In this document: piece after piece, positions 1-64,000 of the stretch
Position numbering within the stretch: the first letter of the stretch is position 1
How the letters are laid out: every line of letters begins with the position of its first letter
Origin: a virus
Lineage: Duplodnaviria; Caudoviricetes
Virus record (IMG/VR): IMGVR_UViG_3300046092_000036
Span: 1,224-65,223 of that record
Reading direction: 5' to 3' (one strand)
DNA length: 64,000 nt
The notes under the pieces: generated by a model
Seen by the model: the letters and a program-made list of their open reading frames with translations, nothing else
Databases searched by the model: none
Told to the model about the DNA's origin: nothing
Position numbers and translations under genes: made by a program

Positions 1-10
1 ACCTACAAGT

Positions 11-610
11 TTGTTCATGGACTACAAGTCAAACATGAATGTGTATCAAAGCAACATGACTACCATGATCGAGGACTTCTATGCAAACTATGCAGACTTG
101 ATCGACCTAGCGAAACATCATATGGGTGCGTTGTTCAATCCCTATGACTATCCAAGTATCGAGGAGTTGCGTAGCAAGTTCGGATTCCGATTGGTATTCT
201 CTCCGTTGCCTGAGGGTGGTGACTTCCGTTTGGATATTCCCAAAGCGGACATGGATGAATTGGGTGAGCAGTATGAGTCAGCGTTTAATGACAGGCTCAA
301 AGATGCCATGCGTGAACCTTGGGATAAGTTGCATAAGAACCTTGTGCATATCTCAGAAAAGCTAACCGACATAGAGGGCGATGACGATAGCAAGAAGCGG
401 TATCACGATACCCTGATTACGAATGCGCAAGAGTTGTGCGGTTTACTTACACACTTAAACATAACGAAAGACCCATTGCTTGAGAATGCCCGCCGTTCCC
501 TCGAGCTAACAATGTTAGGTGTTGATATCGAGGACATTAAAGAACATGCAGAAGTTCGGCAGTCTGTTAAGTCTAAGGTCGATGACATTCTTAAGAAGTT
601 CGATTGGTAA
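11..610 (+). CDS. DUF3150-like early protein, C-terminal part (gene begins left of the window)
   Basis: YPSIEELRSKFGFRLVFSPLP motif typical of DUF3150-like phage proteins; frame open to the window edge. Confidence 0.6.
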   Translation: MFMDYKSNMNVYQSNMTTMIEDFYANYADLIDLAKHHMGALFNPYDYPSIEELRSKFGFRLVFSPLPEGGDFRLDIPKADMDELGEQYESAFNDRLKDAMREPWDKLHKNLVHISEKLTDIEGDDDSKKRYHDTLITNAQELCGLLTHLNITKDPLLENARRSLELTMLGVDIEDIKEHAEVRQSVKSKVDDILKKFDW

Positions 611-619
611 GGGGGACTT

Positions 620-715
620 ATGTTTACTGTATTAATCACAATACTCGCCCTCACGGGGGCAGTTACATGGGCTTTTGTTTTGTATGTTTTGTTTAACATT
701 TATATAAAGGATTAG
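620..715 (+). CDS. 31-aa single-TM peptide
   Basis: MFTVLITILALTGAVTWAFVLYVLFNIYIKD; GGGGGA RBS; fills the gap between neighbouring ORFs. Confidence 0.6.
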   Translation: MFTVLITILALTGAVTWAFVLYVLFNIYIKD

Positions 716-717
716 TA

Positions 718-1557
718 ATGACTTACGAGAATATCAAATTAAAAAAGCATGACAAGTTTGGGGAAGGTGAGCAGGAATCAATTATCGACCCTTTCCTTAA
801 AAGTTTCGTAGAGAAGCTAGCACTCAAGTATCCACAATGGACATTCGAGGAAGTGCATAACACGGCTAACCACAACAATAAGACTGTTGAAGCGTATCGT
901 TTTAATGTTGTGGATAAGAGAGAAGTGCTAGGCACAATTGATAAAGAGTATATGACCAATGGTGGGTGGCGGTTTTGTGTAGATAACCATCGTATCAATG
1001 GTGTGCGAGAGCGTGGTCGTGGTATGAAAACAATCCACGAAGATAAAGCACTCAAGCATGTGGGTAAGTTTTTTGGTAAGAAGAATGTAAACGAGAAGTT
1101 TACTGAGGCTAGCACAACAATCATTAATGCCGTAGGTAGCATACACAATCAGAAGAGATGGGACTTATCTCACAAGTGGGATGCGTTGTCTACGCATACA
1201 CAAAAGTTTGTGCATGATAACTATGCGCAATTCGTTAGTTCAATAACGGATACTAAAGCCAATAATCTGCATAGCCTAGAGAAGTTGCCGTCTGCCATAG
1301 CTGAGTTTAGTTCAGTTGAGTCAATGCAAGAAGCGTTGCGTTTAGGAGACGCTTACATTGTGTTCATAGATGGAGTAAACTATTCTATACAAAAGGGCAA
1401 AGACCCTTTAGAAATAAAAACAAGCGAAGAGTTGCCCGACTTTATGCGAAGGGCAGTAGGGCTACTTAAATTAGTTGAAGATAACCAAGTAATAGATGGT
1501 GTCGGTATTCGTGCAAGCGAAACAACTTTCTTGGTAATGCCTAACAATGTTAGCTAA
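718..1557 (+). CDS. hypothetical early protein
   Basis: 279-aa ORF, AAGGA RBS. Confidence 0.8.
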   Translation: MTYENIKLKKHDKFGEGEQESIIDPFLKSFVEKLALKYPQWTFEEVHNTANHNNKTVEAYRFNVVDKREVLGTIDKEYMTNGGWRFCVDNHRINGVRERGRGMKTIHEDKALKHVGKFFGKKNVNEKFTEASTTIINAVGSIHNQKRWDLSHKWDALSTHTQKFVHDNYAQFVSSITDTKANNLHSLEKLPSAIAEFSSVESMQEALRLGDAYIVFIDGVNYSIQKGKDPLEIKTSEELPDFMRRAVGLLKLVEDNQVIDGVGIRASETTFLVMPNNVS

Positions 1558-1566
1558 GGAGCAGAT

Positions 1567-1791
1567 ATGAGTCTATTTAAACGCAAGTTTAATGTAGTTG
1601 AACCTAAACCTAAACCTAAAAGGAAGATGCAAGATATGGCTATTGATACTAACTCTAAGTTCGTATATACAGGCGGTTCTGATGTATTAAAAACCTTTAA
1701 GCGATATGGGTTTGTTCCACCTACTGAGTATCGTGATGATTACTTATTTAAGATTAACAGAGAAGCTAACCAAAGAGAGAATGATGAATGA
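1567..1791 (+). CDS. hypothetical protein
   Basis: 74 aa, AAGGAG RBS. Confidence 0.7.
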   Translation: MSLFKRKFNVVEPKPKPKRKMQDMAIDTNSKFVYTGGSDVLKTFKRYGFVPPTEYRDDYLFKINREANQRENDE

Positions 1792-1975
1792 GGTAACCAA
1801 AAAAGGTAGAGGTAAGGGAGTAAAGCCTGCAATGGTTTACTTTCCCCTCAGATTACCAATAGAAGTAATGAAGTTTTTTGATGCTTACCCTAACAGGAAT
1901 GCAAAGATTAGGGAAGTGTTAGCTAGTTATATTCAACAACAAGGAGAAGTAAATGAAAGCATCAACCAAAAGTAA
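1781..1975 (+). CDS. ribbon-helix-helix-like DNA-binding protein
   Basis: Basic arm KKGRGKG, then VYFPLRLPIEVMKFFDAY..NAKIREVL (beta-helix-helix pattern). Confidence 0.55.
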   Translation: MMNEVTKKGRGKGVKPAMVYFPLRLPIEVMKFFDAYPNRNAKIREVLASYIQQQGEVNESINQK

Positions 1976-2381
1976 AAAGATTAACGCATACATGGAGAGC
2001 AACCCTGATGTAAAGACTAGCGTAGTTGCTAAGAAGTTTGGTGTTAGTGTAGCTAGCATATATCAGCGTAGGTCTAACATGAAATCGGCAGCGACTAAAG
2101 TTGTTAAGCGTGGTCGCCCTCGCCAGATTCCTTCAACACTTGTGCCTAACGCAGTAGCATCAATGCACCTGTATGCAGACGACAAGGTGAATAGCCCGAG
2201 CCACTATAAGGTAGGCGGTATTGAGACTATTGACTTTATCGAAGCGAAGAAATTAGATTACCATTTAGGTAATGTAGTTAAATACATTAGTCGTGCTGAG
2301 TATAAAGATGAGAAGCTAGAGAACCTTAAGAAGGCGCAATGGTATCTTAATCGTGCGGTTGCAAACCTAAGCAAGACCTAA
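1953..2381 (+). CDS. HTH + AT-hook + DUF3310 (SaV-like) protein
   Basis: N-terminal VAKKFGVSVASIY HTH, KRGRPR, C-terminal VNSPSHY..GGIETID..GNVVKYISRA..K..ENLKKAQWYL. Confidence 0.75.
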   Translation: MKASTKSKKINAYMESNPDVKTSVVAKKFGVSVASIYQRRSNMKSAATKVVKRGRPRQIPSTLVPNAVASMHLYADDKVNSPSHYKVGGIETIDFIEAKKLDYHLGNVVKYISRAEYKDEKLENLKKAQWYLNRAVANLSKT

Positions 2382-2389
2382 CAATGTTA

Positions 2390-2522
2390 GGGGCATTTGA
2401 TTACGATAGAACCTATTAGCCTTGTAGATGCGAACGATTTTATTATCAGCTAGTTGCCCCGAGAATTCTTACGCTAGCTGAGTCCAAAATCTGAGGGGGG
2501 CAGATAATCTACATATCCCCCC
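2390..2522 (+). ncRNA. candidate structured, pseudoknotted intergenic element
   Basis: Four crossing complementary pairs (see findings); no family recognised. Confidence 0.35.
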
Positions 2523-2552
2523 AACCCCTCCCAAATATATTTTAAATCTCCC

Positions 2553-2580
2553 TTGACAAAGTCCAACACCATGTTAGTAT
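2553..2580 (+). promoter_or_regulatory. sigma70-type promoter, 16-bp spacer, probably leaderless
   Basis: TTGACA-N16-TAGTAT with extended TG; ATG 2587 is 7 nt downstream. Confidence 0.65.
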
Positions 2581-2586
2581 GGTGGC

Positions 2587-2907
2587 ATGGCATCTACTCC
2601 CGAAAAGAAAGTTAAAGATAAAGTTGTTAAGCTAATCAAGGCTTACGGCATTTATTATTTTTTCCCTGCAACACATGGATACGGCAGAAGCGGTGTGCCC
2701 GATATCATATGCTGTGCTAAGGGTAAGTTCGTTGCCATAGAATGCAAAGCAGGCAACAATAAGCCTACTGCGTTACAAGAAAAAGAAATGGCAGACATCC
2801 GTAAAGCGGGTGGATATGCCTATGTAGTAAACGAGGAGAGCCTAACATTGTTAGGTGCAACCTTAAGGAGCTTACTTGACGAGGAGGATGGCGATGGCAG
2901 ATGTTGA
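2587..2907 (+). CDS. VRR-NUC nuclease / Holliday junction resolvase-like
   Basis: PEKKVK..GVPDII....FVAIECKA...PTALQ PD-(D/E)XK motif. Confidence 0.9.
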   Translation: MASTPEKKVKDKVVKLIKAYGIYYFFPATHGYGRSGVPDIICCAKGKFVAIECKAGNNKPTALQEKEMADIRKAGGYAYVVNEESLTLLGATLRSLLDEEDGDGRC

Positions 2908-3349
2908 AATGAATAAAGGTGTTCAGATATTACTTGAACGCATGAGTAGTAACCCTGATGAGTTTGTGCCTAGCCTTAGGGGTGGGTATCAAAATAAATG
3001 GCGAGACATTCTTCTTTCCGTTGACATGCGGGTCAATGGGGGTAAGGACTACAAAGATCAGTTGCCGTTCCTAAACGACAAAGAGATCAAAGCCCTATGG
3101 GAAAAGATGCAGAGCTTGCGAGGGGACTTGTTCACTAAACAAGTTATGAATACTTTGTTAAGTGAGTCAGTAGAGCCACCCTTCGACTATGCCAACACCG
3201 CTACTGTTAGTGGGAGAGGAGCAGGTCTCAACATCTACCCTACTACTATAGTCCCTCCTGTTACTACCCTACCCTCTTCTCTTACTACTGCGGAACTATC
3301 ATCGCTTTCTCGGCAAGTTGCAAGTGGTAGCCCCAAAGGTTCATTTTGA
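2894..3349 (+). CDS. hypothetical protein
   Basis: GAGGAGG RBS at 2881; overlaps both neighbours. Confidence 0.7.
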   Translation: MADVEMNKGVQILLERMSSNPDEFVPSLRGGYQNKWRDILLSVDMRVNGGKDYKDQLPFLNDKEIKALWEKMQSLRGDLFTKQVMNTLLSESVEPPFDYANTATVSGRGAGLNIYPTTIVPPVTTLPSSLTTAELSSLSRQVASGSPKGSF

Positions 3350-5184
3350 AAATCTTTTGCATAGACTTTGAGACTTACTACTCTCAGACCTACTCGCTTA
3401 GCAAAATGACTACGGAAGAATACATCCGTGGCTCTGAGTTTGAGACGATTGGGTTTGCCATCCAATGTTATTCAAGACAAGAAGATGGTGGGGAACCTCA
3501 TTGGTATAGCGGTACTAAAGCACAATTAAAAACTGTACTGGATAAATATGAACTTGATAAGAATTTGGTCATTGCGCATAACGCTGTTTTTGATATGGCT
3601 ATCCTTAGTTTTATATTTGATATAAGACCTAAAGCCATTGTAGATACGCTATCCATGGCAAGAGCAATACATGGAACTGAAGTTGGTGGTAGCTTAAAAG
3701 CATTGGCTGAATACTATGCTCTAGGAGTTAAAGGCACAGAGGTGCTAAATGCGCTTGGTAAGCGTCGCATAGACTTTAATGCTGAAGACCTAGCCAAGTA
3801 TGGGGAATACTGTAAGAACGACGTGGTGCTTACGATGGACTTGTTTAAGAACCTAAGTGCAGACTTTCCTCCTACTGAGCTACGGCTGATAGACCTGACC
3901 ATCCGTATGTTTACTGAGCCTAGCCTTGAGTTAGATAAACCTTTGTTAGTTGCTCACTTGGAGTCGGTGAAAAAGAAAAAAGAAGATTTAATGAAACTGG
4001 TTGAAGCTAACCGAGATCAGATTATGAGCAACGACCAATTTGCTGAAGCATTAAAAGCTCTTGGGGCTACTCCACCTACTAAGATAAGTCCAGCAACAGG
4101 AAGGGAAACCTGGGCATTCGCTAAAACGGATGAAGGATTTAAAGCGTTGCTCGAACATGAGAACGGCGCGGTTCAAGCATTAGTATCAGCTAGGCTTGGA
4201 ATCAAATCCACTATAGAAGAAACAAGAACTCAACGCTTTATTGAGATAGCGGATCGAGGCTTACTACCTATACCACTACGCTATTATGCGGCTCATACAG
4301 GCAGATGGGGTGGCGACGACAAAGTTAATCTACAAAACCTACCAAGGAACTCCCCGCTAAAAGGTTCTATATGCGCATCAAAGGGCTACAAGATTATTGA
4401 CTCTGACTCTAGCCAAATAGAAGCAAGAACATTAGCGTGGCTGGCCGAGCAGAACGATTTAGTTGACGCATTTGAAAGGGGTGAGGATGTATACAAAATC
4501 ATGGCATCGTCTATCTATGTTAAGGCGCAAGAAGAAATTAGCAAAGATGAGAGGTTCGTCGGTAAGACAACAATATTGGGATGTGGCTACGGCATGGGGA
4601 GTGCGAAATTCCAAGCACAACTCAAGACTTTCAATGTGGAAATTGAGGATGGGGAAGCCAATCGTATTATCAAAGTCTATCGGGAAACTTATGATTGGAT
4701 ACCTCAACTTTGGAGAAAAGCAGGATTAGCTTTAGATGCCATCATCAACAATCAGACTATGTATTTGGGTCGGGCTGGAGTATTACAGGTTGAGGGCACT
4801 AAAGGCATTCGCTTACCCAATGGGTTGTATATGAAGTACCCGAATCTACGCAAGATACGCAACGAGCAGGGTAAAGACGAGTATGTGTACGACACCAAGA
4901 AGGGTAAAGCCGTTATCCCTAACAGGATATATGGCGGGAAGGTTATTGAGAATGTCTGCCAAGCCCTAGCCCGAATCATCATTGGTGAGCAGATGCTCCA
5001 AGTAGCCAAGAAATACAAAGTAGTAATGACTGTTCATGATGCGATTGCTTGCGTAGTACCTGAGGCGGAAGCAGAGACAGCTCAAGAGTATGTTGAGATG
5101 TGCATGAAGATGCGACCCAAGTGGGCATTGAAGTTGCCTCTAAGTTGCGAATCAGGTGTTGGTAATTCTTATGGAGAATGTTAA
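3346..5184 (+). CDS. DNA polymerase family A with 3'-5' exonuclease
   Basis: DFET and HNAVFD exonuclease motifs, TGRWGG..NLQNLPR, DSSQIEAR (motif A), R..GK..ILG.GYG (B), VHD (C); TTG start. Confidence 0.95.
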   Translation: MKIFCIDFETYYSQTYSLSKMTTEEYIRGSEFETIGFAIQCYSRQEDGGEPHWYSGTKAQLKTVLDKYELDKNLVIAHNAVFDMAILSFIFDIRPKAIVDTLSMARAIHGTEVGGSLKALAEYYALGVKGTEVLNALGKRRIDFNAEDLAKYGEYCKNDVVLTMDLFKNLSADFPPTELRLIDLTIRMFTEPSLELDKPLLVAHLESVKKKKEDLMKLVEANRDQIMSNDQFAEALKALGATPPTKISPATGRETWAFAKTDEGFKALLEHENGAVQALVSARLGIKSTIEETRTQRFIEIADRGLLPIPLRYYAAHTGRWGGDDKVNLQNLPRNSPLKGSICASKGYKIIDSDSSQIEARTLAWLAEQNDLVDAFERGEDVYKIMASSIYVKAQEEISKDERFVGKTTILGCGYGMGSAKFQAQLKTFNVEIEDGEANRIIKVYRETYDWIPQLWRKAGLALDAIINNQTMYLGRAGVLQVEGTKGIRLPNGLYMKYPNLRKIRNEQGKDEYVYDTKKGKAVIPNRIYGGKVIENVCQALARIIIGEQMLQVAKKYKVVMTVHDAIACVVPEAEAETAQEYVEMCMKMRPKWALKLPLSCESGVGNSYGEC

Positions 5185-5672
5185 TGAAGATACATGTGGA
5201 GTTTAATTCCATTGCAGAGATGGTTGGCTTTAGTAAGTTTGCGGGTAGTGACTTAGTACAAGTACCTCAATCTAAAAACCAACAACAATCAGAAGTTGCG
5301 TATAAGAACGCATACGAGAGAACAAATGCTAATCTTGAACGTGCCTATGAACGGCTTAGAGAGCTTTACGATAACCCAAAAATAAAAGCTATTATCGACC
5401 AAACGGAGATATCAAAGAATGCTAAAGCGTGGGATGAAAGAGAAAAGGTTAAAAAAGAAGCTATTGAGAACGACGAGAGGTTTGAGTTTAGTAATCGTGC
5501 TTTAAACATATTTAAATGCGAAAATATTAAAACGCTTAAAGACTTACTTAACTGCACAGAGAATGATTTATTTAGGCTACCTAACATGGGTAAACTAACC
5601 TTAGTTGGTATTAAAGAGGAGCTTGCTAAGGCTAAATTAAAACTAAAACAACCACCAAAGGCTAAGAAATGA
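5184..5672 (+). CDS. protein with RNA polymerase alpha C-terminal-domain-like domain
   Basis: C-terminal FSNRALNIFKCENIKTLKDLLNCTENDLFRLPNMGKLTLVGIKEEL parallels RpoA CTD [37 protein letters not shown]. Confidence 0.85.
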   Translation: MKIHVEFNSIAEMVGFSKFAGSDLVQVPQSKNQQQSEVAYKNAYERTNANLERAYERLRELYDNPKIKAIIDQTEISKNAKAWDEREKVKKEAIENDERFEFSNRALNIFKCENIKTLKDLLNCTENDLFRLPNMGKLTLVGIKEELAKAKLKLKQPPKAKK

Positions 5673-6439
5673 CTGACACAGTAGAAGCTAAAGATGTAAT
5701 TCCACACCTACTTGTAGCCACTCCGATGTATGGTGGTATGTGTAACGGACAGTACACAGCCAGTATGCTTCAAATGGTGACAACTTTTACGCAAGCTAAA
5801 GTTCCATTTCAATATGCTTACATGACGAATGAGTCCTTAATTACCCGTGCCCGCAATAGTTTAGCCCATGACTTTTTAGAGAGTAATTGTTCTCACTTGA
5901 TGTTTATTGATTCCGACATTGGTTTTAACCCAACAGACATTTTGCACATGATTAACGCTAACAAGGACATTATCTGCGGTATATACCCCAAAAAAGAAAT
6001 TAACTGGGTGGATGTAGCTAAAGCCGTACAAGCTGGAGTACCCCCACAGGATTTAAATAAACATACTGGGGCTTTTGTTGTAAACCTTGTGGGCGGTGCG
6101 GCTAAAGCTGAAGGTAAAAGCAACGAGCCTATGCAAATTGCTAATGGCGGTACAGGGTTCATGCTTATCCAACGCAAAGTGTTTAAGACTTTAATAGAAA
6201 AAGTACCTACATACAATAACGATATGTTCTTAGCCGTAGATACAGAACGTACGCCAAAAGTTATTCATGAGTTTTTTACTACAAGCATTGATAAAGACTC
6301 AGGTAATCGTCTGTTGTCTGAAGATTATCACTTTTGTAAAATTGCTAGAGAAGCTGGTTTTACAGTATGGGCAGCTCCGTGGGCTAATTTAGTTCATTGT
6401 GGAGCTTACAACTTTAGCGGACAGTTACCAAGAGTATGA
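5669..6439 (+). CDS. GT-A-fold glycosyltransferase-like protein
   Basis: VATPMYGG, ESLITRARN, LMFIDSDI (DxD), GTGFMLI, LSEDY.FC. Confidence 0.7.
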   Translation: MTDTVEAKDVIPHLLVATPMYGGMCNGQYTASMLQMVTTFTQAKVPFQYAYMTNESLITRARNSLAHDFLESNCSHLMFIDSDIGFNPTDILHMINANKDIICGIYPKKEINWVDVAKAVQAGVPPQDLNKHTGAFVVNLVGGAAKAEGKSNEPMQIANGGTGFMLIQRKVFKTLIEKVPTYNNDMFLAVDTERTPKVIHEFFTTSIDKDSGNRLLSEDYHFCKIAREAGFTVWAAPWANLVHCGAYNFSGQLPRV

Positions 6440-6921
6440 TGCCCTTTCATCCCCTTATACCTAAATCAGTAATTGCTGACGAGCTTCTTGATTTTGCTAT
6501 GGGTAGTGGCACTTGGCACTCGTACCATAACTTTGATGTGGTGCAAGTTCCGTTTGAGCTTGCTTATAGTGACCCAGTCATTGCTGGCATAGGGGCAAAG
6601 TATCCATTAGCAGTAGGTATATTGCGCTTAGACCCGTACACAACGTACGACTGGCATGTGGATACAAATAGAGGGGTGTGCATCAACATGCTACTCAATG
6701 ACGTAAAGAGTCAATGTCTATTCTCCGAGGGAGAAACGGAAGCAACTCACGTATTCCTAGAGTTAAAGTATCAACCAAAGACGCTTTACGTATTTAATAA
6801 TCAAGTGCCCCACATGGTTATTAACTATGCCCAAACTAGGTATCTAATGAGTGTGGAGTTTCAAGCTAACAAGAACGAGTTAACATACGGAAACTTTTTA
6901 AAAGAAATGGAGATAGCATGA
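6436..6921 (+). CDS. cupin / 2OG-Fe(II) oxygenase-like protein
   Basis: WHVD (HxD), distal H in QVPHMV, then R..MSVEF strand. Confidence 0.6.
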   Translation: MMPFHPLIPKSVIADELLDFAMGSGTWHSYHNFDVVQVPFELAYSDPVIAGIGAKYPLAVGILRLDPYTTYDWHVDTNRGVCINMLLNDVKSQCLFSEGETEATHVFLELKYQPKTLYVFNNQVPHMVINYAQTRYLMSVEFQANKNELTYGNFLKEMEIA

Positions 6922-7157
6922 CAACCTTTACAACTCAAGACAGAGTAGATGCAGAGATTACAGTAGAGCCAATCCCCTTTGCTGGTTTTGTTCAGCTACA
7001 AGATAAAGTGATATACAAAACATTTGAAGAATGGAAAACTGGTCAATGGCTAGAGGATGGCGAACCACGCACTAAAGCATATACAAAAGACGAACTATTG
7101 CTTATTGAAATGGGTTGGCAATATGGATTTGATGCAGGAAAGGCACAAGAGAAATGA
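6918..7157 (+). CDS. hypothetical protein
   Basis: MTTFTTQDR start, ATGA overlap. Confidence 0.7.
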   Translation: MTTFTTQDRVDAEITVEPIPFAGFVQLQDKVIYKTFEEWKTGQWLEDGEPRTKAYTKDELLLIEMGWQYGFDAGKAQEK

Positions 7158-7375
7158 ATGAGCAAGACTTAAGAGATTGCTTTGCTATGTTTACTTTGTG
7201 TGGAATTGTCATGCGTGGTATTGACGATGAAATCATAGAAGACGTAGCAATTAACGCTTATAAAATGGCAGATGCAATGCTTGAAGCAAGGAAAGAAAAA
7301 AATAACGGAGAAAAACTTGGAATCGCAGCAGTTAAACCTAAACGTAGATACCCTAAGAGACACTCAGACCTCTGA
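7154..7375 (+). CDS. hypothetical protein
   Basis: LRD.FA...AY..ADAML.AR motif common in small phage proteins. Confidence 0.75.
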   Translation: MNEQDLRDCFAMFTLCGIVMRGIDDEIIEDVAINAYKMADAMLEARKEKNNGEKLGIAAVKPKRRYPKRHSDL

Positions 7376-7520
7376 TGGCAAAAAGTTTTGTTCCAGTTGT
7401 ATGTTTATGAAACCCGAAGTTGGTGGAGAAGTTGTAGTAACAGCTAGGACTAGATGGCGCTGTGCCCAATGTAAAGCTAGGGCTTCAGTTCGTAGATACA
7501 GTAGCAAAGGAGGGGATTAA
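7272..7520 (+). CDS. small Zn-ribbon protein (start uncertain)
   Basis: FCSSC...WRCAQC. Confidence 0.55.
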   Translation: MQCLKQGKKKITEKNLESQQLNLNVDTLRDTQTSDGKKFCSSCMFMKPEVGGEVVVTARTRWRCAQCKARASVRRYSSKGGD

Positions 7521-7778
7521 ATGAAAAAAATATTATTACTTACAGGGTTCTTGGGAGCATGTTCATCGCCTTACGTAGACAATTCTAAGTTACCTGATAC
7601 TACGTTATTGGTAGAGAAAGAGCTTACACAAATGAGCCGAAACGCAGTTATCATTGCAGTTCAAGAGTGCGAGTCTAGCGGGCTTAGACCTGTTATGATT
7701 ATGTCTCGTCGTAAAATAAACGGATATTTGTCAGACGTTCCAGTTGATGTAACTTGTTCACCAAAATACGGTAGATAA
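7521..7778 (+). CDS. putative lipoprotein
   Basis: MKKILLLTGFLGAC lipobox. Confidence 0.7.
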   Translation: MKKILLLTGFLGACSSPYVDNSKLPDTTLLVEKELTQMSRNAVIIAVQECESSGLRPVMIMSRRKINGYLSDVPVDVTCSPKYGR

Positions 7779-8056
7779 TGATGATTCAAAGAATGCTTAA
7801 TAAGTTTATCCGTTGGGCTTTGTCTGTAAATGATGAGCCACAAGCTCCAAGCAGTACGGCAGTACCAACAATTCGTATTGGATTGGTTAACGGCTTAAAT
7901 GGTCGGTTGCTTGAAGTTGCAAGCCCCATACCAAACAAAAATAGCAAACATCATCTTTTTACTGACGACTGGACTTATGAGTTCTTTGTTGTTGCCGAAG
8001 GGCAAAAAGTTAGCGAAGCAATTGCCATGGTCATGCTTTTAAAGGGGATAGACTAA
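7778..8056 (+). CDS. hypothetical protein
   Basis: 92 aa, coupled to neighbours. Confidence 0.7.
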   Translation: MMIQRMLNKFIRWALSVNDEPQAPSSTAVPTIRIGLVNGLNGRLLEVASPIPNKNSKHHLFTDDWTYEFFVVAEGQKVSEAIAMVMLLKGID

Positions 8057-8206
8057 ATGATTGAAACATTAGTTAAACCCCAGCCTTTAGACAACGATAT
8101 TGCGGTGATAAAAATACTGCAATTGATGGGGCAATTAAGTTTAAACGATATGCAATATGTCTTGAAGGTAGCATTGCAAGTCTATGGGAAAGTACAAGAT
8201 AAATGA
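8057..8206 (+). CDS. 49-aa hypothetical protein
   Basis: MIETLVKPQPLDND...; GGGGA RBS; ATGA overlap with the next gene. Confidence 0.65.
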   Translation: MIETLVKPQPLDNDIAVIKILQLMGQLSLNDMQYVLKVALQVYGKVQDK

Positions 8207-8874
8207 GTGCATGGTCATATAGTAGCCTCAAGACATTCCAGCAATGTCCAAAAAAGTACTACCATTTAAAGGTTGCTAAGGATGTTGTAGATACTGGCAG
8301 TGAAGCTACTATATATGGCAAAGAGCTACATAAAGCGGCTGAAGATTACGTACGTGATAACGTACCAATACCACCCCAGTTTGCCTTTATCCAAAAAACC
8401 ATAGATGCGCTTAAGAACATCCCAGGTGAGAAGCATACTGAGATTGAACTAGGTGTAGCTAATAACGGAGGCAAACTTAGTGCCTGCGGTTTTAATGATA
8501 AGAATGCGTGGTATCGAGGCATTGCGGATTTACTAATCATCAATGGCGACGAAGGCTATTTGGTTGACTACAAAAGTAGTAAGAACGCCAAGTATGCAGA
8601 CTTAAAACAATTAGATTTATTGGCGGCGGCGGTGTTTACCCACTTCCCTGAGGTTAAGAGTCTTAAGTCTGCTTTGATATTTATAGTTAGTAATGAGTTT
8701 GTTAAAAAAGAACACAGTTCAATGCACAAGCTAGCTTACTTTGAGCATGTGCGATTTGACCTAGAACGGCTAGAGAAGGCTATGGAGACAGGGGTATGGA
8801 ACGCAGTATCTAGCCCTTTATGCGGTTGGTGCCCTGTTAAAACGTGCCATAACTATCGGGAGAGAAGAAAATGA
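8203..8874 (+). CDS. Cas4-like PD-(D/E)XK exonuclease
   Basis: WSYSSL..F.QCP, GIADL..VDYKS, CGWCPVKTC. Confidence 0.9.
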   Translation: MSAWSYSSLKTFQQCPKKYYHLKVAKDVVDTGSEATIYGKELHKAAEDYVRDNVPIPPQFAFIQKTIDALKNIPGEKHTEIELGVANNGGKLSACGFNDKNAWYRGIADLLIINGDEGYLVDYKSSKNAKYADLKQLDLLAAAVFTHFPEVKSLKSALIFIVSNEFVKKEHSSMHKLAYFEHVRFDLERLEKAMETGVWNAVSSPLCGWCPVKTCHNYRERRK

Positions 8875-9269
8875 GCTTTAGTAAAGGTATACCTCCAGGA
8901 ACTAAATTAGATCCAGAAAAAGGTCAAGGTGATACATACAGGGGTGAAAGAGAAGTGCATGAGTGCGCCTACCCTAGTTGCCGCAATAGAAAAATAAGCA
9001 GAAACGAAGATGCGGTATTTTGGGACGGTATACATATTAGTAGAGATAGCTTTGAAAATAACTTATCTCCCGTTGCAAAAATAGCGGCTATAGCTAACCC
9101 TACCGAGTATTTTGAAAAATATAATAGGTACTATGTAACAGTTGGCATGCATGCAGAATGTGCTGCGGAATGGGGCATGCACTTGATTAAAGACGCCCTT
9201 CAGAGCCATAATGTAGGTACTAAACTTCGTAAGGAAAAACCTCAAAATGCCATACGTGAACAAACCTAG
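8871..9269 (+). CDS. hypothetical protein (Cys/His)
   Basis: CAYPSC and HAEC motifs. Confidence 0.65.
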   Translation: MSFSKGIPPGTKLDPEKGQGDTYRGEREVHECAYPSCRNRKISRNEDAVFWDGIHISRDSFENNLSPVAKIAAIANPTEYFEKYNRYYVTVGMHAECAAEWGMHLIKDALQSHNVGTKLRKEKPQNAIREQT

Positions 9270-9531
9270 ACCATACAAAAAAGAATACGAACAGTATCAG
9301 GGTAAACCCGAACAAATAAAGAACAGGGCAAAGCGTAATAGTGCCCGTGCGGAGCTAATGAAAGATGGAAGGGTATCAAAAGGTGATGGAAAAGACGTCG
9401 ACCACTCAAAGCCTCTCAGCAAGGGGGGCACAAGTGCTAAAAGTAATCTCAAGGTTAAATCCGCTAGCAACAACAGATCGTTCAGCAGAAACTCAGATCA
9501 CACCGTTAAGCGGAATGTCTCGAAAAAATAG
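9247..9531 (+). CDS. HNH-endonuclease-like protein
   Basis: DVDHSKPLSKGG...NLKV....NR. Confidence 0.75.
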   Translation: MPYVNKPRPYKKEYEQYQGKPEQIKNRAKRNSARAELMKDGRVSKGDGKDVDHSKPLSKGGTSAKSNLKVKSASNNRSFSRNSDHTVKRNVSKK

Positions 9532-10909
9532 CATCTTAACGGACTATAACTGGCCTGGAAAATTTAAGCCGTTTGACCATCAGAAGTTAACCTCTGAGTT
9601 TTTAACATTAAACCGTAAGGCATTTTGTTTTAACGAGCAGGGTACGGGTAAAACAGCTAGCGTAATATGGGCAACAGACTACCTAATGAAGTTGGGTGTA
9701 GTCCGTCGTGTGCTGGTCATCTGCCCCCTGTCTATTATGAAGTCAGCATGGCAACAGGACTTGTTTAAGTTTGCTATCCACCGCACGTGCGATGTAGCCC
9801 ATGGTAGCCCAGCCCAACGAAAGAAAATATTTGCTAACAACGCTGAGTTTGTCATCATTAACTTTGATGGGGTAGATATTGTTAAACAGGACATCTTGAA
9901 CGGGGGCTTTGACATAATCGTAGTAGATGAAGCAAGTGCTTATAAGAATGCTCAAACAACCCGTTGGAAGACCCTCAGGGACATAGCTGGTCAAGTTAAG
10001 GGTATGTGGATGCTTACTGGTACTCCAGCAGCACAATCGCCTATAGACGCGTTTGGCCTAGCCAAGCTTATTAACCCAACTGGCACACCTAAATTTTATG
10101 GTCAGTTTCGTGACCAAGTTATGTATAAAGTTGGTATGTATCGTTGGCTACCTAAACCCCAATCCCAGCAGATTGTACATACAATGTTGCAACCAGCTAT
10201 TCGGTTTGAGAAAGATCAATGTTTAGACTTACCTGACGTTACCTTTGTTGAACGGGATGCACCCCTAACTGCCCAGCAAATGAAGTATTACAAATTGCTC
10301 AAACGGCAGATGACTATGTCAGCAGATGGGGAACAAGTAACTTCTGTAAACGCAGCCACTAACATCAACAAGCTACTGCAGATCTCTGGAGGTGCGGTGT
10401 ATACCGATACTAGAGAAGTCATAGAGTTTGATGTATCCAACCGATTACGGGTTATAGAAGAGGTTATTAACGAAGCTTCACATAAGGTCCTGGTATTTGT
10501 TCCGTTTACTCATACTATAGAACTACTAAACAAATACTTAACAGCAGCTAACATACCTTGCGCAGTTATTAACGGGCAAGTTCCTGTAAATAGAAGGCAT
10601 GACATAATCAACGACTTTCAAACAACAGAAAATGTTCGTGTGCTTATCATCCAACCTCAAGCGGCATCACACGGGTTAACACTAACTGCTGCTAACGTAA
10701 TCATTTGGTATGCTCCTATGACCAGTGTAGAAACGTATCTACAAGCAAACGCCCGTATTAACAGGCCTGGGCAAAAGAACCCTATGACCATTGTGCATAT
10801 TAAAGGAAGTGAAGTAGAAACAAAGTTATACAAAATGCTAAGTAGTAACATAGACAACCACACAAAAATAATTGACTTATATAGACAAGAAATCGAAAAT
10901 ATAGCTTGA
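9515..10909 (+). CDS. SNF2-family helicase
   Basis: EQGTGKT, VVDEAS, LTGTP, GLTL, QANARINRPGQ; start chosen at ATG 9515. Confidence 0.93.
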   Translation: MSRKNSILTDYNWPGKFKPFDHQKLTSEFLTLNRKAFCFNEQGTGKTASVIWATDYLMKLGVVRRVLVICPLSIMKSAWQQDLFKFAIHRTCDVAHGSPAQRKKIFANNAEFVIINFDGVDIVKQDILNGGFDIIVVDEASAYKNAQTTRWKTLRDIAGQVKGMWMLTGTPAAQSPIDAFGLAKLINPTGTPKFYGQFRDQVMYKVGMYRWLPKPQSQQIVHTMLQPAIRFEKDQCLDLPDVTFVERDAPLTAQQMKYYKLLKRQMTMSADGEQVTSVNAATNINKLLQISGGAVYTDTREVIEFDVSNRLRVIEEVINEASHKVLVFVPFTHTIELLNKYLTAANIPCAVINGQVPVNRRHDIINDFQTTENVRVLIIQPQAASHGLTLTAANVIIWYAPMTSVETYLQANARINRPGQKNPMTIVHIKGSEVETKLYKMLSSNIDNHTKIIDLYRQEIENIA

Positions 10910-10933
10910 CATTGTCAAAGTCATCTATATAAT
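10906..10933 (+). promoter_or_regulatory. sigma70-type promoter, 16-bp spacer; -35 inside palindrome TTGACATTGTCAA
   Basis: TTGACA-N16-TATAAT. Confidence 0.8.
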
Positions 10934-10961
10934 AAAAGTTCGTAGTTTGAAGGAGCTAAAA

Positions 10962-11360
10962 ATGATTGCAGATATTCCAACAGATAAACTCGCCGAAGTT
11001 TACATAAAGATTCGTGACAAACGAGCAGAATTAAAAGAGCAGTATGAAGCACAAGACGAAGGCTTGAAAGCTCAACAAGAAATGCTAGCGGAGAAGATGC
11101 TAGATATATGTAGGGACAACAACGCTGACAGCATCAAAACACCAGCAGGGACAATCATTCGTAAAGTGGATACACGGTACTGGACGACGGATTGGGATTC
11201 TATGTATCAGTTCATTGAAGAACACGACGCATACCCCCTGCTCGAGAAGAGGATACATCAAACTAACCTCAAGCAGTTTCTCGAAGAGAATCCCGAACTG
11301 TTACCTGCTGGTTTACAAGCAGACAGAAAATACACCGTGGTCGTTAGAAGGAGCAAATAA
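10962..11360 (+). CDS. conserved coiled-coil phage replication-module protein
   Basis: AAGGAG RBS; YIKIRD..., SIKTPAGT, DWD..Y.FI, LLEKRI. Confidence 0.8.
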   Translation: MIADIPTDKLAEVYIKIRDKRAELKEQYEAQDEGLKAQQEMLAEKMLDICRDNNADSIKTPAGTIIRKVDTRYWTTDWDSMYQFIEEHDAYPLLEKRIHQTNLKQFLEENPELLPAGLQADRKYTVVVRRSK

Positions 11361-12247
11361 TGAGTAACATTTCTATTTTTCAACAAAAAACAGCACCAGT
11401 AGCAGGTCGTGAAGTTAGTGAGCTATCTAAGTCATTAGGTGCAACTTCTAGTACATCCCGTCGTATCACTATGGCTAAGGGTGTATTCCGTCGTATCGTT
11501 AATGGTAAAGAAGCGGGTAAGATTAAAGACGGTCACATGAACGTCATCGTTGTCAATGCCTTACCTAAAGTATCTCGTCAGTTCTACGCATCTGCGTATG
11601 ATCCTGATGCGGCTCCTACCCTGCCAGACTGCTGGTCAAACCTAGGTGATGTACCTGACTCTAAAGCTGCTAACACACAATCAGCAAACTGCGCTAGCTG
11701 CCCACAGAACATTGATGGCTCAGGCACTAATGGCAAAGGTCGTGCATGTCGTTTTAACCGCCGTATAGCAGTAGTACTCGAAGGTGATATGAGTGGTGAT
11801 ATTTATCAGTTCAACATTCCAGCTAAGTCATTGTTTGGTAAAGGCACTGGTAACACACATCCGTTTGAAAGTTATATTAAGTTCTTGCCAGCTAACGGAG
11901 AAAGTATTGACCGCATCGTTACTCAGATTTCTTTTGACGAAGAGGAGACTGCTGATGTATTGAAGTTCACACCAGTCCGTCACTTAACTGATGAAGAGAT
12001 TGATGTAGTAGAAGCTGCTCAGGGAACACAAGAGGCTAAGACTGTAATTCAGTTAACTGTAGCTCAGCAAGATGGTGTTGTTAAATTACCCCCAGCAGCT
12101 AAAGCAGCGGCTCCTGCGTTCAAAGAAGAACCTGAAGTTGAGGTAATAGAAGAGCCTGTAGTTAAACGGTCTAAGAAAGCTGAAGCGCCTACTGCAGCGC
12201 CAAAAGCAAATTTAGCTGACGTTGTCAGTGCTTGGTCAGATAGTTAA
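11360..12247 (+). CDS. putative single-stranded DNA-binding protein
   Basis: PDCWS, CASCPQN, GRACR motifs; Ala/Pro/Glu-rich tail; lies between helicase and primase. Confidence 0.6.
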   Translation: MSNISIFQQKTAPVAGREVSELSKSLGATSSTSRRITMAKGVFRRIVNGKEAGKIKDGHMNVIVVNALPKVSRQFYASAYDPDAAPTLPDCWSNLGDVPDSKAANTQSANCASCPQNIDGSGTNGKGRACRFNRRIAVVLEGDMSGDIYQFNIPAKSLFGKGTGNTHPFESYIKFLPANGESIDRIVTQISFDEEETADVLKFTPVRHLTDEEIDVVEAAQGTQEAKTVIQLTVAQQDGVVKLPPAAKAAAPAFKEEPEVEVIEEPVVKRSKKAEAPTAAPKANLADVVSAWSDS

Positions 12248-12249
12248 TA

Positions 12250-12507
12250 ATGAGTTACGGCTATAGTGCCAAAACTATTCAGTTAAACAAAAGAGCCGAT
12301 AGTAGTAGGCTCGGAGTTGCGTTGGGTAGGTCGGCTATCAAACTAGGCATATCAGTTGCAGATATAGCTGGTACGCTTAAAGTTAGCCGTCAAACTATCT
12401 ATAACTGGTTTATAGGTTCTTACAACCCTAAAGATACGTACACCAAGTCAATAACCAGCTTATTGAATAGTTTTAACAAGCACATTAAAGAAACAAATTT
12501 AAAGTAA
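12250..12507 (+). CDS. Cro/XRE-type HTH protein
   Basis: ISVADIAGTLKVSRQTIYNWFIG. Confidence 0.8.
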   Translation: MSYGYSAKTIQLNKRADSSRLGVALGRSAIKLGISVADIAGTLKVSRQTIYNWFIGSYNPKDTYTKSITSLLNSFNKHIKETNLK

Positions 12508-12526
12508 GCCTTATCACTGGAGGTTT

Positions 12527-12551
12527 GGGGGGAGTAGTCCCCCCTTTTTTC
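12527..12551 (+). terminator. intrinsic terminator/attenuator before primase
   Basis: GGGGGGA-GTAG-TCCCCCC followed by T-run. Confidence 0.6.
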
Positions 12552-12569
12552 CCTAACAACGAGACAACG

Positions 12570-15410
12570 ATGGCAAATATTGACCTATTAAACAGAGTGC
12601 AAAGCCCCGATGGGTGGCTTACTGTGCTCGGCTTAAAGGGAAAGTCTGCTATACAAGAGCTTGTTCAAACACGGGAAGAATTCGATAAGTATGTAGCAGA
12701 GTTTTTAGGAAAAGGTAGGGATGTTTATTTTGGCGTAGCTAAGTTTGAAACCAATTTAAACCGCAAAAAGGAAAACGTAAAAGACCTCAAATCCTTTTGG
12801 ATTGATTTAGATTGTGGCGAGTCTAAAGCAGAAGTAAATCAAAAGACAGGTCGCCCTGATGGGTACATTGACCAAGCTACTGGATTACAAGAGCTACAAA
12901 AGTTTTGCAAACTAATCGGATTACCCAGACCGTTACTTGTTAACTCAGGTAGAGGCATCCATGCGTATTGGCCCCTTACTAATCCTATAAGTAAAGAGGA
13001 ATGGGAACCAGTTGCTAATCGTTTGAACGAGTTATGTGTATTGCACAACCTTTATGTCGATGCAAGCGTATTTGAAATAGCCCGTGTTCTTAGAGTACCA
13101 GGCACACTGAATTTTAAAGATAATCCACCTAAGCCAGTAGAGCTAATCAGTGATGCACCAGATGTAGAGTACGAAACATTTAAAAATTTACTAGGCGTAA
13201 AAGAAGCGCCAACAAAACCTTCCGCACCAAAAGAATTAAGTGAGTTGCAAAAAGCTATGGCTGCTAACACCGTATCACGGTTTAGTAAGATTATGATTCG
13301 CAGTGCCAACAATGAAGGTTGCGCACAGCTGTTGTACCAGTATCAAAACCAAGACTCTGTATCCGAACCTATGTGGTTCAATGCCTTATCTATTGCTCAC
13401 CGTTGCGTAGATAGAGAAACTGCAATCCATAAGATTTCAGAACGGCATCCTGAGTATTCACCCGAAGATACAGAGAACAAAGCTAGTCACACTGCGTTTG
13501 CACAACGATGCGCTACGCTTGAGAAAAATAACCCAGGAGGTTGTGATGGTTGCCAATGGAAGGGTCGTATCGGTTCTCCCATTGCATTAGGTAGAGAGAT
13601 AGTAAAAGCAGAAGAGACAGAGGTTCACGAGACCGAAGAGTTAGATGACTTTGCAACACACAAGATACCGTCTTACCCACACCCTTATTTCCGTGGTAAG
13701 AATGGTGGCATTTACATAACTGTTAGCAGCGATGAGGAAACAGAACCTATCTGCGTGTATGAGCACGACTTGTATGTAGTAAAGCGCATGAATGACCCTG
13801 ACCCTTCTGTTGGTGAGTTAGTACTGTTACGTTTGCATTTACCCCAAGACGGTGTACGAGAATTTACAATACCCCTTTCTACGGTGGCGGTTAAAGAAAG
13901 ATTACGTGAAGCTCTTTCTACCAAGGGTGTGGCAGGAATGCCAAAACAAATGGATCAATTAATGGCGTTCTTAATGACGTTCATTAAAGAATTGCAATAT
14001 AAAAAGAAAGCGGAACTTATGAGGACACAATTTGGCTGGGTAGATAAAGACAGCAAGTTTATTATTGGTGATAGGGAGATTAACAAAGATGGTGTATTCC
14101 ATAGTCCCCCATCCACAGTTACACAACAGTTTGCAGAAAGCATGCACCCTATGGGGACACTGGAGAAATGGAAAGAAGTATTTAATATGTATGGGGCACC
14201 TGGTTTAGAACCCCATGCGTTTGCTGCGCTTACTGCGTTTGGCGCGCCGCTTCTTAAATTCACTGGTCATAGCGGAGCAATCATAAACTTAATCCACAAA
14301 GATTCGGGCACGGGTAAGTCTACTGCGTTGTATATGTGCAATAGCGTGTACGGACACCCTGATAGGTTGGCAGCTATTTGGAAAGATACCCTAGCGGCTA
14401 AGGTACTGCACCTAGGCATTATGAATAACCTACCGTTTACTGTGGATGAGATTACCAATCTTACCCCTGCGGACTTCTCCACCCTAGCATATAGCATGTC
14501 ACAAGGTCGTGGTGCAAACAGGTCTAGGTCAGACAAGAACGAGATGCGTATTAATAAGACTACTTGGCAGACTATGTCTTTAGCCAGTTCAAACGCTAGC
14601 TTCTATGAAAAAATGGGTGTGCATAAGACTAGTCCCGATGGTGAGATGATGCGTTTGCTGGAGTATCAAATTCACCCTTCTAATATTATTCCTACACACG
14701 TAGCTAAGCACATGTTTGACCACCAGCTCAAGGAGAACTACGGGCATGCTGGAGATATTTACTGCTCCTACCTAGTCAACAACCTAGAAGATGCTAAGAG
14801 CAACATGTTAGCTATCCAACAGAAGATTGATAAGGAGATGCGCCTAACTAACAAGGAGCGTTTCTGGTCTGCAGTTATTGCTTGTAACCTAACAGGGGGT
14901 TTGATTGCCCGTATGCTAGGCTTGCACGACTACGATATGAAAGCTATCTACGCATGGTCTATGCAGATGCTAACCACAGTACGTCAAGATATTGCACCGC
15001 CAGCTAATAACTCTTCTTCTGTAATTGGTGATTATATTAACCGTCATATTCAAAACATGTTGGTTGTAAACAATGATACAGACAAGCGTACTCATATGCA
15101 CTCGTTGCCGATACAAGAGCCACGGGACAAGTTGTATATCCGTTACGAGCCTGATACAAAGCTAATGTATATCGTTGCCAAGCACTTTAAAAAGGATTGC
15201 GTGGAGTCACAAGCGTCGTACAAAGACACATTGCATGAGCTTAAGACCAAGGGCATCTTCCTTAAGGGCGACACCAAGCAGATGTCAAAAGGCATGCGGG
15301 TTACATCACCTGGGGTCTATGCGTTGATATTCGATTGCTCTGTGGCAGACTTTATTGATATAGATGCGATGGTTGCGCCTATAGTTGAGAATGCTAGTAG
15401 AGAAGATTAG
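12570..15410 (+). CDS. primase (AEP/RepB-like) fused to DUF927 helicase
   Basis: WIDLDCG, NSGRGIHAYW, RVLRVPGT, Cys cluster, SGTGKST, DEIT. Confidence 0.88.
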   Translation: MANIDLLNRVQSPDGWLTVLGLKGKSAIQELVQTREEFDKYVAEFLGKGRDVYFGVAKFETNLNRKKENVKDLKSFWIDLDCGESKAEVNQKTGRPDGYIDQATGLQELQKFCKLIGLPRPLLVNSGRGIHAYWPLTNPISKEEWEPVANRLNELCVLHNLYVDASVFEIARVLRVPGTLNFKDNPPKPVELISDAPDVEYETFKNLLGVKEAPTKPSAPKELSELQKAMAANTVSRFSKIMIRSANNEGCAQLLYQYQNQDSVSEPMWFNALSIAHRCVDRETAIHKISERHPEYSPEDTENKASHTAFAQRCATLEKNNPGGCDGCQWKGRIGSPIALGREIVKAEETEVHETEELDDFATHKIPSYPHPYFRGKNGGIYITVSSDEETEPICVYEHDLYVVKRMNDPDPSVGELVLLRLHLPQDGVREFTIPLSTVAVKERLREALSTKGVAGMPKQMDQLMAFLMTFIKELQYKKKAELMRTQFGWVDKDSKFIIGDREINKDGVFHSPPSTVTQQFAESMHPMGTLEKWKEVFNMYGAPGLEPHAFAALTAFGAPLLKFTGHSGAIINLIHKDSGTGKSTALYMCNSVYGHPDRLAAIWKDTLAAKVLHLGIMNNLPFTVDEITNLTPADFSTLAYSMSQGRGANRSRSDKNEMRINKTTWQTMSLASSNASFYEKMGVHKTSPDGEMMRLLEYQIHPSNIIPTHVAKHMFDHQLKENYGHAGDIYCSYLVNNLEDAKSNMLAIQQKIDKEMRLTNKERFWSAVIACNLTGGLIARMLGLHDYDMKAIYAWSMQMLTTVRQDIAPPANNSSSVIGDYINRHIQNMLVVNNDTDKRTHMHSLPIQEPRDKLYIRYEPDTKLMYIVAKHFKKDCVESQASYKDTLHELKTKGIFLKGDTKQMSKGMRVTSPGVYALIFDCSVADFIDIDAMVAPIVENASRED

Positions 15411-15585
15411 TTACAACGTTAACTGGAGAAATTTCAAAGTGGGGTATTCGATTTTTATACCCTGCATTGACACCAGCGCAGCTAAACAGGATATCCTACG
15501 TGTTACAAAAAGATTGAAAATAGAAGTAATTACAAAACTAGTTATTGAAGAAGGAGTGAGGGGGTTACGCATCTGGAGGATTTAA
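15391..15585 (+). CDS. small hypothetical protein
   Basis: W..F.VG.SIFIPC...GLRIWRI; ends the replication operon. Confidence 0.7.
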   Translation: MLVEKISYNVNWRNFKVGYSIFIPCIDTSAAKQDILRVTKRLKIEVITKLVIEEGVRGLRIWRI

Positions 15586-15593
15586 CCTATACT
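15565..15593 (+). promoter_or_regulatory. candidate promoter for sRNA
   Basis: TTACGC-N17-TATACT. Confidence 0.45.
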
Positions 15594-15598
15594 CGAAC

Positions 15599-15680
15599 GT
15601 AGAACAACTCCTTGTTGTTTCTCCTCGGAAGTTAGCTCCTTCCAATCCTCTTAAACCCCGCCTAGTGCGGGGTCTTTTTT
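15599..15680 (+). ncRNA. candidate anti-Shine-Dalgarno sRNA
   Basis: Three CTCCT segments, two hairpins, terminator; 11-12-nt complementarity to four phage RBSs. Confidence 0.55.
15655..15680. terminator. terminator between convergent operons (likely bidirectional)
   Basis: ACCCCGC-CTAGT-GCGGGGT-CTTTTTT. Confidence 0.85.
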
Positions 15681-18600
15681 ATCTCTTGTCTACAGAACGA
15701 GTGCCCTCTACCAAAGGATAAACAAATGGAGCTTGTGCATCTGTTACAGATAAGCCTTGGGACGATTTGCTACGACGCTCTTCACGAGACTGTAGAGACT
15801 TACTAATTGTTTCACCGTCGATAGGTAGCATAGAATTTTTAGTATTAAATTTGTCTACTTGTTCTAGTATTGAATCAACTTTATCGTCGTCATCATTACG
15901 TACTGCTATATCTAAACGATTAAGCAACGTAGCTTTTTCTTTTTCTATCTTTGCAACTATTTGTTTAGCCATAAAGTTAGACTTTTGTATTTGTGCTACT
16001 TCAGTATTTCCAAACCCTAAAGCTTGCGCAGCTAATTTACCTGTTGTGTAAAACTCTGCATTCACAATCTCGTCACCTTTAGGGGTAGTAGCACCTTCTT
16101 TACTTAATCTATATGAAGTCAAACCGCCTCTAAGCCATGCTGGAGCAAGCTTCTCAAAGCCTCTATTTATCTGCCCATTATTAAAATCATCAAAGGCGCC
16201 CGCAATATTTGAGCCTATGCTACCTATAGGACCACTAAAACCAAATATAAAGTTTTGGAAAGCCTCACGAGAAGTATTTCCAGGGCTATCGTCTCTAAAC
16301 CACAAGCCATCTAACGAAGTAGATGCACCAAGATTTAGACCTGTAACTGCAGATAGTGGACCCATTTCAACCCCACGAGCCAATGTTTTAGCATCTTCTT
16401 CACTTAGTCCTAAAGCGTCAGCCAAGTTACTGTCGGGGCCAAAATAGCTAGGAATAAAGGAGTTTCTAAACCATAAATCTAAGTTACGTTTACCAAGTGG
16501 ATTTCCTTCGTCATCTTCATCATAGTCTTCATCTTCTTCGTCACGCATTAACTCACGCACACCTTCTGATACACCCATAATAAAGCTATATAAAGGTAAT
16601 CCTGTAACACCAGCAAACAAACCAGTCATTCCTAAAGTACCAAAGAATTTAATTGCTGCTTCTTTCTTCTCGTCTTTATTTAAGAACGGCAACATACCAT
16701 AGAAGTTACGTACTAAGTACGATGTCATCTGTAGTGGGTAAGTTAAGAATTGTGTAGCTAACTTAGCCCCTGGACTGCCCTTCATTAATCTAGGCTTGTT
16801 GTACTGTGTGTAGTTAAACAAGGCATCATAAGTTAACTGCAAAGCTTTTTCAGTAGCAGCATCAAAAGCAGCTTTATCATCCATACCCTTTTGTTTGTAA
16901 TCAGCGTAGGCTAATTCAAAAGACGACATAAACATAATCTCACGAGAGATACGCTCAGCGTGGTGGAATGCACCACCCATAAAGTTAAATACGCCCCTAG
17001 TCCCCCTACTAACTATATTATGATACTGCCCAGTAGGGACATCAGCCATTGCGGTCATATCTCCCGCATAGGTAGACATAAATATATCTTTGTCGTTAGC
17101 AAAGTTCCAAGCATCTTTTAACGCTTTTCTATACGCTGGGTCTTTGTGCTCAGTAACATACTTAGAGTCACCAATAGAAGGTTGACCCCAATTAGTAGTT
17201 ATATTTCCATCGGCATCTGTTTTAGTTGTGCTAAATTTATTCCATAGTGCACTGTATCTAGCAGCAGTTGCAGTAGCTTTTCCTATACCAAATTCAGCCC
17301 CAAGAGTAGGTAAACCAACAATAGGTAGCTGTGTCATCTGTATTAGTGCCGACTTAGGAGAAGTTAGCAACCAATAGAACACAAACTTGTTACCCGTTGC
17401 AGCGACTTTATTCCAGTCTATGCCTTCATCAGGGATGCTAGGTGTAATCTCATCAAGCGCTCTAGCACTAATTTCTCTAATAAGCACAGATAGTTTTAGC
17501 TTGTCTGGGTTTTGTGCTATCTCCGCATATGCGGCTGCTATGCCGTTACGAATTTTATCTGCATAACTTAGACGGGCTAGTTGATTAGCAGCTGTATGTT
17601 GGCTAGTAATAAAGTTGCGGATTGCGTCGGCGCTAAAACCAGTCTTGCCTTGGCGGTGTACAAACTTACGACGGATGTCTTTATCAGGCAAGGTCATTAA
17701 ATACATCTGATAAATGTTATCCTTAACAGCCTCTATATCCGACATTTTATTGCTATCCAGCATTGCAAAGATTTCTTTAAGCATGTCGCTAGACTCAACA
17801 TGCTTTTCTCTTAACTTGCGTATATCATCACCAACGTCTATATCCCCGTCTTCAATCATTTTAGCTAAGCTACGGTTAGTACCACCAGCTTTATTAAGTT
17901 CAGCAACACGGGCTTCAACCGCAGCATTACGGGCGGTAGCACTTTCAAACATGTAGAACTCACCACTCTTGCCCTTACCTTTGCTAAACCAGAAGTTACC
18001 ATAGCGCATTAACGGGAAGTAAATATCTAACAAGCGGGCTTCTTGAAAAGTCTTAGTAATAGCTGCAATCAATTTGCCCTTTGGAGTAGACGCATCATTA
18101 ATATCTCCAGGTACGTTAGAAGATGCAATCTTTTCTTTTAGTAGCTTTTCATGTAGATCAAACGTTTGCTTGTAGCTATCCCTAGCCATTTTGTATATAG
18201 CATGCCCTTCGCCTTTCCCAAACTTACCTAAGGCATCCCAACCGAGCATGGTAAATTTTTCACCTGTAATAGGGTTATCTAGAACACCACCTTCGTACAA
18301 TAGTTTTATAGCTGCGGTGCGTTCAGTTCTTTGTTTTTTAAGATTAGGTAAAGTCTTAGGGTCGGTAGACGGGTTAAGAATATCGTTTTCTATACGTTTT
18401 AAAGCAGGGTCATTTTGTATAGCAGTTGCTGCATCAGGGTGTTTAGCAGGGTCAACTTGTAACAACGTAGCTGCATTTATTACATCAGCCAATGCTTTGC
18501 CACCTTTTTTATATTTTTGATTAAAGTTAATCCAAGCAGGGACTTTTTCTGCTAGTTCACGAATCATACGAGTGCGCATACCAGCCATATCATCTACGGC

Positions 18601-21600
18601 ATTATTAATAACTTTTAAGTTGCTAAGCTTGTCTCCTGCTATGCGAGTAATATCGTCTGTTGTAAAAGCGCGCATTACAAGTTTTAATCTACTTACGCTT
18701 ATGGTGTTATACACAGCTTTTATTAGTCGAACAGCATCACTAGCGTTTCTAGTCTGCATTATTAACTGACCAATAGAGGTATTCATGTCAGTGCTACTAT
18801 GAGACAACCTAAGTTTTCTAAGTGTGGTCTCTACCATCTTTAGTTGTTTAGGCGCTTTAGGTGGCTTAGGTGCTTTGGGTTGCTTAGCCTTAGCTGCTGA
18901 CGGTTCACTAGACTCAAATGCCATGTCTGGTAAAGGTGCAGATAACAACTGATCGGTAACAATAATTAGGTCTTGGAGAGCGGACATATGCTTCTCGTCC
19001 ATATCAAACAACTGACGTATGCTCTGTACAAATCTAGTAAACAACCGATCAATAAATCCAGGTGCTTCACCCGCATAAGTTAGTTCTTTGTTGCCAGGAG
19101 TAATAATAAGAAACTCTTGCATGGCAGGTAAAGACATACCGTAAGCTACAAATTCTTTAATATCAGTAAAGGCTTCGTCAGGAATGTTTAACATGTCCTG
19201 AGTTAGTACCCCTAGATTGCCTGATTCTAATGCTTCAACTTTAAGGCGATCATAGTTTTGCTTAGCTGCATCCATAAGATACATAAGCTCGAGTATTGGT
19301 ATAGCTAGGGACCGAGGTGTAGGTGTGTAACCTTCTTTTAACTCGCTTAATTTAAAATAAGCATCAATACGAGCAACGGTTGCAGCATGTAAAGCTTCGT
19401 GTAATACAACAGTATTGTTAATACCGCCTTCACGCATTACATAAATAGTCTTTCTATCAGGCACGTATAGACCCGCTGCCCCCACCATCTTGTCTCGTAA
19501 GAACGTAGTAGGCATGTCGTCTGGGCTATCTACTACAACAAACTCAACCCCAGTAAGGAAAGGTAATAAACGTTTAGCTAGTAATTGTTCAAAAGGATTA
19601 CCATTTCGAGCTATATAGTTAACCGCACCTTTAGCAAAATCAAATTTCTCAAATGCCGTGTTATCCTGTCCATTAGTGGATTCGCTAATTTGGGCACGGC
19701 TAGGTGCGCCTATTTTTTGCTTAGCTTCGTGTCTTTGCTTACCAAGCTCACGCTCTTGAGGGTTAGCTTTCTCTAGTAAAGCAGTAGCTCTTTTACCCGC
19801 AGCTTTATTTTTTTGGTCTGGATCAACAGATAAACTATGTGCAATCTCAAGAGCGCCTATGCGTTCTTCTCTTAAACCAAACAGAGTATCCTGAGCTTCT
19901 TTCTCAGTGCCAGAGTTCTCAATAATGGCTTGCTCGTCAACTACCTTACCTAGAATCTTCTCAGCTTTAGTAATGTCAGTAATAGCGTTGCGACCTATTT
20001 CTTGACGTCCCTTACGATATGCAGCGGCAGCGGCTTGTTGCTCTGGAGTCTTGTCAGTCTTTGGTCTACCACGAGGCTTACCAGTTTTAACTGGGGGTGT
20101 TATGTCTTCAACAGGAGCTTCTTCCTCAACTATTGTTGTATCCGCAGGTGGGGCTATGTCGCCTTCAGCTAAGTTTTCTAAAGCTATTAATTCTTCTACT
20201 ATGGCACGACCTTGCGCCTCATCAAAAGTACCAGCTTCAAGAATGTTTCTTAGGTCTATTCTTCTTTGTTCTTGTTCAGCAGTTAATGCGCTTGTTGGAG
20301 TAGGTGCACCCATACCAGACGCCATTTGTTTTTGACGTAGGCTTTCTTTAGCATTTTTTAATGCTTGCTCATCTGTTAACTGAGGATACTTAGCTTTTAG
20401 TTCGGCAACTAGTGTATTGAGTTCAGCTGCTTCTCCGCCTCCAACATCATTAATAGTCGTGCCAGTTGCTGCCAAGTCTCCTTGGGTAGTGCTTGCAGTT
20501 CCTGTGTCGGTTCCGCTTGTTCCGCTAGGCACAGAAACGCCTGATTGATCTGTTCCACCGATAATTGATTCAAGTCCATCTAGTCCACCTTCCTGCAGTA
20601 TGGCATCACCAGCAATAGCAAAAGCTTCTTCTTCAGTATAAGGACGTCCACCTGTTCCATCTTTTTTTACTGTCTTAGGATTTACTGTGCCTTTTAATCT
20701 TTCAACTTCATCATTAAATTGTGCACCTAAAGCCTCCATAGCTCCAGGTTTGTTAAGCATTTCAAGAGTTTTCTTTTGGTTTTCAACTGCTTTAGCTTCT
20801 TCTTCTCTTTTTGCAATGGTAGAAGGTAAACGTTCATAGGCTTGTTGCCCACCAAATGCTCCTGTCTCTAATAAGCTACTTGGGCCTTCACCAGCGGCTT
20901 CTAAAAGTGCTCGACCAGGTTTTTTAACCTCACCTTCAGTAGCAAGCTGTGCAAGTATTTCACCACCAGCACCACTAACCATTTGCGCAACTGGTTGAGC
21001 TACTCCAATATTGACAGCTTCTTTTGCAAATTGATTTTTTATTACTCCTTTAGGTACAAGCATTTTGCTAGCTAATCCAGCAGCTGCTGTATCTGCAACA
21101 GCAATAATAGAACCTCGTGCTAAGGCATGCTCATACGCTTTAGCAAATAGTGTGGGATCGTTTAATGCTTTGTTAACCGCTATAGGGTCTCTAGTATTGA
21201 TTCCGTTATCTTGGAAGTATTCCATAACTCCAGAGGACAATTCACTAGCAAAGCTAGTACTACCCATAGCCAACGCACCCACAGTAGGATTACGTGTTAT
21301 AGCACCCAATATAAGAGCAGGAGCAACCTGTGGCAAACTTTCTAAAGACACACTTGCCATAACCCCAAAAGGGTCAGCTTGAAATGCTTGAAATGCCTGT
21401 CGTGCAGTTGTTACATCATTTAATAGTTCAACGGCTGGTCTTTTTTTAATTTTACTAACTTCTGCTTGAACACCCATTACTTTCTTTTGTGCTTCTGCTT
21501 GCCGTACCTGCAATGATTTAATTGCGGCTTCAGCTTCTTCTGGTTGAAGAGGGGTCATCTCTCCAGTTAATGGATCTCGTGGACCGACCTTGCCTTCTCG

Positions 21601-22053
21601 TATTGCATTAATTTCTTTTTGAAGACTAGTAATTTCTAAGTTTGGAACAAGAGTTGATAAACCTTTAACCCCTGCTTTTATTGGATCAGTCTGCCTCTGT
21701 AAAAAAGGCACCTCTGCTTCGTATTTTGCAGTTGCTTCTGCCAGTTGCTTCTTTTGTTGCGCAGTTAAACCTGCACCTGGTTGCGCTGCAAAGGCCCCTC
21801 TAGGGGTTTCCATTTGTGAAGTTACTTCTTCAGGACTACTTATAGGGGAAACTTCTGTTGTCGGGGCAACTGCTTTAGCTACAGGTTTAGCTACAGGTTT
21901 ATCTTTTGCAATCAGATGGGTCAATATGTCGGTATCAGCAAGACCCGCTTCCCTAGCCCCTGCTAGGTTGTATTTGTATTTGTTGGCAAGGTAGTTATTA
22001 ATCTCAGCGTCGCTAAGACCTGCTTTCCTTGCACCTTCAACGTCATATGCCAT
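15679..22053 (-). CDS. giant internal virion/ejection protein (2124 aa) with zincin-like HExxH
   Basis: Last late gene; VVLHEALHAAT; helical, with hydrophobic segments. Confidence 0.75.
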   Translation of the reverse strand: MAYDVEGARKAGLSDAEINNYLANKYKYNLAGAREAGLADTDILTHLIAKDKPVAKPVAKAVAPTTEVSPISSPEEVTSQMETPRGAFAAQPGAGLTAQQKKQLAEATAKYEAEVPFLQRQTDPIKAGVKGLSTLVPNLEITSLQKEINAIREGKVGPRDPLTGEMTPLQPEEAEAAIKSLQVRQAEAQKKVMGVQAEVSKIKKRPAVELLNDVTTARQAFQAFQADPFGVMASVSLESLPQVAPALILGAITRNPTVGALAMGSTSFASELSSGVMEYFQDNGINTRDPIAVNKALNDPTLFAKAYEHALARGSIIAVADTAAAGLASKMLVPKGVIKNQFAKEAVNIGVAQPVAQMVSGAGGEILAQLATEGEVKKPGRALLEAAGEGPSSLLETGAFGGQQAYERLPSTIAKREEEAKAVENQKKTLEMLNKPGAMEALGAQFNDEVERLKGTVNPKTVKKDGTGGRPYTEEEAFAIAGDAILQEGGLDGLESIIGGTDQSGVSVPSGTSGTDTGTASTTQGDLAATGTTINDVGGGEAAELNTLVAELKAKYPQLTDEQALKNAKESLRQKQMASGMGAPTPTSALTAEQEQRRIDLRNILEAGTFDEAQGRAIVEELIALENLAEGDIAPPADTTIVEEEAPVEDITPPVKTGKPRGRPKTDKTPEQQAAAAAYRKGRQEIGRNAITDITKAEKILGKVVDEQAIIENSGTEKEAQDTLFGLREERIGALEIAHSLSVDPDQKNKAAGKRATALLEKANPQERELGKQRHEAKQKIGAPSRAQISESTNGQDNTAFEKFDFAKGAVNYIARNGNPFEQLLAKRLLPFLTGVEFVVVDSPDDMPTTFLRDKMVGAAGLYVPDRKTIYVMREGGINNTVVLHEALHAATVARIDAYFKLSELKEGYTPTPRSLAIPILELMYLMDAAKQNYDRLKVEALESGNLGVLTQDMLNIPDEAFTDIKEFVAYGMSLPAMQEFLIITPGNKELTYAGEAPGFIDRLFTRFVQSIRQLFDMDEKHMSALQDLIIVTDQLLSAPLPDMAFESSEPSAAKAKQPKAPKPPKAPKQLKMVETTLRKLRLSHSSTDMNTSIGQLIMQTRNASDAVRLIKAVYNTISVSRLKLVMRAFTTDDITRIAGDKLSNLKVINNAVDDMAGMRTRMIRELAEKVPAWINFNQKYKKGGKALADVINAATLLQVDPAKHPDAATAIQNDPALKRIENDILNPSTDPKTLPNLKKQRTERTAAIKLLYEGGVLDNPITGEKFTMLGWDALGKFGKGEGHAIYKMARDSYKQTFDLHEKLLKEKIASSNVPGDINDASTPKGKLIAAITKTFQEARLLDIYFPLMRYGNFWFSKGKGKSGEFYMFESATARNAAVEARVAELNKAGGTNRSLAKMIEDGDIDVGDDIRKLREKHVESSDMLKEIFAMLDSNKMSDIEAVKDNIYQMYLMTLPDKDIRRKFVHRQGKTGFSADAIRNFITSQHTAANQLARLSYADKIRNGIAAAYAEIAQNPDKLKLSVLIREISARALDEITPSIPDEGIDWNKVAATGNKFVFYWLLTSPKSALIQMTQLPIVGLPTLGAEFGIGKATATAARYSALWNKFSTTKTDADGNITTNWGQPSIGDSKYVTEHKDPAYRKALKDAWNFANDKDIFMSTYAGDMTAMADVPTGQYHNIVSRGTRGVFNFMGGAFHHAERISREIMFMSSFELAYADYKQKGMDDKAAFDAATEKALQLTYDALFNYTQYNKPRLMKGSPGAKLATQFLTYPLQMTSYLVRNFYGMLPFLNKDEKKEAAIKFFGTLGMTGLFAGVTGLPLYSFIMGVSEGVRELMRDEEDEDYDEDDEGNPLGKRNLDLWFRNSFIPSYFGPDSNLADALGLSEEDAKTLARGVEMGPLSAVTGLNLGASTSLDGLWFRDDSPGNTSREAFQNFIFGFSGPIGSIGSNIAGAFDDFNNGQINRGFEKLAPAWLRGGLTSYRLSKEGATTPKGDEIVNAEFYTTGKLAAQALGFGNTEVAQIQKSNFMAKQIVAKIEKEKATLLNRLDIAVRNDDDDKVDSILEQVDKFNTKNSMLPIDGETISKSLQSREERRSKSSQGLSVTDAQAPFVYPLVEGTRSVDKR

Positions 22054-22056
22054 TAT

Positions 22057-24381
22057 TTAACTATCAAAATCAGCAGGGTTTACTTTACTACTAGCTTTTG
22101 GTTTATTGCTGCCTCCACCAGATTGATTTTTAGTCATTATTTCATCCCGTACTTGTTCTTTAATTTGCGCTTTTATAGTTTTTTTCTCTGCAGGAGAAAG
22201 GTCTTTATAGTCAGGTTGCGCTTCACGGGCTTTAATTCTAGCTTTAACTCTATCGTTTCCAGGAGTACCAAACGTAGAAACTTCTTTATTAGCATCATCT
22301 CTAGTAAGATTTTGTCCAGTAACATTTACTTGTTGTTGTGCAACACCTGCACGTGCCATTTGGGCTTGTTGCACTTTACTTAAATAATCGTTCCTACCTT
22401 CAAGAAGAATAATTTCTTCAGGTCTATTATCGTTCCTAGCTCTTGCATCTGCTAAATAACCTCTAGCATGATTATCTGCTTTATCTGATATAGAAGCTCT
22501 TGTACCTGCTACTTCTAACTTATTAAGGCGCTCTTGTCCTTTTTCGTACATAGCATTACCAGCAGTGATATCACCTTGTTTCATTAGGCGCTGACCCTCA
22601 GCAACTTCAGCTAGACCTTTTGCTGTATCTTTCTCACGACCTCTAAGGTCTTCTTCACGGGCAATCATATTAGGCAACGCTGCTTTACCTGCTCTAGCAG
22701 CTGCAACACCTAGGGGGCCTGCTTGGCTAGCTAAGTTAACACCAAAGTCTAATAAGTTATAGCCAGCTTTTTGTTTTCTAGCATCTGGTAAGGCAGCTTG
22801 TTCTTTAGCGTAATAGTCAGCAAGTCCAGCTTTAGGGGCGCCAATACCAGCGGACTCACGTTGTTTTCTAGCAAAGTTCTCATACTTCTGACGTGCCATA
22901 AACTCTTGTTGCAAGCGAGCTGCTTCATCTTCGTCTAAGTCTACTTCACCCTCATTAGCAAAAGCCACAATACCACCACTAGCGGCACTCAATGTATCCA
23001 TAGCACCAGCTGGGGCCGCAGGTAATCCGACTCTTTCTGATACTGGAGTAGGCATAGGTCTTTGATCTTGTGCAATAGAAGCTTGAGCTTGTTGCTCAGC
23101 TTGTGCCCGTATTTCTTTTTCTTTCATTATTTCTAACGCCATAGTGCGCACTTCTTCACTAGAGCTAGTTTGAGCTACTTGTTTTAACTGTTCTACAGGC
23201 ATCATTTCTAACTTAGCTCTAATACCTTGAACCGCTGCACTGCTAGGATTGGCTTGGGTTAAACCTCGGTTAGCATATCCAGCAACTCCGCCTTCTGCTA
23301 AACCTCTGATAGTTCCCCCCTTTGCAAACAAACCAGCTTGCTTAGCACCAGCTGCACCAGCTAAAAGGCCAAGACCTTGATTAAGTTGAGAAGGTTGAGC
23401 TTGATAAGTCTGAGTTGTAGTTGCTTGTAATGGCAAACCACGAAGCATATTAGACATAAAGCCCAACTGCATCATTGGATATTGTTGTTTTGTAGCGTAA
23501 TCAGTAATAGCTTGGTTAATCTTATTCTGTTCCATGGTCTGCTGTTGAGCACCCATTTGATTTTGCAAACCAATAACATCTTTTTGAGCGCCTAGTTGAG
23601 CGCCACCTAATTGCCCCAACTGACCAGCCATCTGACCAAATTGACCTAAACCTTGCAACCCAGCTTGTCGACCTTGTAAACCTAAATTAGCACCAAACTG
23701 TTGTTGTTGCTGAGCATTTTGAAATGCGCTTTGAGCGCCAGTAGCTTCAATACCTTGCAGTTGAGACATCAAACCACGCTGAGCTTCAGCTTGTTGCAGT
23801 GCAAGACGATTACCGCCAAAAGCACCTTGACCAACAGCTTGTCGTGCCATTAGAGGTTGACCCATTTGGTAATCACGCAAAGCCTGAGACTTTTGATAGT
23901 CAACAACGTTTTGCATATATGGAGACATGTATGCTTGAGTAGTACGTGGGTCAGTTGCACCTAAAGCAAACTGTTGCCCAGTACCCGCCATGTCATTAGC
24001 TAAACCTAAAGAACCCACACCAGCCAAACCTGTCATTTGAGTAGCTTGACCATACTGACCAGGAACTTGTAAGTTAGATGTGTCCTGCATTGCCCGCTGC
24101 TGCATTGGGCTAAACCCAGCAAAATAGTCGTTTACATTAGAGCTGTAAGGTGTGTAGGGCTTAAAACCTGTAATCCCAGAGTCGTCCATATTGAACAACT
24201 GTTTCTGGGTAGCCTCTAACATATTTGTTACATAAGGCTTTGCATACTCAGGAACGTTTGTGTTGTACGAAGTATTTTGTTGAGGTGGAGGAGTACCCCC
24301 ACCACTACCGCCACCACCCATGTATGGGGTGCGAGTTAACTCTGTAGTCCAACCGCTGTGTTTAGATTTTAAAATACTCAT
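22057..24381 (-). CDS. internal virion/ejection protein
   Basis: Gln/Gly-rich, YMSPYMQNVVD, GAFGG.R, xxGG motifs. Confidence 0.7.
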   Translation of the reverse strand: MSILKSKHSGWTTELTRTPYMGGGGSGGGTPPPQQNTSYNTNVPEYAKPYVTNMLEATQKQLFNMDDSGITGFKPYTPYSSNVNDYFAGFSPMQQRAMQDTSNLQVPGQYGQATQMTGLAGVGSLGLANDMAGTGQQFALGATDPRTTQAYMSPYMQNVVDYQKSQALRDYQMGQPLMARQAVGQGAFGGNRLALQQAEAQRGLMSQLQGIEATGAQSAFQNAQQQQQFGANLGLQGRQAGLQGLGQFGQMAGQLGQLGGAQLGAQKDVIGLQNQMGAQQQTMEQNKINQAITDYATKQQYPMMQLGFMSNMLRGLPLQATTTQTYQAQPSQLNQGLGLLAGAAGAKQAGLFAKGGTIRGLAEGGVAGYANRGLTQANPSSAAVQGIRAKLEMMPVEQLKQVAQTSSSEEVRTMALEIMKEKEIRAQAEQQAQASIAQDQRPMPTPVSERVGLPAAPAGAMDTLSAASGGIVAFANEGEVDLDEDEAARLQQEFMARQKYENFARKQRESAGIGAPKAGLADYYAKEQAALPDARKQKAGYNLLDFGVNLASQAGPLGVAAARAGKAALPNMIAREEDLRGREKDTAKGLAEVAEGQRLMKQGDITAGNAMYEKGQERLNKLEVAGTRASISDKADNHARGYLADARARNDNRPEEIILLEGRNDYLSKVQQAQMARAGVAQQQVNVTGQNLTRDDANKEVSTFGTPGNDRVKARIKAREAQPDYKDLSPAEKKTIKAQIKEQVRDEIMTKNQSGGGSNKPKASSKVNPADFDS

Positions 24382-24791
24382 ATCTTTGCCTCTAATATAG
24401 TGTAGCGCTCTTCCAAACCAACCTGTTTATAAAGACGTGCGGCAGATTCCCTAGCGGCACATTGAACTTTAGTTGCCCCATTAGCTTTTAACAGCGCACA
24501 CACCTGCCCAAAAACAACTCTATTTACAATTGCTTTACCAGCCATTGCAGTAATAAGTCCAATACGATCATTAGGCATATTATAAAAATTAACGGATGCG
24601 GCGCCATGGATAACGTTTTCCTCATCTGTTGCTACTAATAATACCCAGGAACCACTAGCCAGTAAACCTTTAATCTGATCTAAAGTGTATTCATCTCCAC
24701 CAAATTTTAACGCACTTGCAAATAAATCCTTTACCAAAGGCCATGTCTGGTGAAAATATTCTACAAATACAGGCTTAACTGTAATTGTCAT
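24378..24791 (-). CDS. GNAT-fold-like virion assembly protein
   Basis: 137 aa between ejection genes; GATKVQCAARESAARLY..G. Confidence 0.5.
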   Translation of the reverse strand: MTITVKPVFVEYFHQTWPLVKDLFASALKFGGDEYTLDQIKGLLASGSWVLLVATDEENVIHGAASVNFYNMPNDRIGLITAMAGKAIVNRVVFGQVCALLKANGATKVQCAARESAARLYKQVGLEERYTILEAKI

Positions 24792-26446
24792 GCTGGCATA
24801 AACTTGCTGGCTTTAACGGCAGGAGCTTGTTTCTTTTTGCCTGTACGAGCTTTACGAATCTTGTCCATCATACTGTATAGTTTTTTAGCGCCAGCGTCAG
24901 TAGAGCCATTGCCGAGATGAGAAACCACATCCGCAGGAACAACAAATTCTCCGTCAGCAAGACGAGCAGGCTGCTTACCAGCAATAGAGGCAGGAATAGA
25001 ATCAGACATGCCGTCGCCAGGACCTTTAAGCATACGCCCACCATCCGAGTAACCCCCTAAGTTATAGCGCATAGTGCCGCCATCAGCGGCTTCTTCTACG
25101 TCAAATTGACCTAAACCTTTAATAGAAGTTTTTGGTAACGCAACACCCTTCATTCCCGCAGCTTTGCGTTTTTTGTTTAGTCCAATCAAGGTAGCAGTTA
25201 AAGCATCTTTTTTAGCTGTGTCTATGTCTGGATCACGATATATACCAGTACGCGGGACTCCAACGCTTTCTGGTAGTGGACGTATTTCTTCTTGATTATC
25301 TAAATAATCTTGGGCTACGTTAACCCGCCCTCTAGATGCGTATCCAGCAATACCGCCAGAAGCCATAGCTACACCAGGCATCTGTACATTGTTACCTAAA
25401 GCATTCGCGCTCATACGGTCTACTGGACCGTTAATTTGAGTAACACCACCCGTTGCATATTGTGCTTGATAGTAAGGGTTAGGCTGTGGGGCTTCGTATG
25501 CTTGATAATTAGGACTTAATTTGTATTTTTGTAACCGTCTATCGTATTCGTCTTCTTGATACCCAGCTGGTCCTGCACCACCACTTTGTTGATCTTGCAT
25601 TAGTAATGGTACTGCTGCACCACCTATAGTAAGAGCGTTGTCTTTAAGAAACGTACCAGCGGTGGATGCACTTGTGCCAACTTCTTTAAGTCCTGTGGCC
25701 ACATTACCTGCTGTAACCGCACCTGCGCCCCCTGGAGCAGCCTGAGCTGCACTTGCTCTACCAAGAGAACCCACAACTTGGCTAGGAGAAGACCCACTCG
25801 CTACTAAATCTGGCACTGCGGCTTGAGAGGCTTGTAGTTGTGCAGGAGTTAGCCCTGGAAAATTTGTAGGGTTAATAAATTTTTGAGCTGCTTCCTGAGT
25901 AAATTGTTCTGCTCCACCCGTTTTAGCATATAAATCTGCATAGTTAGAAGGTAAAGTTGTTCCTTCTAAAGCAGCTACTTTTGCGGCTTCTTTGGCTGCT
26001 TCCTGTGATCCTGCTGTAACGGCTTCTTGACCAACTGTTTTAAACCCTTCGGTAGCCAGGTTTTCCGCTGCCGTCAGACCCGCTTCAGCACCTAAACCAG
26101 CTAAACTAGTTGTTAATCCAGCACCACCATAAGCACCTAAACCAGCTATCAAACCTTTTTCTACACTACCTGTAGCCAAACCATAACCACCACCTACTAT
26201 AGCAGCGGCAGCTAAAGGGCCTACTCCAGGAATTAACATTAAACCCGCACCAGCAACCATAGGGAGTATTTGTTCTAGGAACCCAGCTTCTACAAGACCT
26301 GTATCGGGGTTAATAGTAAGAGAGCCGCCGTTAGCCAAAGCCAAGGCTTGCAAGCCTTTAATCTCGTTCTTGGACATGTGGACGAGTTCAGTATCAGGTC
26401 CTCGACCTCTAGATTTTAGGTGTTGTGCGGCAACGTGCAGGCTCAT
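24788..26446 (-). CDS. internal virion/DNA-transfer protein
   Basis: GRGPDTELVH, TINPDTGL.EA, GPGDGMSDSIPA, LADGEFVVPADVV. Confidence 0.75.
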   Translation of the reverse strand: MSLHVAAQHLKSRGRGPDTELVHMSKNEIKGLQALALANGGSLTINPDTGLVEAGFLEQILPMVAGAGLMLIPGVGPLAAAAIVGGGYGLATGSVEKGLIAGLGAYGGAGLTTSLAGLGAEAGLTAAENLATEGFKTVGQEAVTAGSQEAAKEAAKVAALEGTTLPSNYADLYAKTGGAEQFTQEAAQKFINPTNFPGLTPAQLQASQAAVPDLVASGSSPSQVVGSLGRASAAQAAPGGAGAVTAGNVATGLKEVGTSASTAGTFLKDNALTIGGAAVPLLMQDQQSGGAGPAGYQEDEYDRRLQKYKLSPNYQAYEAPQPNPYYQAQYATGGVTQINGPVDRMSANALGNNVQMPGVAMASGGIAGYASRGRVNVAQDYLDNQEEIRPLPESVGVPRTGIYRDPDIDTAKKDALTATLIGLNKKRKAAGMKGVALPKTSIKGLGQFDVEEAADGGTMRYNLGGYSDGGRMLKGPGDGMSDSIPASIAGKQPARLADGEFVVPADVVSHLGNGSTDAGAKKLYSMMDKIRKARTGKKKQAPAVKASKFMPA

Positions 26447-26484
26447 ATACGCCCCTTAGGGTTATTTTGTGTTGATTTTATCAT

Positions 26485-26784
26485 TTAAACAGTTGTTCCA
26501 TCAGCTTTTTTCCATACAGTCCCGTTCCACCAAATGGGTCTATCCAAAGTAGTGTCGTAGTAAATCTGCCCTATTGGTAGTGGTGCTTGTAAGGACTGTA
26601 AAGGTCTTTCTGCAGTAGTTCCATAAAGAGGAATAGCAGCTGCTTGAGTAAAGTTATCTATCTGGTTAAAGTACAAACGAAGCACGTTGGAATACTGATC
26701 AAAATATACAGGACTGTATCCCGTTGCTGGAGCATTGGGTAAATTAGGTGCTTTTGGTGAGCGTAATGGGGCGTTATATGTCAT
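26485..26784 (-). CDS. hypothetical tail-associated protein
   Basis: PNLP.AP, LRLYFNQID, GQIYYDTTL. Confidence 0.7.
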   Translation of the reverse strand: MTYNAPLRSPKAPNLPNAPATGYSPVYFDQYSNVLRLYFNQIDNFTQAAAIPLYGTTAERPLQSLQAPLPIGQIYYDTTLDRPIWWNGTVWKKADGTTV

Positions 26785-29201
26785 TATCTGCGTCCGTCTG
26801 GTCTTATATCAATACGTGGATAACCCATCTGCCAAGCAACACCTAGTCCAGTAGACTCAATTCTATACGCCATTTGCCTACCTCTAATGCGAGTGTAAAC
26901 TTGTCCAGTAAATTGTTGCACTGCATAAGTTTTTTGAGTTGTATAGTTTTGTGTACTTGCCACTCTAGGGGCATTAGGCGCCCCATAAGCTGTTCCTGCG
27001 TTAACACGAGGCAATACCACCATAGTTACTTCTGGTAAATTTGCATTAGAACCGTTAAAAGTTAAGTCAGGTAGTATGCGCCAGACAAACCCAAAGTTAT
27101 ACCCGTCACCGATATCAAAATCAGATGATTGAATATAAGACACAATAGGCACTGGGGTTAACCCTGATACATCATCATTACCATTTTCGTGATAAAGGAT
27201 TCGGTAGTTAGCAGCGTCAGCGCCCATTGGGAATGTACGTAAACCTGAATCTAACCAAGCAGTGCGGCTCATAGTTCCGTAAGACCATACATCATCTAAA
27301 TAATCGTAGATAACATAGCGGTCAACAATAGTGCTATTAGCTGAGCAGTAGAACCACCAAATTTCGTTGTAGCCTTCTATAGACCCAGCAAACACTTGAA
27401 AGTTTTGATTTTGATTAATGTCTTGATAAACGTATTGACGCAGAGTAGAGGGCAAAGTTTCCACACGACCAGTGTATTTATAGAACTTATCAGTACCCAT
27501 CCAGTAAGTTACGTTATTAACCGTAATAGACGCATTAGGTCCCATGATAGAAATATTGTCTTGTAGTAGTTGGAAACCCCAAACATAAGGAGGTCCAAGG
27601 TACTGCATAGAGTATATAGCTGCGTCAGTCCAAATTAATATCTCTTGGCGGGTTGATTTAGCACAGACAATGTAAGAACCAATATTAAGACGGAATTCGC
27701 CAGCCTGGTTTGTTACTGCGGGTACCCACTCATAAGGGTTTTCTTGGTCAGCCCAGCGGACTAACAATGGATCAAATGTAGTATTAGCATTTGCGGGGTC
27801 GTACGGGTTAGCACCAAAAGCAATTACAAAACGTTGAATTGCTGAACCAATAATTTGATTAGTTGTATTTGGTACAAACTGCCCTGAAAAACCTTGTGTC
27901 GTAGATAGGGTATTTAAAAGAAGTGCTCTAGCGCTAACGCCAGAGGTAGCTGACCAATAGTAAATACCACCGCCACGAGGGGCAATAATTAAATCTTGAC
28001 CAAAGTTATCGTTACTCCATATACGAAGCTGTTGTGCAATACCAACATCTGCCGCAGAACCCCAAGGGCGTGAACCATACTGTGGATAAGCTATAACGGC
28101 AGAACCACCACCAACTGCTCCGTATGCTGCAGGGGCTACCAAAGTTATAGTGTATGTATTAGCATCTACATAAGTAAGTTCAAACGTGCTATTTAGCCAA
28201 GCTGCTGGAACAGCAACGTTAGTAGCAGTTACTCCATACATGCCATAAGTGCCTGTAGCAAAACCGCTAGTGCCAGAAATACTAAATGTAGTCGGTGTTG
28301 CTGTTAAATTAGTTACACCTAAAAAAGCTACCCAAACAATAGAAGCTGTGCCTGAGCCAGTACCCACACCAGTAGCAGTAAAAACTGTGCCAACCGTATT
28401 GGCTGAAGCGCCAATTAAAGTAAAGTTTGTAGATCCTACAGCAACAATTTTGTATTGTTGTCCAACAATAAAGGAACCTGCGGAAGTTAAATAACCGTGA
28501 GCATTTTGTGTAACTGTAACAACAGCGCTACCAGCAATTGCGGTAAATGGGTTAGCACTTAAAGCAACGGTATCTGTTGGAGACCAACTACCTGCGCCCC
28601 AGCCTGTACTTGTAGTATAAGTATCATTACCTACAGGGTATAAATATTGGACGGTTACTGTACCGCCACCCGTTGTTGTAGATGTTGCCGCTGCGCTAGC
28701 TGTTATTTCGTATTGAAGACTGCTATTAAGTTTTGTTACTACGTATTGACCAGAAATAGTTAAGCCACCAACAGTAGCAGTGCTAGTTAAGTTTACATAA
28801 TCACCAACACTAGGAGATATTCCACTAATTGCATCGTTTACCGTTACGACGGCAGAACCGTTTGTTGTACCTAAAGCATTGGCGCCTAGGGTAGTTGTTG
28901 TATTGCCACTACCGTTTAACAACAAGGGGGTTATATCGTTATATTCGCCACCCTGTTCAATGTAGTATTTTTTACTTGTGCCAACACCTAATAAGTTAGA
29001 ACCAGCTAAAGTACCCCAATTCCAAAGCGCTCGGCAAATACCAAGAAAAGTGTTATTAGAAAGACGTGTCCACCCACCAATTTTTTCAGCATTACCAGAA
29101 CGAAAACGAACTTTGTCGCAGTCAAACCAACCACCTTCATTGGTGTAGTTTGTACCCTCTTTGTTTATACCAGGTTTAAAGACTAGTTTTTGTAATGGCA
29201 T
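26784..29201 (-). CDS. tail nozzle / head-stabilisation (P22 gp10-like) protein
   Basis: 805 aa, beta-rich; KPGIN, WSNDNFGQD, VRWADQE, EIWWFY; Thr/Gly-rich insertion. Confidence 0.7.
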   Translation of the reverse strand: MPLQKLVFKPGINKEGTNYTNEGGWFDCDKVRFRSGNAEKIGGWTRLSNNTFLGICRALWNWGTLAGSNLLGVGTSKKYYIEQGGEYNDITPLLLNGSGNTTTTLGANALGTTNGSAVVTVNDAISGISPSVGDYVNLTSTATVGGLTISGQYVVTKLNSSLQYEITASAAATSTTTGGGTVTVQYLYPVGNDTYTTSTGWGAGSWSPTDTVALSANPFTAIAGSAVVTVTQNAHGYLTSAGSFIVGQQYKIVAVGSTNFTLIGASANTVGTVFTATGVGTGSGTASIVWVAFLGVTNLTATPTTFSISGTSGFATGTYGMYGVTATNVAVPAAWLNSTFELTYVDANTYTITLVAPAAYGAVGGGSAVIAYPQYGSRPWGSAADVGIAQQLRIWSNDNFGQDLIIAPRGGGIYYWSATSGVSARALLLNTLSTTQGFSGQFVPNTTNQIIGSAIQRFVIAFGANPYDPANANTTFDPLLVRWADQENPYEWVPAVTNQAGEFRLNIGSYIVCAKSTRQEILIWTDAAIYSMQYLGPPYVWGFQLLQDNISIMGPNASITVNNVTYWMGTDKFYKYTGRVETLPSTLRQYVYQDINQNQNFQVFAGSIEGYNEIWWFYCSANSTIVDRYVIYDYLDDVWSYGTMSRTAWLDSGLRTFPMGADAANYRILYHENGNDDVSGLTPVPIVSYIQSSDFDIGDGYNFGFVWRILPDLTFNGSNANLPEVTMVVLPRVNAGTAYGAPNAPRVASTQNYTTQKTYAVQQFTGQVYTRIRGRQMAYRIESTGLGVAWQMGYPRIDIRPDGRR

Positions 29202-29212
29202 ACGGATTTACC

Positions 29213-29641
29213 CTAGGAATACGTTCTTGTTCCAGCTCTATCAATGATAAGGGCTTGTCTGCGTGGTGTCATGTCTTTTGTGTTAGGTACGCTGATATGC
29301 GTCCACCTGTCAAACTCACGAATTATTTGGTCATACCCAATACCCGAAGTAATTACAGCCTTAACAACTTCGTCTGGCGTCATACCTGGAACTCTAATAT
29401 CAGCAGCGCAACCAATACGGTGTTGGCTAGTATCTTTAGAACCTACTGCATCATTTACCTTTTTAGACCTAAACGCACTATTTACCATAATCGGCTTACC
29501 ACCTAATACAGTTTTAACTTCTTCTAAGAAAGCGGCTAAACGGGTTAGGTTAGTCATTTCAGCTTCGTTAGGCGTATTGTCAAACTCCCGATGATCCGTA
29601 TGGGTTAGCTCGTCAAGGGTAAAGTGTTCACTTAGATTCAT
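29213..29641 (-). CDS. endolysin, peptidase M15A
   Basis: LSEHFTLDEL, NSAFRS..VN.AVG, SQH..GCAAD, WTHIS. Confidence 0.9.
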   Translation of the reverse strand: MNLSEHFTLDELTHTDHREFDNTPNEAEMTNLTRLAAFLEEVKTVLGGKPIMVNSAFRSKKVNDAVGSKDTSQHRIGCAADIRVPGMTPDEVVKAVITSGIGYDQIIREFDRWTHISVPNTKDMTPRRQALIIDRAGTRTYS

Positions 29642-30041
29642 CTTTTGACCTCTTCATATCCATAATCTTCTCCAGAGTACGACCCCCGAAATAGAAAGAC
29701 ATAATGAGCATGCCCCATTGCCCGAGTAGTTCTACATAGTTGTTGTTTACCTCAATATCCCAAGCGGACATCATGGCAAAAGCAGAGTACACAAACAGAA
29801 TAAATACAAGGGTGGCTGGTCTAATGTTCTTGGATAACGTAGAGTCAGAAGCCATGTCAGCTTGCTGTCTTTTAGTAAGTTCCTGCTGCTCTGCAGTATC
29901 TGCTGCAATTTGAGCTAACTCGCCAGTCTGTTGCATCTCCAACAACTTGAGCTTTGCTTGCTCTGCTTGTGCTGGGTCAGGAAAGACCTTATCAAGTATC
30001 TTGCCGCCAATATTTAGTAGTGCATCTAATGGAAACATCAA
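29628..30041 (-). CDS. holin (3TM/GTA-holin-like)
   Basis: SKNIRP, two TM segments, FYFGGRTLEK; adjacent to endolysin. Confidence 0.8.
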   Translation of the reverse strand: MMFPLDALLNIGGKILDKVFPDPAQAEQAKLKLLEMQQTGELAQIAADTAEQQELTKRQQADMASDSTLSKNIRPATLVFILFVYSAFAMMSAWDIEVNNNYVELLGQWGMLIMSFYFGGRTLEKIMDMKRSKDESK

Positions 30042-30493
30042 ATAACTCCTAAAACAAATTTAAGCCATAGCGTCACAATTAACGCCGCCAAAAAACAATA
30101 AAACTGCACTCGCCTAACCGCTTTTAAATCGTGTTGGAAATCTTCGTTATTTTTGCGTTCCATATTTTCTATATCTAACTTAATCCTAAGCAACGCTTCC
30201 CATTCTTTAGCGCCATACTTCTTAACAAAATCTATCTTTAGTTTTGCTTCTTGGTCGCTAATTTGTTTCTTGTGGTTCCAATCTTTTAATGCTCTAATTA
30301 ATGCCGTTTCTTTTTTAAACTCTGCTTCTCTAGCCGCTCGGCGTCTTTCTGTTGCTTTCTTTTGCGCTACATCTACTGCATCTTGTTGAACCCCTTCAAT
30401 GCTTTTAGACAGCCCTTTAGCCGCCTCTCGACTTGCATCAAGGCTACCACTAAGAGTCTTTACTCCTTCGGTTATTCCAAATGGATCGGGCAT
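30038..30493 (-). CDS. coiled-coil protein with C-terminal TM
   Basis: 151 aa in the lysis cassette. Confidence 0.65.
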   Translation of the reverse strand: MPDPFGITEGVKTLSGSLDASREAAKGLSKSIEGVQQDAVDVAQKKATERRRAAREAEFKKETALIRALKDWNHKKQISDQEAKLKIDFVKKYGAKEWEALLRIKLDIENMERKNNEDFQHDLKAVRRVQFYCFLAALIVTLWLKFVLGVI

Positions 30494-30515
30494 ACTTCAA
30501 TTTTTGCACCTATTT

Positions 30516-31532
30516 TTACTCGTAAAGAATGTTAACTGAACCAGCATCAAAAGTATCTGTGCCATTTACTGTAGTAAGACGAATTCGATCAAGGGTTGCA
30601 GAAAGAGTTTTAGAGCCGCAAACAGGCTGAACTGCAATTCCAGTAGCTAAAGAATTACCATTTTGGACCCAAGTATTTCCACTTAAATTTGTAAAAACCA
30701 TTGTTCCGTATTGTAAATAAGCAGCGCCAGGATTTAAAGCCAATACAAAACCTGTAGTTAAACTTCCATACGCGTTTCCCGAAATATATCCTGTAGTTTC
30801 AATACCGCCAGAATTTCCAATTTGAATTTGTATAGAAGAACCACCATTGCTAGAAAGTCCATCAAACATAAAGGTAATTCGCTTTACCCAGCTAGGTATG
30901 CTAGTAAAGTCAATGTTTGTTCCACTTGTAGAGGCTACCGCAGTTCCTGAAGTTAAAATACCTACCCCAGATGGAGTTCCAGAAAATACTGGGCTTGAAA
31001 TTGTAGGCCCCGTCCCTAAAACAACAGCCCCTGTACCAGTAGACGTAGTAACCCCTGTACCGCCATTAGCTACAGGTAAAGTACCTGTTACATTAGTTGT
31101 TAGGTTTGCAAAAGTAGTTGAAGTTGTTCCAGTACCGCCATTTGCAATTGGAAGTGTTCCAGTAACGCCTGTTGTTAAAGGCAACCCAGTACATGAAGTT
31201 AGCGTACCTGATGTTGGTGTGCCTAATATTGGTGTAACTAAGGTTGGGGAAGTAGCAAATACGTTTGCCCCTGTACCCGTTTCGTCTGTTAAAGCTGCGG
31301 CTAAGTTAGCTGAAGAGGGTGTGCCTAAAAATGTAGCAACACCAGTTCCTAAAGAAGTTATACCTGTACCACCAGAAGCGGGTAACAGAGCGTTAGTTAA
31401 AGAAACTACTTGAGCGGTACTAATAGCAATAGCGGTTGTGCCACTAGTCTGGATAGCCATTGCCCCAGTAGTATCTGTAATAACGTTTAGTGCCGTTGCT
31501 GCTGTGGTTCCAGCATTAAGTGTAGTTGCCAT
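30516..31532 (-). CDS. tail fibre protein
   Basis: LPxANGGTG repeats, TDETGTG, C-terminal beta domain. Confidence 0.75.
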   Translation of the reverse strand: MATTLNAGTTAATALNVITDTTGAMAIQTSGTTAIAISTAQVVSLTNALLPASGGTGITSLGTGVATFLGTPSSANLAAALTDETGTGANVFATSPTLVTPILGTPTSGTLTSCTGLPLTTGVTGTLPIANGGTGTTSTTFANLTTNVTGTLPVANGGTGVTTSTGTGAVVLGTGPTISSPVFSGTPSGVGILTSGTAVASTSGTNIDFTSIPSWVKRITFMFDGLSSNGGSSIQIQIGNSGGIETTGYISGNAYGSLTTGFVLALNPGAAYLQYGTMVFTNLSGNTWVQNGNSLATGIAVQPVCGSKTLSATLDRIRLTTVNGTDTFDAGSVNILYE

Positions 31533-31533
31533 A

Positions 31534-31752
31534 TTAGGTTCCCGATGTAGAAGCTAAAAGATAATAAACAGTGCCGCCAATATTAATAGCGACTTTGTTA
31601 GTTACCGTGTTTGTAGTAGATGCCGACACCGCTGTAGAAGCCAAAACAGTTCCAGAAACAGTTGGAAAAGTAATGGTCGGCGTACCCGCAATAGCTGGAG
31701 CAGCTAAGGTTAACGTACCGCTTGTATCACCAGAAATTGTAAATTGACCCAT
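31534..31752 (-). CDS. small fibre-associated protein
   Basis: ISGDTSGTLTL.APA.AG. Confidence 0.65.
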   Translation of the reverse strand: MGQFTISGDTSGTLTLAAPAIAGTPTITFPTVSGTVLASTAVSASTTNTVTNKVAINIGGTVYYLLASTSGT

Positions 31753-31761
31753 GATTTATCC

Positions 31762-32841
31762 TTAAGTCTTAATAATAAAGTTGATACCGAGGTAAGGCGG
31801 CAGATTAGCGTTTGTACCAGAAACACCCGCAGTAGCTACTGTAGTTGTAATGTTAGCGAAGCTAACGCCTGTTTGTTGAACTGCTTGATAGTTATTTGTA
31901 CCAGATTGCAATCCAAAACCACCGCCAGATGCATCATAATATACTTCAGTATGGCTATGTCCTGAATCGGTTGATGTTGCTGTATGGGTGTGGCTTACTA
32001 CTACCGCATCTGCGCTACCGCCTGTAGCCGCTAAAGTTGTGCCGTATGGCATACGGTTTGTATAGTTAGGCAGGTTAAATGTAGTAGAGCCATCACCAAC
32101 ACCAAAGGTCGTGCCAATCACCGCAAAAAGTGCGGAGTATGTAGTTCTACTCACCGCAGTACCAGTACACAACAAATAACCAGTCGGAGCAGTTGCAGTG
32201 CCCCACATATTAATAACACCAGTAGGCACACTATTAGCTAATGCAAAAGCCGTAGTTGCTATCTGGGTTGTATTAGTTCCTTGTGCTGCTGTCGGCGCCG
32301 TGGGGGTTCCAGTAAACGTAGGAGACACTGAAGAGATTGCACCAGAAAAAACCCCCGTTGTACCAGTTAAAGCGCCAGATAAAGCAGTTGTGCCAGCTAC
32401 GACTAAGTTACCGTTAATGTTAAAGTTGCCAGCCGACCCAGTTTGGGAAGAGAAGAAGCTAGTGCCGTCACAATATGCTTGAGCAGTAGTACCGCTAGGG
32501 ATAGTTACAGTAGAGCCTGTAGCCCCACCAATAGTAATAGCAAATCCGCCAGTAGTGTTGTTATATATGACATAAAGCTTTTCTACCAGTGGGCAGATAA
32601 TTTGGCGAATAGCTGAATTAGTCCCAGTAACTACCAAAACTGCATTGCGAGCTTCATCTGATACGCCGTTAAAACTTGTTAGTGTGTAGTCGGCATTGCT
32701 CATTACAATGCTTTGAACGCCTGTAATAGCTTGTTCTAGAATTGTGCCGAGGTTATTATTGGTCGTAGTACCCCACGTACCAGATTGATCTCCGTTACCA
32801 ATAAGTTCTATTTTTAAGGATGGTGAGTAGCTAGATGCCAT
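31762..32841 (-). CDS. tail fibre with phage tail-collar domain
   Basis: PTGYLLCTG.AVSRTTYSALFAVIGTTFG.GDGSTTFNLPN; NLPPY. Confidence 0.85.
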   Translation of the reverse strand: MASSYSPSLKIELIGNGDQSGTWGTTTNNNLGTILEQAITGVQSIVMSNADYTLTSFNGVSDEARNAVLVVTGTNSAIRQIICPLVEKLYVIYNNTTGGFAITIGGATGSTVTIPSGTTAQAYCDGTSFFSSQTGSAGNFNINGNLVVAGTTALSGALTGTTGVFSGAISSVSPTFTGTPTAPTAAQGTNTTQIATTAFALANSVPTGVINMWGTATAPTGYLLCTGTAVSRTTYSALFAVIGTTFGVGDGSTTFNLPNYTNRMPYGTTLAATGGSADAVVVSHTHTATSTDSGHSHTEVYYDASGGGFGLQSGTNNYQAVQQTGVSFANITTTVATAGVSGTNANLPPYLGINFIIKT

Positions 32842-32853
32842 ATTATTCTTTCA

Positions 32854-33759
32854 TTAACATTGCTTAGTATCAATCGGTGCCCAATTTGGGGTTTGGTCGT
32901 TTCCAATATTTGCCCAAGTTACGGTGTTGCTATTGTTTACTGCGTTCCAAGTAATGGACTGATCGTCATTAATTTTAATCCATCCAAGCACACAAGCCAA
33001 GTCCTGTAGTGTAAAGGTTTCAACGATGGATTGTAGGAAGTTGGACTGCTGGGTGCTAGAATCGGCAGAATTAAGGTTTTCTGTAATAGACTGTAGTAAG
33101 TTGGCAGTAACGGCAGCGGAGTCAGCAGATCCAAGGTTTTCTACAATAGATAAGAAAAATACCAAAATAATTGTAACTGCGTCCGCCATTGTTTGGGCTT
33201 CAGTCACGCTTGATACAAACTGAGCAGTTATAGCGTCAAACTCCAAAGACTCTATAGCCTCGGTAATGCTAACCGCAAACTGGGCTGTAATAACTCGTAC
33301 ATCATCTAAATTGCTGTTTTCCGTGATGTTTTGGATAAGCGCTGCTGTTACTGCATTAATGTCTAAAACGCTATCTATTGGCTCGGTGCGGGCTTGTAAA
33401 GCAGCAAAATACTGAACGCTAGAATCATCCATTACTACGTTTTCTGTTTGCACTGCAGCAAATTGAGCAGTTATAGACTGGGTATTATCTGAGGTTAACG
33501 GTTCTGTAATAGATTGTAGATAAGCGGCAGTTACTGCTGGGGTGTCTGCCATAGTAACAAATTCATTTATTAACCCGTAAAACTCGCCAGTAGTAACGTC
33601 AAACTCAAACATATTAACGTTTTCATTCAGGCTTGCTACAAAGGCTGCAGTTACTGCATTGGCATCAGCCATATTGATGTTTTCAGTAATGTCTACGACA
33701 AACGCATTCGTGCCTAATCCAGCAAAAGTACTTTGAGCGAATGAGCTTATTCCAAACAT
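32854..33759 (-). CDS. repeat-rich structural protein
   Basis: MFGISSFAQSTFA; recurring ITE....D....ITAQF repeats. Confidence 0.65.
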   Translation of the reverse strand: MFGISSFAQSTFAGLGTNAFVVDITENINMADANAVTAAFVASLNENVNMFEFDVTTGEFYGLINEFVTMADTPAVTAAYLQSITEPLTSDNTQSITAQFAAVQTENVVMDDSSVQYFAALQARTEPIDSVLDINAVTAALIQNITENSNLDDVRVITAQFAVSITEAIESLEFDAITAQFVSSVTEAQTMADAVTIILVFFLSIVENLGSADSAAVTANLLQSITENLNSADSSTQQSNFLQSIVETFTLQDLACVLGWIKINDDQSITWNAVNNSNTVTWANIGNDQTPNWAPIDTKQC

Positions 33760-34016
33760 TATCCGACCAAAGCCTTTAATTCAGCTTGGGTTAAGCCCAA
33801 TGCAGTTAGTTTAGCTAGTGCAGAAGCCTTTACATCTTTAGCGGCTTGTTCTTTTGCGGCTATAGTAGCTTGTGTTGATTCCCACAAAGCGTCTAATTCA
33901 GCTTGAGTAGGCTTTGGTGAAGAATCTAACCAAGTTAAACCTTCATAATCATCACCATTTAATGCCCATGATTTGCCAACATAATTTAAAGTAAGAATTA
34001 AAGTGTAACCAATCAT
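33759..34016 (-). CDS. small fibre chaperone-like protein
   Basis: YEGLTWLD..PKPT.AEL. Confidence 0.6.
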   Translation of the reverse strand: MIGYTLILTLNYVGKSWALNGDDYEGLTWLDSSPKPTQAELDALWESTQATIAAKEQAAKDVKASALAKLTALGLTQAELKALVG

Positions 34017-34747
34017 CCTACTATCTCCATTAAAATTATTGATGATGCAGTTCTTGCAGAATATTCTTGTGTGTTGTCGGCATCATTAATACTTCTATTA
34101 AATGCAGTAGTTCCTGAACCTTCTGAATAAGAATCAAAAGAATATGTAGTAGACGAAGTAGAAGATGGCGAATCTACATAAGTAATGTTTACACCATCTG
34201 AATGGTTGCCATCTCCATTAAATCCAGAAACGTTTGATATAGTTCCTATTGGTCTTGACCCCGCTGAATCACCAATAAATATAGGGCTTCCACCTCTTGT
34301 TAGACGAATAGCTACACCGTTAATGTTGTGTACTTTACCAATTTGTATAATGACTAAAATTCTACTGCTAGTTGCTGACGGTGTAATGCTTGCAGAAAGG
34401 AATGAACTTGCACTTGTCCATGTTTGTGCTGAAGAATAAGTATAAGTAGTAGTGCTAACCGCTTGAACTACTTGTTTAACTGTTCCTGCTGGTAAAGTTG
34501 TAGTAGGAGTAGCCCATGATGGAATACCACCAGCTATAGTTAAAACTTGACCTGTAGAACCAATGCCCAATCTTGCCGCAGTTGTTGGAGATGATTCATA
34601 AATAATGTCCCCTGTTGTAGTCATGGGGTTTAAAGCATTAAATGCCGCCGCTGCTGTAGTTTGTCCTGTACCACCACCAGCAGGTTGCAATACCCCCGAA
34701 GAGTTAACGTCCGAGCTTAGTTCTGCTACGTTTTGTGCTTGTGTCAT
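34013..34747 (-). CDS. tail fibre-like protein
   Basis: GTVKQVVQ, SITPS...SRILV, DSPSSTS..TY, SSIILMEI. Confidence 0.7.
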   Translation of the reverse strand: MTQAQNVAELSSDVNSSGVLQPAGGGTGQTTAAAAFNALNPMTTTGDIIYESSPTTAARLGIGSTGQVLTIAGGIPSWATPTTTLPAGTVKQVVQAVSTTTYTYSSAQTWTSASSFLSASITPSATSSRILVIIQIGKVHNINGVAIRLTRGGSPIFIGDSAGSRPIGTISNVSGFNGDGNHSDGVNITYVDSPSSTSSTTYSFDSYSEGSGTTAFNRSINDADNTQEYSARTASSIILMEIVG

Positions 34748-35088
34748 GTTACTTCTACCCAAGAGGTTGTTGGCTCATCCCATTTATAGGGGCCGCCTGT
34801 TGTTGGCATAGGTGTTGGTGCTTCCCATAACCAAGTAGATTGATTTAGTGTCCAGCTAGAATAAGGTTTTGGCGCATAAAACACATCGTTTGTTCTGTCA
34901 TAAGTAAACCCAATGCCAGCATAGTTACCACGTAATGGTCTGTTTTCTGGGTGTTGATTTCCACGGGTATTGTAAGAAGTTTGAATCCAAGTACCAGGAC
35001 TTGAATCTACGAATGTGTTAAAAAATTCAGGCTCAGCCACAATAACTTGTGTAACTTTCCCATCTACTACTTTTGCAAAATGACTCAT
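34744..35088 (-). CDS. tail-associated protein
   Basis: MSHFAKV, WIQTSYN, RGNYAGIG, FYAPKPYSSW. Confidence 0.7.
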   Translation of the reverse strand: MSHFAKVVDGKVTQVIVAEPEFFNTFVDSSPGTWIQTSYNTRGNQHPENRPLRGNYAGIGFTYDRTNDVFYAPKPYSSWTLNQSTWLWEAPTPMPTTGGPYKWDEPTTSWVEVT

Positions 35089-35099
35089 GTTTTTCTCCG

Positions 35100-36203
35100 T
35101 TAAGCTGTATATGTACCACTAGATGTAAATGTATGATAAGTGTAGCCACCAGCAAAAGTAATAGTTCCGCCAGTGCCTTTTTGAGTGCCAGGATAGCGGA
35201 CAATTACAACCCCTGAACCGCCGCTTCCACCAACGTTTGCTGAATTTTGGTATCCTATAAACCCACCACCGCCACCACCTGTGTTTGCAGTTCCAGAAGT
35301 TCCGCTTCCACCACCACTAGCAGCACCTGCACCGCCACCACCATTACCACCCGTGCCTGGTGTACATGATGTAAAAGCGCCACCTGCTCCCCCGCCACCA
35401 GCGTAAAAAGTTCCTAATGATTGCCAATTTAAACCAACACCCCCATTACCACCAACACCTCCAGAGCCATACGTACCCACTGCACCAGCACCGCCGCCGC
35501 CGCCACCTGGGTATGGATTAGCACTATCGTTTCCAGCGCCAGCATTTCCTTGCCCAGCGGTTCCTGCGCCGCCAGTAGCTCCTCGCCCGTCCCCAGCGCC
35601 ACCGCCACCAGAGCCACCATCTTTTCCGTTTTGTGAGTTGTCTGTGTACCCACTTTGTCCACCACCCACTGCGGTTGATGACACGAACGAAGAATTACTA
35701 CCATTAGTAAGGCCGCCAAGACCTTGACCAACACCAGAACCGCCACCGCCAACAACAACTGTGTAAGGCCCCCCTGATGTAAACGATGTCGATCCAGTTA
35801 CAAAACCTCCAGCACCGCCGCCGCCTGAATTTGAACCGCCACCACCAGCAACTACTAAATATTCAACAGAATAAGTATAGGCATACTGCGTCCAAGCCCC
35901 GTTTTGATAGACCTCAAATTGATTAAGTGTTGTGTTGTATCTAATCATCCCATTTACGGGAGATCCAGGGCGTTCCGCAGTTGTTCCTGCTGGTAAATCA
36001 AAATAACCAGTAGAAGTATTGTTTTGATCTGAAACGGCTGCTGGAGTAACCGTAGGCACTGATGGGGTTTGATAGCTTAATGTAGTGCCGTTAGATGTAA
36101 GAACTTGTCCATTAGTACCTACTGTTGTTAAGCCTGTACCTCCGTTAGCGGTAGGCAGTGTACCTTCTACTATATTAGTTGCGTTTACTTTAGTTAGTGC
36201 CAT
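35100..36203 (-). CDS. glycine-rich fibre/adhesin protein
   Basis: VEYLVVAGGG...GGSGVVIVRY...HTFTSSG. Confidence 0.75.
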   Translation of the reverse strand: MALTKVNATNIVEGTLPTANGGTGLTTVGTNGQVLTSNGTTLSYQTPSVPTVTPAAVSDQNNTSTGYFDLPAGTTAERPGSPVNGMIRYNTTLNQFEVYQNGAWTQYAYTYSVEYLVVAGGGGSNSGGGGAGGFVTGSTSFTSGGPYTVVVGGGGSGVGQGLGGLTNGSNSSFVSSTAVGGGQSGYTDNSQNGKDGGSGGGGAGDGRGATGGAGTAGQGNAGAGNDSANPYPGGGGGGAGAVGTYGSGGVGGNGGVGLNWQSLGTFYAGGGGAGGAFTSCTPGTGGNGGGGAGAASGGGSGTSGTANTGGGGGGFIGYQNSANVGGSGGSGVVIVRYPGTQKGTGGTITFAGGYTYHTFTSSGTYTA

Positions 36204-36213
36204 GTTTTATCCA

Positions 36214-37131
36214 TTAAGCCGTATAACTTCCTGATGCGTTGTAAGTCAAAATAGTGTTTGCTCCTGATGTAGTTACTGATGGGCTTCCAGTAGTTGTTCC
36301 AGAATACTTAGCAGTTGGTACAGACAAAATTACTACGCCTGAACCGCCGTTTCCTGCTGTTCCTGTATTTGCAGCAGCGTCTGTTCCACTTCCACCACCA
36401 CCACCACCTGTATTAGTGCTTCCTGGATATCCGTTTCCACCATTCCATTCACCAGCACCGCCACCACCTGAACCACCGCCTCCACCATAAGCATAAACAT
36501 AAAATGAACCGCCACCGCCACCGCCACCGTAGGTTACAGATGACCCAGTAATAGATGATGCTAATCCTGCACCACCACCACCACCATAACCGCCAACAAC
36601 CCCTGCTCCGCCGCCGCCGCCGCCTATACGAACTGTTCCATCATCATAACCAGTAGCTCCAGCGTTTCCTTGTCCTGAGGTTCCAGCCCCTCCTGCTCCT
36701 GCTCCCCAACTAACACCTCCGCCACCAGATCCACCAGAAGTTGCTGCAGTAGTGCCACCGCCTCCGCCTCCTCCTAAAGAAGTAATTACTCCAAAAACAG
36801 AATCACTTCCGTTTGTGCCTCTAGGCCCTATTAAACCTCCAGTTGTACCAGCACCACCTGTACCGCCGCCACCAACTGTTACTGTGTAGACTGTACCTAT
36901 ATCTAATAGTGCAGTACTAGTTAAATAACCACCTGCACCGCCACCACCACCTGAACCGCCACCACCGCCACCACCGCCAGCTACAACTAGGTAAGTGGCT
37001 GAATATCCAGTTGTGGGCCATAACCCTAATTCGTTATATTTTGCTTGTTCATCAAGTCCCCACACCCCAGAAGCAACACTGCTTGTTGGGGTATTGTTAA
37101 CTCCGATAACTCCGCCATTCCAACGTGGCAT
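36214..37131 (-). CDS. glycine-rich fibre/adhesin protein
   Basis: YLVVAGGGGG...NTGGGGGG...GGSGVVIL. Confidence 0.75.
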   Translation of the reverse strand: MPRWNGGVIGVNNTPTSSVASGVWGLDEQAKYNELGLWPTTGYSATYLVVAGGGGGGGGSGGGGGAGGYLTSTALLDIGTVYTVTVGGGGTGGAGTTGGLIGPRGTNGSDSVFGVITSLGGGGGGGTTAATSGGSGGGGVSWGAGAGGAGTSGQGNAGATGYDDGTVRIGGGGGGAGVVGGYGGGGGAGLASSITGSSVTYGGGGGGGSFYVYAYGGGGGSGGGGAGEWNGGNGYPGSTNTGGGGGGSGTDAAANTGTAGNGGSGVVILSVPTAKYSGTTTGSPSVTTSGANTILTYNASGSYTA

Positions 37132-37505
37132 TAAGAAATTTCCTCATAAGAAGCGGTTATGGTTAAATCGTTTGCAACGCCTGCTGTAGCGCCAATAGAT
37201 GTATTTTCTTCTAGATAAATTTGAGTATCTTTACCAATTACAATTATTGTTGAGTCTGCTGGCACTGCTACTGTAAATACAATTGGAAACGCTGTGCCAC
37301 CTAGACTTGCAGCAGAATAGTATTGAACAGTTATATTTACCGCATTTGTACCGTCTACGTTTGCTACGTATAGCGAGTTAACTTTAAACACTTTTCCAGA
37401 TGAGGCTGCGTTAGTAAGGATAGTTGTTGCACTTGTAGTGCTTAAAGCTACAGTAGTGGTTTTGCCAGTAATTGTAGTTGGATTTGCAAGGTTTGGTGCT
37501 GCCAT
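37131..37505 (-). CDS. hypothetical structural protein
   Basis: MAAPN..., VANVDGTN, IYLEE, SYEEIS. Confidence 0.7.
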   Translation of the reverse strand: MAAPNLANPTTITGKTTTVALSTTSATTILTNAASSGKVFKVNSLYVANVDGTNAVNITVQYYSAASLGGTAFPIVFTVAVPADSTIIVIGKDTQIYLEENTSIGATAGVANDLTITASYEEIS

Positions 37506-37507
37506 AT

Positions 37508-39490
37508 TTATCTCCCGAATACCATATTAAGGCCGACTGCCTGTTGTTTTGTAAAGCTAACTGTTGGAGTTTGAAAACTTAAAGTTGTTCCGTTGGAAGT
37601 AAGAACTTGTCCATTAGTGCCTACAGTAGTTAAACCTGTACCACCATTTGTAGTTGCCAAAGTACCTGCCAATACAACCCCGCCAGTAGTAGCAGATGCT
37701 GGGGTAAAACCTGTTGTACCCGCACTAAACGAAGATACTGTACTAACAGACTGAACACCAAGATAACGAACCGCAATATTGCCAGAAGCAGAGGGTGGAG
37801 CAGTACTAAATGTAAGGGTATTGCTTGAAACTGTATAAGTAGTAGGGTCTTGAACTACACCAGAAATAGCTACTAACAACGAAGCTGAGTTAGCTGGTAC
37901 AGCGCTCATTGTAAATACGGTTTGTGACCCCGTACCGTTAAAAGTCTCAGCAGTAATAGTGCTATAGATGTTTAACGAACTAAATACTTCGGCTTGGATT
38001 AAATCGCCAGTAACAGCACCACTAGCTAAAGTAAATGATGTGCCATTAGTTGCAGTAAAGTCGGCTTGACCTAACTTAATACCATTGCGGTAAACATCAA
38101 TTAAACCAACTGTATAGACAACGCTAAATACAGTTTGACCAGAAGTAGCTGTAAAGTCTGTTCTAGTAATCGTACCTGCGCCAGTAGAAGGAGTAGCCCA
38201 TGAAGGAATACCACTAGCTACAGTTAAAACCTGTCCAGTAGAACCAATACCTAATCTTGCGGCAGTACTAGCAGAGGCTTCATAAATAATGTCCCCTGTA
38301 GTAGTCAATGGACTTAAAGCATTAAATGCCGCTGCTGCTGTAGTTTGTCCTGTACCGCCGTTAGCAATTGGAACAGTTCCAGAAATACCCGATGCAGGAA
38401 CAGAACCCCATGAAGGGGCACCGCTAGTGGTAGCAACAAGAACTTGACCTGTAGTACCCGCAGTTGTAATACCTACCGCAGAAGTGCCACTACCGTACAC
38501 AACTCCGTTTGAAGTTAAGGTTGTATTTCCAGTACCACCAGCAGCAACAGGCAAAGTACCTGCAGTTAAAGTAGATGCGCCAGTTGAGAAAAGAGCATTA
38601 TTAGTTGCTGTAAATGTAGTTAACCCCGTACCGCCATAAAGGGGCTGGATTGTGCCACCATTCCAAGTTGCATTAGAAATTGTTGCAGTACCAAAGTCTG
38701 CGGAGCTTGTATTAAAGTTATATGAGCCAGGTAGGAAAGAATAAATACCCCAAGTACCCGCAACCGTTGCAATACTTGTAGCGCCTAGTTGAGAAGCACC
38801 GCCTGAAGGAATAACTTCAATAGTTGCAGATGTATAGTCTTTTACTGTTAAAGCGCCAGAAGAATTATTAACAAAAACAAAACTTTGTCCAACTTGCAAT
38901 GTTGTAGCGTCAGGAAGCTGAATGGTTTGGGTGGTAGAACCAATTAAGACCTGCGTTCTTGCAGAGGCTACTGTTAAAACTGTTGTACCCGCAGCGGCTG
39001 TTACCGCAGTAAAACCTGATGTAAAGTTGCTAAAGGTTACGTTTTGGTTAGCATCTCTTAATACTACAGAGTTAGCACCACTAGAAGCGGTAACGCCCGT
39101 GCCACCATAAGCAACACCTATTGTAGTGCCTTGCCAAGTACCAGAAGTGATAGTTCCTAAAGGACTAACGTTTCCAGAAGCATTAAGATTGACAGATTGT
39201 TCAGACGGGTAAGTAACGAATACGGTAACCGTGCCACTAAATGTAACCGCAGAACCCAAATTGCTAGACGATAGGATTGTTGTACGAACTAGAGTTGGTC
39301 CAGTTGTTGAGTACGTGCCAACACCCACTTCCCAGCTTCCAAATACGTCTGTAGCTGCATAGAAAGTAGTGTTACCGTTTCCGATAACAGCAAAGGACTG
39401 GAAACCTACAACAGTGCCAGTAAGCGTAAAACTTACAGTTGTGTTTGCAGTACCAGTCTGTTGGACACGGTCATTAACTACGAGAGCCAT
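37508..39490 (-). CDS. long tail fibre protein
   Basis: DRVQQT N-terminus, GGTG repeats, FTATSGQTVF, GVVQDP. Confidence 0.75.
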   Translation of the reverse strand: MALVVNDRVQQTGTANTTVSFTLTGTVVGFQSFAVIGNGNTTFYAATDVFGSWEVGVGTYSTTGPTLVRTTILSSSNLGSAVTFSGTVTVFVTYPSEQSVNLNASGNVSPLGTITSGTWQGTTIGVAYGGTGVTASSGANSVVLRDANQNVTFSNFTSGFTAVTAAAGTTVLTVASARTQVLIGSTTQTIQLPDATTLQVGQSFVFVNNSSGALTVKDYTSATIEVIPSGGASQLGATSIATVAGTWGIYSFLPGSYNFNTSSADFGTATISNATWNGGTIQPLYGGTGLTTFTATNNALFSTGASTLTAGTLPVAAGGTGNTTLTSNGVVYGSGTSAVGITTAGTTGQVLVATTSGAPSWGSVPASGISGTVPIANGGTGQTTAAAAFNALSPLTTTGDIIYEASASTAARLGIGSTGQVLTVASGIPSWATPSTGAGTITRTDFTATSGQTVFSVVYTVGLIDVYRNGIKLGQADFTATNGTSFTLASGAVTGDLIQAEVFSSLNIYSTITAETFNGTGSQTVFTMSAVPANSASLLVAISGVVQDPTTYTVSSNTLTFSTAPPSASGNIAVRYLGVQSVSTVSSFSAGTTGFTPASATTGGVVLAGTLATTNGGTGLTTVGTNGQVLTSNGTTLSFQTPTVSFTKQQAVGLNMVFGR

Positions 39491-39500
39491 CTAGGACTCC

Positions 39501-40106
39501 TTAGCTTGTAGCGGTTGTTGAGTATGTAACGCTTACTGTATCGCCAGCTGTCGTAGTCTTAGCCGTTGCAAATGCTCCAGCGCTATATAAAGTTCCGCCT
39601 GTGTTGCTTATGGTTGAACTTGCACCAGACCCTGTAACTAAGAAACAACCTGTCACGTTACCACCAGCACCAGTAATAGTATAGGTAATAGCTGTAGCAG
39701 CAGAAGTTGTTACGTTAGATGGTGTAGTACCACTTGAAGTAGCAGAAGCAAACACAGCAGTGCCACGAACAGCGGAACCACCAACTGTGTAGTTAGCAAA
39801 CTCAGTCCAACCAGCGTGTGAAGTCATAGTATCGGATGCTACAAATACTGGACTAGTAGTACCAATCAAACCTAAGAACGGACCAACAACAGTATAAGCA
39901 GAGCCTTTTAACAGGGTATCTAGCATCAACTGTTTACCAACCGCATTAACTAGGTTAGGGAACTCTTCATTCCACTTTAAATTGCCAGCAGCATCACGGC
40001 ACTCTACATGGTAGTAGCCTTCAATACCAACAGTTTCTGTACCTGCTACGTTAGCTTGTAAGCTAATTTCTGCTTTATCGCCGCAGCTCGCTAATTCTTT
40101 TTGCAT
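39501..40106 (-). CDS. structural protein
   Basis: 201 aa, beta-rich; AAGGAG RBS. Confidence 0.7.
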   Translation of the reverse strand: MQKELASCGDKAEISLQANVAGTETVGIEGYYHVECRDAAGNLKWNEEFPNLVNAVGKQLMLDTLLKGSAYTVVGPFLGLIGTTSPVFVASDTMTSHAGWTEFANYTVGGSAVRGTAVFASATSSGTTPSNVTTSAATAITYTITGAGGNVTGCFLVTGSGASSTISNTGGTLYSAGAFATAKTTTAGDTVSVTYSTTATS

Positions 40107-40115
40107 AAAAACTCC

Positions 40116-40538
40116 TTAATTTGTAAATCGAATAATAGCGTCAGACGAATTATTCGCAGGGAAAGTTATAGTAAACGTATTTGAAGCCGTTTTATTCGAC
40201 CCAAAATTTAATACCGCAACAGCTGCTCCAGTAGTGCTATTGTAAATTAAAGCCCCTGCTGTAGTAAAGGAAGCTGGATCCCAAGTTACATTTGCAAAAG
40301 ATACATAAGCTACATTATTGCTAGTAGTTGGGGGTATAACAGTTAAGACTTTGCCCGTGGCTGTATAGCCAGTACCTGTAATTTCGCCATCACTAGTGTA
40401 TGCCAAAGTATCAGGACTTATATTGGCTGCAGCTGTATATAAAGCAATCTTATATGTGTAAGGGGTGCCAACAGCAAAGTTCTCTAAAGCACTTAAACAG
40501 TTCTTTTGAAAAATTGTGCATTGCCCTTGCGCAATCAT
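40116..40538 (-). CDS. structural protein
   Basis: KIALYT, GTGYTATG, GALIYN, VLNFGS. Confidence 0.7.
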   Translation of the reverse strand: MIAQGQCTIFQKNCLSALENFAVGTPYTYKIALYTAAANISPDTLAYTSDGEITGTGYTATGKVLTVIPPTTSNNVAYVSFANVTWDPASFTTAGALIYNSTTGAAVAVLNFGSNKTASNTFTITFPANNSSDAIIRFTN

Positions 40539-41464
40539 GGATTAACCTTAATTTTAGCCTGACCATCACGATAAGCGTCACCACGCTCAAGACCTGTTCC
40601 AAGACGGTTAAGCTGCATAAGAGCGTCGGTATACTTGTCTTCGTAGTATTTAATAAGGTCTTGCTCGCCCTTCATAAAGAGCATTGCTTCCCGCATTGCA
40701 CCATAAAGTAAGACTGGGTCGTAGTTATCACCTAGCCAGCTTGTGCCTGCGGTGTTATTAACAGCGCTTACGGGTATAGAAAAACTAGAACCAGAACCGC
40801 CAATGTAAGTGTTAGAACATGATAATACATCCCCAACAACGTAGAAATTACCGTTGTTTTTAATGGTTACGGAAGTTACCGTTTGTCCAGAAACTGTTAT
40901 GTTTGCAGTAGCTCCAGAACCAGAACCCCCTGTTAAAGGCACATTGCTGTAGTTTCCGTTGGTATACAAAGAACCACCAGTAGGAACACCAACACCAGAA
41001 ATAGCCCCTTGAACAATAGATACTGGGTAATAGAAATAATGTAACTCTACAGAATACCCAGTATTAGGGGTTGGTCCTACAATAAAAGACAACTCATTGG
41101 CGTTGGTATATTGTGAACCAAATAGTGCGTAATATTTAGGCAATCCAGTATCCGCTGGGGTTGGGTATGCCTCACGGATATAGTTCACATCTTTATTAAG
41201 CAAATAAGTATAAGTCTCTGTTGCTGTGCCGTAATTCTCAATAACCGCCATAGAAAACGTAGATAAATAGTCGTCGGGGCACGACAAATACTTACTGCTA
41301 GCCGTAAGCGTACCCGTCACGTTTTTACGTAACGATGGAATCTGGACTGAGTTGTATATACGTTCTTCGGCTTCTTGAACAAAAGTCGGTATGTTAGATA
41401 CAAACAACGACTCTGTATTTTCAGAGTAGTCCTGAATCGCTTGGTAGAGTTGAACGTAATTCAT
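40535..41464 (-). CDS. head-tail adaptor-like protein with inserted beta domain
   Basis: FVQEAEERIY, GPTP..Y.VELHY, LLYGA. Confidence 0.6.
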   Translation of the reverse strand: MNYVQLYQAIQDYSENTESLFVSNIPTFVQEAEERIYNSVQIPSLRKNVTGTLTASSKYLSCPDDYLSTFSMAVIENYGTATETYTYLLNKDVNYIREAYPTPADTGLPKYYALFGSQYTNANELSFIVGPTPNTGYSVELHYFYYPVSIVQGAISGVGVPTGGSLYTNGNYSNVPLTGGSGSGATANITVSGQTVTSVTIKNNGNFYVVGDVLSCSNTYIGGSGSSFSIPVSAVNNTAGTSWLGDNYDPVLLYGAMREAMLFMKGEQDLIKYYEDKYTDALMQLNRLGTGLERGDAYRDGQAKIKVNP

Positions 41465-41478
41465 TCGGGTTTACCCTA

Positions 41479-41742
41479 TTAGGCCATTGGCCCACGAGAC
41501 GTATAGCCTTTAGTAGCAGCACCATGACCACGTTGTTTCATCTCACCGTTTTTATTAATTGGTGATTTGTTGTTCTTGGTATATCCACCTACAGACATAT
41601 TTATTTGGTCTACACCATTGCCTGGCTTAACAACAGAGTCTTTAGCTGTAGTCATAGTCTTGCCGTCCATAGTGTGTGGCTTAGCATAGACGCTGGCTGG
41701 GCCAACTTCTTTACCGTTCTTTTTCATAGAAAATTTAGCCAT
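41479..41742 (-). CDS. small basic virion-associated protein
   Basis: RGHGAATKG..SRGPMA. Confidence 0.65.
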   Translation of the reverse strand: MAKFSMKKNGKEVGPASVYAKPHTMDGKTMTTAKDSVVKPGNGVDQINMSVGGYTKNNKSPINKNGEMKQRGHGAATKGYTSRGPMA

Positions 41743-41744
41743 GA

Positions 41745-41927
41745 TTAACTACCTCTTTGGTTGTTTGCACGAGCCATATTGCGTCCAACTTTCTTCATTT
41801 CTAAAGAAGTTACGCCAGCAGACTTATTGCCGCCCTTTTGAGCAGCTACTTTTGGACCTGAATTACCAAGGTTTTTACCCTCAGTTTTACCTTTTTTTGT
41901 AACTCCATCTGCGCCTGATTTGTACAT
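41745..41927 (-). CDS. small basic protein
   Basis: ADGVTKKGKT, GRNMAR. Confidence 0.6.
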   Translation of the reverse strand: MYKSGADGVTKKGKTEGKNLGNSGPKVAAQKGGNKSAGVTSLEMKKVGRNMARANNQRGS

Positions 41928-41936
41928 ATATTGCTC

Positions 41937-42362
41937 CTAAGTTGTTGTTACTGTAACTGTACCTACTTGTCCCACCGCAATCAAGTAGTTTGGTGTTAAA
42001 ACGCTATCAAAACTACTAGCACCGCCAACGGGGTTCCAACCCCATTGAAACACCCTACTACCTAACTCTGCGTAACCAAAACCATCTGGGCCTTCTCCTG
42101 AAAGATTAATCTGTAAACCACTTTGCCCAGACACTAAATAACTTACATCTGGTCTTGGGTCACGCACTGCCTGTGGATCGTTTACAGGGTACATACCCAA
42201 CTGCAGCTGTGGCTGATCTGGTTCCCAGCACTCTTTACATACTTTAATACTGACCTGCTTCGTCTTAATAGTCAGCTTCCTAAGCTCTTTTAACTTATAC
42301 CTTTGACCACAACGATCACACTCCGCAATCGCATATTTACCAGAAGCAAACTGACTAGTCAT
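41937..42362 (-). CDS. Zn-finger protein
   Basis: CDRCG...VCKECW, DPQAVRDPRPD. Confidence 0.75.
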   Translation of the reverse strand: MTSQFASGKYAIAECDRCGQRYKLKELRKLTIKTKQVSIKVCKECWEPDQPQLQLGMYPVNDPQAVRDPRPDVSYLVSGQSGLQINLSGEGPDGFGYAELGSRVFQWGWNPVGGASSFDSVLTPNYLIAVGQVGTVTVTTT

Positions 42363-43291
42363 TATGAATAAAACAAGTTACGAGGCACAAAACGAATAGC
42401 GGCTTTCTCCCTATCTTCCTCCGCTGCTAGTTGAAACTGTTGTTCATATTCTGCTTTAAGCATTGGCATACGTCCAGGATCTACACCAGGAAGTTTTACA
42501 CTAAGGTGATACGCTAAACCAGCAACCATGCACGGTATAAAACGGAAAGGAATGTCTTGTGTACGTACACCTGTACCGCTATCTTGGATACGGCGCATAC
42601 GGTAATACACTAAAGTGTACTGGCTTCCAGGTGGGTTTGGGGTAGGCCAAACGTTAATAGAAGGTAGGTTGTTATTAAATACGCTAGCAGCTGTTGAGTG
42701 CGCCGCTGCTGTAGTGCCATTTTGCCCACGCCATGCGTTAAGTATCTGATTACCAACAATATTCTGATACGCAATTGTCTCGTTATCAATGTTAATAAAA
42801 CCTTGAGTAGGTAGATTAGCCGCATTTGCCAAAGTAATCGTGCTATCTGTAGAGCTAATACCACCATTTAATGTAGTCTGCGCTATGCTTGGTACTTCAC
42901 CACTTTGACGGTTAATCCACATCTGTACAGGACGTCCATTAGCGTTTTTATTGGGGATTGCCATATACACAGGCTCACTAATACGACTTAAATTAATATC
43001 AGTTTGATTAGACTGGCTACCGTTATTAGTACGAGTACTTGCATCTAAAATGTCAATTGTATTTACGGGCAGTGCATACAAAGCCTGATTGGTATTCATC
43101 ACAATCTGACCTTGCTCGACTGTCCATAGGTTAATACCTCGATTTGCCCACTCAATAGTCAGTAAATTTAAACTACGACGCGCAGTGCGAAAGTCATAAC
43201 CAGAACGAACTTCTAATCCACAACGCTCAAAAGCCTCTTCAATGAGGTCATTTATGTCTAGATTAAAAGCAGTAGTCCCTGTGGTGCTCAT
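42362..43291 (-). CDS. tail adaptor/tubular-like protein
   Basis: IEEAFERCG, ARRSLNLL..EWANRG, PFRF.PC.VAGLAY. Confidence 0.7.
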   Translation of the reverse strand: MSTTGTTAFNLDINDLIEEAFERCGLEVRSGYDFRTARRSLNLLTIEWANRGINLWTVEQGQIVMNTNQALYALPVNTIDILDASTRTNNGSQSNQTDINLSRISEPVYMAIPNKNANGRPVQMWINRQSGEVPSIAQTTLNGGISSTDSTITLANAANLPTQGFINIDNETIAYQNIVGNQILNAWRGQNGTTAAAHSTAASVFNNNLPSINVWPTPNPPGSQYTLVYYRMRRIQDSGTGVRTQDIPFRFIPCMVAGLAYHLSVKLPGVDPGRMPMLKAEYEQQFQLAAEEDREKAAIRFVPRNLFYS

Positions 43292-43533
43292 ATTTTCCTA
43301 AATGGTTTTACTTTTGCTTTTACTTTTGCTGGCTGAGGCACGAACTGTTTTCCCGCTGCTTTCCCCGCTCGTTTTGCTTTTGTTGTTGCTGCGTACTCCT
43401 GTGGGCTTAGCGACTCGATTGCTTTTTTTGGCAGGTATCGCTCGCCCGTTTCGGACGACTTCTTCCCTGACTTCGTTGTCCACTTCTGGTCGCCCCACGC
43501 TTTGAGGCTCCGTTGGGATTTTGCTAACGCCAT
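43288..43533 (-). CDS. small basic protein
   Basis: W.TKSGK.S..TGERYLP. Confidence 0.7.
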   Translation of the reverse strand: MALAKSQRSLKAWGDQKWTTKSGKKSSETGERYLPKKAIESLSPQEYAATTKAKRAGKAAGKQFVPQPAKVKAKVKPFRKI

Positions 43534-43553
43534 TGAGTAATCTCCAAAACCAT

Positions 43554-43844
43554 TTAATCACGATAGCCGCCACCAGCAGCTTTATAACGTTTAGCCATTA
43601 CTTGTGCTTTACGGGCTGACCATTGACCTGCACCAGTGCCTACAATTGCAGCGGCTTTAACACTGTTAAAAATTCGTTTACGTAAACCAGGCTTGGTATA
43701 GTTACCTGCTTCATTTACTTTTGACTTAGTTGCGCCGCCTTCAGCGTACATATCCACATCTTCTGGATTGTCTTTGCGCTTGATAGTTTTCTTTCCAGGC
43801 ATTTTAGAAGGGTTTATATTGCCCATACCACGACTTGGTCTCAT
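43554..43844 (-). CDS. small basic protein
   Basis: NYTKPGLRK, GQWSARKAQ, YKAAGGGY. Confidence 0.7.
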   Translation of the reverse strand: MRPSRGMGNINPSKMPGKKTIKRKDNPEDVDMYAEGGATKSKVNEAGNYTKPGLRKRIFNSVKAAAIVGTGAGQWSARKAQVMAKRYKAAGGGYRD

Positions 43845-44233
43845 GCTCTTGTCTTTCCTCTGATAGCAATACCATCTGCACGTTTAGAAGCACTGGATAC
43901 TGCTCCGCCCTTTTTCATATTTTTAGTAATGTCACGGTTTATCTTTGGCACACCGCCACCGCCACCAGCACCAGCACCAGATGTTGGACCTGTTCTTGGT
44001 CCTGTATCTGAATAAGCCTTGCCAGTATATTTAGGCTCAGCTCTAGTTGCTTCAGCCATTTTGCTTATTTCAGCTTTAGCCCTATCAGATTTAGCTTTTT
44101 CAAGATCCTGTCTAAACCTTTCAGTTTTTTCAGGGTTAGCATCTTTATCATTAGCCGTAGAACGAGCTTTAGCAGAAGGCTCTTTTCCTTCGCCACCAAT
44201 CTTTTTAGAAGGGTCTACAGGCTCAATTAGCAT
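43841..44233 (-). CDS. small basic protein
   Basis: MKKGG..SSASKRADGIA.RGKT. Confidence 0.7.
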   Translation of the reverse strand: MLIEPVDPSKKIGGEGKEPSAKARSTANDKDANPEKTERFRQDLEKAKSDRAKAEISKMAEATRAEPKYTGKAYSDTGPRTGPTSGAGAGGGGGVPKINRDITKNMKKGGAVSSASKRADGIAIRGKTRA

Positions 44234-44236
44234 TCT

Positions 44237-44527
44237 TTAACAAGCTCCACCAGATCTCATAGAAACCATTGTGCCTTTAGTTTTACCCTTAGTAGCACAA
44301 CCGTCTGCACGAGCGGATGCAGATCCACCACCAGCCATTTTGTGCATTGATTTCTCGTGCGCTTTAACAGCAGCACCAGCAACCTTTTTCATCATTGGCA
44401 TATCTTTTTTAATATCTTCGTGTTTCATAATTCCACCTTTTTTAGCGTAGCCCATCTTGTTACGAACTTCTGTAGGTAACTTGCCTAGGCCTGGATTTTC
44501 TTCGGAGTCAACGGGTTTAAGTGCCAT
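44237..44527 (-). CDS. small basic protein
   Basis: LPTEVRNKMGY, SARADGCATKGKT. Confidence 0.7.
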   Translation of the reverse strand: MALKPVDSEENPGLGKLPTEVRNKMGYAKKGGIMKHEDIKKDMPMMKKVAGAAVKAHEKSMHKMAGGGSASARADGCATKGKTKGTMVSMRSGGAC

Positions 44528-44528
44528 G

Positions 44529-44825
44529 TTAGCAAGCCTTTCCGCCCATAGTCATTTTCTTCATAGTCTTTTTAGCCGTGCCGCCTTTTTTCATAGGCAT
44601 AGCAGCTTTAGCTGGCTTTTTACCAGCAGCTTCTTTTTTCTTTGCAATCATTTCCATAAATGGATTTGTCTTTTTCATGGTTCCACCTTCTTTAAAAGTT
44701 TTGCCTTTATCGGCAGTTAAAAATTCCTTCCCTACTGAGGAAGACACACCTGCTTTTTTGGCAAACTTAGGATTACTAGCCACAGCTGCCATGAAATTGT
44801 GTTGCTTTTTAGACGTGCTTGGCAT
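44529..44825 (-). CDS. small basic protein
   Basis: MPSTSKKQHNFMAAVA.NP.FAKK. Confidence 0.7.
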   Translation of the reverse strand: MPSTSKKQHNFMAAVASNPKFAKKAGVSSSVGKEFLTADKGKTFKEGGTMKKTNPFMEMIAKKKEAAGKKPAKAAMPMKKGGTAKKTMKKMTMGGKAC

Positions 44826-44828
44826 TAT

Positions 44829-45071
44829 TTACTTACGAATAAGCTCATCAATTTTGTTTTCAAGTTTGTTAAACCTTGCGTCCATATGTTCAACAATGCG
44901 GTCCACTTCTGCTTTAGTAACGTTATCACGGGCAACCTCTTCTCTTGTTTTGTTTAACAAAATATCGACGCGCTTTAAATCGTTAAACTTTTCGTGCATC
45001 ATATATCCAATGAGGGCTACAAATATAGTTAGCCCGCCAGTCCAAAGTTCCATCATATTTAACATTTCCAC
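44829..45071 (-). CDS. TM + coiled-coil small protein
   Basis: N-terminal TM, ILLNKTREE, RFNKLENKID. Confidence 0.65.
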   Translation of the reverse strand: MEMLNMMELWTGGLTIFVALIGYMMHEKFNDLKRVDILLNKTREEVARDNVTKAEVDRIVEHMDARFNKLENKIDELIRK

Positions 45072-45316
45072 CTCGCAAGAGAGGCAGCCTTTCTGGTTGG
45101 TCTGCCTTTTTCATCTTTCATTGGGCCTGGCATACCAGACATACGTGCGCAAAATGACTTTTTACGAGCGCCACCTTCGGGCTGTGGAGCTTTTAGATTC
45201 GAGCCAGTAGCCGCATTATACTTAGCACGACCTTTGGCGGTAAGCCCAGCACCCTTAGATACAGGCAACTTTTCACCACGACCAACCGCAAGAGAGGGAC
45301 CTTTTTTCTTAGCCAT
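45059..45316 (-). CDS. small basic protein
   Basis: GLTAKGR, RKKSFCARM, SLARWKC. Confidence 0.7.
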   Translation of the reverse strand: MAKKKGPSLAVGRGEKLPVSKGAGLTAKGRAKYNAATGSNLKAPQPEGGARKKSFCARMSGMPGPMKDEKGRPTRKAASLARWKC

Positions 45317-45593
45317 AGTAAACAGTTAAGTGCGTATTAGCTGGCATTGAAACATAAACGCCATTATCAAACCGAATACCTTCTCCTGGAATTGCTAAGG
45401 AGTCAAGAGCTTGGTTTGTTGAGACGTTTAGTATTAAACGAATTGTGCCACTAGCTGCGCTTGCATTATCATAAAAATTTACTTCGCCAGCCGTACCGCC
45501 AGGAGATATAGAAAACCCTTTTACACGGACTGGACCAGCAGAAATAACGCCACTTGCATCTAGGTGCGCGGCTTTTACGTCAGTTTGCATCAT
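45309..45593 (-). CDS. small structural protein
   Basis: IPGEGIRF..GVY, TVYYG. Confidence 0.7.
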   Translation of the reverse strand: MMQTDVKAAHLDASGVISAGPVRVKGFSISPGGTAGEVNFYDNASAASGTIRLILNVSTNQALDSLAIPGEGIRFDNGVYVSMPANTHLTVYYG

Positions 45594-45645
45594 AATTAAT
45601 CTCCTAAGATGTTGAGTAGACTAGGGTTTTCCTTAGTCCGCCAGA

Positions 45646-46110
45646 TTAATTATTAAATGTTGTTTGGAACTGACCGCCATCAGAGTTACGTACAGCATAG
45701 GTAACAATGATTGTTGCTGCACCAGTAGTCAACGATGTACCAGCCAATGTATAAGCAATAAATACATCAGTAGTGCCAACGTTTACCCAGCCGCCAGGAG
45801 TAGTTGCATTAGCCCCCAAAGCCACGGAGCCAACACTGGTAACAGTGCCAGTTGTAGTAAAAGCCGTGCCACCAATATTCAGTACGCAAGTAGTAGCAGC
45901 GCTAAATACGGTTGTAGTAACAACTTTAATGTCAACGATCTGTGAGCCAGCTGGAACGGCAATTAAGTTGCCTGTCAGAGTACCAAATACCACAGGGGCG
46001 GACTGGGAAACAACCGTGCAGCCCGTGTTACGGACGGTAGCGGCAGTAGTACCAGTAGTGTTTTTAGTTGTGCCTAATAGCCAAGGGCCTAGGTGAGTAG
46101 CGAATCCCAT
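45646..46110 (-). CDS. putative capsid decoration protein
   Basis: TH.GP, VPAGSQIVDI; downstream of the capsid gene with its own promoter. Confidence 0.55.
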   Translation of the reverse strand: MGFATHLGPWLLGTTKNTTGTTAATVRNTGCTVVSQSAPVVFGTLTGNLIAVPAGSQIVDIKVVTTTVFSAATTCVLNIGGTAFTTTGTVTSVGSVALGANATTPGGWVNVGTTDVFIAYTLAGTSLTTGAATIIVTYAVRNSDGGQFQTTFNN

Positions 46111-46111
46111 A

Positions 46112-46192
46112 ATATTCTCCTATATACAAGTTAAACCTATTAATCGGTATATCGTCTGCTGGGGCAGTTTAATAGGCTGGTATCACCCAGAT
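46112..46192 (-). ncRNA. structured 5' leader with pseudoknot next to the SD
   Basis: CCTATTAA/TTAATAGG, CTGC/GCAG, ATATAC/GTATAT pairings. Confidence 0.45.
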
Positions 46193-46198
46193 GCCTTG

Positions 46199-46226
46199 AG
46201 TTTACTACTTTTTTAAGTTTGTGCAA
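46199..46226 (-). promoter_or_regulatory. sigma70-type promoter, 16-bp spacer
   Basis: TTGCAC-N16-TAAACT. Confidence 0.65.
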
Positions 46227-46239
46227 GGGGTTTTAAAAA

Positions 46240-46267
46240 TAAAAAACCCCGCTTTTTGGGCGGGGTC
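46240..46267 (-). terminator. intrinsic terminator after major capsid gene
   Basis: ACCCCGC-CCAAAAA-GCGGGGT-TTTTT. Confidence 0.85.
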
Positions 46268-46287
46268 TAGTACGACTTTGGTACTGA

Positions 46288-47196
46288 TTAAGCACCTGGT
46301 GAAGCGAACATTCCAAGCGGATCCGAGAATCCAAAAGAATAACGCTCACGAGACTTGTAGCGTACGTTGCCTGTATCAAAGTCACCATCCATGGAATTAG
46401 ATAGTGGTGTACGGACAAAGTGCTTCATGCCGTTTGGTACATCAGTGCATAAGAACCAAGCATTGGTGTCGGTCAAGTAGTTATTAACTGTATAACCTTC
46501 TGGGATCGAACCATTGTTTTTCAATGCGTTGATGTCGTTGTCAGTTGTACCAACACGCAATTCAGTCTCTAACAAACGAGTTGCAACGAACTGTAGTGCA
46601 GGTGGAACAATTAACTTCTTAGGCTTAGCAGCGATAAGCAAACTACGCTCGTCTGTCCAAGCAGCGATCTGAATAACTGCGGCTTCCAAAGAAGTCTCAT
46701 TCAAGTCAGCTGGGGTTGTAGGACGATTGCTGTTTGTGCCACCAGATACTAATGGGTGCGCTGTAGAAAACAGAGCAACACCGTCACCACCTGGGAAGGC
46801 TGCATTAAAGCCGTTGTTTAATACAGAAGCAGCACGAACTTGCTTGGTATACGCCATGGAACGAGCTAACGCCTTGGTATAACGAGCTGATAGGCTGTCA
46901 TACAAGTTGTCCTCAATAGCTTCTTCTGTTAAAGAAAAGCCTTGAGCAATCGTTACGTGTGTATAGCGAGCAGTAAATGCCTCTTGTGCATTGTCATACT
47001 GGATTGGTGCGCCTTCGTTTTTAACGGCAGCGGCACTAAAGCCTGACAACTTAGTTTCTTCTTCAAACGAACGCTCAGAGGTCTCTGTTTCGTAGATCTC
47101 TGCGTGTTGTTCACCATATTGAGCGTACTCAAGTCCAAACAATGCGTTTAGTCCTGGGAGCAACTCTTTCAGTAGTTGTGCGCGTGAAATAGCCAT
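46288..47196 (-). CDS. major capsid protein
   Basis: MAISRAQLLKELLPGLNALFG, EEAIEDNLY, PKKLIVPP, RYKSRERYSFG.SD. Confidence 0.92.
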   Translation of the reverse strand: MAISRAQLLKELLPGLNALFGLEYAQYGEQHAEIYETETSERSFEEETKLSGFSAAAVKNEGAPIQYDNAQEAFTARYTHVTIAQGFSLTEEAIEDNLYDSLSARYTKALARSMAYTKQVRAASVLNNGFNAAFPGGDGVALFSTAHPLVSGGTNSNRPTTPADLNETSLEAAVIQIAAWTDERSLLIAAKPKKLIVPPALQFVATRLLETELRVGTTDNDINALKNNGSIPEGYTVNNYLTDTNAWFLCTDVPNGMKHFVRTPLSNSMDGDFDTGNVRYKSRERYSFGFSDPLGMFASPGA

Positions 47197-47206
47197 TTAT
47201 AGCTCC

Positions 47207-47830
47207 TTAAGCAGCGTAATTCAACGCGGAAGTCACGTTGTATTGGTGGTTGTTAAACTTTACTAATACTTCAGTAAAGGCCGTTGCGTTAGTGGCTGTA
47301 TCAGGAATTACTGCAATAACACGTACTGGAAGAGCTGCTGCGTTACCTTGTGCATCTGTTACAACAACAGAAACACCAGAGTTACCAGTTGTATTAGAGC
47401 CTGTGCCCTGAACGATTGCCATGTTTGTGCCAACAACGCTCTGGTTTACAGTCGACATAGCACTGTTTGACAAAGTTACTGCGACACGGAAGGCTGCCAA
47501 AGGATCATCAACTACATAAGCAACAGCGCTAGTAGCAGCGGCATTACCTGGATAGTATTGAGCCTGGACGGTTTGACCAGATGAATTTACATACTGAACA
47601 CCCATAAACACACCAACGGTGTTATTTGCGGCTGCTGTAGTAGCGTCACTAGTTACGGTTGATTTTTGAATCGTGCCACCTGCAGCTATACGGACGATGT
47701 CACCGTCATAAATAGGCGTGTTATATGTGGAAGCAATTGGAACTTGACGAATTGCACCAGCATATGGCAAGCCATCTACACGGTTTAAAGCCTGTAAGCC
47801 ATAGGGAGCGTCAACGGTTGGATAAGCCAT
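47207..47830 (-). CDS. capsid-associated (cement-like) protein
   Basis: APYGL, IYDGD.V, GVFMG, VVDDP; immediately upstream of the capsid gene. Confidence 0.65.
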   Translation of the reverse strand: MAYPTVDAPYGLQALNRVDGLPYAGAIRQVPIASTYNTPIYDGDIVRIAAGGTIQKSTVTSDATTAAANNTVGVFMGVQYVNSSGQTVQAQYYPGNAAATSAVAYVVDDPLAAFRVAVTLSNSAMSTVNQSVVGTNMAIVQGTGSNTTGNSGVSVVVTDAQGNAAALPVRVIAVIPDTATNATAFTEVLVKFNNHQYNVTSALNYAA

Positions 47831-47853
47831 TTAAATCTCCTAATAAATTAAAA

Positions 47854-48303
47854 TTAACTACCTTTACCAAAGGTCGTTGTAGACTTTCTCTCGTTAAAGA
47901 TAGGCATACGCGGATCACTTTGGCGCATTAAAGTATTGTCTACCGCCACCATTTGAGCATCTGCTTGGTCAGAGTAATGTTTATTACGCTGGCTAACAAA
48001 TTCATCTGGAGTCTTGCATAACAATAACCCGCCTATCTCAATGTTGTCTTTATAACGACTTTGAGGGTCGACTAGCAGTTGAAACTTTGGTTGTTCCTCA
48101 ACACGAACTGGTTCCCAACCTTCTCTCAGTTTTGCTGAAAGATTGCGGGGATCCGCACTATTTAGTGTCGAAACACGAATCCATCTATAAGCGAAACCTG
48201 GTTCCTTATCGGGTTCAGGTAACGTCTCTGGCTGTTGCCACTGCGTAGGACGAACAGTCATTTCACGGGTATCTAATTCGCGAGCAAGTTTATTTGTAGC
48301 CAT
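47854..48303 (-). CDS. conserved head-module protein
   Basis: YRWIR, KLREGWEPV, IGGLLLCK. Confidence 0.75.
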   Translation of the reverse strand: MATNKLARELDTREMTVRPTQWQQPETLPEPDKEPGFAYRWIRVSTLNSADPRNLSAKLREGWEPVRVEEQPKFQLLVDPQSRYKDNIEIGGLLLCKTPDEFVSQRNKHYSDQADAQMVAVDNTLMRQSDPRMPIFNERKSTTTFGKGS

Positions 48304-48306
48304 TTC

Positions 48307-49293
48307 TTAAGCCTCCAGTTTTTGCATTTCACGAGCATACTGCTCAGGTGTCAAACCAAGTTTTTTGGCTAACGCCACCTGGCTTGCTTTCAGCACAATT
48401 CTTTTCGACGCTGTGCTTCGCGTTGCTGGTGCAACAACTGATGATGCTCTAGCTTCGTTGCGCGAGCTGGGCTTGTCGCCCCCAGACTGCGTTTCTACTT
48501 CTACTTCGCCCGAGAAGTTCTCGGGAAACCGTTTGCGCATTGTTTTATCAATGTGTTTAAAATACTCTTCGGAACCAATATAACTCTTTCCAAATTCTTT
48601 TTCAAGCTTTGCATGTGTACCCAAAGCCAAAGCGGTCATTTCTTCGTCTGGTCCGTACCAAGTATTTTTGTCAAGCCACTTGGAAGTTAACGGATCAATC
48701 TTAGGTGCCGCTTGAGTTTGAGTCGTTTGTGGTATTTGTACATCAAAATCTTCTTCTTGTAAAGTAGGTCTAAAGTTTTTAGCTTTATCCTGCTTTAAGC
48801 TAGCTTCAGTTAGCTTGGCTTGTGCTTCTACCATTCTATCGGTATCGCCAGAGTCAACCGCATCACGATAAGTCCGTTTTGCTATTTCTAACTCAAAATC
48901 GGCAGCGTTTTGGGCGGTGGTAATGTATTCTTTTTCACCCGCAGAGTACCGTTCTTTAAGCTTTTTATTGTCTTCAGCGATCTTTTTAGCAAAGTTAACT
49001 GCTTCTTCTTGCTCACGCTGGGCGCGTTCTTTTTCACGTCTTTCGTCGTGCCAAGCCTTTTTCATTTGCTCAAGACGCATTTTTACCTTATTGGAATAGT
49101 CCATAAGGTTGTCGTTCTCAAGCTCTTCTTTTACCTCAACAGGTAAAGGCTTAGTCTTTTGGTCATCTTTAGGGGTGTCGTCTTGGATTTCTAATTCAAA
49201 TCCGCCATCCTCCTGTGCTCCTACGGGTTTACCCTTAGTTTCCTCTTCAATTTCATCGGGAAATTTAAATTCGTCTTGGTCTAATGTAGCCAT
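48307..49293 (-). CDS. scaffolding protein
   Basis: Acidic coiled coil, C-terminal SQVALAKKLGLTPEQYA. Confidence 0.75.
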   Translation of the reverse strand: MATLDQDEFKFPDEIEEETKGKPVGAQEDGGFELEIQDDTPKDDQKTKPLPVEVKEELENDNLMDYSNKVKMRLEQMKKAWHDERREKERAQREQEEAVNFAKKIAEDNKKLKERYSAGEKEYITTAQNAADFELEIAKRTYRDAVDSGDTDRMVEAQAKLTEASLKQDKAKNFRPTLQEEDFDVQIPQTTQTQAAPKIDPLTSKWLDKNTWYGPDEEMTALALGTHAKLEKEFGKSYIGSEEYFKHIDKTMRKRFPENFSGEVEVETQSGGDKPSSRNEARASSVVAPATRSTASKRIVLKASQVALAKKLGLTPEQYAREMQKLEA

Positions 49294-49304
49294 GGTGGTT
49301 CTCC

Positions 49305-49715
49305 TTAAATGAACTTACGTTTAATGCCACGTGGATCGTCAACTACCGCTTCCACAGAGTCATCATTAATAATTCGGAACTCTCGGTCATGAATAACCAA
49401 GCGAGTACCAGCATTTGGGCGTACTAAAATAAAGTCGCCTTGTTTACACCAAGGTCCGTTAGGAAACCTGGTTTTATCCTGGTAACAATCAGCTCCTAAT
49501 TCCACTACGAATAGCACCGTAGTCAGAAGTTCATCATGTCGACGGGTCTCGTCAGACTTGAGAATGCCACTTTCAAAAGCTTCTTCGGTTTCAGGTATTG
49601 CGCAAAGAATCCTATAGCCTTGCGGTTTAGGTAGTTGTTTTGCTTTTTCTTCCCCTGACTTATCCATAATTTTGGATAGGTCTACTGCTTGGGCTAAATC
49701 AATGACATTAGTCAT
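49305..49715 (-). CDS. groES: GroES-like co-chaperonin
   Basis: PQGYRIL, SGIL, GPWCKQGDF, FRIINDDSVEAVV. Confidence 0.8.
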   Translation of the reverse strand: MTNVIDLAQAVDLSKIMDKSGEEKAKQLPKPQGYRILCAIPETEEAFESGILKSDETRRHDELLTTVLFVVELGADCYQDKTRFPNGPWCKQGDFILVRPNAGTRLVIHDREFRIINDDSVEAVVDDPRGIKRKFI

Positions 49716-49899
49716 CAGAGTTCTCCAGGTTTTTTGCAAGGTCTGTTAAATATAACTCGGCAGTGAGCAGTCCTCGAACCTCACCACAAAGTGCGCGATA
49801 CTCCGCGTAATCCTTAGCTGCGCCGCTGGAAACTGCTTCAGCTATTTGGTTGCGCTTATCTCTGTATTGCATAAGCAATACTTCAAGCGTTCTATCCAT
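49708..49899 (-). CDS. small hypothetical protein
   Basis: DYAEYR.LCG.VRGL. Confidence 0.7.
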   Translation of the reverse strand: MDRTLEVLLMQYRDKRNQIAEAVSSGAAKDYAEYRALCGEVRGLLTAELYLTDLAKNLENSDD

Positions 49900-52373
49900 T
49901 ACTCACCTTTCTTTTGCGAACCTTTCGATTCGTTTAATTGCATTTTTTTATAAGCAATATCTGAGCCAATTTTTACACCTTCTAGCTCCATCTTAGCTTC
50001 TAGTTCGGCTTTATCTTTGGCTGCCTTAGCCCCGACTTGCATACCCGCAATCTCTTTTTGGGATGCAATACGAGATTCTTCGATCTTAAGCTGATCCACC
50101 TTAGCCGCCATGTCCATTACCATTTTTTGTTTCTTAAGTTCTAAGTCTTCTCTCTTAATCTGTAACTCTTCTTGTTGCATTTGGACTAATGGGTCCTGTT
50201 GCGCCTGAGCGTTTTGTTGAGCTTGAGCCTCTTGTTGGTTCTGCTGCAACATTTGTTGCGCTGCTTGAGCAGCGAGTTGCGAGATGCGTACTTCCATACC
50301 TTCTGGAATACCATGCTCGGTTTCTTCTCCAGGTGCAGGAAGCTCTACACCCATCATTCTTTCCATCTCTTTGCGATATCCAAACGCAATATGCTCGTTA
50401 ATATGGGCCATCATTGCACCTTGAATCTGTGGAGCCATAGGGTTCATTCCAACTAACTGTTGAATCTTTGGATCTTGCATAGCTGACATATGTACTTGAA
50501 TATGGGCTTGATGGTCTTGATACAAGAAAGCCTTAACGGGTTTCATCATAAGAATGTTCTGATTCTCAGTAACAGGGTCTTCTGGCTTCTTGTCGTCCTG
50601 AGTTGGAACAAGCTTAGCGTAGTTTTTAATCCCCAATACGTCTAACATCTGGCGATGTAGTAGTGGCAAGTCATACAGCTGCGGAGCAGTCTGGGCTAGT
50701 TGTAAAGCAGCTTGATACTGCACTACTTTTTGCGACATAGTTGCCGCATTGGGGTCTGATACAGGAATAACGTTTACTTGGTCATAGTCAGACTTCTTAG
50801 CACGGGGGCTACCCTCAATTGGCTCGTAATCGTATTCTTCTGGAGTGTAATCCGCAATAATCTTCTTAAGTAAGCGGAACTCTTCTTTCATCGCATAGTG
50901 AATACGTGCTTGTACAGCACTCATCACTTTTAATGTACGCTCAAGGATTGCTAACGTTGTACCAACTGGTGAGTTAGCTGACATATCTGATACTTTCATA
51001 TCAGCAGCAGCTGCAAAGCGGCGACCTTCATCAATGATTTGATTCATCAACGCAAATAAAGTCTGACTTGGCTCTTTATATGGAAGAGGCAGGATGTTAT
51101 CCCGCATTGTTCCACTTGGAACGTCTACATCACGGAATTCACCAGGACTTATTGGCGTGTTGTCACCATTGATTCGCAAGCCACGGGTCTTAAAGCCACC
51201 TGGCAAGTTTGCAAGTGTTCCTGCATCAACCAATTGGCGGAGGATTGAAGTTCCTGACTTAGCAAATGCGCCGATGAGGTGAATAAGACCAAAGCAATAG
51301 AAGCCGAAGCCAGGAATATACCCATAGTGAACAAAGTGATTACGTTTTGCATGAGTTTTGTCATCAGGTTGCCAATTTCTACGAATCGAGAGGACATTTT
51401 GCGTTCCTTTTTCAATAGTTACCACGTATGGTAGAGCTACGCCTGTAGGATTACCCTTCTTATCCTTATGCTCATAGCCAGGCAAGTCTAAATCAACGTG
51501 CATTTCAAGAAGTTTGAAGCGATCATCCGATGTTGCACGGAATCCCATTTTTTCAGCGATCTTTTTCTCTACTTCGTCAAGAGAGTTAACTGGTTCGCCA
51601 AGCTCTATATCGCGATAGAACCCTGCAACTTGTAATTTAAGAACTTCGTTCTTAGTTTTGCGCATAACATGGGTTACACGCTCGGCAGTTTGAAGATTAC
51701 TTGCGCCGTATGGCACAACAATGTCTTCCGCAGGTACAAATACAGAGGCTTGACGCTCTAAACCTGGGTCGTAATAGACTTTTTTGAACGCATTACCAGA
51801 AAGACCCAAGCCCCAGAGCATTCTTTCGTGCTCAGGACGGTATTCTTTCATCACATCAGTGAGTTGGTAGTTCATATCTGCCTGTACACGCATGGCAGCG
51901 TCTTTTTTCTCTGTTGTTTCTTTACCAATAATTTCTGTTTTGACTGGACCTGCTGCTGGAAAAGTCTCCATCATGGTCTCAGACTGAAATTTAACCAGTG
52001 CTTCGGAGAGAAGTGGGTGGTACACACCGCATGCGCCTTCCCATGGTTCACTTCTTTCTTCAAGCTTCATGCCAAGCAGCTCTAAGCCGTCGACGTATGT
52101 CTGCATCCAGTCTTTGCGGGAACCAACGTCATCTTCAAAGTCAGAAGAAAGTTCGGAAGCTAAAGACTGAAGCACACCATCGTGCATGTGCTCTGCTAAA
52201 TTCTCTCCAAAATCCTCGTCATTCTCTGAGTTAGGTTTTATTTCAATAGTTAATGGACCAACAGTAATATCAACCTCTTCAGGATCTTCAATCTCAATCT
52301 CCAGAGGTTCTTCCTCCATGGCTAGCTGTTCCATACCTAAAGGAGCTGCGTATAGTCCTTTTTCCATTGCCAT
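49899..52373 (-). CDS. portal protein
   Basis: SRKDW, PWEGACGVYHP, FKKVYYD, LRQLVDAGTL, PLPYKEPS; Gln-rich barrel tail. Confidence 0.92.
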   Translation of the reverse strand: MAMEKGLYAAPLGMEQLAMEEEPLEIEIEDPEEVDITVGPLTIEIKPNSENDEDFGENLAEHMHDGVLQSLASELSSDFEDDVGSRKDWMQTYVDGLELLGMKLEERSEPWEGACGVYHPLLSEALVKFQSETMMETFPAAGPVKTEIIGKETTEKKDAAMRVQADMNYQLTDVMKEYRPEHERMLWGLGLSGNAFKKVYYDPGLERQASVFVPAEDIVVPYGASNLQTAERVTHVMRKTKNEVLKLQVAGFYRDIELGEPVNSLDEVEKKIAEKMGFRATSDDRFKLLEMHVDLDLPGYEHKDKKGNPTGVALPYVVTIEKGTQNVLSIRRNWQPDDKTHAKRNHFVHYGYIPGFGFYCFGLIHLIGAFAKSGTSILRQLVDAGTLANLPGGFKTRGLRINGDNTPISPGEFRDVDVPSGTMRDNILPLPYKEPSQTLFALMNQIIDEGRRFAAAADMKVSDMSANSPVGTTLAILERTLKVMSAVQARIHYAMKEEFRLLKKIIADYTPEEYDYEPIEGSPRAKKSDYDQVNVIPVSDPNAATMSQKVVQYQAALQLAQTAPQLYDLPLLHRQMLDVLGIKNYAKLVPTQDDKKPEDPVTENQNILMMKPVKAFLYQDHQAHIQVHMSAMQDPKIQQLVGMNPMAPQIQGAMMAHINEHIAFGYRKEMERMMGVELPAPGEETEHGIPEGMEVRISQLAAQAAQQMLQQNQQEAQAQQNAQAQQDPLVQMQQEELQIKREDLELKKQKMVMDMAAKVDQLKIEESRIASQKEIAGMQVGAKAAKDKAELEAKMELEGVKIGSDIAYKKMQLNESKGSQKKGE

Positions 52374-52383
52374 AATTTAGTCC

Positions 52384-53913
52384 TTAATAATAGGGCTGAC
52401 GTCGTCTGAACCCCATAGGTTCATCTTCTTCGTCGCTATCTAATCTAATAAACCCACCACGCCGAAATCTTAATAAGGCTTGGCTTGTCGAATCGACCAA
52501 GTCATCGTGTTCGCCTGATGGAAAACTTGCAACTTCTTCTACTAGCTCATCGGCCCAACGAGTCCCTGGTACCCATACTCTACCAGATGCAAATATATCT
52601 GCAACTGCATTTAACCGAGAAATTTTATCATTGCCTTTTGACGGAGTATACTCCTGCACGGGTAGCCCCATAGCCCTTAATTCAAATACAAGCGGCGCAC
52701 CTGACGCTTTTGCCTCCACTATTAAGCTATCGGGGTTCCATTCTTTGTATTCTTGTACCGCTTTTTGCTTTAATTCTGGAAACTCCATCCGTTTTTTAAA
52801 TGAATTTAAGAGAATAATATTAGCTTGAGGGCGTCCTGTATCGTCTTCTTTATAGAAAACACCCCATGTTGTACACGCAGAATAGTCTGAGCGCTCAGTT
52901 TTAAGGAACGCCGTATCCCAAGACTGGATCACAAATTCACACTCGGGTGGATCATCTTTTTCCCATATCTTCCACCACTCTCTTTTAATGATTGCAGAGA
53001 CTTCTGAGGTCGGCTGCTGCATATATTGAGCTTGCCACTTACTAACTGGGAGTTCTTCCCGTAGAGCAAATAGCTCTTTCTGGCTCCAAAACTCAGGCCA
53101 AAGTGGGCTGTCATCGTCAAAAAGGGCTGGAAACTCAATTACTCTCCATCCTTCTCCATCTCTTAGAGCATCTGCTTTTAGTACCTGACCCGTTAAGTCC
53201 TTCTTAGACCAGCGAGTCATAACAATAATAATTGCCCCGCCTGGCTGTAGACGCTGACGTGGACCAGATGTATACCACTCGTACGTTTTATCGTACACAT
53301 CTGAATTATTCTCGGCTAGGGTCGCCTCTTGTTCCGAGTGAGGGTCGTCAATAATGAGGACGTCCGCTCCCTTACCTGTAACAGCTCCTCCAACACCAAT
53401 CGCAAAATAGTCTCCGCCTTGGTTAGTTGCCCACCTTCCAGCTGCCTTTGAATCAGACTGCAGTCCAACACCTGGGAATATCGACTTATACACATCTGAA
53501 TCGACAAGGTTTCTGACTTTTCGTCCAAATCCAACAGCAAGCTCCGCAGTATGGGCTGTTTCAATAATCTTTTTCTGTGGGAACTTACCCAGAAACCAAG
53601 CAGGAAGCAAGTAAGACGCAAATTCGCTTTTTGTGTGACGAGGAGGCATGTTAATAATAAGCCGTTTACACGTCCCGTTAGCCACCGCTTCAAATGCCGC
53701 TGCCATATCTGCATGATGTTTTCCTGCTATGAATGAAGGCCAAACCTTTTTAACAAACTCCATAAACTTAACTTGGGCCATCTCTTTGCCCTTTAGCTTT
53801 CCTAGAATATCTAGGTCTTCTAATAGTTTTATCTGTTCTCCCTCAGGAAGGAGATGAAGAATCTTAGGGATATCTTCTAAGCTAACGTTCTCTATGACTT
53901 CCTTAGCTAGCAT
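52384..53913 (-). CDS. terL: terminase large subunit
   Basis: RLIINMPPRHTKS, IIDDPH, MTRW, QSWDTA, HDDLVDS. Confidence 0.95.
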   Translation of the reverse strand: MLAKEVIENVSLEDIPKILHLLPEGEQIKLLEDLDILGKLKGKEMAQVKFMEFVKKVWPSFIAGKHHADMAAAFEAVANGTCKRLIINMPPRHTKSEFASYLLPAWFLGKFPQKKIIETAHTAELAVGFGRKVRNLVDSDVYKSIFPGVGLQSDSKAAGRWATNQGGDYFAIGVGGAVTGKGADVLIIDDPHSEQEATLAENNSDVYDKTYEWYTSGPRQRLQPGGAIIIVMTRWSKKDLTGQVLKADALRDGEGWRVIEFPALFDDDSPLWPEFWSQKELFALREELPVSKWQAQYMQQPTSEVSAIIKREWWKIWEKDDPPECEFVIQSWDTAFLKTERSDYSACTTWGVFYKEDDTGRPQANIILLNSFKKRMEFPELKQKAVQEYKEWNPDSLIVEAKASGAPLVFELRAMGLPVQEYTPSKGNDKISRLNAVADIFASGRVWVPGTRWADELVEEVASFPSGEHDDLVDSTSQALLRFRRGGFIRLDSDEEDEPMGFRRRQPYY

Positions 53914-54502
53914 TATCTTTGCTTACCTCTACTGGCGTACCCATATCTACTATACCTAGCGCGCTATCCAGATTATTCATATCGTCATTCTCAGGGGTAA
54001 CATCCCTAGCATTTAGTAAGCGCTTAATCCGCTCCTTGATTGCCGTTTCTAAATCAGATGAATCTTTATAGTTGATGGTAACTTCGGATCGCTCTGTAAA
54101 TAGTGCGATGTCACTATGCTTGCCTAGTAACTCAATAGCCTTTAACTCGTACCTAGCGTCTCCGCAATTGGCTAGTTCCAATAGCTTATTAGTAAGAGCT
54201 GATCTGACGTCGGTCATCTCGGCGGCTATACGTGAGCTATATACACGCAAAAACTCCCTTGCCGCAAATGCCACTGGTGGTGAAGAGAGTGCTCCCTTGT
54301 CTTGGTTTTTGACTGCACTTTCCAAGAGACTTGCCGTTTTAATAGCGTCTTCCTTGTCCATCTCGGGGGGAGGACCTAGGTGTTCTAGTAAGTCTTGGGT
54401 GTTTGCTACCACTGCCAACTCTTCAGCAAAAGACGAAGTTTGGGTGTCCGTCATGTCATACGGAGGTGGGATGTCCTTGGTAGGCTCAATATTAATTGTC
54501 AT
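53903..54502 (-). CDS. putative terminase small subunit
   Basis: Upstream of terL; LKAIELLGK..DIALF.ER. Confidence 0.65.
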   Translation of the reverse strand: MTINIEPTKDIPPPYDMTDTQTSSFAEELAVVANTQDLLEHLGPPPEMDKEDAIKTASLLESAVKNQDKGALSSPPVAFAAREFLRVYSSRIAAEMTDVRSALTNKLLELANCGDARYELKAIELLGKHSDIALFTERSEVTINYKDSSDLETAIKERIKRLLNARDVTPENDDMNNLDSALGIVDMGTPVEVSKDNAS

Positions 54503-54544
54503 TGCAGGGCGTGATGCAAAAGTAGTTGCGCTCCAGTTTTGCAA

Positions 54545-54572
54545 ACTATATCACAACAAGTACAAAGCGCAA
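54545..54572 (-). promoter_or_regulatory. sigma70-type promoter, 16-bp spacer
   Basis: TTGCGC-N16-TATAGT with extended TG. Confidence 0.65.
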
Positions 54573-54655
54573 GGGGTGGGGTACTCACGGCCCTAGATAT
54601 GTGAAGCTAAATTCGCTTTCCCCCGAGTCCACGTGAAGGACTAAAAAAGTATACT

Positions 54656-54787
54656 TTACTTAGGCTTGTTTGTATTAAACAAATCTTTAACCGTTGTAAA
54701 TACAGCCTTTGTCCAAAAATCATACGCAGCTTGCGTACGGTCTAGGACTTCTTCAAACTTCTTGTACTGCTCTTCAAATCCAAACAT
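54656..54787 (-). CDS. 43-aa amphipathic (phasin-like?) peptide
   Basis: TAAGGAG RBS; MFGFEEQYKKFEEVLDRTQAAYDFWTKAVFTTVKDLFNTNKPK. Confidence 0.7.
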   Translation of the reverse strand: MFGFEEQYKKFEEVLDRTQAAYDFWTKAVFTTVKDLFNTNKPK

Positions 54788-54818
54788 AGTTTTCTCCTTA
54801 GTGGTGTGTATGGTGTGT

Positions 54819-54846
54819 AGTATATTACACAATTGGTGCAGTGCAA
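54819..54846 (-). promoter_or_regulatory. promoter (16-bp spacer) overlapping PhaR-type box TGCACTGCACCA
   Basis: TTGCAC-N16-TATACT; box at 54834-54845. Confidence 0.6.
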
Positions 54847-54983
54847 CATGTCACATGTTTGCATGGTTTTTTATTGAAATTTCATGCACTTACAGCGTTT
54901 TTTCTGGGAGGTCTTGTACGATATGTATACTTTTTAAGGTTTTTTAGACACGTTTTGTAAACATGTATAGAGAATCGACATTT

Positions 54984-55026
54984 CATGCCGTCATGCCATC
55001 ATGCCATCATGCCATCATGCCGCATG
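54984..55026. repeat. 8-bp tandem repeat CATGCCRY x5
   Basis: catgccgt catgccat x3 catgccgc. Confidence 0.9.
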
Positions 55027-55031
55027 AATTG

Positions 55032-55418
55032 CTATGGGTTGGAATTAGATTTCTTCTTCTTTTTAAGTATCTTTTTCTTTTCCTTATGTTCCTCATAGTG
55101 AACAATCCTGTGGCAGTTTGCGCACAATGGGATACATTTTTTAATTTCCTCCATTGCTTCTTTGTACTTGCCTTGCTGTGCTAGGAGGTTTACCGACTTG
55201 TGGTTTGTGCGGTCTACGTGGTGAAAGTCTATTACTGCTGAGTGGGAGAACCCACAGTTTATACATTTGATCGTACTTTTAAACTTTGCCCATTCTTTGC
55301 GTTTCTCTCGCTTTAACTCTGCTGCTCGCTTCCTAACCTTCTCGCCGTTCTTAACGTAGTAGTCACGGCTGTACTCCGCATGCTTGAGCTTTTTTACGCT
55401 CGCGTCTTTGTATGGCAT
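55032..55418 (-). CDS. HNH endonuclease
   Basis: CINCG, DFHHVD, KCIPLCANCHRIVH. Confidence 0.88.
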   Translation of the reverse strand: MPYKDASVKKLKHAEYSRDYYVKNGEKVRKRAAELKREKRKEWAKFKSTIKCINCGFSHSAVIDFHHVDRTNHKSVNLLAQQGKYKEAMEEIKKCIPLCANCHRIVHYEEHKEKKKILKKKKKSNSNP

Positions 55419-55857
55419 CAGGATGCACCTTATATTTCCAGTAGATTGCGTTCTTGTACGACCACGGTTGCCCTGGAGTATATATCTTAAATCCCGCATT
55501 AATCAATGAGTTAGCGCTTGCGGGGTTATTCGTAGTGTCAGTAATACACCAGTTCCACCCGAGTTTTCTTGCTTGCTTAACTCTTGCCTGTATCAACCTT
55601 TTTTGCAACCCGTGGCCTGTATAGCCGTCGAGCACACCTGCTCTACATAAGTAACCTGTGTCTGTCCACTTGGTCGAACGAACTAGTCCTGCAAAACCTA
55701 CAGGCTTTCCATCTTCTGCATACGCAATCCACCAATGCCCCCGATCTGGTTTGTATAGGTTATCACTAGGCAATATCTTTTTTTGCAGATAACAAATTAG
55801 TGTTACCAGCGAAGGGTTGCGTAGGTCAGCTTTTTTTAACGTGAAGTCCATGTACAT
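55363..55857 (-). CDS. GNAT acetyltransferase
   Basis: GYLCRAGV..YTGHGLQKRLI, NPASANSLINAGF. Confidence 0.85.
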   Translation of the reverse strand: MYMDFTLKKADLRNPSLVTLICYLQKKILPSDNLYKPDRGHWWIAYAEDGKPVGFAGLVRSTKWTDTGYLCRAGVLDGYTGHGLQKRLIQARVKQARKLGWNWCITDTTNNPASANSLINAGFKIYTPGQPWSYKNAIYWKYKVHPDAIQRRERKKAQACGVQP

Positions 55858-56242
55858 ACCCTACCCCCCTAGTGTTTCAATTATTTTACAAAAAATATAT
55901 ACCCCCCTGGGGGGTATTGAAATAAAAAAGGTATGGGGGGTGTTCTTAAGGTACGTCTTGGCGGAAGTCTGTGGATATTTGAGTAGGGGGAGGGGGGTTA
56001 AGTACTTAATGCCGATGTTATATATACGCTACTAACCAGATATACCTTAAGCACCTGGTGACGTGTTAGCACGAGAAAAGTGAGGGCAAATAAAAAATAT
56101 TTTTTAAAACGATGTATCTCTTGTGCAAACTAGTGTGTATAGGCGGACTGATACTTCTTTTTTTAAAAATGGGGTGTAGGGGTCGCTTGGTTTTTGAATG
56201 CCTAACATTGTTAGGGTAGGGGTAATTATTGTTTCTGATAAC

Positions 56243-56272
56243 TTGCTTTTCGTATCACAAATAGAGTATAAT
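56243..56272 (+). promoter_or_regulatory. early promoter 1
   Basis: TTGCTT-N18-TATAAT. Confidence 0.65.
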
Positions 56273-56334
56273 AGAACCAAGAGAAAAGAAAAACATTCTC
56301 GATCACTTTATAAACCAACAATGGAGTAATCAAT

Positions 56335-56847
56335 ATGCAAGATTTTATCAGTAACCTAGAAGAGCTAATCAACAATGCCCGTGCTAAGGTATTCGATCAG
56401 TATGAGTCAACATATGGCGCAAATGTTGAGTACGCTAAACTACTCAACCAAAAATGGGACGGTTTCGATTGGTTTGAATTGAAACATACCGACACCTCCG
56501 ACGAAGGCAAGGCGGTGAAAGGTGAGGGTGATCGGTTTCGTAAGGGTATCAAGGATTGGCATTCTAACCCTAGTACAGCATGGAAACAGATCAGAGAGCA
56601 TGCCCGTACTGATCGTTATGGTAAGCAAGTAGTGGCAACAACCGAGGGTGAAACAACCGAGGGTGAAACATCAGGCGACGCAAAGCATAACCGCTCACCT
56701 GAATTACGCAACATTGAGGAGTTGACCGTGTTGTTTAAATTCAACCGTCGCCAAGAGTCATTGAGCGATAACCTCAAGGATTGTCAACGCAACATTATCA
56801 AAGCCCTCGAATCAATGGGTGTTGATATTGGAATGATCGGGGACTAA
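56335..56847 (+). CDS. first early protein, paralog A
   Basis: Shares YGANVEYAK, FDWF, HSNPS, KHNRSPELRN, FNRRQESLS with 57788..58315. Confidence 0.85.
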   Translation: MQDFISNLEELINNARAKVFDQYESTYGANVEYAKLLNQKWDGFDWFELKHTDTSDEGKAVKGEGDRFRKGIKDWHSNPSTAWKQIREHARTDRYGKQVVATTEGETTEGETSGDAKHNRSPELRNIEELTVLFKFNRRQESLSDNLKDCQRNIIKALESMGVDIGMIGD

Positions 56848-56855
56848 CCCGCTTT

Positions 56856-56886
56856 ACCTACCCTAACATTGTTAGGGTAGGTTTTT
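56856..56886 (+). terminator. extended palindrome (27 bp) around the motif plus T-run
   Basis: ACCTACCCTAACA-T-TGTTAGGGTAGGT-TTTT. Confidence 0.45.
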
Positions 56887-56906
56887 AACCCTAATGGAGT
56901 AATCAT

Positions 56907-57044
56907 ATGGTAATCAAATACAAATCCCGTTTATACAAATTGCTTTCACTTATGCCAATACATGTAAGCCCGTACCAAATGAATTTTGTAAGATACGGCT
57001 CAAGTTATACAGATTATGTTGCAGTCACTTGGCGAAAATACTAA
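56907..57044 (+). CDS. 45-aa hypothetical protein
   Basis: ATGGAGTAATCA RBS context identical to that of 56335. Confidence 0.6.
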   Translation: MVIKYKSRLYKLLSLMPIHVSPYQMNFVRYGSSYTDYVAVTWRKY

Positions 57045-57051
57045 CCTCACC

Positions 57052-57077
57052 AAATCCCCGAAAGGGGATTTTCTTTT
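57052..57077 (+). terminator. intrinsic terminator
   Basis: AAATCCCC-GAAA-GGGGATTT-TCTTTT. Confidence 0.85.
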
Positions 57078-57265
57078 GCCCATGCCCTAACATTGTTAGG
57101 GTTTTTTTGTTTCCATCATTTTTAGGTTTTTTGGAAATGATAGTTCTCAGGAGGGTGGAAGCCCAAAGCCTCGCATCCAAGGTTTTGTCATGCTGGGAAT
57201 GACAGTTCTCAGAGGAGTGGACGCCCATAGTGCCCCTAACAATGTTAGGCTCGGCCCAGAAAAGG

Positions 57266-57625
57266 TTTTCTAATATTGCATCCTTTAAAATCAAGGACTT
57301 ACACCTATTATTAGAAAAGCAAAACAAGAATCTAATAATACAAAACCCTTTAGAATCAAGGACTTACAAGCGTTTTTGGGGTATTATTAGAAAAGTGCAG
57401 AAACTTGTGAGTGAAGTTCTAAAGAGAGCCTTCAGCGCAGTGCAAAATCTTACAATGGCAGAAAAACTCTCTGGGGGTATATAATTTTTTAAAAAGTCTA
57501 ATAATCTAATAATACCTAATTTTCTCCTCGCAAAGCCTTACACCTATTGAGTTTTACATTATTAGAAAATACATTAGAAATTCCCTCACTTTTCTAATAT
57601 TACCCTTATTTTCTAATATTACCCT
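57266..57625. repeat. AT-rich TCTAATA/TATTAGA repeat field with two IHF-consensus sites
   Basis: About ten CTAATA/TATTAG copies in both orientations; AATCAAGGACTTA at 57289 and 57354. Confidence 0.7.
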
Positions 57626-57680
57626 TTGCCCTAACAATGTTAGGCTCGTTCCGAAATATTTTTATTTCTTTCCAAAAAAC

Positions 57681-57709
57681 TTGATCTGTCTCTTATATTG
57701 TGTTATACT
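57681..57709 (+). promoter_or_regulatory. early promoter 2
   Basis: TTGATC-N17-TATACT, extended TG, A-tract upstream. Confidence 0.85.
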
Positions 57710-57787
57710 TTAGGTATAGAATCAAAAAGCGTTAAAGAGTTAGTTGGGTTCTCTATTTAACCTAACATTGTTATGGAGTAGTCAAAA

Positions 57788-58315
57788 ATGTTTAACTTAT
57801 CAAATCAAGGTGTAGATGTAGATTCAATCGTTGCAGAAAAGCGCCAAGGCGCAATCGAGGCTCAAACCTCTGCTTATGGTGCTAATGTGGAATACGCAAA
57901 AGCCCTTAATCTGAAGTTCGACCAATTCGATTGGTTTGCAGTAAGCCACACCGATTCTTCGGATGAGGGCAAAGCAGTCCGCAAGGAAAAGACAATTTTC
58001 TTTGATGGCTTGAAAGCGGGCAAACACTCAAACCCTTCTAAGGTTTGGAAAGATGTGCGTGATTATGGGCTTGAGGCTCGCTATGGCAAACCCGTTGTAT
58101 CTACTGAAGAAGGTGCAGAAGGTGAAGTTCCCGAAGGCTCGGATGACGCAAAGCACAATCGTTCCCCTGAGTTGCGTAACCTTGAGGAATTGACAACCCT
58201 CTATAAGTTCAACCGCAGACAAGAATCTTTGTCCCCAAAACTTGCTAAGGTGCAACAAAAAATAAGTGAAGCCCTTGCAGAAATGGGGGTTGATATCGGG
58301 ATGATTGCAGACTAA
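57788..58315 (+). CDS. early protein, paralog B
   Basis: Paralog of 56335..56847. Confidence 0.85.
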   Translation: MFNLSNQGVDVDSIVAEKRQGAIEAQTSAYGANVEYAKALNLKFDQFDWFAVSHTDSSDEGKAVRKEKTIFFDGLKAGKHSNPSKVWKDVRDYGLEARYGKPVVSTEEGAEGEVPEGSDDAKHNRSPELRNLEELTTLYKFNRRQESLSPKLAKVQQKISEALAEMGVDIGMIAD

Positions 58316-58333
58316 CCCCTGCCCTCCCCGTTC

Positions 58334-58362
58334 ATACCCTGCCAAGTGCAGGGTATTTTTTT
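58334..58362 (+). terminator. intrinsic terminator
   Basis: ATACCCTGC-CAAGT-GCAGGGTAT-TTTTTT. Confidence 0.85.
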
Positions 58363-58393
58363 GTCCATGCCCTAACAATGTTAGGTCTTTCCT

Positions 58394-58429
58394 TTTCCGC
58401 CATTTCCGCCATTTCCGCCATTTCCGCCA
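58394..58429. repeat. 9-bp tandem repeat TTTCCGCCA x4
   Basis: Read directly. Confidence 0.9.
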
Positions 58430-58580
58430 TTTTTGCCGTTAGGTTTTGCCGATTGTCATTTTGGGAAATGACAGTTCCTAGAGGGGTGGTAGCCCGAGGG
58501 AATCCCCCCAAAAAGGGGGGCAGAGCTTTGCTCTGGCACGAAAGCGCATCGGAATGAGGGTCGATTTCTCGCCAAAAAAC

Positions 58581-58609
58581 TTGATCTGTCCAATAAACTG
58601 TGTTATAAT
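58581..58609 (+). promoter_or_regulatory. early promoter 3
   Basis: TTGATC-N17-TATAAT, extended TG. Confidence 0.88.
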
Positions 58610-58732
58610 ATAAGATATATATGAGAATAAAGATTCGCCCTCATTTTATATTTTGTTCAACCCCTAACATTGTTAGGTTTCCACAATCAGAGCTTGCTCT
58701 GTTTCGTGGGTTTATTTGTGGAGGTAGTCAGT

Positions 58733-58810
58733 ATGAAAGAGATATGGGACATTTTGCTTGGTATTGCTCTAGTAGTCTTTATGGTTAATTTGATATGGGG
58801 GGTAATGTAA
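58733..58810 (+). CDS. 25-aa TM peptide
   Basis: GGAGG RBS; MKEIWDILLGIALVVFMVNLIWGVM. Confidence 0.55.
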   Translation: MKEIWDILLGIALVVFMVNLIWGVM

Positions 58811-58812
58811 TC

Positions 58813-59091
58813 ATGGGTGCATTCAAACAGTTATCTATTGACTTTGGCAAGGGTTTTGAGCCAGCTAGCCCTAACAATGTTAGCCCTACTCAAGAATTGG
58901 TAGCAAGGTGGGAACAGTATGCAAACGACAACCGCCTCAACCCTAAGACCAAGAAGTACAAAGAGAATCAGCATGCGTTCTTATGGGGTATTGGCTGTGC
59001 CTTACAGGAGAAAACACCTATGTTGCTATCCCTATGTATGGTATCAGGGCGTGATATCGCCTCACTAAGAGAACGCACTCAACCAAGATAA
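58813..59091 (+). CDS. hypothetical early protein
   Basis: GGGGG RBS. Confidence 0.7.
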   Translation: MGAFKQLSIDFGKGFEPASPNNVSPTQELVARWEQYANDNRLNPKTKKYKENQHAFLWGIGCALQEKTPMLLSLCMVSGRDIASLRERTQPR

Positions 59092-59104
59092 GAAGGAGCT
59101 AACA

Positions 59105-59308
59105 ATGTTATATGGCATGGACTGTGAATGTGGTTTAGAAATACCGATTGGCAGACTCGACTTAGGGTATACGACATGCCTTAAGTGTGGCGACAAAGTG
59201 GCAAAAGGTGTAAAGCATATTGTGCAAATCCCATATTCCAAGGGTGCGTATCAATATATCCACAACCCCCAAGACTTGTGCTTTACCAACCCAAAGAGGA
59301 CAACATGA
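59105..59308 (+). CDS. small Zn-finger protein
   Basis: CECG..I..GRL.LGY.TCL.CG; AAGGAG RBS. Confidence 0.75.
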   Translation: MLYGMDCECGLEIPIGRLDLGYTTCLKCGDKVAKGVKHIVQIPYSKGAYQYIHNPQDLCFTNPKRTT

Positions 59309-59559
59309 CCGAAGAGCAGATGCTACGCAAACTAAGGCAACGAGAAAGGGAGTATCCATATTGGAATGCGTGTCGGGTTATGTATGAACATTTAGAGCAT
59401 GAGCAATACCTACGCAACAGGGCAGAAGATGCTTATTTGCGATGGCTCAGGGATAACAACCCCGACAGTATTAAGTATAAGTATCCGAACAACCCCAACG
59501 ACCATGAGAAGTTTATGTGGATTGAAGGGTATTTAGACAACCGAAGGGGGAGCAGATGA
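59305..59559 (+). CDS. hypothetical protein
   Basis: GAGGA RBS, ATGA overlap. Confidence 0.7.
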   Translation: MTEEQMLRKLRQREREYPYWNACRVMYEHLEHEQYLRNRAEDAYLRWLRDNNPDSIKYKYPNNPNDHEKFMWIEGYLDNRRGSR

Positions 59560-59876
59560 AGATCAATGTAGACGGATACCTAAACTCGGAGTGGGAGAAA
59601 TACTGCGAAGAGCAGGGGTGCGACCTAACGGAACACGACCTAACATTGTTAGGTGAGCATCTTAAACAGGTGGAAGAAGCAAAGGCTAAGGCAGAGGAAT
59701 ACCAAACGCTATACGACATTGCCCTAGTTAAAAGTTATGCCTACTGTGAGGAATACAACATTGCAACAGGCAGAGTAGAAGAACGGGGTGGTGCAAGACT
59801 ACTCAAGCAGGGTTACATTGATGGCTTTCTTGCAGGGTTCGCACACAAAATGGGGGGTGGACATGGTGGTGATTAA
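59556..59876 (+). CDS. hypothetical protein
   Basis: Coupled ORF. Confidence 0.7.
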   Translation: MKINVDGYLNSEWEKYCEEQGCDLTEHDLTLLGEHLKQVEEAKAKAEEYQTLYDIALVKSYAYCEEYNIATGRVEERGGARLLKQGYIDGFLAGFAHKMGGGHGGD

Positions 59877-60039
59877 GTTATATCAAAAGCCAGATAAGCC
59901 AGAGTTCTATGCCTATGTGCGTAGTGGTAAGTGGGGATTGCTCGTGACTTACCCAATAAGTAAGCCCGACAGTAAAAGAAGTGCAAAGTGGATAGACCCT
60001 AACATTGTTAGGATTGATTGGATAAAGGAGTTTGTATGA
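59863..60039 (+). CDS. hypothetical protein
   Basis: GGGGG/GGA RBS. Confidence 0.65.
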   Translation: MVVIKLYQKPDKPEFYAYVRSGKWGLLVTYPISKPDSKRSAKWIDPNIVRIDWIKEFV

Positions 60040-60146
60040 CTAGATTTGAAAAGATGTGCATGGGTGCGGTAGTAGTTTGTTTGTGTTTGTTTTTACTAAG
60101 TATTCCGTTTGTTTTAGTAGCCTCTTATTACAGGGGGTGCGCATGA
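60036..60146 (+). CDS. 36-aa TM peptide
   Basis: AAGGAG RBS; MTRFEKMCMGAVVVCLCLFLLSIPFVLVASYYRGCA; ATGA overlaps at both ends. Confidence 0.65.
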   Translation: MTRFEKMCMGAVVVCLCLFLLSIPFVLVASYYRGCA

Positions 60147-60325
60147 AAGAGTATTACAAAGGGCAACGCATTAGTGAGTTGCTAACGCAGATAGATGAGT
60201 TGAGCAAAGCGTTGGAAGATAACCACTATGAGTATGAGAACGAAACTCAGGCATTAAGAGCAGTAGAGGCAAGGACTACGCTAGCAATAGCGAAGGCTAA
60301 ATTAACCGCATTACAAGGAGAATAG
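60143..60325 (+). CDS. coiled-coil hypothetical protein
   Basis: GGGGG RBS. Confidence 0.65.
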   Translation: MKEYYKGQRISELLTQIDELSKALEDNHYEYENETQALRAVEARTTLAIAKAKLTALQGE

Positions 60326-60326
60326 T

Positions 60327-60554
60327 ATGAAAGATGGATTGTTTACACAGAACCCTGAGTATCACGAAAATGGTGACACGATTGAAGATGTGATTCTAGA
60401 TGCACAAGATGCGTTCTATACATTTGACGAAGAGCAAGGCAATATCTTTGATGATGATGACCGCATGCTCTTTTGCGAAGGATACAACCAAGGTGTTGAG
60501 GCAATGCGTAAGCAAGTCCTAACATTGTTAGGTCGCATGGCAGAGGAGGAGTAA
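60327..60554 (+). CDS. acidic hypothetical protein
   Basis: AAGGAG RBS. Confidence 0.7.
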   Translation: MKDGLFTQNPEYHENGDTIEDVILDAQDAFYTFDEEQGNIFDDDDRMLFCEGYNQGVEAMRKQVLTLLGRMAEEE

Positions 60555-61096
60555 TGGGATACCGAAGCCAATTAGCTGGATGTATCAGCGTAGATGTAGT
60601 GCGTAAAGAAGATGAGCAAGGCAGTCATTACTTTGATTACGACAAGGCTAAGTTCAAGGAGATGATTGGGTTCATCAAGTTGTCTAGGTTCTATGAGTTA
60701 TGGCAAATAAGCAACACCTCAGATGCGGATAGCTTTGGGTGGCAGAATGGCAAGTTCATCTTGTATGGCAACGATTGGAAGTGGTATCCCGACTACGATG
60801 ATGTGAAAGCATGGAACGAGTTATGGGAGCAGATGCAAGATATCGAGGGTATATCAGGCTACTTTGTGCGAGTGGGTGAGGAGAACGATGACATACAGGA
60901 GATGGAGTTTGGGGATGACCCATGCTACGACCACTTCCATGCGTTTACTGCCCTTAGCTTTGATGCAGAAGATTACTTAGGAAAGAGAGATACAGATGAA
61001 GCAGAGACCAAGAAAGAAGATACCGCTACAACGCAACCCGATTGTGCGGGCGCTAATCATGCAACCGAAACGCAACAACGGGAAGCACAAGCCTAA
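60554..61096 (+). CDS. acidic hypothetical protein
   Basis: MGYRS, WKWYPDY.DV, FVRVGEE.DD. Confidence 0.75.
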   Translation: MGYRSQLAGCISVDVVRKEDEQGSHYFDYDKAKFKEMIGFIKLSRFYELWQISNTSDADSFGWQNGKFILYGNDWKWYPDYDDVKAWNELWEQMQDIEGISGYFVRVGEENDDIQEMEFGDDPCYDHFHAFTALSFDAEDYLGKRDTDEAETKKEDTATTQPDCAGANHATETQQREAQA

Positions 61097-61163
61097 CATT
61101 GTTAGGACTAAGAGAGTAGGTATAGAAGATTAAACGCAGCGCTACTAAACGAGGAGAGTAATT

Positions 61164-62093
61164 ATGTACGGACACCATAGGAATTCGGGGATTCATGCCC
61201 TTGCAAACTACAACGAGGCATTCCACAAGTGGGAGAATACCAAGCCCATTCGTGGTAGGGGTGTAGATGTAAGACCGCTTGGCAACAGACGACAGGCTGA
61301 CCAATACAAGATTGAGTTGCTACCCGAGGGGGGTGTGGCTTGTGTTATGTATAGGACAGCAGTAGTAACCTTCTTTACAGACGGTGATATCCGCATCATG
61401 AATGATGATTGGAATAGTGTATCGACTTGCAACTTCATTGACGAGGTTCTATGGAATATAAGCAGTCGGATATACAACAACGATTTGTATATCAAGACTA
61501 GGCAAGGTGAGTTTGCGCTAGGCAAAGAGGGTTTATGGCTACGCATGAATGGGGAGGGAAACCTTGAGGTTAAGACTGACAGGCTAAAACCCAAGTATGT
61601 GCATGCGATTGACCGCAAGAAGGCTAACAATGTTAGGGCGCAATACAAGCCGTTCCTTGATTATGTTAGTCGGATGAGCAGACTCAAAGGCAACGACCCT
61701 TACCCTGCATCAGAGATGGTTCGGATGTTCCCTCATGCTATCTACAAAGATGTGCCTGATATGGGTGTGGAGTTAAGCGATCGTGCTTACGACAAGTGGA
61801 CTGATGCAATTACGAACCTATTTACCCTGATGAATTCAAAGGGTGAGAGTCAGCATGACGATTTCTACAAGGCTTTACTGCTACTAGCAAAGTCATATGG
61901 CAACCATAAGTACCATGACCCTGAGGGCTATGTCGTGACAGAGAAGAAGATCAAGGTAGCCCTTGACGATTTGATTGTGGGATACCACCGAGATGATGTG
62001 CTTGTGCCTAAGCAAGTGCCACTAGGTGTAGCTCGCAGAGATAGCAATGGCAAATACTTTAGAGACGGATGGCGCAGATTACATGAGGCATAA
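61164..62093 (+). CDS. hypothetical early protein
   Basis: 309 aa, GAGGAG RBS. Confidence 0.8.
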   Translation: MYGHHRNSGIHALANYNEAFHKWENTKPIRGRGVDVRPLGNRRQADQYKIELLPEGGVACVMYRTAVVTFFTDGDIRIMNDDWNSVSTCNFIDEVLWNISSRIYNNDLYIKTRQGEFALGKEGLWLRMNGEGNLEVKTDRLKPKYVHAIDRKKANNVRAQYKPFLDYVSRMSRLKGNDPYPASEMVRMFPHAIYKDVPDMGVELSDRAYDKWTDAITNLFTLMNSKGESQHDDFYKALLLLAKSYGNHKYHDPEGYVVTEKKIKVALDDLIVGYHRDDVLVPKQVPLGVARRDSNGKYFRDGWRRLHEA

Positions 62094-62138
62094 CAATGTT
62101 AGCTCGTTCCGAATTATTTTATTTTCTAGGCAGAATCC

Positions 62139-62167
62139 TTGATCTGTCTAGTATTATGTGTTATAAT
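62139..62167 (+). promoter_or_regulatory. early promoter 4
   Basis: TTGATC-N17-TATAAT, extended TG. Confidence 0.88.
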
Positions 62168-62266
62168 ATAGTATATATAAAATAATAAATGTTAAAGTTT
62201 TCAACCCCCTAACAATGTTAGGGCTAACGCAGTAGATGTAATCAACCACAACAGGAGAAACAAAGC

Positions 62267-63334
62267 ATGGCTGAAATCAATTTCGGTAAAACAGTAACAC
62301 TAACGCAAGCATCAAACATCATTCTTTCAACCCCGATGAATCGCTACTTCTTAAGGGGTGAGCCAGGAATTGGCAAATCGTCTCTACTTAAGTCGCTATC
62401 AGCAAAGCTCCCTAACCACGAGGTCTCTTACATTGATGTGCCTAACATGGACTTGGGTGATATCGCAATGCCCGTCATTGATCGGGAGACAAAGACTACT
62501 GCCTACTACCCTAACAGTAGATTCAAATTGCATCTGGGTAAACCCGTCATAACAATGTTAGATGAGTACACGAAAGGTGCTGACCCAATTAAGAATATGT
62601 TGCACCCCATGTTGGAGGTGGCAAACCCTCGGCTCGGTGATATTGCTTTGCACCCCGAATCAATTACTTTTCTGACAGGCAATCTATCTAGTGATGGTGT
62701 AGGCGATTCCCTGAAAGCTCATAGTATGAATCGTATTATTCCACTACATGTAAGAAAGCCTGATGCTGAGGAGTGGATGGCATGGGCAATCGAGAATGAT
62801 ATTTCGCCTGAGATTATTGCGTGGGTTAGACAATTCCCTCATGCAATGGCTAGCTACTTAGATGAAGGGCAAGCAGACAACCCGTATATCTTCAATCCAA
62901 AGAAGATGCAGATGGCATTTGTATCGCCTCGCTCCCTCGAGAGAGTATCTAACATTGTTAGGGTGCGGTCACAGTTGGATGCCGATAGCTTGATATGTGC
63001 AATGAGTGGTGCGGTGGGTGAATCAGCTAGTCGTGATATGCAAGCATACATAGAGTTCTCAGATCAGCTTCCTACATGGGAGTCGGTGATTGCTAATCCT
63101 AAGACTGCCCTAGTTCCCGAGAGTGCGGGTGCATGCGCAATCATTGTGTTCGGTGCTATCAGTAAGATGGATAAGCAGAGTATGCCTAAGTTCATGGATT
63201 ACATTGAACGATTCCAACCCGAGTGGCAAGCATGCTTTGCTATCAACATTGCTAAGTCACCAAGCAAACAGTCTATTGCATTCTCTAGTAGCAAGTTTGC
63301 TGATTGGGTTCAGAAGAACGAGGACTTACTGTAA
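62267..63334 (+). CDS. MoxR-like AAA+ ATPase
   Basis: GEPGIGKS, ITMLDE, TGN, NR, SPRS. Confidence 0.88.
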   Translation: MAEINFGKTVTLTQASNIILSTPMNRYFLRGEPGIGKSSLLKSLSAKLPNHEVSYIDVPNMDLGDIAMPVIDRETKTTAYYPNSRFKLHLGKPVITMLDEYTKGADPIKNMLHPMLEVANPRLGDIALHPESITFLTGNLSSDGVGDSLKAHSMNRIIPLHVRKPDAEEWMAWAIENDISPEIIAWVRQFPHAMASYLDEGQADNPYIFNPKKMQMAFVSPRSLERVSNIVRVRSQLDADSLICAMSGAVGESASRDMQAYIEFSDQLPTWESVIANPKTALVPESAGACAIIVFGAISKMDKQSMPKFMDYIERFQPEWQACFAINIAKSPSKQSIAFSSSKFADWVQKNEDLL

Positions 63335-63504
63335 TGAGTGAGCCAAAAAAACTAGGTAGACCACCTCTATCAAGAGAGGGTCGTATTAGTAGAGAAAGAA
63401 TAAGGCAAATCCAAGAGCATGCGCTAGGCAAGTTGCGTAGGTTGATGTATGCCAAAGGTTATAAGTTCGAGGATTTTTTCGATGATTCAAAAAAGAAAGG
63501 CTAA
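63334..63504 (+). CDS. 56-aa sigma70 region-4.2-like mini-protein
   Basis: ISRERIRQIQEHALGKLR vs RpoD VTRERIRQIEAKALRKLR; TAATG coupling. Confidence 0.7.
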   Translation: MSEPKKLGRPPLSREGRISRERIRQIQEHALGKLRRLMYAKGYKFEDFFDDSKKKG

Positions 63505-63506
63505 CA

Positions 63507-64000
63507 ATGTTAGGTGATATTCAAGTAGTGAAAGACAAAGAAGAACGCAGATTGAGCAAGATTAAGATTTCAATTATGCGTAATCCTAAGTTCGCATTAT
63601 GGTCAGGCTTGATGACTGTCGGTAAGACAAGCGTAGATGACAACATCCCAACCGCATGCACTAATGGTAGAGATGAACGCTATGGTCGTGAGTTCATTAA
63701 GACTCTAGATGATAAAGAGTTGGCATTCGTAGTGTTACATGAAACATTGCACAAGGCTTATCGTCATCTCTTTACATGGCGCAGACTTAATGATGAGAAC
63801 CCTCATCTTGCAAACCTAGCGTGTGACTATGTAATCAACCTTCAGCTAAAGGATATGGACAAGGATGAATTACTAATCGCCATGCCTCAGCGTAATGGTA
63901 AGGCAATAGGTGCAGTCGATGAACGATTCCGTGGCATGAACGCTAAACAAATCTTTGACATACTCAAGGAGGAGGATGAGGGTGGAGGAGGAGGTGGTGG
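63507..64000 (+). CDS. DUF2201/VWA-associated metallopeptidase-like protein (3' truncated)
   Basis: IPTACTNG, FVVLHETLH, NLACDYVIN; follows the AAA ATPase. Confidence 0.85.
   Translation, partial: MLGDIQVVKDKEERRLSKIKISIMRNPKFALWSGLMTVGKTSVDDNIPTACTNGRDERYGREFIKTLDDKELAFVVLHETLHKAYRHLFTWRRLNDENPHLANLACDYVINLQLKDMDKDELLIAMPQRNGKAIGAVDERFRGMNAKQIFDILKEEDEGGGGGG

What the first reader, a model, noticed from the sequence alone, without database searches (positions are those of the whole stretch)
15599..15680. Candidate multi-target anti-Shine-Dalgarno sRNA against the phage's own early/middle RBSs
Seen: a TATACT -10 (15588) precedes ~80 nt ending in an intrinsic terminator. It holds three CTCCT segments, the first exposed in a hairpin loop (AGAACAAC-TCCTT-GTTGTTTCT). 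Each extends to perfect complementarity with a specific RBS. CTCCTTGTTGTT (15608-15619) pairs with AACAACAAGGAG at 1935-1946 (HTH-DUF3310 gene, 12 nt). TTGTTTCTCCT (15615-15625) pairs with AGGAGAAACAA at 62253-62263 (AAA ATPase, 11 nt). GTTAGCTCCTTC (15631-15642) pairs with GAAGGAGCTAAC at 59092-59103 (12 nt) and GAAGGAGCTAA at 10949-10959 (11 nt). Shorter 8-9-nt matches occur at the RBSs of 60036, 11360, 40106 and the capsid gene. Inference: a modular trans-acting sRNA, or a 3'-UTR-derived RNA of the replication operon, that shuts down translation of selected phage (or host) mRNAs. The SD core matches are expected by chance; the 5-6 extra nt at four separate RBSs are the signal.
Basis: partly seen in the sequence, partly recalled or inferred. 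Interest (0 to 1): 0.85.

Follow-up and report, generated by a model that had tools for sequence, protein, structure and literature searches.

The report
Conserved phage anti-Shine-Dalgarno small RNA
An uncultured phage and its many relatives carry a small, structured RNA gene whose exposed CU-rich segments match, and change together with, the ribosome-binding sites of the phage's own early genes, so it most likely switches their translation off.

Summary
All strings, coordinates, the hairpin and the terminator are as described.

The element is real and conserved. Every primase-bearing relative with enough downstream sequence except L044 has, at the same place, a -10-like box, a 5' hairpin, single-stranded CUCCU motifs and a + strand terminator. 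The hairpin keeps pairing through 25 different arm sequences. Covariation beats both controls.

The complementarity to RBSs exceeds chance:
- In the window, 4 RBSs match at >=11 nt; 1 of 2000 and 7 of 5000 flank shuffles reach this.
- The AAA-ATPase RBS differs among relatives together with the sRNA, with own matches of 11, 11, 12, 13 and 18 nt. Permutation gives 2/40320 and 1/100000.
- The 132-aa gene's RBS gives 186/100000.

Pairing is not universal: the AAA RBS matches only 6-8 nt in 6 of 12 lineages.

No Rfam family reaches threshold.

Verdict: a new phage sRNA family of a known mechanistic kind, a trans-acting anti-SD antisense RNA. The host is unknown.

The parts
15588..15593 (+). -10-like hexamer TATACT, 3 nt after the stop of the small ORF
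   Evidence: Read directly. A -10-like hexamer at the same place in 49 of 49 distinct variants: TATACT 39, TATAAA 5, TAAACT 3, TATATT 1, TACACT 1. The -35 match is weak here (3 of 6). It reaches >=4 of 6 in 24 of 49 variants, and a TGn extension is present in 6. The tool's promoter scan did not call it in the window.
15600..15680 (+). Predicted sRNA of about 81 nt; the 5' end is inferred from the -10 box, the 3' end from the terminator T-run
   Evidence: Fold z = -3.5. Covariance model R1 scores 88.6 bits here, and 72 of 82 related sources have one hit at the same place. No Rfam family reaches gathering score.
15602..15620 (+). SL1: 7-bp 5' hairpin with loop UCCUU. Loop plus 3' arm is complementary to the DUF3310-gene RBS
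   Evidence: A 5' hairpin is present in 40 of 41 distinct sRNA bodies, with 25 different 5' arms. All 6 SL1 pairs show changes on both sides.
15621..15626 (+). Single-stranded CUCCUC linker. With the SL1 3' arm (15615-15625) it is complementary to the AAA-ATPase RBS
   Evidence: Unpaired in the MFE and centroid folds. A single-stranded CU-rich motif follows the first hairpin in nearly all variants.
15627..15643 (+). SL2: GGAAG / UUAGCUC / CUUCC, the most conserved part. Positions 15631-15642 are complementary to GAAGGAGCUAAC
   Evidence: Nearly invariant in alignment A1. Alignable at 81-93% nt identity where the C-terminal part of the neighbouring primase is only about 50-63% identical in protein. 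The exact 17-mer occurs in 65 IMG/VR stretches. L037 and L039 carry AGUAAG...CUUACU instead, a compensated stem.
15644..15654 (+). Single-stranded linker AAUCCUCUUAA carrying a fourth CU motif
   Evidence: This stretch varies among relatives.
15655..15680 (+). Intrinsic terminator oriented for the + strand (7-bp GC stem, then T-run)
   Evidence: A T-run follows the stem on the + strand in all variants. 5 of 7 stem pairs show changes on both sides. The stop codon of the convergent 2124-aa gene (15679-15681) overlaps the T-run.
62253..62263 (+). Candidate target: SD and spacer of the AAA-ATPase gene (62267-63334), 11 nt
   Evidence: The gene has its own promoter at 62139-62167, 10 of 12 with TG. 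The RBS differs among relatives together with their sRNA: own match 11 nt in L038, 18 in L074, 12 in L078, 13 in L060, 10 in L187; but 6-8 nt in L057, L056, L005, L144, L162, L163, L058.
10949..10959 (+). Candidate target: SD and spacer of the 132-aa gene (10962-11360; PHROG label 'minor head protein', weak Pfam DUF7307/Mu Gam-like), 11 nt
   Evidence: A perfect sigma-70-like promoter lies at 10906-10933. Own-sRNA match is >=8 nt in 18 of 28 lineages. Paired changes occur in L037/L057 (12 nt), L046 (9 nt) and L060/L064/L074 (13 nt). The match is 4-6 nt in 9 of 28 lineages.
59092..59103 (+). Candidate target: RBS of a 67-aa gene (59105-59308), 12 nt
   Evidence: No family hit. Not examined in relatives.
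1935..1946 (+). Candidate target: RBS of the DUF3310 gene (1953-2381), 12 nt
   Evidence: The same RBS is present in the L006 and L050 records, which share this SL1. In the L038 record the homologue's RBS AGGAAAAGCA matches that phage's own different sRNA over 10 nt.
2866..2890 (+). Further candidate target upstream of gene 2894-3349: imperfect match to the conserved core, 19 pairs with 2 mismatches and 1 bulge by my reading
   Evidence: RNAduplex gives -36.4 kcal/mol, the best of 146 RBS windows. Shared by the L050 record but not the L006 record. The orthologue's RBS holds AGGAGCTAA in G003 and G010. RNAduplex ranking was noisy in the other genomes.
15439..15585 (+). Context: conserved 48-aa protein gene directly upstream. 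Its last codons hold the -35-like bases
   Evidence: tblastn finds it in relatives down to about 40-50% identity, including L044, which lacks the sRNA. No Pfam or PHROG hit.

Best explanation
Window 15600-15680 (+) encodes an approximately 80-nt trans-acting small RNA of an uncultured, roughly 65-kb tailed phage. It is probably transcribed from its own sigma-70-type promoter (-10 TATACT) and ended by an intrinsic terminator. It consists of a 5' hairpin, a single-stranded CUCCUC, a second hairpin showing UUAGCUC in its loop, and a further single-stranded CU stretch. These exposed segments look like the 3' end of 16S rRNA and seed pairing with Shine-Dalgarno sequences. Pairing then extends into the adjacent stem arms, giving 11-12 nt here, and up to 18 nt in relatives, of perfect complementarity with the SD and spacer of chosen early or replication-module mRNAs. 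Those are the AAA ATPase, the 132-aa gene, a 67-aa gene and the DUF3310 gene. Covering the SD should keep 30S subunits off and so lower or end translation of these genes.

Shown: conservation, structure, and complementarity that changes together with the targets. Inferred: transcription from the -10 box, pairing in vivo, and the direction of the effect (repression).
For: - Conservation. 219 relatives of the neighbouring primase were confirmed and the best 80 kept. All with at least 250 nt downstream, except L044, carry the element. That is 49 distinct variants from the pattern scan, window included, plus L037/L057 seen by eye. The core stays 81-93% identical in DNA where flanking DNA no longer aligns.
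- Structure. 40 of 41 distinct bodies have a 5' hairpin with 25 different arms, and the median z is -2.35. On the model-fitted alignment A2 (56 distinct rows), 91.4% of cells pair against 77.1% in shuffles. The covariation score is 0.339 against 0.104 shuffled (0 of 500) and at most 0.08 for slid partners. 13 of 18 pairs change on both sides.
- Exposure. CU-motif nt are unpaired in 413 of 547 cases against 1092 of 1928 overall.
- Orientation. The -10 box and the T-run are both on the + strand in all variants.
- RBS complementarity beyond the SD core, from flank-shuffle nulls of 2000 shuffles each. The count of RBSs matched at >=10 nt is reached by 99 (window), 49 (G003), 9 (G008), 63 (G006), 22 (G016), 35 (G017) and 18 (G018) shuffles. 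It is not unusual in G010 (1017) and G009 (739).
- Location of hits. In 7 of the 8 other records scanned whole the longest RBS-associated match lies at a + strand early or replication gene (G018 has none above 10 nt); non-RBS matches tie that length in G009, G010 and G016.
- Change in step with the targets. Own AAA RBS/sRNA matches use different sequences in different lineages: AGGAGAAACAA, AAGGAAAAGCA, GAAGGAGCTACA, ACGACGAAGGAGCTAACA. Permuting RBSs among lineages reaches the own total in 2 of 40320 (8 lineages, exact) and 1 of 100000 (12 lineages). The 132-aa gene gives 186 of 100000 for 28 lineages.
- Trans action. The two best-supported targets have their own strong promoters, and a terminator-like site at 12527-12544 separates the 132-aa operon from the sRNA.
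- Regulon hint. GGAG followed by CTA is the commonest or joint-commonest 3-mer at RBSs in 3 of 6 genomes: for example 8 of 73 RBS sites against 4 of 272 elsewhere in G008. This extension is not explained by canonical 16S pairing (16S tail sequence recalled).
Against:
- The host is unknown. The nearest isolates share only 24-30% primase identity, and Pseudomonas phage Rollin has no such intergenic gap.
- The -35 is weak. It scores 3 of 6 in the window and lies in coding sequence. The promoter scan does not call the site.
- Pairing is not universal. The AAA RBS matches its own sRNA over only 6-8 nt in 6 of 12 lineages. The four lineages added as an out-of-sample test are not significant alone (8396 of 100000).
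- In L005 both partners changed without compensation.
- The 132-aa RBS matches only 4-6 nt in 9 of 28 lineages.
- In single genomes the longest match is often unremarkable: reached by 201 of 2000 shuffles in the window and 939 of 2000 in G018.
- Method limits. Thresholds were chosen after seeing the data. My RBS sets include spurious starts. The permutations ignore relatedness. Alignment A2 is fitted to the model.
- Any CUCCU RNA pairs with any SD over 5-6 nt, which gives a background of about 7 nt.
Confidence: 0.7

Rival explanations
1. A conserved 3' UTR and terminator module of the primase operon with no trans function. The hairpins would protect the mRNA 3' end or help termination between the convergent early and late modules, and the CU-rich stretches would be incidental or would bind a host protein such as S1 or Hfq.
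For: It lies exactly at the convergent junction, directly after the last + strand gene, and ends in the only strong + strand terminator there. The own promoter is weak, with a -35 of 3 of 6 in the window. No expression data exist.
Against: A stabiliser needs no specific loop and linker sequences. Yet UCUCCUCGGAAGUUAGCUCCUUCC is the best conserved stretch. The arms match RBSs beyond flank-shuffle nulls in 7 of 9 genomes. They also change together with the AAA and 132-aa RBSs. A -10-like hexamer is kept in non-coding DNA in 49 of 49 variants.
Confidence: 0.12
2. An sRNA aimed mainly at host mRNAs, either as a general SD blocker for host shut-off or with specific host targets. The matches to phage RBSs would then be a by-product of shared SD-like sequence.
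For: Known phage sRNAs such as lambda PreS and VP882 VpdS act on host RNAs (passages of review PMC12197685). The anti-SD motifs would pair with any strong SD. The weak Rfam resemblances are to chromosomal anti-SD sRNAs, all below gathering score.
Against: It does not explain the lineage-specific 11-18-nt matches to the phage's own AAA and 132-aa RBSs. The 17-nt core occurs in 17 stretches of 185,579 species genomes, none of them in an sRNA-like context. Host targets could not be tested because the host is unknown. This rival does not exclude the best explanation.
Confidence: 0.1
3. Cis-acting 5'-3' pairing within one long mRNA, as recalled for icaR. The anti-SD 3' UTR would fold back on the RBS of the first gene of its own operon, the 132-aa gene.
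For: The 132-aa gene, the 295-aa gene, the primase, the small ORF and the element all lie on the + strand downstream of the perfect promoter at 10906-10933.
Against: A terminator-like hairpin with a T-run at 12527-12544 lies between them. The AAA, 67-aa and DUF3310 targets are 13-18 kb away in other transcription units.
Confidence: 0.04
4. The functional strand is the - strand, or the DNA itself. One version is the 3' end of the late operon carrying AGGAG/GGA motifs, for example as a CsrA-type sponge. Another is short inverted repeats used by a recombinase or in replication or packaging.
For: The late 2124-aa gene ends inside the terminator tail. On the - strand the hairpin is followed by only three T, so late transcripts may read through. 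The window's SL1 loop reads AAGGA on the - strand.
Against: The -10 box and the T-run are on the + strand in all variants. The - strand loop motif is not kept; L002-type loops read ACGAG. Compensated stems point to a single-stranded nucleic-acid structure. Repeats of 11-12 nt spread over many RBSs do not look like recombination sites.
Confidence: 0.04

Closest known systems
c4 antisense RNA of phages P1 and P7
   Same: Phage-encoded RNA whose complementary sequences, likely in loops, bind around the ribosome-binding site of the phage's own ant mRNA and block translation (passages of review PMC12197685).
   Different: c4 serves lysogenic immunity and acts on one operon, from which it is also processed (that detail is recalled). 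Here several unlinked early or replication genes with their own promoters are matched. The RNA has its own -10 box and terminator, and there is no sequence relation.
Chromosomal anti-SD sRNAs: the cuckoo family (CCUCCUCCC loops), MmgR/suhB RF00519, anti-hemB, Betaproteobacteria toxic sRNA, AbcR1
   Same: 2-4 adjacent hairpins carrying an anti-SD motif, with stems that vary through compensatory changes while the motif is kept (abstract and passages of PMC4615179). AbcR1 uses two separate modules for many targets (title and start of abstract of PMC4152367 only).
   Different: Those are bacterial genes. Here the motifs are CUCCU and UUAGCUCCUU, not CCUCCUCCC, and half of them lie in linkers rather than loops. 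The best Rfam score is 25.9 bits against a gathering score of 41, and there are no gathering-level hits in 9 sources.
T4 RegA and RegB (proteins)
   Same: Same logic: a phage product acts at the SD or start region of many of its own early mRNAs to end their translation. This is recalled; only the search listing of PMC9409239 on RegB was seen.
   Different: RegA is a protein repressor and RegB an endoribonuclease. Here the recognising molecule would be an RNA.
Start-associated sequences (SAS) of Cluster K mycobacteriophages
   Same: A conserved RBS extension beyond what pairs with 16S rRNA, found on many non-structural genes. Its binder, 'either RNA or protein', is unknown (passages of PMC3203893) and was still called unknown in 2024 (passages of PMC11373665). 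GGAGCTA(A) at several RBSs here is a weaker analogue.
   Different: SAS is a 13-nt near-invariant motif in 13-19 copies. Here the RBS extensions are shorter, fewer and lineage-specific.
Phage sRNAs acting on host RNAs (lambda PreS, VP882 VpdS, DicF, AsxR/AgvB)
   Same: Small, terminator-ended, base-pairing RNAs encoded by phages or prophages (passages of PMC12197685).
   Different: Their described targets are host mRNAs or host sRNAs, not a set of the phage's own RBSs.

Membership tests
Rfam RF00519 suhB/MmgR (best Rfam resemblance) | Covariance-model score at or above the curated gathering score of 41 bits | tested here: not met
   25.9 bits, E = 0.0069, at 15613-15687. No family reaches gathering score in the window plus 8 related loci, 142,403 bases.
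Cuckoo-type anti-SD sRNAs | Loop motif CCUCCUCCC in each of 2-4 adjacent hairpins (PMC4615179) | tested here: not met
   The loops read UCCUU and UUAGCUC. The other CU motifs lie in linkers.
Cuckoo-type anti-SD sRNAs | Variable stems kept by compensatory changes around a conserved anti-SD motif | tested here: met
   25 different 5' arms. All 6 SL1 pairs change on both sides.
Trans-acting base-pairing sRNA (general class) | Own transcription unit: a promoter and an intrinsic terminator | tested here: inconclusive
   The terminator is clear. A -10-like box is present in 49 of 49 variants. The -35 reaches >=4 of 6 in only 24 of 49. No RNA data.
Trans-acting base-pairing sRNA (general class) | Conserved secondary structure supported by covariation | tested here: met
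   covariation score 0.339 against 0.104 in shuffles (0 of 500) and at most 0.08 for slid partners. The alignment is fitted to the model.
Trans-acting base-pairing sRNA (general class) | Complementarity to target mRNAs that is kept through changes on both partners | tested here: met
   AAA RBS: 2 of 40320 and 1 of 100000 permutations reach the own total. 132-aa RBS: 186 of 100000. Not universal: 6 of 12 and 9 of 28 lineages have only background-level matches.
Trans-acting base-pairing sRNA (general class) | The RNA is expressed and changes target translation or stability | not testable with these tools
P1/P7 c4-type antisense RNA | Regulator and target lie in the same transcript (recalled feature) | tested here: not met
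   The targets have their own promoters, and a terminator-like site at 12527-12544 separates the nearest one.
icaR-type 3'UTR-5'UTR pairing in cis (recalled) | The anti-SD 3' UTR and the SD lie on one mRNA | tested here: not met
   Same evidence as above. The AAA, 67-aa and DUF3310 targets lie 13-18 kb away.

The most novel reading that the evidence does not exclude
These phages use a private translation code. A subset of early genes carries an RBS extension that 16S rRNA does not read (GGAGCUAA and lineage-specific variants). A single small RNA displays the complements of these extensions in loops and linkers. The phage can therefore shut off, or set the dose of, a whole early-gene set at the ribosome-binding step. 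This would be an RNA counterpart of T4 RegA/RegB, evolving by paired changes of RNA arm and RBS. The same principle might underlie the unexplained start-associated sequences of Cluster K mycobacteriophages, where the single reverse-oriented SAS of Adephagia sits in the loop of a conserved long hairpin. However, the loop does not follow the SAS in DarthP.
Probability: 0.3. Interest if true: 0.85.

Novelty: new variant of a known kind. Interest (0 to 1): 0.72.

Why it matters
Described phage sRNAs are few, and those I saw in the literature act on host RNAs or, like c4, on a single immunity operon. My searches listed no paper describing a phage sRNA that targets a set of its own early-gene RBSs through anti-SD modules. 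That is only as good as those word searches.

This family has at least 49 distinct variants among the 80 primase loci kept. The exact core 17-mer occurs in 65 IMG/VR stretches, of which at least four have contexts without the flanking CU motif and look unrelated. The data give a ready-made natural mutagenesis series: arms and RBSs that changed together, and lineages where pairing was lost.

It makes a concrete question testable: can a phage time or dose early-gene translation with one RNA? It also offers a candidate kind of binder for conserved RBS extensions such as SAS.

It further shows that comparative genomics of uncultured viral contigs can find regulatory RNAs together with their targets when the host is unknown.

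Tried and rejected
- Rfam. Only sub-threshold hits were found: suhB/MmgR 25.9 bits, anti-hemB 19.7, Betaproteobacteria toxic sRNA 17.1. None reach gathering score. Membership is rejected.
- DNA similarity to isolated phages. None was found for 15300-15800. The primase finds only distant isolates, and Rollin has no intergenic gap at the junction.
- Host clue from the 17-nt core in species genomes. The 17 hits all lie in unrelated contexts. I estimate about 70 such hits by chance in 596 Gb. No host is inferred. The window has no tRNA.
- MAFFT/RNAalifold on the raw alignment. It missed SL1 because the stems are out of register. I replaced it with per-sequence folds and a model-fitted alignment.
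- RNAduplex energy ranking of all RBS windows. It was noisy, with purine-rich and spurious internal starts scoring best in most genomes. I used it only to flag 2866-2890 in the window.
- Out-of-sample test on five further records (L144, L162, L187, L163, L136). The 132-aa RBS matched 10-12 nt in 5 of 5. The AAA RBS matched 6, 7, 10, 8 and 7 nt, so the AAA prediction largely failed there.
- Cluster K side-track. The anti-SAS loop of Adephagia is conserved, but in DarthP the loop differs while the SAS does not. This gives no covariation, so it supports nothing here.
- A small peptide in the sRNA was considered and rejected by reading the sequence. There is no ATG, and the only TTG frame has 7 codons and no SD.
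- Not seen. Supplementary figures of PMC3203893 (positions of the reverse SAS sites) were not available. I located the Adephagia site myself.
Full report
**Setting.** The window is bases 1224-65223 of a 65,223-base IMG/VR virus record rated 100% complete. Genes run on the + strand in 1-15,600 and from about 56,000 to 64,000, which are the early and replication modules. They run on the - strand in between, which is the virion module. The finding lies at the convergent junction. Upstream are a DUF927 primase/helicase ORF (listed as 12525-15410) and a 48-aa ORF (15439-15585). Then come about 95 non-coding bases. The stop codon of a 2124-aa - strand gene with an LPD39 domain follows at 15679-15681.

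**The observation.**
- The RNA from about 15600 folds into SL1 (7 bp, loop UCCUU), single-stranded CUCCUC, SL2 (GGAAG/CUUCC, loop UUAGCUC), single-stranded AAUCCUCUUAA, and a GC-rich terminator with a T-run. The z-score is -3.5.
- Three CTCCT within 56 nt are unique on the + strand.
- With CU cores fixed and flanks shuffled, four RBSs matched at >=11 nt are reached by 7 of 5000 shuffles and by 1 of 2000 with a wider target set.
- The longest match (12 nt) and the count at >=9 nt are not unusual. Two of the four RBSs share one sequence.

**Conservation.** The primase retrieved 219 confirmed relatives, of which the best 80 loci were kept.
- In all with at least 250 nt downstream, except L044, the same layout follows the small ORF. 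It consists of a -10-like hexamer, a 59-98-nt stretch with at least one and usually two or more CU motifs, and a terminator with a + strand T-run. There are 49 distinct variants including the window, plus L037/L057, which my pattern missed.
- The -10-like hexamer is TATACT in 39 of 49 variants.
- The core UCUCCUCGGAAGUUAGCUCCUUCC still aligns at 81-93% where the C-terminal part of the primase is only about 50-63% identical in protein and the flanks no longer align.
- The exact SL2 17-mer occurs in 65 IMG/VR stretches, which revealed many further SL1 and linker variants.
- In one genome for each of 185,579 species it occurs 17 times, never in this context.
- The small ORF is a conserved protein gene, present even in L044.

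**Structure.**
- Of 41 distinct RNA bodies without the terminator, 40 begin with a hairpin, and there are 25 different 5' arms. The median z is -2.35.
- CU-motif bases are unpaired in 413 of 547 cases, against 1092 of 1928 for all bases.
- A covariance model built on the core architecture found one hit at the expected place in 72 of 82 sources. The ten without a hit are L044 and nine loci with a divergent layout in which UUAGCUCCUU sits in the first hairpin's loop or is absent. There were two weak extra hits.
- On the resulting alignment, 13 of 18 pairs change on both sides, including all six of SL1. The covariation score is 0.339, against 0.104 in shuffles (0 of 500) and at most 0.08 for slid partners. 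The alignment is fitted to the model, which favours the structure. The slid control is the fairer comparison.

**Targets.** I scanned eight further phage records whole.
- In seven of the eight the longest RBS-associated exact complementary match falls on the RBS of a + strand early or replication gene (G018 has none above 10 nt). In G009, G010 and G016 matches away from any start codon are as long:
  - G008: 18 nt at the AAA ATPase and 13 nt at the 132-aa gene.
  - G003: 11 nt at the AAA ATPase, plus 10 nt at two more RBSs including the DUF3310 homologue.
  - G009: 12 nt at the AAA ATPase.
  - G006: 12 nt at the 132-aa gene.
  - G017: four RBSs at 11-12 nt.
- Flank-shuffle nulls for the number of RBSs matched at >=10 nt give 9 to 99 of 2000 shuffles in seven genomes and no signal in two, G010 and G009.
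- The AAA RBS differs between lineages, and the sRNA differs with it. Exact permutation over 8 lineages reaches the own total in 2 of 40320. Over 12 lineages the figure is 1 of 100000 by match length and 19 of 100000 by duplex energy.
- For the 132-aa gene there are paired changes: TAAGGAGCTAGC with GCTAGCTCCTTA in L037/L057, AGGAGCGAC with GTCGCTCCT in L046, and 13 nt in L060/L064/L074. The permutation gives 186 of 100000 by length and 3426 of 100000 by energy for 28 lineages.

**Results against the reading.**
- AAA pairing is at background level (6-8 nt) in six of twelve lineages.
- The four lineages added afterwards as a test are not significant on their own.
- L005 shows uncompensated changes on both sides.
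- Nine of 28 lineages have only 4-6 nt at the 132-aa RBS.
- The permutations ignore relatedness.

**Trans or cis.**
- The 132-aa gene follows a perfect TTGACA-16-TATAAT promoter at 10906-10933, and a terminator-like hairpin at 12527-12544 closes that operon.
- The AAA gene follows TTGATC-17-TATAAT with TG at 62139-62167.
- The matched RBSs therefore lie in other transcription units, and the RNA must act in trans.
- Whether it starts at its own promoter or is cut from the primase mRNA is open. The -10 box is conserved in non-coding DNA, but the -35 reaches 4 of 6 in only 24 of 49 variants and lies in codons.

**Comparison with known systems.**
- No Rfam family reaches threshold.
- In design it resembles the chromosomal anti-SD sRNAs: the cuckoo family (passages of PMC4615179) and AbcR1 (listing only).
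- In purpose it resembles the c4 RNA of P1 and P7, which blocks the RBS of the phage's own ant mRNA (passages of PMC12197685).
- In logic it resembles T4 RegA and RegB (recalled).
- The excess of GGAGCTA at RBSs recalls the start-associated sequences of Cluster K mycobacteriophages, whose binder is unknown (passages of PMC3203893 and PMC11373665).
- Word searches found no description of a phage sRNA with this target logic.

**Verdict.** This is a new sRNA family of a known mechanistic kind. Expression, in-vivo pairing, the direction of regulation and the host remain untested.

Noticed in passing
window 506-2854 and 56202-63513: The palindrome CTAACAWTGTTAG occurs 20 times, against 0 expected in 100 shuffles. 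All copies lie in the + strand early regions, often some tens of bases upstream of an RBS or next to promoters (contexts). It could be an operator for a phage regulator or a recurrent RNA hairpin.
   Followed up: partly
L214 28610-28725 (Mycobacterium phage Adephagia, record about 58609-58724): The single reverse-oriented SAS of Adephagia lies in the unannotated gap between genes 92 and 93. On the + strand it forms the 10-nt loop (CCUCCUAUCC) of a long hairpin next to a second long hairpin, with z = -6.5. The region is conserved in 131 mycobacteriophage records, and both hairpins are kept in 6 divergent phages. In DarthP the loop reads differently while the SAS is unchanged in 13 copies. An anti-SAS RNA is therefore a lead, not a result.
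   Followed up: partly
window 58316-58360: After the 175-aa gene lies a C-rich stretch (CCCCUGCCCUCCCC) followed by a terminator much like the sRNA's. It gives a weak hit of model R1: 22.7 bits, E = 0.0018. It may be a second anti-SD-like 3' UTR or just a similar terminator.
   Followed up: no
window 58393-58420: Three tandem copies of a unit reading CATTTCCGC (9-nt period, to the end of the stretch read), directly after a copy of the palindrome.
   Followed up: no
window 12527-12544: A terminator-like hairpin with a T-run lies inside the first 20 bases of the mechanically listed 12525-15410 ORF. The real primase start must lie further downstream, and the 132-aa/295-aa operon probably ends here.
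   Followed up: no
window 57681-57709, 58581-58609, 62139-62167: Three early promoters share the form TTGATC, 17 nt, TG, then TATACT or TATAAT. TATACT is also the sRNA's -10 hexamer.
   Followed up: no
G016 (record behind L144): A 63,344-base relative with direct terminal repeats, rated 100% complete. It carries a different SL1 and linker, whose best matches are the RBSs of 107-aa and 151-aa genes. It would be a useful second reference genome for the family.
   Followed up: partly

What the first reader, a model, noticed from the sequence alone, without database searches (positions are those of the whole stretch)
56202..63513. A 13-bp palindrome tiles the whole early region (24 copies) and appears absent elsewhere
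Seen: CTAACAWTGTTAG occurs 20 times perfectly plus 4 one-mismatch copies, at 56.2-63.5 kb and 0.5-2.85 kb, mostly 100-1000 bp apart. I saw none in the ~53 kb from 2.9 to 56.2 kb (eye scan). Ten copies sit inside ORFs in two different frames (LTMLG, LTLLG, ITMLD in the AAA Walker B; PNNVS, PNIVR, SNIVR, ANNVR), which points to selection on the DNA rather than the protein. Other copies flank early promoters on both sides. Known analogues are dispersed 13-bp sites such as mycobacteriophage L5 stoperators and E. coli matS (GTGACRNYGTCAC, matching 9 of 13 positions). Inference: a dimeric protein coats the ~12-kb early (possibly first-injected) domain to silence it at the early-to-late switch, protect or pull in incoming DNA, or organise it. 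Candidate binders are the RHH-like 1781..1975, the HTH proteins 1953 and 12250, the duplicated first gene, or a host factor.
Basis: partly seen in the sequence, partly recalled or inferred. Interest (0 to 1): 0.92.

Follow-up and report, generated by a model that had tools for sequence, protein, structure and literature searches.

The report
Palindrome array marking phage early genes
A 13-17 base palindrome is repeated about 26 times across only the early-gene block of an uncultured 65-kb phage and its many relatives, and it most likely serves as docking sites for a still unidentified DNA-binding protein that controls early genes.

Summary
CTAACAWTGTTAG occurs 20 times perfectly and 4 times with one mismatch in the window (0 expected). 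The whole 65,223-bp record holds 26 copies, all within about 11.9 kb.

The array is family-wide. 116 of 138 relatives picked by a neighbouring ATPase gene carry it, always between the start of rightward transcription and the DNA polymerase gene.

Selection acts on the DNA. Intragenic copies sit at orthologous codons in proteins only 20-65% identical. One conserved peptide (SNIVR) uses the motif's codons in 16 of 20 lineages of this motif class but in 1 of 12 others.

The site is strand-symmetric and is really a 15-17 bp palindrome. Copies sit near +50 (37 of 68) and -75 (19 of 68) of predicted sigma-70 early promoters.

Lineages differ in half-site (CTAACA, ATAACA, GTAACA, CTGACA) and spacing (1-3 bp). 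Some have lost the array.

Best reading: an operator array for a two-fold symmetric DNA-binding factor controlling the early domain. The binder is not identified. An Arc-like ribbon-helix-helix protein (1781-1975) and an 85-aa helix-turn-helix protein (12250-12507) are candidates with mixed evidence. A 309-aa candidate was refuted. The "first-injected" idea cannot be tested.

The parts
56202..56214 (.). Site 1 (perfect, centre T). First copy of the array. It lies about 29 bp upstream of a by-eye -35/-10 pair (TTGCTT-18-TATAAT) ahead of the first early gene at 56335.
   Evidence: the promoter was read by eye only and is not listed
56863..56875 (.). Site 2 (perfect). It lies 16 bp after the stop of the 170-aa first gene. 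Flanks extend it to an 11-bp stem followed by a T run, so it looks like a terminator.
   Evidence: -16.6 kcal/mol as RNA
57087..57099 (.). Site 3 (perfect). Stem 57084-57102 followed by TTTTTTT, so it looks like a terminator.
57236..57248 (.). Site 4 (perfect), in the non-coding stretch holding the 37-nt repeats.
57631..57643 (.). Site 5 (perfect). Its centre is at about -78 of promoter 57681-57709. It is followed by the conserved GCTCGTTCCGAA and an AT-rich stretch.
57762..57774 (.). Site 6 (one mismatch, ...TTAT). Its centre is at about +52 of promoter 57681-57709. It abuts the ribosome-binding site of the 175-aa gene (57788).
58372..58384 (.). Site 7 (perfect), just after terminator-like hairpin 58334-58356.
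58664..58676 (.). Site 8 (perfect). Its centre is at about +54 of promoter 58581-58609.
58871..58883 (.). Site 9 (perfect), inside ORF 58795-59091.
59099..59111 (.). Site 10 (one mismatch). Its own ATG (59105) is the start of the 67-aa ORF, with GAAGGAG just upstream.
59640..59652 (.). Site 11 (perfect), inside ORF 59556-59876.
59999..60011 (.). Site 12 (perfect), at the 3' end of ORF 59788-60039.
60519..60531 (.). Site 13 (perfect), at the 3' end of ORF 60327-60554 and 23 nt before the next start codon.
61093..61105 (.). Site 14 (perfect). Its TAA (61094-61096) is the stop codon of ORF 60554-61096.
61624..61636 (.). Site 15 (perfect), inside the 309-aa gene, encoding A-N-N-V-R. A perfect motif sits at the aligned position in 26 of 31 orthologues, including some at 20-25% identity.
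62090..62102 (.). Site 16 (one mismatch, ATAACA...). Its TAA is the stop codon of the 309-aa gene. Its centre is at about -78 of promoter 62139-62167.
62209..62221 (.). Site 17 (perfect). Its centre is at about +41 of promoter 62139-62167, in the leader of the AAA ATPase gene.
62549..62561 (.). Site 18 (one mismatch), inside the AAA gene. It is kept only in close relatives (9 of 32 orthologues).
62949..62961 (.). Site 19 (perfect), inside the AAA gene, encoding S-N-I-V-R. It is perfect in 26 of 34 orthologues. Codon use depends on the lineage's motif class.
63501..63513 (.). Site 20 (perfect). Its TAA closes ORF 63304-63504 and its ATG (63507) opens the DUF2201 gene.
506..518 (.). Site 23 (perfect), inside the 285-aa gene, encoding L-T-M-L-G. 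It is perfect in 33 of 39 orthologues. Sites 21 and 22 lie outside the window, at genome 500-512 and 794-806.
1541..1553 (.). Site 24 (perfect), at the 3' end of the 279-aa gene and 14 nt before the next start codon. It is perfect in 10 of 10 orthologues covering it.
2378..2390 (.). Site 25 (perfect). Its TAA (2379-2381) is the stop codon of the DUF3310 gene.
2842..2854 (.). Site 26 (perfect). Last copy of the array, at the 3' end of the Hjc/VRR-NUC-like gene, just before the 157-aa gene and DNA polymerase.
57681..57709 (+). Sigma-70-type early promoter TTGATC-17-TATACT with TG upstream of the -10.
   Evidence: repeat D7
58581..58609 (+). Sigma-70-type early promoter TTGATC-17-TATAAT.
62139..62167 (+). 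Sigma-70-type early promoter TTGATC-17-TATAAT, ahead of the AAA gene.
1781..1975 (+). Candidate binder 1: a 64-aa Arc/CopG-like ribbon-helix-helix protein with a basic KKGRGKGVKP arm, encoded inside the array.
   Evidence: There is no Pfam hit.
12250..12507 (+). Candidate binder 2: an 85-aa helix-turn-helix protein encoded between the 295-aa gene and the primase-helicase gene.

Best explanation
The palindromes are an array of binding sites on double-stranded DNA. Each site is really 15-17 bp, A-C-CTAACA-N-TGTTAG-G-T. A sequence-specific, two-fold symmetric protein binds them and acts on the phage's early transcription domain.

Sites bracket the host-type (sigma-70) early promoters at about -75 and +50. 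That geometry suits repression by looping or by blocking the polymerase. Further sites every ~0.6 kb inside and between early genes act as extra anchors or roadblocks, so the whole ~12-kb early block can be shut down or organised as one unit.

The array stops just before the polymerase operon.

What is shown:
- the sites, their confinement to one domain and their family-wide conservation;
- selection at the DNA level;
- strand symmetry;
- the association with promoters.

What is inferred:
- that a protein binds the sites;
- that the effect is repression or shut-off;
- who the binder is.

My odds on the binder are: phage-encoded about 0.55 (the ribbon-helix-helix protein at 1781-1975 first, the HTH at 12250-12507 second), host factor about 0.25, something else about 0.2.
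For: Confinement to one domain:
- All 26 copies lie in ~11.9 kb of 65.2 kb, and nothing with up to 2 mismatches lies elsewhere.
- In 5 of 5 complete relatives the 7-22 copies are almost all confined to a domain of roughly 10-13 kb (G005 has two further copies 5 and 9 kb downstream).
- In 80 relatives picked by the AAA gene alone, density is 0.8-1.9 sites per kb from -6 to +6 kb and close to 0 beyond.
- In 44 loci that reach the polymerase gene, all sites but 1 lie upstream of it.

Selection on the DNA:
- Perfect motifs sit at orthologous codons: 26 of 34, 25 of 39, 33 of 39 and 26 of 31 orthologues at four sites. Those loci had been picked by the motif itself.
- In 32 dereplicated lineages picked without regard to the motif, the peptide SNIV(R/K) is kept in most of the 32 lineages (S in all 32; N, I and V in 29-31). 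The motif's codons appear in 16 of 20 lineages of this motif class against 1 of 12 others (Fisher p = 1.3e-4).

Symmetry (413 sites):
- Centre A:T is 80:78 in intragenic sites and 39:33 in intergenic sites.
- One-sided outer variants are mirror images of each other (AG 33, CT 27).
- Flanks are fixed as C/G at +-1 and A/T at +-2, and are at chance beyond that.

Promoters:
- 68 strong sigma-70-like sites lie inside arrays and 8 outside.
- 37 of 68 have a site centred at +20 to +70, 19 of 68 at -100 to -55, and 7 have both.
- Three promoters in this window follow the same pattern.

A trans factor:
- Whole genomes switch together to ATAACA, GTAACA or CTGACA half-sites, or to spacings of 2 or 3 bp.

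Candidate binders:
- The ORF at 1781-1975 aligns as strand-helix-helix. It gives weak profile hits to chain 2q2k_A, which I recall as pSK41 ParR (E 0.012), and to a CopG-family regulator (E 0.45).
- The HTH at 12250 is present in 13 of 13 motif-bearing genomes where it could be found. It is cleanly missing between its two neighbour genes in three motif-less genomes.
Against: No binding was measured, and no protein tracks the motif.

- On FastTree trees of 11 early families, motif class changes 3-12 times, close to the number of non-standard lineages on each tree, so none follows it.
- The HTH's recognition helix, VSR(Q/A/M)T(I/V)YNWF, is the same in CTAACA and CTGACA lineages. The gene is also present in G010, which has no site in 20.9 kb.
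- The DNA-facing strand residues of the ribbon-helix-helix protein differ (Y,P,R / C,S,R / H,N,R) among lineages with the identical motif. The protein is intact in the motif-less L187, L258 and L245.
- Spacings of 1, 2 and 3 bp, sometimes mixed in one genome (L016, L155, L165), are awkward for a rigid dimer.
- 72 of 195 A-centred sites use the motif's own ATG to open an ORF of 50 aa or more, and 23 of 94 intergenic sites are followed by a T run. This leaves room for an RNA-level role.
- 41% of sites are inside genes, away from any promoter.
- Only 7 of 68 promoters have both flanking sites.
Confidence: 0.5

Rival explanations
1. Host-factor sites. The palindrome is the box of a host transcription factor or nucleoid protein. 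The phage recruits it to time or boost early expression. Motif variants and losses reflect host switches.
For: No phage protein follows the motif's presence or class. The array was lost independently in several lineages (the L189 clade, L187, L258/L245). Close relatives (AAA 88% identical) differ in spacing.
Against: None of 401 genomes of the one phylum I could sample holds more than 4 copies, about the same as the reversed control pattern. The Sericytochromatia MAG that carries a related 61.7-kb contig has 1 copy of the shorter core pattern (TAACA-N1-2-TGTTA) in 3.7 Mb. Several half-site and spacing classes in otherwise similar phages look more like co-diversification with a phage gene. The host is unknown, so this test is weak.
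Confidence: 0.2
2. RNA hairpin. In early transcripts the element folds as a 5-7 bp stem with a 3-nt loop. It serves as a site for a translational repressor (as with T4 RegA, from recall), a processing or stability signal, or a terminator.
For: All genes of the domain are on one strand. 72 of 195 A-centred sites place the start codon in the loop or stem. 37 of 68 promoters have a site near +50, which is in the leader. 23 of 94 intergenic sites carry a T run. Two copies here fold at -10 to -17 kcal/mol.
Against: The sites are strand-symmetric in centre base, variants and flanks. Variants that would keep a wobble pair are rare (TG 1, GT 0, against AG 33 and CT 27). There is no variable stem extension. 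A bare intragenic copy folds at -3.2 kcal/mol, with z = -0.45 against shuffles. The first site lies upstream of the first promoter as read by eye. No Rfam family matches.
Confidence: 0.1
3. Extruded DNA hairpins. The palindromes form hairpins read by a polymerase or primase, as with the hairpin early promoters of phage N4 (5-7 bp stem, 3-nt loop; from recall) or priming signals.
For: The geometry fits: a 5-7 bp stem with a loop of 3-5 nt that tolerates spacings of 1-3. The nearest isolates to the AAA ATPase are N4-like phages, at about 25% identity.
Against: No T7-type RNA polymerase domain was found, although the control search also rang nowhere. The 2,124-aa virion protein matches PLxRFG/DarB-like proteins, not a polymerase. 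Orientation is 1:1 while every gene reads one way. Good sigma-70 promoters are already present. Many sites lie deep inside genes.
Confidence: 0.06
4. Domain organiser. A protein binds the sites to condense, tether, partition or protect the early block, as with MatP-matS, ParR or KorB-like complexes, or as a ratchet or shield for entering DNA. Transcription control would be secondary.
For: The ~12-kb domain has sharp edges and sites about every 0.6 kb. MatP reads matS through a ribbon-helix-helix domain (passage in PMC12756933). The best PDB profile hit of the RHH candidate is 2q2k_A, which I recall as a plasmid ParR bound to its centromere.
Against: No ParB domain is present in the genome, and that control search worked. 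No partition ATPase was seen among the 48 proteins scanned with Pfam. Genome ends are unknown, so entry order cannot be argued. The promoter-linked positions point to transcription.
Confidence: 0.12

Closest known systems
Stoperators of Cluster A mycobacteriophages (L5 and relatives)
   Same: Both have tens of 13-bp sites for one regulator, at a promoter and along transcription units. Motifs differ between related phages. Repressors with identical HTH domains can have distinct motifs (abstract of PMC9283540; passages of PMC6550527).
   Different: Stoperators are asymmetric, mostly in one orientation relative to transcription, and spread over the genome of temperate phages. They are read by a monomeric repressor. 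Here the sites are palindromic, confined to one ~12-kb domain, and 41% lie inside genes. No integrase or immunity repressor was seen among the 48 proteins scanned with Pfam.
KorB and its OB operators on IncP plasmids (recalled; only a search listing seen)
   Same: Both have about a dozen copies of a 13-bp perfect palindrome with a free central base, acting on many promoters, some from a distance.
   Different: KorB is a ParB-family protein, and no ParB domain is present in this genome. The site sequences are unrelated. OB sites are spread over the whole plasmid.
MatP-matS of enterobacterial Ter macrodomains
   Same: Both are 13-bp palindromes restricted to one chromosomal domain. MatP binds through a ribbon-helix-helix domain (passage), and a ribbon-helix-helix protein is encoded inside this array.
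   Different: MatP is a host protein acting on an 800-kb domain in chromosome segregation (recalled). The four discriminating positions differ. Here the sites sit at promoters and gene junctions of a phage.
gal operon OE/OI looping by GalR (recalled)
   Same: Both have two operators, upstream and downstream of the promoter, about 113-135 bp apart centre to centre.
   Different: The gal operon has a single pair at one operon, a LacI-family repressor and another sequence. Only 7 of 68 promoters here have both sites.
Hairpin early promoters of phage N4 (recalled)
   Same: Both are short inverted repeats with a 3-nt loop in the early region, and the AAA ATPase here is distantly N4-like.
   Different: N4 has three such promoters and a virion RNA polymerase. 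Here there are 26 orientation-free copies and no polymerase was detected.
Operator of the MazE-like antitoxin MtvA on plasmid pPAD8
   Same: Its EMSA-mapped palindrome TAACATTGTTA is identical to the inner 11 bp of this motif (passages of PMC11826091).
   Different: It is a single autoregulatory site on a Pseudomonas plasmid. No MazE/AbrB-type protein was found here. The match may be coincidence.

Membership tests
Stoperator system (Cluster A mycobacteriophages) | 13-bp asymmetric site | tested here: not met
   The site is a perfect palindrome, symmetric in centre, variants and flanks.
Stoperator system (Cluster A mycobacteriophages) | Sites mostly in one orientation relative to transcription and spread over the genome | tested here: not met
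   Centre base is 13:13 here and 80:78 / 39:33 in relatives. All copies lie in ~12 kb.
Stoperator system (Cluster A mycobacteriophages) | Cognate immunity repressor that co-varies with the motif | tested here: inconclusive
   No protein tracks motif class. One clade that lost the motif also lost the HTH gene.
KorB-OB (ParB-family global regulator) | ParB N-terminal domain protein | tested here: not met
   PF02195 gives no match in the genome. The control search matched 11 of 14 genomes.
MatP-matS | Consensus GTGACRNYGTCAC | tested here: not met
MatP-matS | MatP-type binder (four-helix bundle + RHH + coiled coil) | tested here: inconclusive
   A 64-aa RHH-like protein is present, but without the other domains. 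The host is unknown.
N4-type hairpin promoters | Virion or phage single-subunit RNA polymerase | tested here: inconclusive
   PF00940 gives no match, but the control also rang nowhere. The giant virion protein matches PLxRFG/DarB-like proteins.
N4-type hairpin promoters | Fixed orientation upstream of transcribed genes | tested here: not met
   Orientation is 1:1, and 41% of sites are inside genes.
Ribbon-helix-helix (Arc/CopG/MetJ) fold, for ORF 1781-1975 | N-terminal strand followed by two helices | tested here: met
   The AF2 model has an extended residue 1-26, then helices 27-34 and 39-53, with pLDDT 91-93 in that core. The alignment shows ...SLRLPxxVxDYF...KMREVL....
Ribbon-helix-helix (Arc/CopG/MetJ) fold, for ORF 1781-1975 | Significant sequence or fold match to a solved RHH protein | tested here: inconclusive
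   Profile against PDB gives 2q2k_A at E 0.012 and a CopG-family regulator at E 0.45. Foldseek best E is 6. No Pfam hit.
Known RNA families (Rfam 15) | Covariance-model match | tested here: not met
   0 matches at E up to 1 in 55500-64000.

The most novel reading that the evidence does not exclude
A so far undescribed 'specificity code' in a large family of uncultured, apparently virulent freshwater phages. A small phage DNA-binding protein (most likely the Arc-like protein with its basic arm) and 20-25 palindromic sites co-diversify in half-site and spacing. Each lineage can then silence or mark its own early block, and that of close kin that superinfect. This would be an immunity-like system without lysogeny, written partly into the codons of conserved genes.
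Probability: 0.22. Interest if true: 0.88.

Novelty: new variant of a known kind. Interest (0 to 1): 0.8.

Why it matters
Dispersed operator arrays are known from a few temperate phages and plasmids. Here one appears in a widespread uncultured phage family: at least 444 relatives in IMG/VR encode the neighbouring ATPase.

Three properties make it a ready-made natural experiment:
- sharp domain limits;
- sites held inside conserved genes by synonymous-codon choice;
- repeated switches of half-site and spacing between close relatives.

It gives a direct handle on how such phages switch off early genes and on how a DNA-binding specificity and tens of targets evolve together. It also shows how much regulatory signal can be hidden in coding sequence. 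For annotation, the motif marks the early region and promoters of these genomes.

Tried and rejected
**309-aa protein (61164-62093) as binder.** It looked universal: 75 of 80 loci had it, the five exceptions being four with under 300 bp of upstream sequence and the motif-less L189. Its AF2 model is confident (pLDDT 90.8) with no PDB fold match (best E 0.05) and only viral hypothetical proteins in the Atlas. Wider sampling refuted it. The motif-less clade keeps a homologue at +4 kb, and motif-bearing L249, L255 and L271 have none.

**157-aa protein (2876-3349).** It is absent from motif-less L187 but also from motif-bearing L198.

**Duplicated first gene (170 and 175 aa).** It is absent from L145 and G007, which have arrays.

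**Covariation of any early family with motif class.** None was found (FastTree only).

**Cultured relatives by terminase.** DSL-LC04, HTVC023P, HTVC027P, Pag-Yong1 and 023Pt_psg01 carry no array: 0-1 core hits each. No near-identical phage record exists.

**Literature.** The 13-mer in three forms, and the inner 11-mer in two, were searched in the full-text library. The 13-mer is in no paper. Supplements were not seen and could hold motif tables.

**Host search.** One genome-contig scan found a single related contig in a MAG. It has only a weak TAACC-NN-GGTTA variant. 401 genomes of that MAG's phylum show no enrichment. Other phyla were not searched.

**Homodimer prediction for the RHH candidate.** No verdict. 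This is not evidence either way.

**Foldseek of the RHH model.** Nothing significant.

**Limits.**
- Loci L005-L123 were picked by the motif itself.
- ORF calls are simple longest-ORF heuristics.
- The promoter scan is a consensus match.

Full report
**Observation.** CTAACAWTGTTAG occurs 20 times perfectly in the window, and 24 times if one mismatch is allowed. Shuffled controls give 0.00 and 0.16. All copies lie at 506-2854 and 56202-63513.

The window is bases 1224-65223 of a 65,223-bp virus record rated 100% complete. The missing 1,223 bases hold two more copies. The total is 21 perfect plus 5 one-mismatch copies, and nothing with up to 2 mismatches lies elsewhere.

The record's two ends split one gene. 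The DUF2201 metallopeptidase/VWA domains fall on either side of the break, and relatives have a single 404-409-aa ORF there. The 26 copies therefore occupy one contiguous ~11.9-kb stretch of a circular map.

The centre base is A in 13 copies and T in 13. The 'two frames' remark is explained by TAA and TAG sharing the third frame.

**Genome context.** Rightward genes run from 56335 across the record break to about 15.6 kb. Leftward genes (15.7-55.9 kb) are structural:
- terminase at 52384-53913;
- portal at 49899-52373;
- a 2,124-aa polyvalent protein with an LPD39 domain and a PLxRFG/DarB-like C-terminus.

The array covers only the first half of the rightward block. That half holds small ORFs without family matches, then an AAA_5 ATPase, DUF2201, DUF3310 and an Hjc/VRR-NUC-like nuclease. 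It ends ~0.5 kb before DNA polymerase A (3346-5184). A helicase and a primase-helicase follow.

No close GenBank phage exists. The ATPase is ~25% identical to those of N4-like phages. The terminase is 49-57% identical to those of DSL-LC04, HTVC023P-type pelagiphages and Planktothrix phage Pag-Yong1. None of these has the array.

**Family-wide conservation.** A scan of IMG/VR for the 15-mer hit at least 119 contigs, many with 5-24 copies and G+C of 41-56%. Five complete relatives have 7-22 copies each, all within 10-13 kb apart from two outlying copies in G005.

To avoid picking by the motif, I collected relatives through the ATPase alone. That search found 444, of which the best 80 were kept. 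It found a further 244 around a motif-less member, again keeping the best 80.
- Of the 138 loci examined, 116 have at least 3 core sites.
- Site density is 0.8-1.9 per kb from -6 to +6 kb of the ATPase start and close to zero beyond.
- In 44 loci reaching the polymerase gene, every site but one lies upstream of it. The last is typically ~450 bp before it.

**Selection is on the DNA.** Intragenic copies sit at the same aligned codons in orthologues of 20-65% identity: 26 of 34, 25 of 39, 33 of 39 and 26 of 31 are perfect (those loci were picked by the motif).

In 32 lineages dereplicated at 90% ATPase identity and picked without regard to the motif, the ATPase peptide S-N-I-V-(R/K) is kept in most of the 32 lineages (S in all 32; N, I and V in 29-31).
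- Lineages using CTAACA with spacing 1 write it as TCT AAC ATT GTT AG. It is perfect in 16 of 20.
- Lineages with another motif class, or none, use AGC/AGT, AAT, ATC, GTG and AAG. It is perfect in 1 of 12.
- Fisher p = 1.3e-4.

**Anatomy of the site (413 sites in 32 lineages).**
- 169 sites are inside ORFs, 150 at ORF boundaries and 94 intergenic.
- Centre A:T is 80:78 inside genes and 39:33 between genes. It is 76:27 at boundaries, where the motif's ATG often serves as a start codon: 72 of 195 A-centred sites open an ORF of 50 aa or more, and the motif's TAA closes one in 55 of 345.
- One-sided outer variants are mirror images (AG 33, CT 27). Variants that would keep a wobble pair are rare (TG 1, GT 0).
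- Flanks prefer C/G at +-1 (72% complementary in intergenic sites) and A/T at +-2. Beyond that, complementarity is at chance.

The unit is therefore a fixed 15-17 bp palindrome, not a generic stem. As RNA, a bare intragenic copy folds at -3.2 kcal/mol, no better than shuffles. Two copies with extended flanks and T runs look like terminators. No Rfam family matches.

**Relation to promoters.** Three sigma-70-type promoters (TTGATC-17-TATAAT/TATACT) lie at 57681, 58581 and 62139.
- Two of them have a site centred near -78.
- All three have a site at +41 to +54.

Across the 32 lineages, 68 strong promoter-like sites lie inside arrays and 8 outside.
- 37 of 68 have a site centred at +20 to +70. 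A site density of 1 per ~617 bp would give about 8% by chance.
- 19 of 68 have one at -100 to -55, and 7 have both.

A conserved promoter follows, or lies near, the last site. It presumably starts the polymerase operon.

**Lineage variants.**
- Whole genomes use CTAACA-NN-TGTTAG (for example L131 and L134, whose ATPase is 88% identical to ours), ATAACA-N-TGTTAT, GTAACA-N-TGTTAC, CTGACA-NN-TGTCAG or CTAACA-NNN-TGTTAG.
- A few genomes mix two forms.
- In the one spacing-2 lineage examined in detail (L131), all 7 sites lie at or near gene boundaries and none in the ATPase gene; across the 32 lineages only 6 of 169 intragenic sites are spacing 2.
- Some lineages have no array: the L189 clade including the complete 66-kb G012, G010/L187, and L258/L245.

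Concerted change of all sites in a genome points to one trans-acting reader with lineage-specific specificity.

- The 309-aa protein upstream of the ATPase first looked perfectly correlated, but wider sampling refuted it.
- The 157-aa protein and the duplicated first gene fail on presence.

The 85-aa HTH protein (12250-12507; HTH_23/HTH_3) gives mixed evidence.
- For: it is present in 13 motif-bearing genomes. It is missing between its two conserved neighbours in G012 and G014 (gaps of 28 and 30 bp) and also in G013, where a 241-bp gap remains.
- Against: it is present in motif-less G010, and its recognition helix does not change with half-site class.
- In stoperator systems, repressors with identical HTH domains can have distinct motifs (passage of PMC6550527). 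The unchanged helix is therefore weak evidence against it.

The ORF at 1781-1975 also gives mixed evidence.
- For: it aligns as an Arc/CopG-like ribbon-helix-helix with a conserved basic arm, (K)KGRGxGKKP. It gives weak profile hits to 2q2k_A (E 0.012; I recall this entry as pSK41 ParR with centromere DNA) and to a CopG-family regulator (E 0.45).
- For, from recall: proteins of this fold are known to read adjacent 7-8 bp repeats in direct or inverted order. Examples are MetJ, the omega repressor and ParR. MatP reads matS this way (passage).
- For: its arm is deleted in the motif-less L189 clade.
- Against: its DNA-facing strand residues vary within one motif class, and the protein is intact in other motif-less lineages.

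No ParB domain is present. A host regulon was not seen in 401 genomes of the only phylum I could sample.

**Verdict.** The feature is real, strongly non-random, conserved across a large uncultured phage family and maintained at the DNA level.

The best-supported mechanism is an operator array for a symmetric DNA-binding factor governing the early domain. Promoter-flanking sites would repress, and intragenic sites would act as auxiliary anchors or roadblocks.

It works like stoperators or KorB operators but meets the defining features of neither. The binder, the sign of the effect and any role in DNA entry or organisation remain untested.

Noticed in passing
window 5178-5672 (+): A 164-aa protein just after DNA polymerase carries a domain like the C-terminal domain of the RNA polymerase alpha subunit (PF03118, E 9e-10, above cut-off). 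It could bind or mimic the host polymerase at UP elements.
   Followed up: no
window 57132-57168, 57194-57230, 58463-58499: A second repeat family of ~37 nt (TGGAAATGATAGTTCTCAGGAGGGTGG.AGCCCA.AG) occurs three times in early non-coding stretches. Similar units recur in relatives between close pairs of palindromes. Function unknown.
   Followed up: partly
window 58394-58432: A tandem repeat TTTCCGCCA x4.3 lies right after site 58372, upstream of the promoter at 58581.
   Followed up: no
window 63507-64000 plus genome 1-726: The record's ends cut the DUF2201 metallopeptidase/VWA gene, which is one 404-409-aa ORF in relatives. The 123- and 127-bp 'terminal repeats' of two relatives, at least one of them breaking inside a gene, show circular assemblies rather than physical ends.
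   Followed up: yes
window 61164-62093 (+): The 309-aa protein family has a confident AF2 model (pLDDT 90.8) with no PDB fold match, and evolves fast (25-35% identity between lineages). It has a homologue at a different position, about +4 kb from the ATPase gene, in the motif-less clade.
   Followed up: partly
window 56335-56847 and 57788-58315: The first two early genes are paralogues, with ~75% nucleotide identity over their 3' parts (repeats D3 and D6). They are absent from some relatives.
   Followed up: partly
window 59105-59308 (+): By eye, the 67-aa ORF starting at the motif's ATG has a CxC...CxxC pattern reminiscent of TraR/DksA zinc fingers. It has no Pfam or PHROG hit. It is found in 46 of 80 relatives.
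   Followed up: no
window 15679-22053 (-): A 2,124-aa polyvalent virion protein has an LPD39 domain and a C-terminal ~800 aa like the PLxRFG/DarB-like proteins of ~60-kb podophages such as Skulduggery, Parlo, PEp14 and LASTA.
   Followed up: partly
window 55363-55857 (-): A GNAT acetyltransferase gene lies at the end of the leftward block, next to the divergent control region.
   Followed up: no
L206 (contig of 61,705 bp in a Sericytochromatia MAG): The only hit in 185,579 species genomes is a phage-sized contig binned in a MAG, with an ATPase 55% identical. It is probably a phage genome rather than host DNA, and it carries only a weak TAACC-NN-GGTTA variant.
   Followed up: partly
window 44578-45210 (+): A 210-aa ORF on the + strand lies inside the leftward structural block. 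It is conserved at 47-58% in three relatives and absent from motif-less G012. It may be a real opposite-strand gene or an overlap artefact.
   Followed up: no

Follow-up and report, generated by a model that had tools for sequence, protein, structure and literature searches.

A truncated sigma region 4.2-like protein in a freshwater phage group and its possible roles in host transcription

The 56-codon gene and its neighbours

The window analysed here is a stretch of 64,000 nucleotides from a Caudoviricetes virus (IMG/VR record IMGVR_UViG_3300046092_000036, positions 1,224 to 65,223). An open reading frame (ORF) of 56 codons plus stop lies at 63334-63504 on the plus strand, starting with an ATG at 63334 and ending with a TAA at 63502-63504. 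Its translation, MSEPKKLGRPPLSREGRISRERIRQIQEHALGKLRRLMYAKGYKFEDFFDDSKKKG, contains, as the initial annotation had reported, the motifs KKLGRPPL (aa 5-12) and ISRERIRQIQEHALGKLRR (aa 18-36), and has a predicted pI of 10.3. The ORF is tightly packed between two genes on the same strand. Its ATG overlaps by one base with the stop codon (TAA) of the gene before it (62267-63334, +), which encodes a 355-aa AAA ATPase (AAA_5, phrog_1297) resembling gp24 of phage N4, and a Shine-Dalgarno-like GAGGA (63320-63324, +) lies 9 nt 5' of the ATG. Two nucleotides separate its stop codon from the start of the downstream gene, the 5' part of which (63507-64000, +) encodes a DUF2201_N putative metallopeptidase with an HExxH motif and overruns the end of the record. 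Full-length relatives of this gene carry an additional VWA-like DUF2201 domain.

A 31-codon core of the ORF had a median dN/dS of 0.107 and a maximum of 0.31 (15 sequences, 105 pairs), with synonymous sites saturated. A variant seen in a public sequencing run carries an in-frame 6-nt insertion within the part that encodes the N-terminal arm of the protein. Together with the GAGGA at -9, the coupling of start and stop codons to both neighbours, 20 small homologues and 32 viral loci, the low dN/dS indicates that the ORF is a genuine, conserved phage gene whose core is under purifying selection. A fusion to the ATPase by frameshifting or read-through was ruled out, as the ATPase frame has a TAA followed directly by a TGA; it is also contradicted by a gap of ~90 nt between the two genes in four relatives (L002, L019, L027 and L029). 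The description of the protein as stand-alone held up, with no fused form among 916 longer candidates (0 of 916 were homologues at E ≤ 0.01) and no region 2 in the phage record. An Rfam search of the whole window returned no matches.

The unit formed by the ATPase gene, the small ORF and the DUF2201 gene is headed by a promoter-like sequence, TTGATC-N17-TATAAT with a TGn element (62139-62167, +), which is conserved 5' of the ATPase gene of relatives. By eye, TGn was present 5' of this gene in 25/25 listed sequences (the window and 24 relatives), and the three strong phage promoters that we found are all of the TGn/-10 type. A promoter-like site in the late region (46111-46287, TTGCAC-N17-TAAACT) is without TGn, again by eye. 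One metatranscriptome run yielded two 151-nt contigs, both within 62038-62302 and outside the small ORF, for which DNA carry-over is possible.

A 15-bp palindrome, CCTAACA(A/T)TGTTAGG, occurs at 24 sites that are confined to the early region. Its strand matches numbered 47 where 2.5 were expected, a count reached in 0/100 shuffles. One copy, GCTAACAATGTTAGG (63500-63514), spans the junction of the small ORF and the gene that follows, taking in the stop codon of the former and the ATG of the latter.

Partial homology to sigma region 4.2

The initial annotation had identified the second motif as the -35 recognition helix of sigma70, and Pfam, a profile search of PDB sequences, the NCBIfam RpoS model and BLASTP all agree on this homology. 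The match to Pfam Sigma70_r4 (PF04545) had an E-value of 2.9e-4 and covered the recognition helix, being restricted to aa 18-35 (profile positions 32-49 of 50), but its 20.7 bits missed the gathering cut-off of 24.1 bits; a six-frame search gave 19.8 bits. When a profile of 21 family members was searched against PDB sequences, sigma factors filled all of the best 60 rows listed (best E 3.6e-7), with RpoS region 4 spanning profile positions 17-49. The NCBIfam model for the RpoS C-terminus matched with an E-value of 7e-6, and BLASTP produced an ungapped alignment with the C-terminal 38 residues of an RpoS-like protein (E 8e-8). The shared motif, [ST]RER[IV]RQI..AL.KLR, is present in the 56-aa protein, and the likeness, motif and tail together, is greatest to RpoS, then to RpoD/SigA and RpoH.

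The protein can be divided into four parts. An N-terminal basic arm (aa 1-18, including G8-R9-P10; 63334-63387, +), which is swapped among relatives, is followed by a helix equivalent to the recognition helix, H4, of region 4.2 (aa 19-41, SRERIRQIQEHALGKLRRLMYAK; 63388-63456, +), by the sequence GYKFEDFFDD, which corresponds to H5, the tail at the extreme C-terminus of RpoS and RpoD (aa 42-51; 63457-63486, +) and aligns ungapped to the GLNIEALF end of RpoS, and by a basic tail, SKKKG (aa 52-56; 63487-63501, +). An AlphaFold2 model is consistent with this division: aa 1-19 are coil, aa 20-41 form a helix (pLDDT 87-89) and aa 45-48 a short helix. In this model the hydrophobic face of the H4-like helix has no intramolecular partner. 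A homodimer prediction with two copies, run without controls, scored 0.02 against a mark of 0.42, and speaks neither for nor against a dimer. A fold search with the AlphaFold2 model returned no matches at E ≤ 10, as the model is too small.

The rest of a sigma factor is missing. Unlike members of the sigma70 family, the protein has no helix 3, no region 4.1 and no regions 2 or 3. Its arm occupies the place of the MTLxEIAxxxG of relatives in our alignment, so that the complete H3-turn-H4 motif is absent, and without helix 3 there is no helix-turn-helix. Just 18 residues, predicted to be coil, precede the recognition helix, where helices H1 and H2 of region 4.1 would otherwise lie. These two helices make up the major share of the contact with the beta-flap. 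The loss of helix 3 and region 4.1 would therefore abolish -35 binding in its canonical form and take away most of the surface that contacts the flap. The likeness to sigma is a true but partial homology, covering only H4 and H5 of region 4.2 and closest to RpoS, and the protein is not a sigma factor. An apparent likeness to region 2.2 (IQE..LG...KGYKF) was rejected as chance, given 4.5-4.8 bits and i-E-values of 200-240.

The record offers no full sigma factor either, in line with what had first been noted: Sigma70_r2 (PF04542) had no match in the entire 65,223-bp record, and its control was positive in 11/14 genomes. The companion claim, that a phage RNA polymerase (RNAP) is also missing, comes down to the absence of any RNAP among the annotation matches of the record; the single-subunit RNAP profile PF00940 found nothing in the record, and its control was likewise silent.

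The initial annotation had called the arm AT-hook-like. An AT-hook has the core R-G-R-P, and Hin-type helix-turn-helix domains have a GRPR arm that enters the minor groove. By analogy, the GRP within a basic stretch immediately N-terminal to the recognition helix may have a minor-groove role, and the arms of relatives include QRGRPR, VRGRPKK and KKGRPK. Against the core R-G-R-P with basic flanks, which we take as the definition, the arm of the 56-aa protein reads K-K-L-G-R-P-P, so that leucine precedes the GRP. GRP is found in the arm of 20/32 aligned members and is absent from 12/32; [KR]GRP occurs in 9/32, which makes the AT-hook likeness only partly a family trait. Pfam AT_hook had no match in the protein at E ≤ 1.

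Relatives among phage mini-sigma4 proteins

The family was found in phages only, at 32 viral loci, and 9 of its 20 small homologues have a precomputed PF04545 match. In all of the 29 loci listed, of 32, the family gene lies between the ATPase and the DUF2201/VWA gene. Residues E21, R24, Q25, K33 and R35 are invariant across 32 aligned members and R20 is almost so; in sigma70 numbering these would presumably be E585, R588, Q589, K597, R599 and R584. G42 and D47 are also invariant, and all 32 aligned members are basic (pI 9.6-11.8). The positions equivalent to E585 and R588 are altered in remote relatives, namely L135, which has SRQRIGQIQ, and P0029, P0037 and P0039. L135 was the one variant gained from a metagenome search for altered helices, and searches of viral contigs with P0039 and P0029 gave no further variant of this kind.

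The protein also resembles small phage proteins of 60-110 aa named 'Sigma-70 region 4 domain-containing' or 'sigma factor-like helix-turn-helix DNA-binding', names that are annotation labels only. An hhalign comparison with these full-helix-turn-helix (full-HTH) proteins gave a probability of 99.3 and an E-value of 2.3e-20 over 40 columns (residues 15-54), and indicates that the 56-aa protein is homologous to phage stand-alone mini-sigma4 proteins from residue 15 onwards. The two groups share ALGK, where cellular sigma factors have ALRK, and a tail of the form G-Y/I-x-x-E/D-D-F/L (GYxxEDFF). The nearest ESM Atlas clusters carry mini-sigma4-type names (score 0.87), which we treat as a lead only. 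In contrast to the 56-aa protein, the full-HTH relatives have a complete H3-turn-H4 and clear the Sigma70_r4 cut-off at 46-49 bits. The predicted fold of one of them is H3-H4-H5 (pLDDT 92-94), for which the top Foldseek rows were sigma region 4 (1ku3, rmsd 1.2 Å over 35 columns) at E-values of 0.5-1. As helix 3 is missing, the 56-aa protein is a truncated variant rather than a typical mini-sigma4 member. It probably descends from full-HTH mini-sigma4 proteins, with the arm replacing helix 3. A freshly captured host sigma factor is probably not its origin.

Isolate phages gave no relatives: among 50,697 phage records, neither megablast of 61000-64000 nor tblastn of the 56-aa protein produced a match, and tblastn with two full-HTH relatives against phage records was also negative. 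A search of genome contigs gave 35 matches, every one a partial match in the helix of a cellular sigma factor, with no full-length small homologue and no hint of the host. In metagenomes, the mini-sigma4 profile had 1,785 matches at E ≤ 1e-3, true sigma factors included, and 13 at E ≤ 1e-10.

Possible functions in host transcription

The 56-aa protein probably acts on DNA or on host RNA polymerase. The reading that we prefer, though tentatively, casts it as a minimal regulator that binds nucleic acid and controls transcription by host RNAP. It would be expressed from a middle operon that begins with the TGn promoter at 62139. On DNA, its sigma-like helix would enter a major groove and its arm, basic or with GRP, the minor groove next to it, at a candidate site that may be sigma-like (of the -35 type) or other, with transcription damped or redirected as a result. 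The H4 and H5 homology, the full-HTH relatives of DNA-binding type, the uniformly basic members and the GRP arms all speak for such a regulator. Against it are the missing helix 3, the sub-threshold Pfam match and the variation at the E585 and R588 equivalents in L135, P0029, P0037 and P0039. An amphipathic helix on its own leaves its hydrophobic face exposed and requires a partner, a requirement as compatible with protein binding as with DNA binding.

The initial annotation had proposed competition for -35 elements or for the flap tip, or a decoy role. The flap or -35 competitor stays alive because H5 is the flap-buried part of sigma70 and the phage promoters are of the TGn/-10 type. In the version that we consider conceivable, if rather unlikely, the protein is a mimic of sigma region 4, whose H4-H5 would dock on the beta-flap tip instead of region 4 itself or would titrate a factor that binds region 4. 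T4 gp33 is a known flap-binding stand-in for sigma region 4. Host promoters that depend on the -35 element would then fail while phage TGn/-10 promoters persist. According to a review (PMC2988021), H5 of sigma70 is normally embedded in the beta-flap hook, and TGn/-10 promoters are immune to losing the contact between region 4 and the -35 element. T4 AsiA, a small phage protein described in the same review (PMC2988021), removes the contacts of region 4 with the -35 element and the flap and leaves TGn/-10 promoters active; it may, like gp33, be a functional parallel only, as AsiA binds region 4 whereas the 56-aa protein resembles it, and neither AsiA nor gp33 shows a visible sequence relation to the 56-aa protein. 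The ungapped alignment of the retained tail to the far end of RpoS, the unpartnered face of the helix, the TGn elements at all three strong promoters and 5' of the ATPase gene, and a title according to which MotA shares its target residues at the sigma70 C-terminus with the flap tip (ref. 46 in PMC6755090) are in keeping with a mimic. However, H1 and H2, the remaining flap-binding surface, are absent, the protein is strongly basic with arms of DNA type, and the late promoter-like site lacks TGn, so that a blanket loss of -35 recognition would harm the phage.

A combination of the two readings is also unlikely: the FEDFF tail would occupy the beta-flap hook and evict sigma region 4, while the arginine-rich helix and the GRP arm hold promoter DNA or nascent palindromic hairpins, the hook being placed at the RNA exit channel. 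If true, a sigma fragment of 56 residues would bring about appropriation of sigma or termination control of the N/Q type, with TGn/-10 promoters spared.

The position of the gene raises the improbable alternative that the protein is an accessory or adaptor of the N4 gp24-like AAA ATPase and its DUF2201 metallopeptidase/VWA partner, for example a tether to DNA or substrate. It is translationally coupled to both genes and lies between them at every listed locus, and like it, phage mini-sigma4 proteins are often near this module: an ATPase and/or VWA gene lay within 3.5 kb at 13/30 small-ORF loci of full-HTH relatives, in three arrangements. Yet neither gene was nearby at the other 17/30 loci, and the slot between ATPase and VWA genes is variable in content: in a sister clade it is empty or contains a Cys-rich ORF without relation to this one, and in N4-like phages it contains unrelated ORFs of 153-164 aa. 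Inherited synteny within one phage supergroup can explain the association. The N4-like middle genes LUZ7 gp038 and 98PfluR60PP gp11, like two small ORFs that precede the 98PfluR60PP ATPase gene, were considered as relatives, and none visibly resembled the 56-aa protein.

It is very unlikely that the protein, acting as a dimer, binds the dispersed palindrome in DNA or in RNA hairpins to silence early genes or modulate termination. In favour of such binding, the palindrome, besides being restricted to the early region, occurs in 32/32 loci of the protein's clade and in none of L051-L130, and a sister clade with a full-HTH mini-sigma4 protein has a different dispersed palindrome, ATACTGTCAGACAGTAT, in 6/6 loci. 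Among 10 other early ORFs tested, Pfam gave no DNA-binding match apart from a weak one to HTH_Tnp_IS630 (ORF 1953-2381, E 0.012, below cut-off). But R-E-R-x-R-Q is identical in the two clades whose palindromes differ, and conversely the palindrome is unchanged where the helix is altered, in L135 (13 copies) and in L021 and L022, which have SRES and SREA. A third clade has a mini-sigma4 protein and no dispersed palindrome, and by eye an RHH-like ORF (1706-1975) and the HTH-bearing ORF 1953-2381 are alternative binders. Thus, for the preferred regulator, the obvious candidate for a DNA target does not co-vary with the helix.

That the gene is a functionless, decaying remnant of a helix-turn-helix gene, as the lost helix 3, tiny size and hypervariable N-terminus might suggest, is hardly credible given the strong purifying selection on its core at saturated synonymous sites, an intact gene in 32/32 loci and in L135, and an indel that keeps the frame.

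To our knowledge, the take-over of host RNA polymerase by phages is understood chiefly through a handful of model phages. Stand-alone mini-sigma4 proteins, taken as a wider family, are frequent in metagenomes, and our literature searches revealed no work, functional or otherwise, on phage proteins that consist of a stand-alone or truncated sigma region 4, and none on the phage DUF2201 module. The protein that retains only H4 and H5 is carried by a widespread group of freshwater phages, and as it is small enough for synthesis, the ideas of DNA binding and mimicry are directly testable. If it binds DNA, it would perhaps be the smallest DNA-binding module derived from sigma to date; alternatively, it may represent a new route, through mimicry, to disabling the contacts of sigma region 4 with the flap and the -35 element.

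A conserved small gene

The small ORF (window 63334-63504, + strand; 56 codons plus TAA) is a gene. Its translation, MSEPKKLGRPPLSREGRISRERIRQIQEHALGKLRRLMYAKGYKFEDFFDDSKKKG, contains both strings that the initial annotation had picked out, the arm KKLGRPPL and a sigma-like helix. Its ATG overlaps by one base the TAA that ends the preceding gene (355 aa; window 62267-63334, +; an AAA_5/phrog_1297 ATPase), GAGGA lies 9 nt 5' of this ATG, and 2 nt separate its stop from the ATG of the downstream gene (window 63507-64000, +; DUF2201_N, a putative HExxH metallopeptidase). A word-indexed protein search with the small ORF returned 20 homologues of 50-68 aa (E 3e-26 to 2e-8). A scan of viral contigs gave 46 loci: such a small ORF is present at 32 of them (L002-L033), and the remaining 14 encode sigma factors of full length, 12 with 255-275 aa and two with 330 aa. 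Across the 31-codon core (15 sequences), median dN/dS was 0.107 and the highest value 0.31 over 105 pairs, in many of which synonymous sites were saturated. One strain in a public run differs by 6 nt inserted in frame at window 63364, in the N-terminal arm, which agrees with the 58-aa homologue P0004.

The virus record (65,223 bp; the window is bases 1224-65223) is rated 100% complete, and the window overall is a tailed-phage genome, with replication genes (DNA polymerase, helicase, DUF927 primase, exonuclease) on the + strand and terminase, portal and structural genes on the - strand. The record breaks within the DUF2201 gene (the stretches concerned are window 63507-64000 and 2-610), and the 3' rest of this gene and the beginning of the next must lie in record bases 1-1223. 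Because the break falls within this gene, as judged from the sizes of its relatives, we infer that the genome is circularly permuted or complete. Adjoining the structural genes, a 2,123-aa ORF (window 15679-22053, -) combines an LPD39 'large polyvalent protein' domain with 800 C-terminal residues that match DarB-like antirestriction PHROGs; its product is probably a polyvalent protein that is injected. Two ORFs are possible further DNA-binding early proteins: 1706-1975 (+) is ribbon-helix-helix-like by eye with no Pfam match, and 1953-2381 (+) has an N-terminal HTH-like stretch and KRGRPRQ fused to DUF3310. The stretch is present in many freshwater metagenome runs, 9 of which contain half or more of the words sampled; the 20 runs listed come from 14 studies.

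Likeness to sigma region 4.2, and origin

Profile matches and a predicted structure indicate that the window protein is H4, the recognition helix of region 4.2, plus the far C-terminal tail (H5). Pfam Sigma70_r4 matched it below threshold (20.7 bits against a cut-off of 24.1; E 2.9e-4), and only over aa 18-35 against profile positions 32-49 of 50, the recognition helix alone. Searched against all PDB sequences, the family profile matched 69 distinct sequences at E ≤ 1 (best E 3.6e-7), and all of the 60 listed were sigma factors; RpoS region 4 (6fi7_A, 6ido_A, 5ipl_F residues 296-328) covered profile positions 17-49. The top NCBIfam match was the RpoS C-terminus (E 7e-6), and BLASTP aligned residues 12-49 ungapped to residues 291-328 of a viral-contig protein of 330 aa that resembles RpoS (39% identity, E 8e-8). 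The AF2 model (32-row alignment; mean pLDDT 73) has coil at 1-19, a helix at 20-41 (pLDDT 87-89) and a short helix at 45-48. The helix is homologous to the -35 recognition helix of sigma region 4.2, to which the initial annotation had likened it.

The window protein lacks helix 3 of the HTH, and likewise regions 2, 3 and 4.1 of sigma factors. No Sigma70_r2 match was found in the whole 65,223-bp record (the control was positive in 11 of 14 genomes), and a search for longer homologues found no fused form. Therefore, the window protein is not a sigma factor. The small ORF is also the only Sigma70_r4 match in the record, and its proposed stand-alone status was upheld. The companion statement that neither a phage RNA polymerase nor a full sigma factor is seen in the window holds for sigma; no RNA polymerase was recognised among the window annotations, and several large ORFs have no family match. 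Residues 26-47 (IQEHALGKLRRLMYAKGYKFED; window 63409-63474) have a faint likeness to sigma region 2.2 (IQEGNLGL...KGYKFS), which at 4.5-4.8 bits is not significant and probably due to chance.

In the 32-sequence family alignment, M1, E21, R24, Q25, Q27, A30, K33, R35, G42 and D47 are invariant, and S19, R20, R22, I26 and K44 nearly so. The N-terminal 17-18 residues swap freely among members (PKKLGRPPL, KQRGRPRL, VRGRPKKPP, KNKDVVYAQIK, EVTIKKRVFK, ARGVKGS, KPKKRKVVKR), and these arms are unlike each other even where the phages' ATPases share 97% identity. The pI is 9.6-11.8 in all 32 members. The arm, originally described as AT-hook-like, is basic and has GRP in 20 of the 32 members, but [KR]GRP in only 9.

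At E ≤ 1e-3, an exhaustive profile search yielded 1,785 proteins (13 at E ≤ 1e-10). Among the 40 listed, many are proteins of 50-110 aa with a whole HTH (TLxEIAxxLGxSRERVRQIE) followed by the same RGYKxEDFF tail. Such full-HTH proteins are present at 30 of 80 further viral loci, and score 46-49 bits against Sigma70_r4, above the cut-off. One has a predicted H3-H4-H5 fold (pLDDT 92-94), whose best Foldseek rows, among them 1ku3 (rmsd 1.2 Å over 35 columns), without exception belonged to sigma region 4, with E 0.5-1, not significant by E-value. The truncated family aligned to the full-HTH proteins by hhalign with probability 99.3 (E 2.3e-20, residues 15-54), and the two groups share ALGK in place of the ALRK of cellular sigma. 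From this homology and the common ALGK and tail, we conclude that the window protein probably derives from a phage lineage of stand-alone mini-sigma4 proteins, with helix 3 exchanged for a basic arm. A host sigma is probably not its recent source. In bacteria (one genome per species), no full-length small homologue was found, all 35 matches being partial. Small Sigma70_r4-only phage proteins are already known as annotation labels; the H3-less H4+H5 form is a newly seen version of that type, and our literature search found no functional work on either.

Candidate roles, promoters and gene neighbourhood

The analysis establishes an H4+H5 fragment that stands alone, is conserved and very basic, carries a basic arm (often containing GRP) and is encoded in a middle operon. 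Our leading but tentative reading is that it may be a minimal nucleic-acid-binding transcription regulator, because its nearest relatives are sigma4-type HTH proteins, because its charge and arms are of a DNA-binding kind, and because the residues that we take, on our own mapping, to be counterparts of DNA-contacting sigma70 residues are invariant or nearly so in the clade. Against this, the protein has no HTH, the hydrophobic face of the modelled helix would need a partner, and the equivalents of E585 and R588 are altered in remote relatives.

The initial annotation proposed a mimic that redirects host RNA polymerase, which we consider less likely; H1 and H2 are missing. Nevertheless, the retained tail corresponds to the part of sigma70 that a review (PMC2988021) places within the beta-flap hook. 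The same review describes TGn/-10 promoters as immune to loss of the sigma4 contact. Promoters apparently of this type occur here. Three near-identical + strand sites (57681-57709, 58581-58609 and 62139-62167) read TTGATCTGTC-N9-TGTGTTATAAT, site 57681 differing in TATACT, and site 62139 heads the ATPase/small ORF/DUF2201 unit. By eye, TG lies one base 5' of a TATAAT or TACAAT hexamer in all 25 sequences listed (the window and 24 relatives), with varying -35 boxes (TTGATC, TTGACA, TTGACT, TTGCAT, TTGTAT); judged by these motifs, they are TGn/-10 promoters.

That the protein works with the ATPase/VWA pair appears less probable still, gene position being the sole basis. The small ORF lies between the ATPase and DUF2201 genes in 29 of 29 clade loci listed, wherever flanks exist, and full-length relatives of the downstream gene also carry a VWA-like DUF2201 domain. 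In the sister clade this position is empty or occupied by an unrelated Cys-rich ORF, and the gene for the full-HTH mini-sigma4 is found 1.7-2 kb upstream of the ATPase; in a third clade it is immediately upstream. The ATPase and/or VWA gene is within 3.5 kb at 13 of 30 small-ORF loci. This proximity could be a functional link or the inherited synteny of one phage supergroup. At 22-26% identity, the window ATPase is a distant relative of the N4 gp24-like ATPase of Schitoviridae, which likewise have a gene between the ATPase and a phrog_1314 gene, but for an unrelated protein of 153-164 aa. The window (62267-64000), its relatives and N4-like phages (LUZ7 gp037-039, 98PfluR60PP gp10-12) have in common a triad of AAA ATPase, variable small gene and DUF2201 peptidase/VWA gene, noted also for L049 and L050. 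The PHROG and RefSeq label of the peptidase/VWA gene, 'HNH endonuclease', looks like a mislabel, because Pfam gives DUF2201_N and DUF2201.

Dispersed palindromes

A 15-bp palindrome, CCTAACA(A/T)TGTTAGG, occurs at 24 window sites (for example 2377-2391, 57086-57100 and 62208-62222), with A at the centre of 13 and T of 11. Allowing up to 3 mismatches, there were 47 strand matches against 2.5 expected, a count reached in none of 100 shuffles. The sites are confined to the early regions 505-2855 and 56201-63514. Several lie on gene junctions, as at the small-ORF stop (63500-63514), with TAA ending one gene and, in some copies, ATG beginning the next; others lie inside ORFs. Hairpin energies are -2.5 to -10.2 kcal/mol, and U7 follows the copy at 57086. 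A palindrome lies 43-56 nt downstream of the -10 at each of the three promoter-like sites, two of which are preceded by palindrome-GCTCGTTCCGAA-A/T-rich sequence. The palindromes recall the promoter/stem-loop cassettes (PeSLs) of T4-type phages (PMC2839356, PMC4122927) or stoperators.

Every one of the 32 clade loci carries the core, whereas L051-L130 all lack it. In the sister clade the dispersed palindrome is another one, ATACTGTCAGACAGTAT (7-10 copies, 6 of 6 loci), which also occurs within its own mini-sigma4 coding sequence (L051 3684-3694, L061 3684-3694) and there imposes a conserved peptide, EILSDS (P0048, P0050, L051, L052, L061). In the third clade, GGATAATAG repeats in both orientations form clusters of 7-8 copies per ~300 bp (L117 1683-1959, L113 1377-1653, L133 3848-4134) that resemble the iterons of a regulatory region or an origin.

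Although both palindrome-bearing clades encode mini-sigma4 proteins, binding of these proteins to the palindromes is very improbable: the two clades have identical R-E-R-x-R-Q residues but unlike palindromes, locus L135 has SRQRIGQIQ yet 13 copies of the window-type palindrome, and the third clade has no dispersed palindrome. As co-variation of helix residues with the palindrome failed across the window clade, sister clade, L135 and third clade, the palindromes are treated as a separate finding.

The initial observation is borne out; its interpretation is partly supported, and the core claim remains a candidate. As a minimal regulator, the reading we prefer, the window protein would bind nucleic acid and regulate transcription as a minimal sigma4-derived module.
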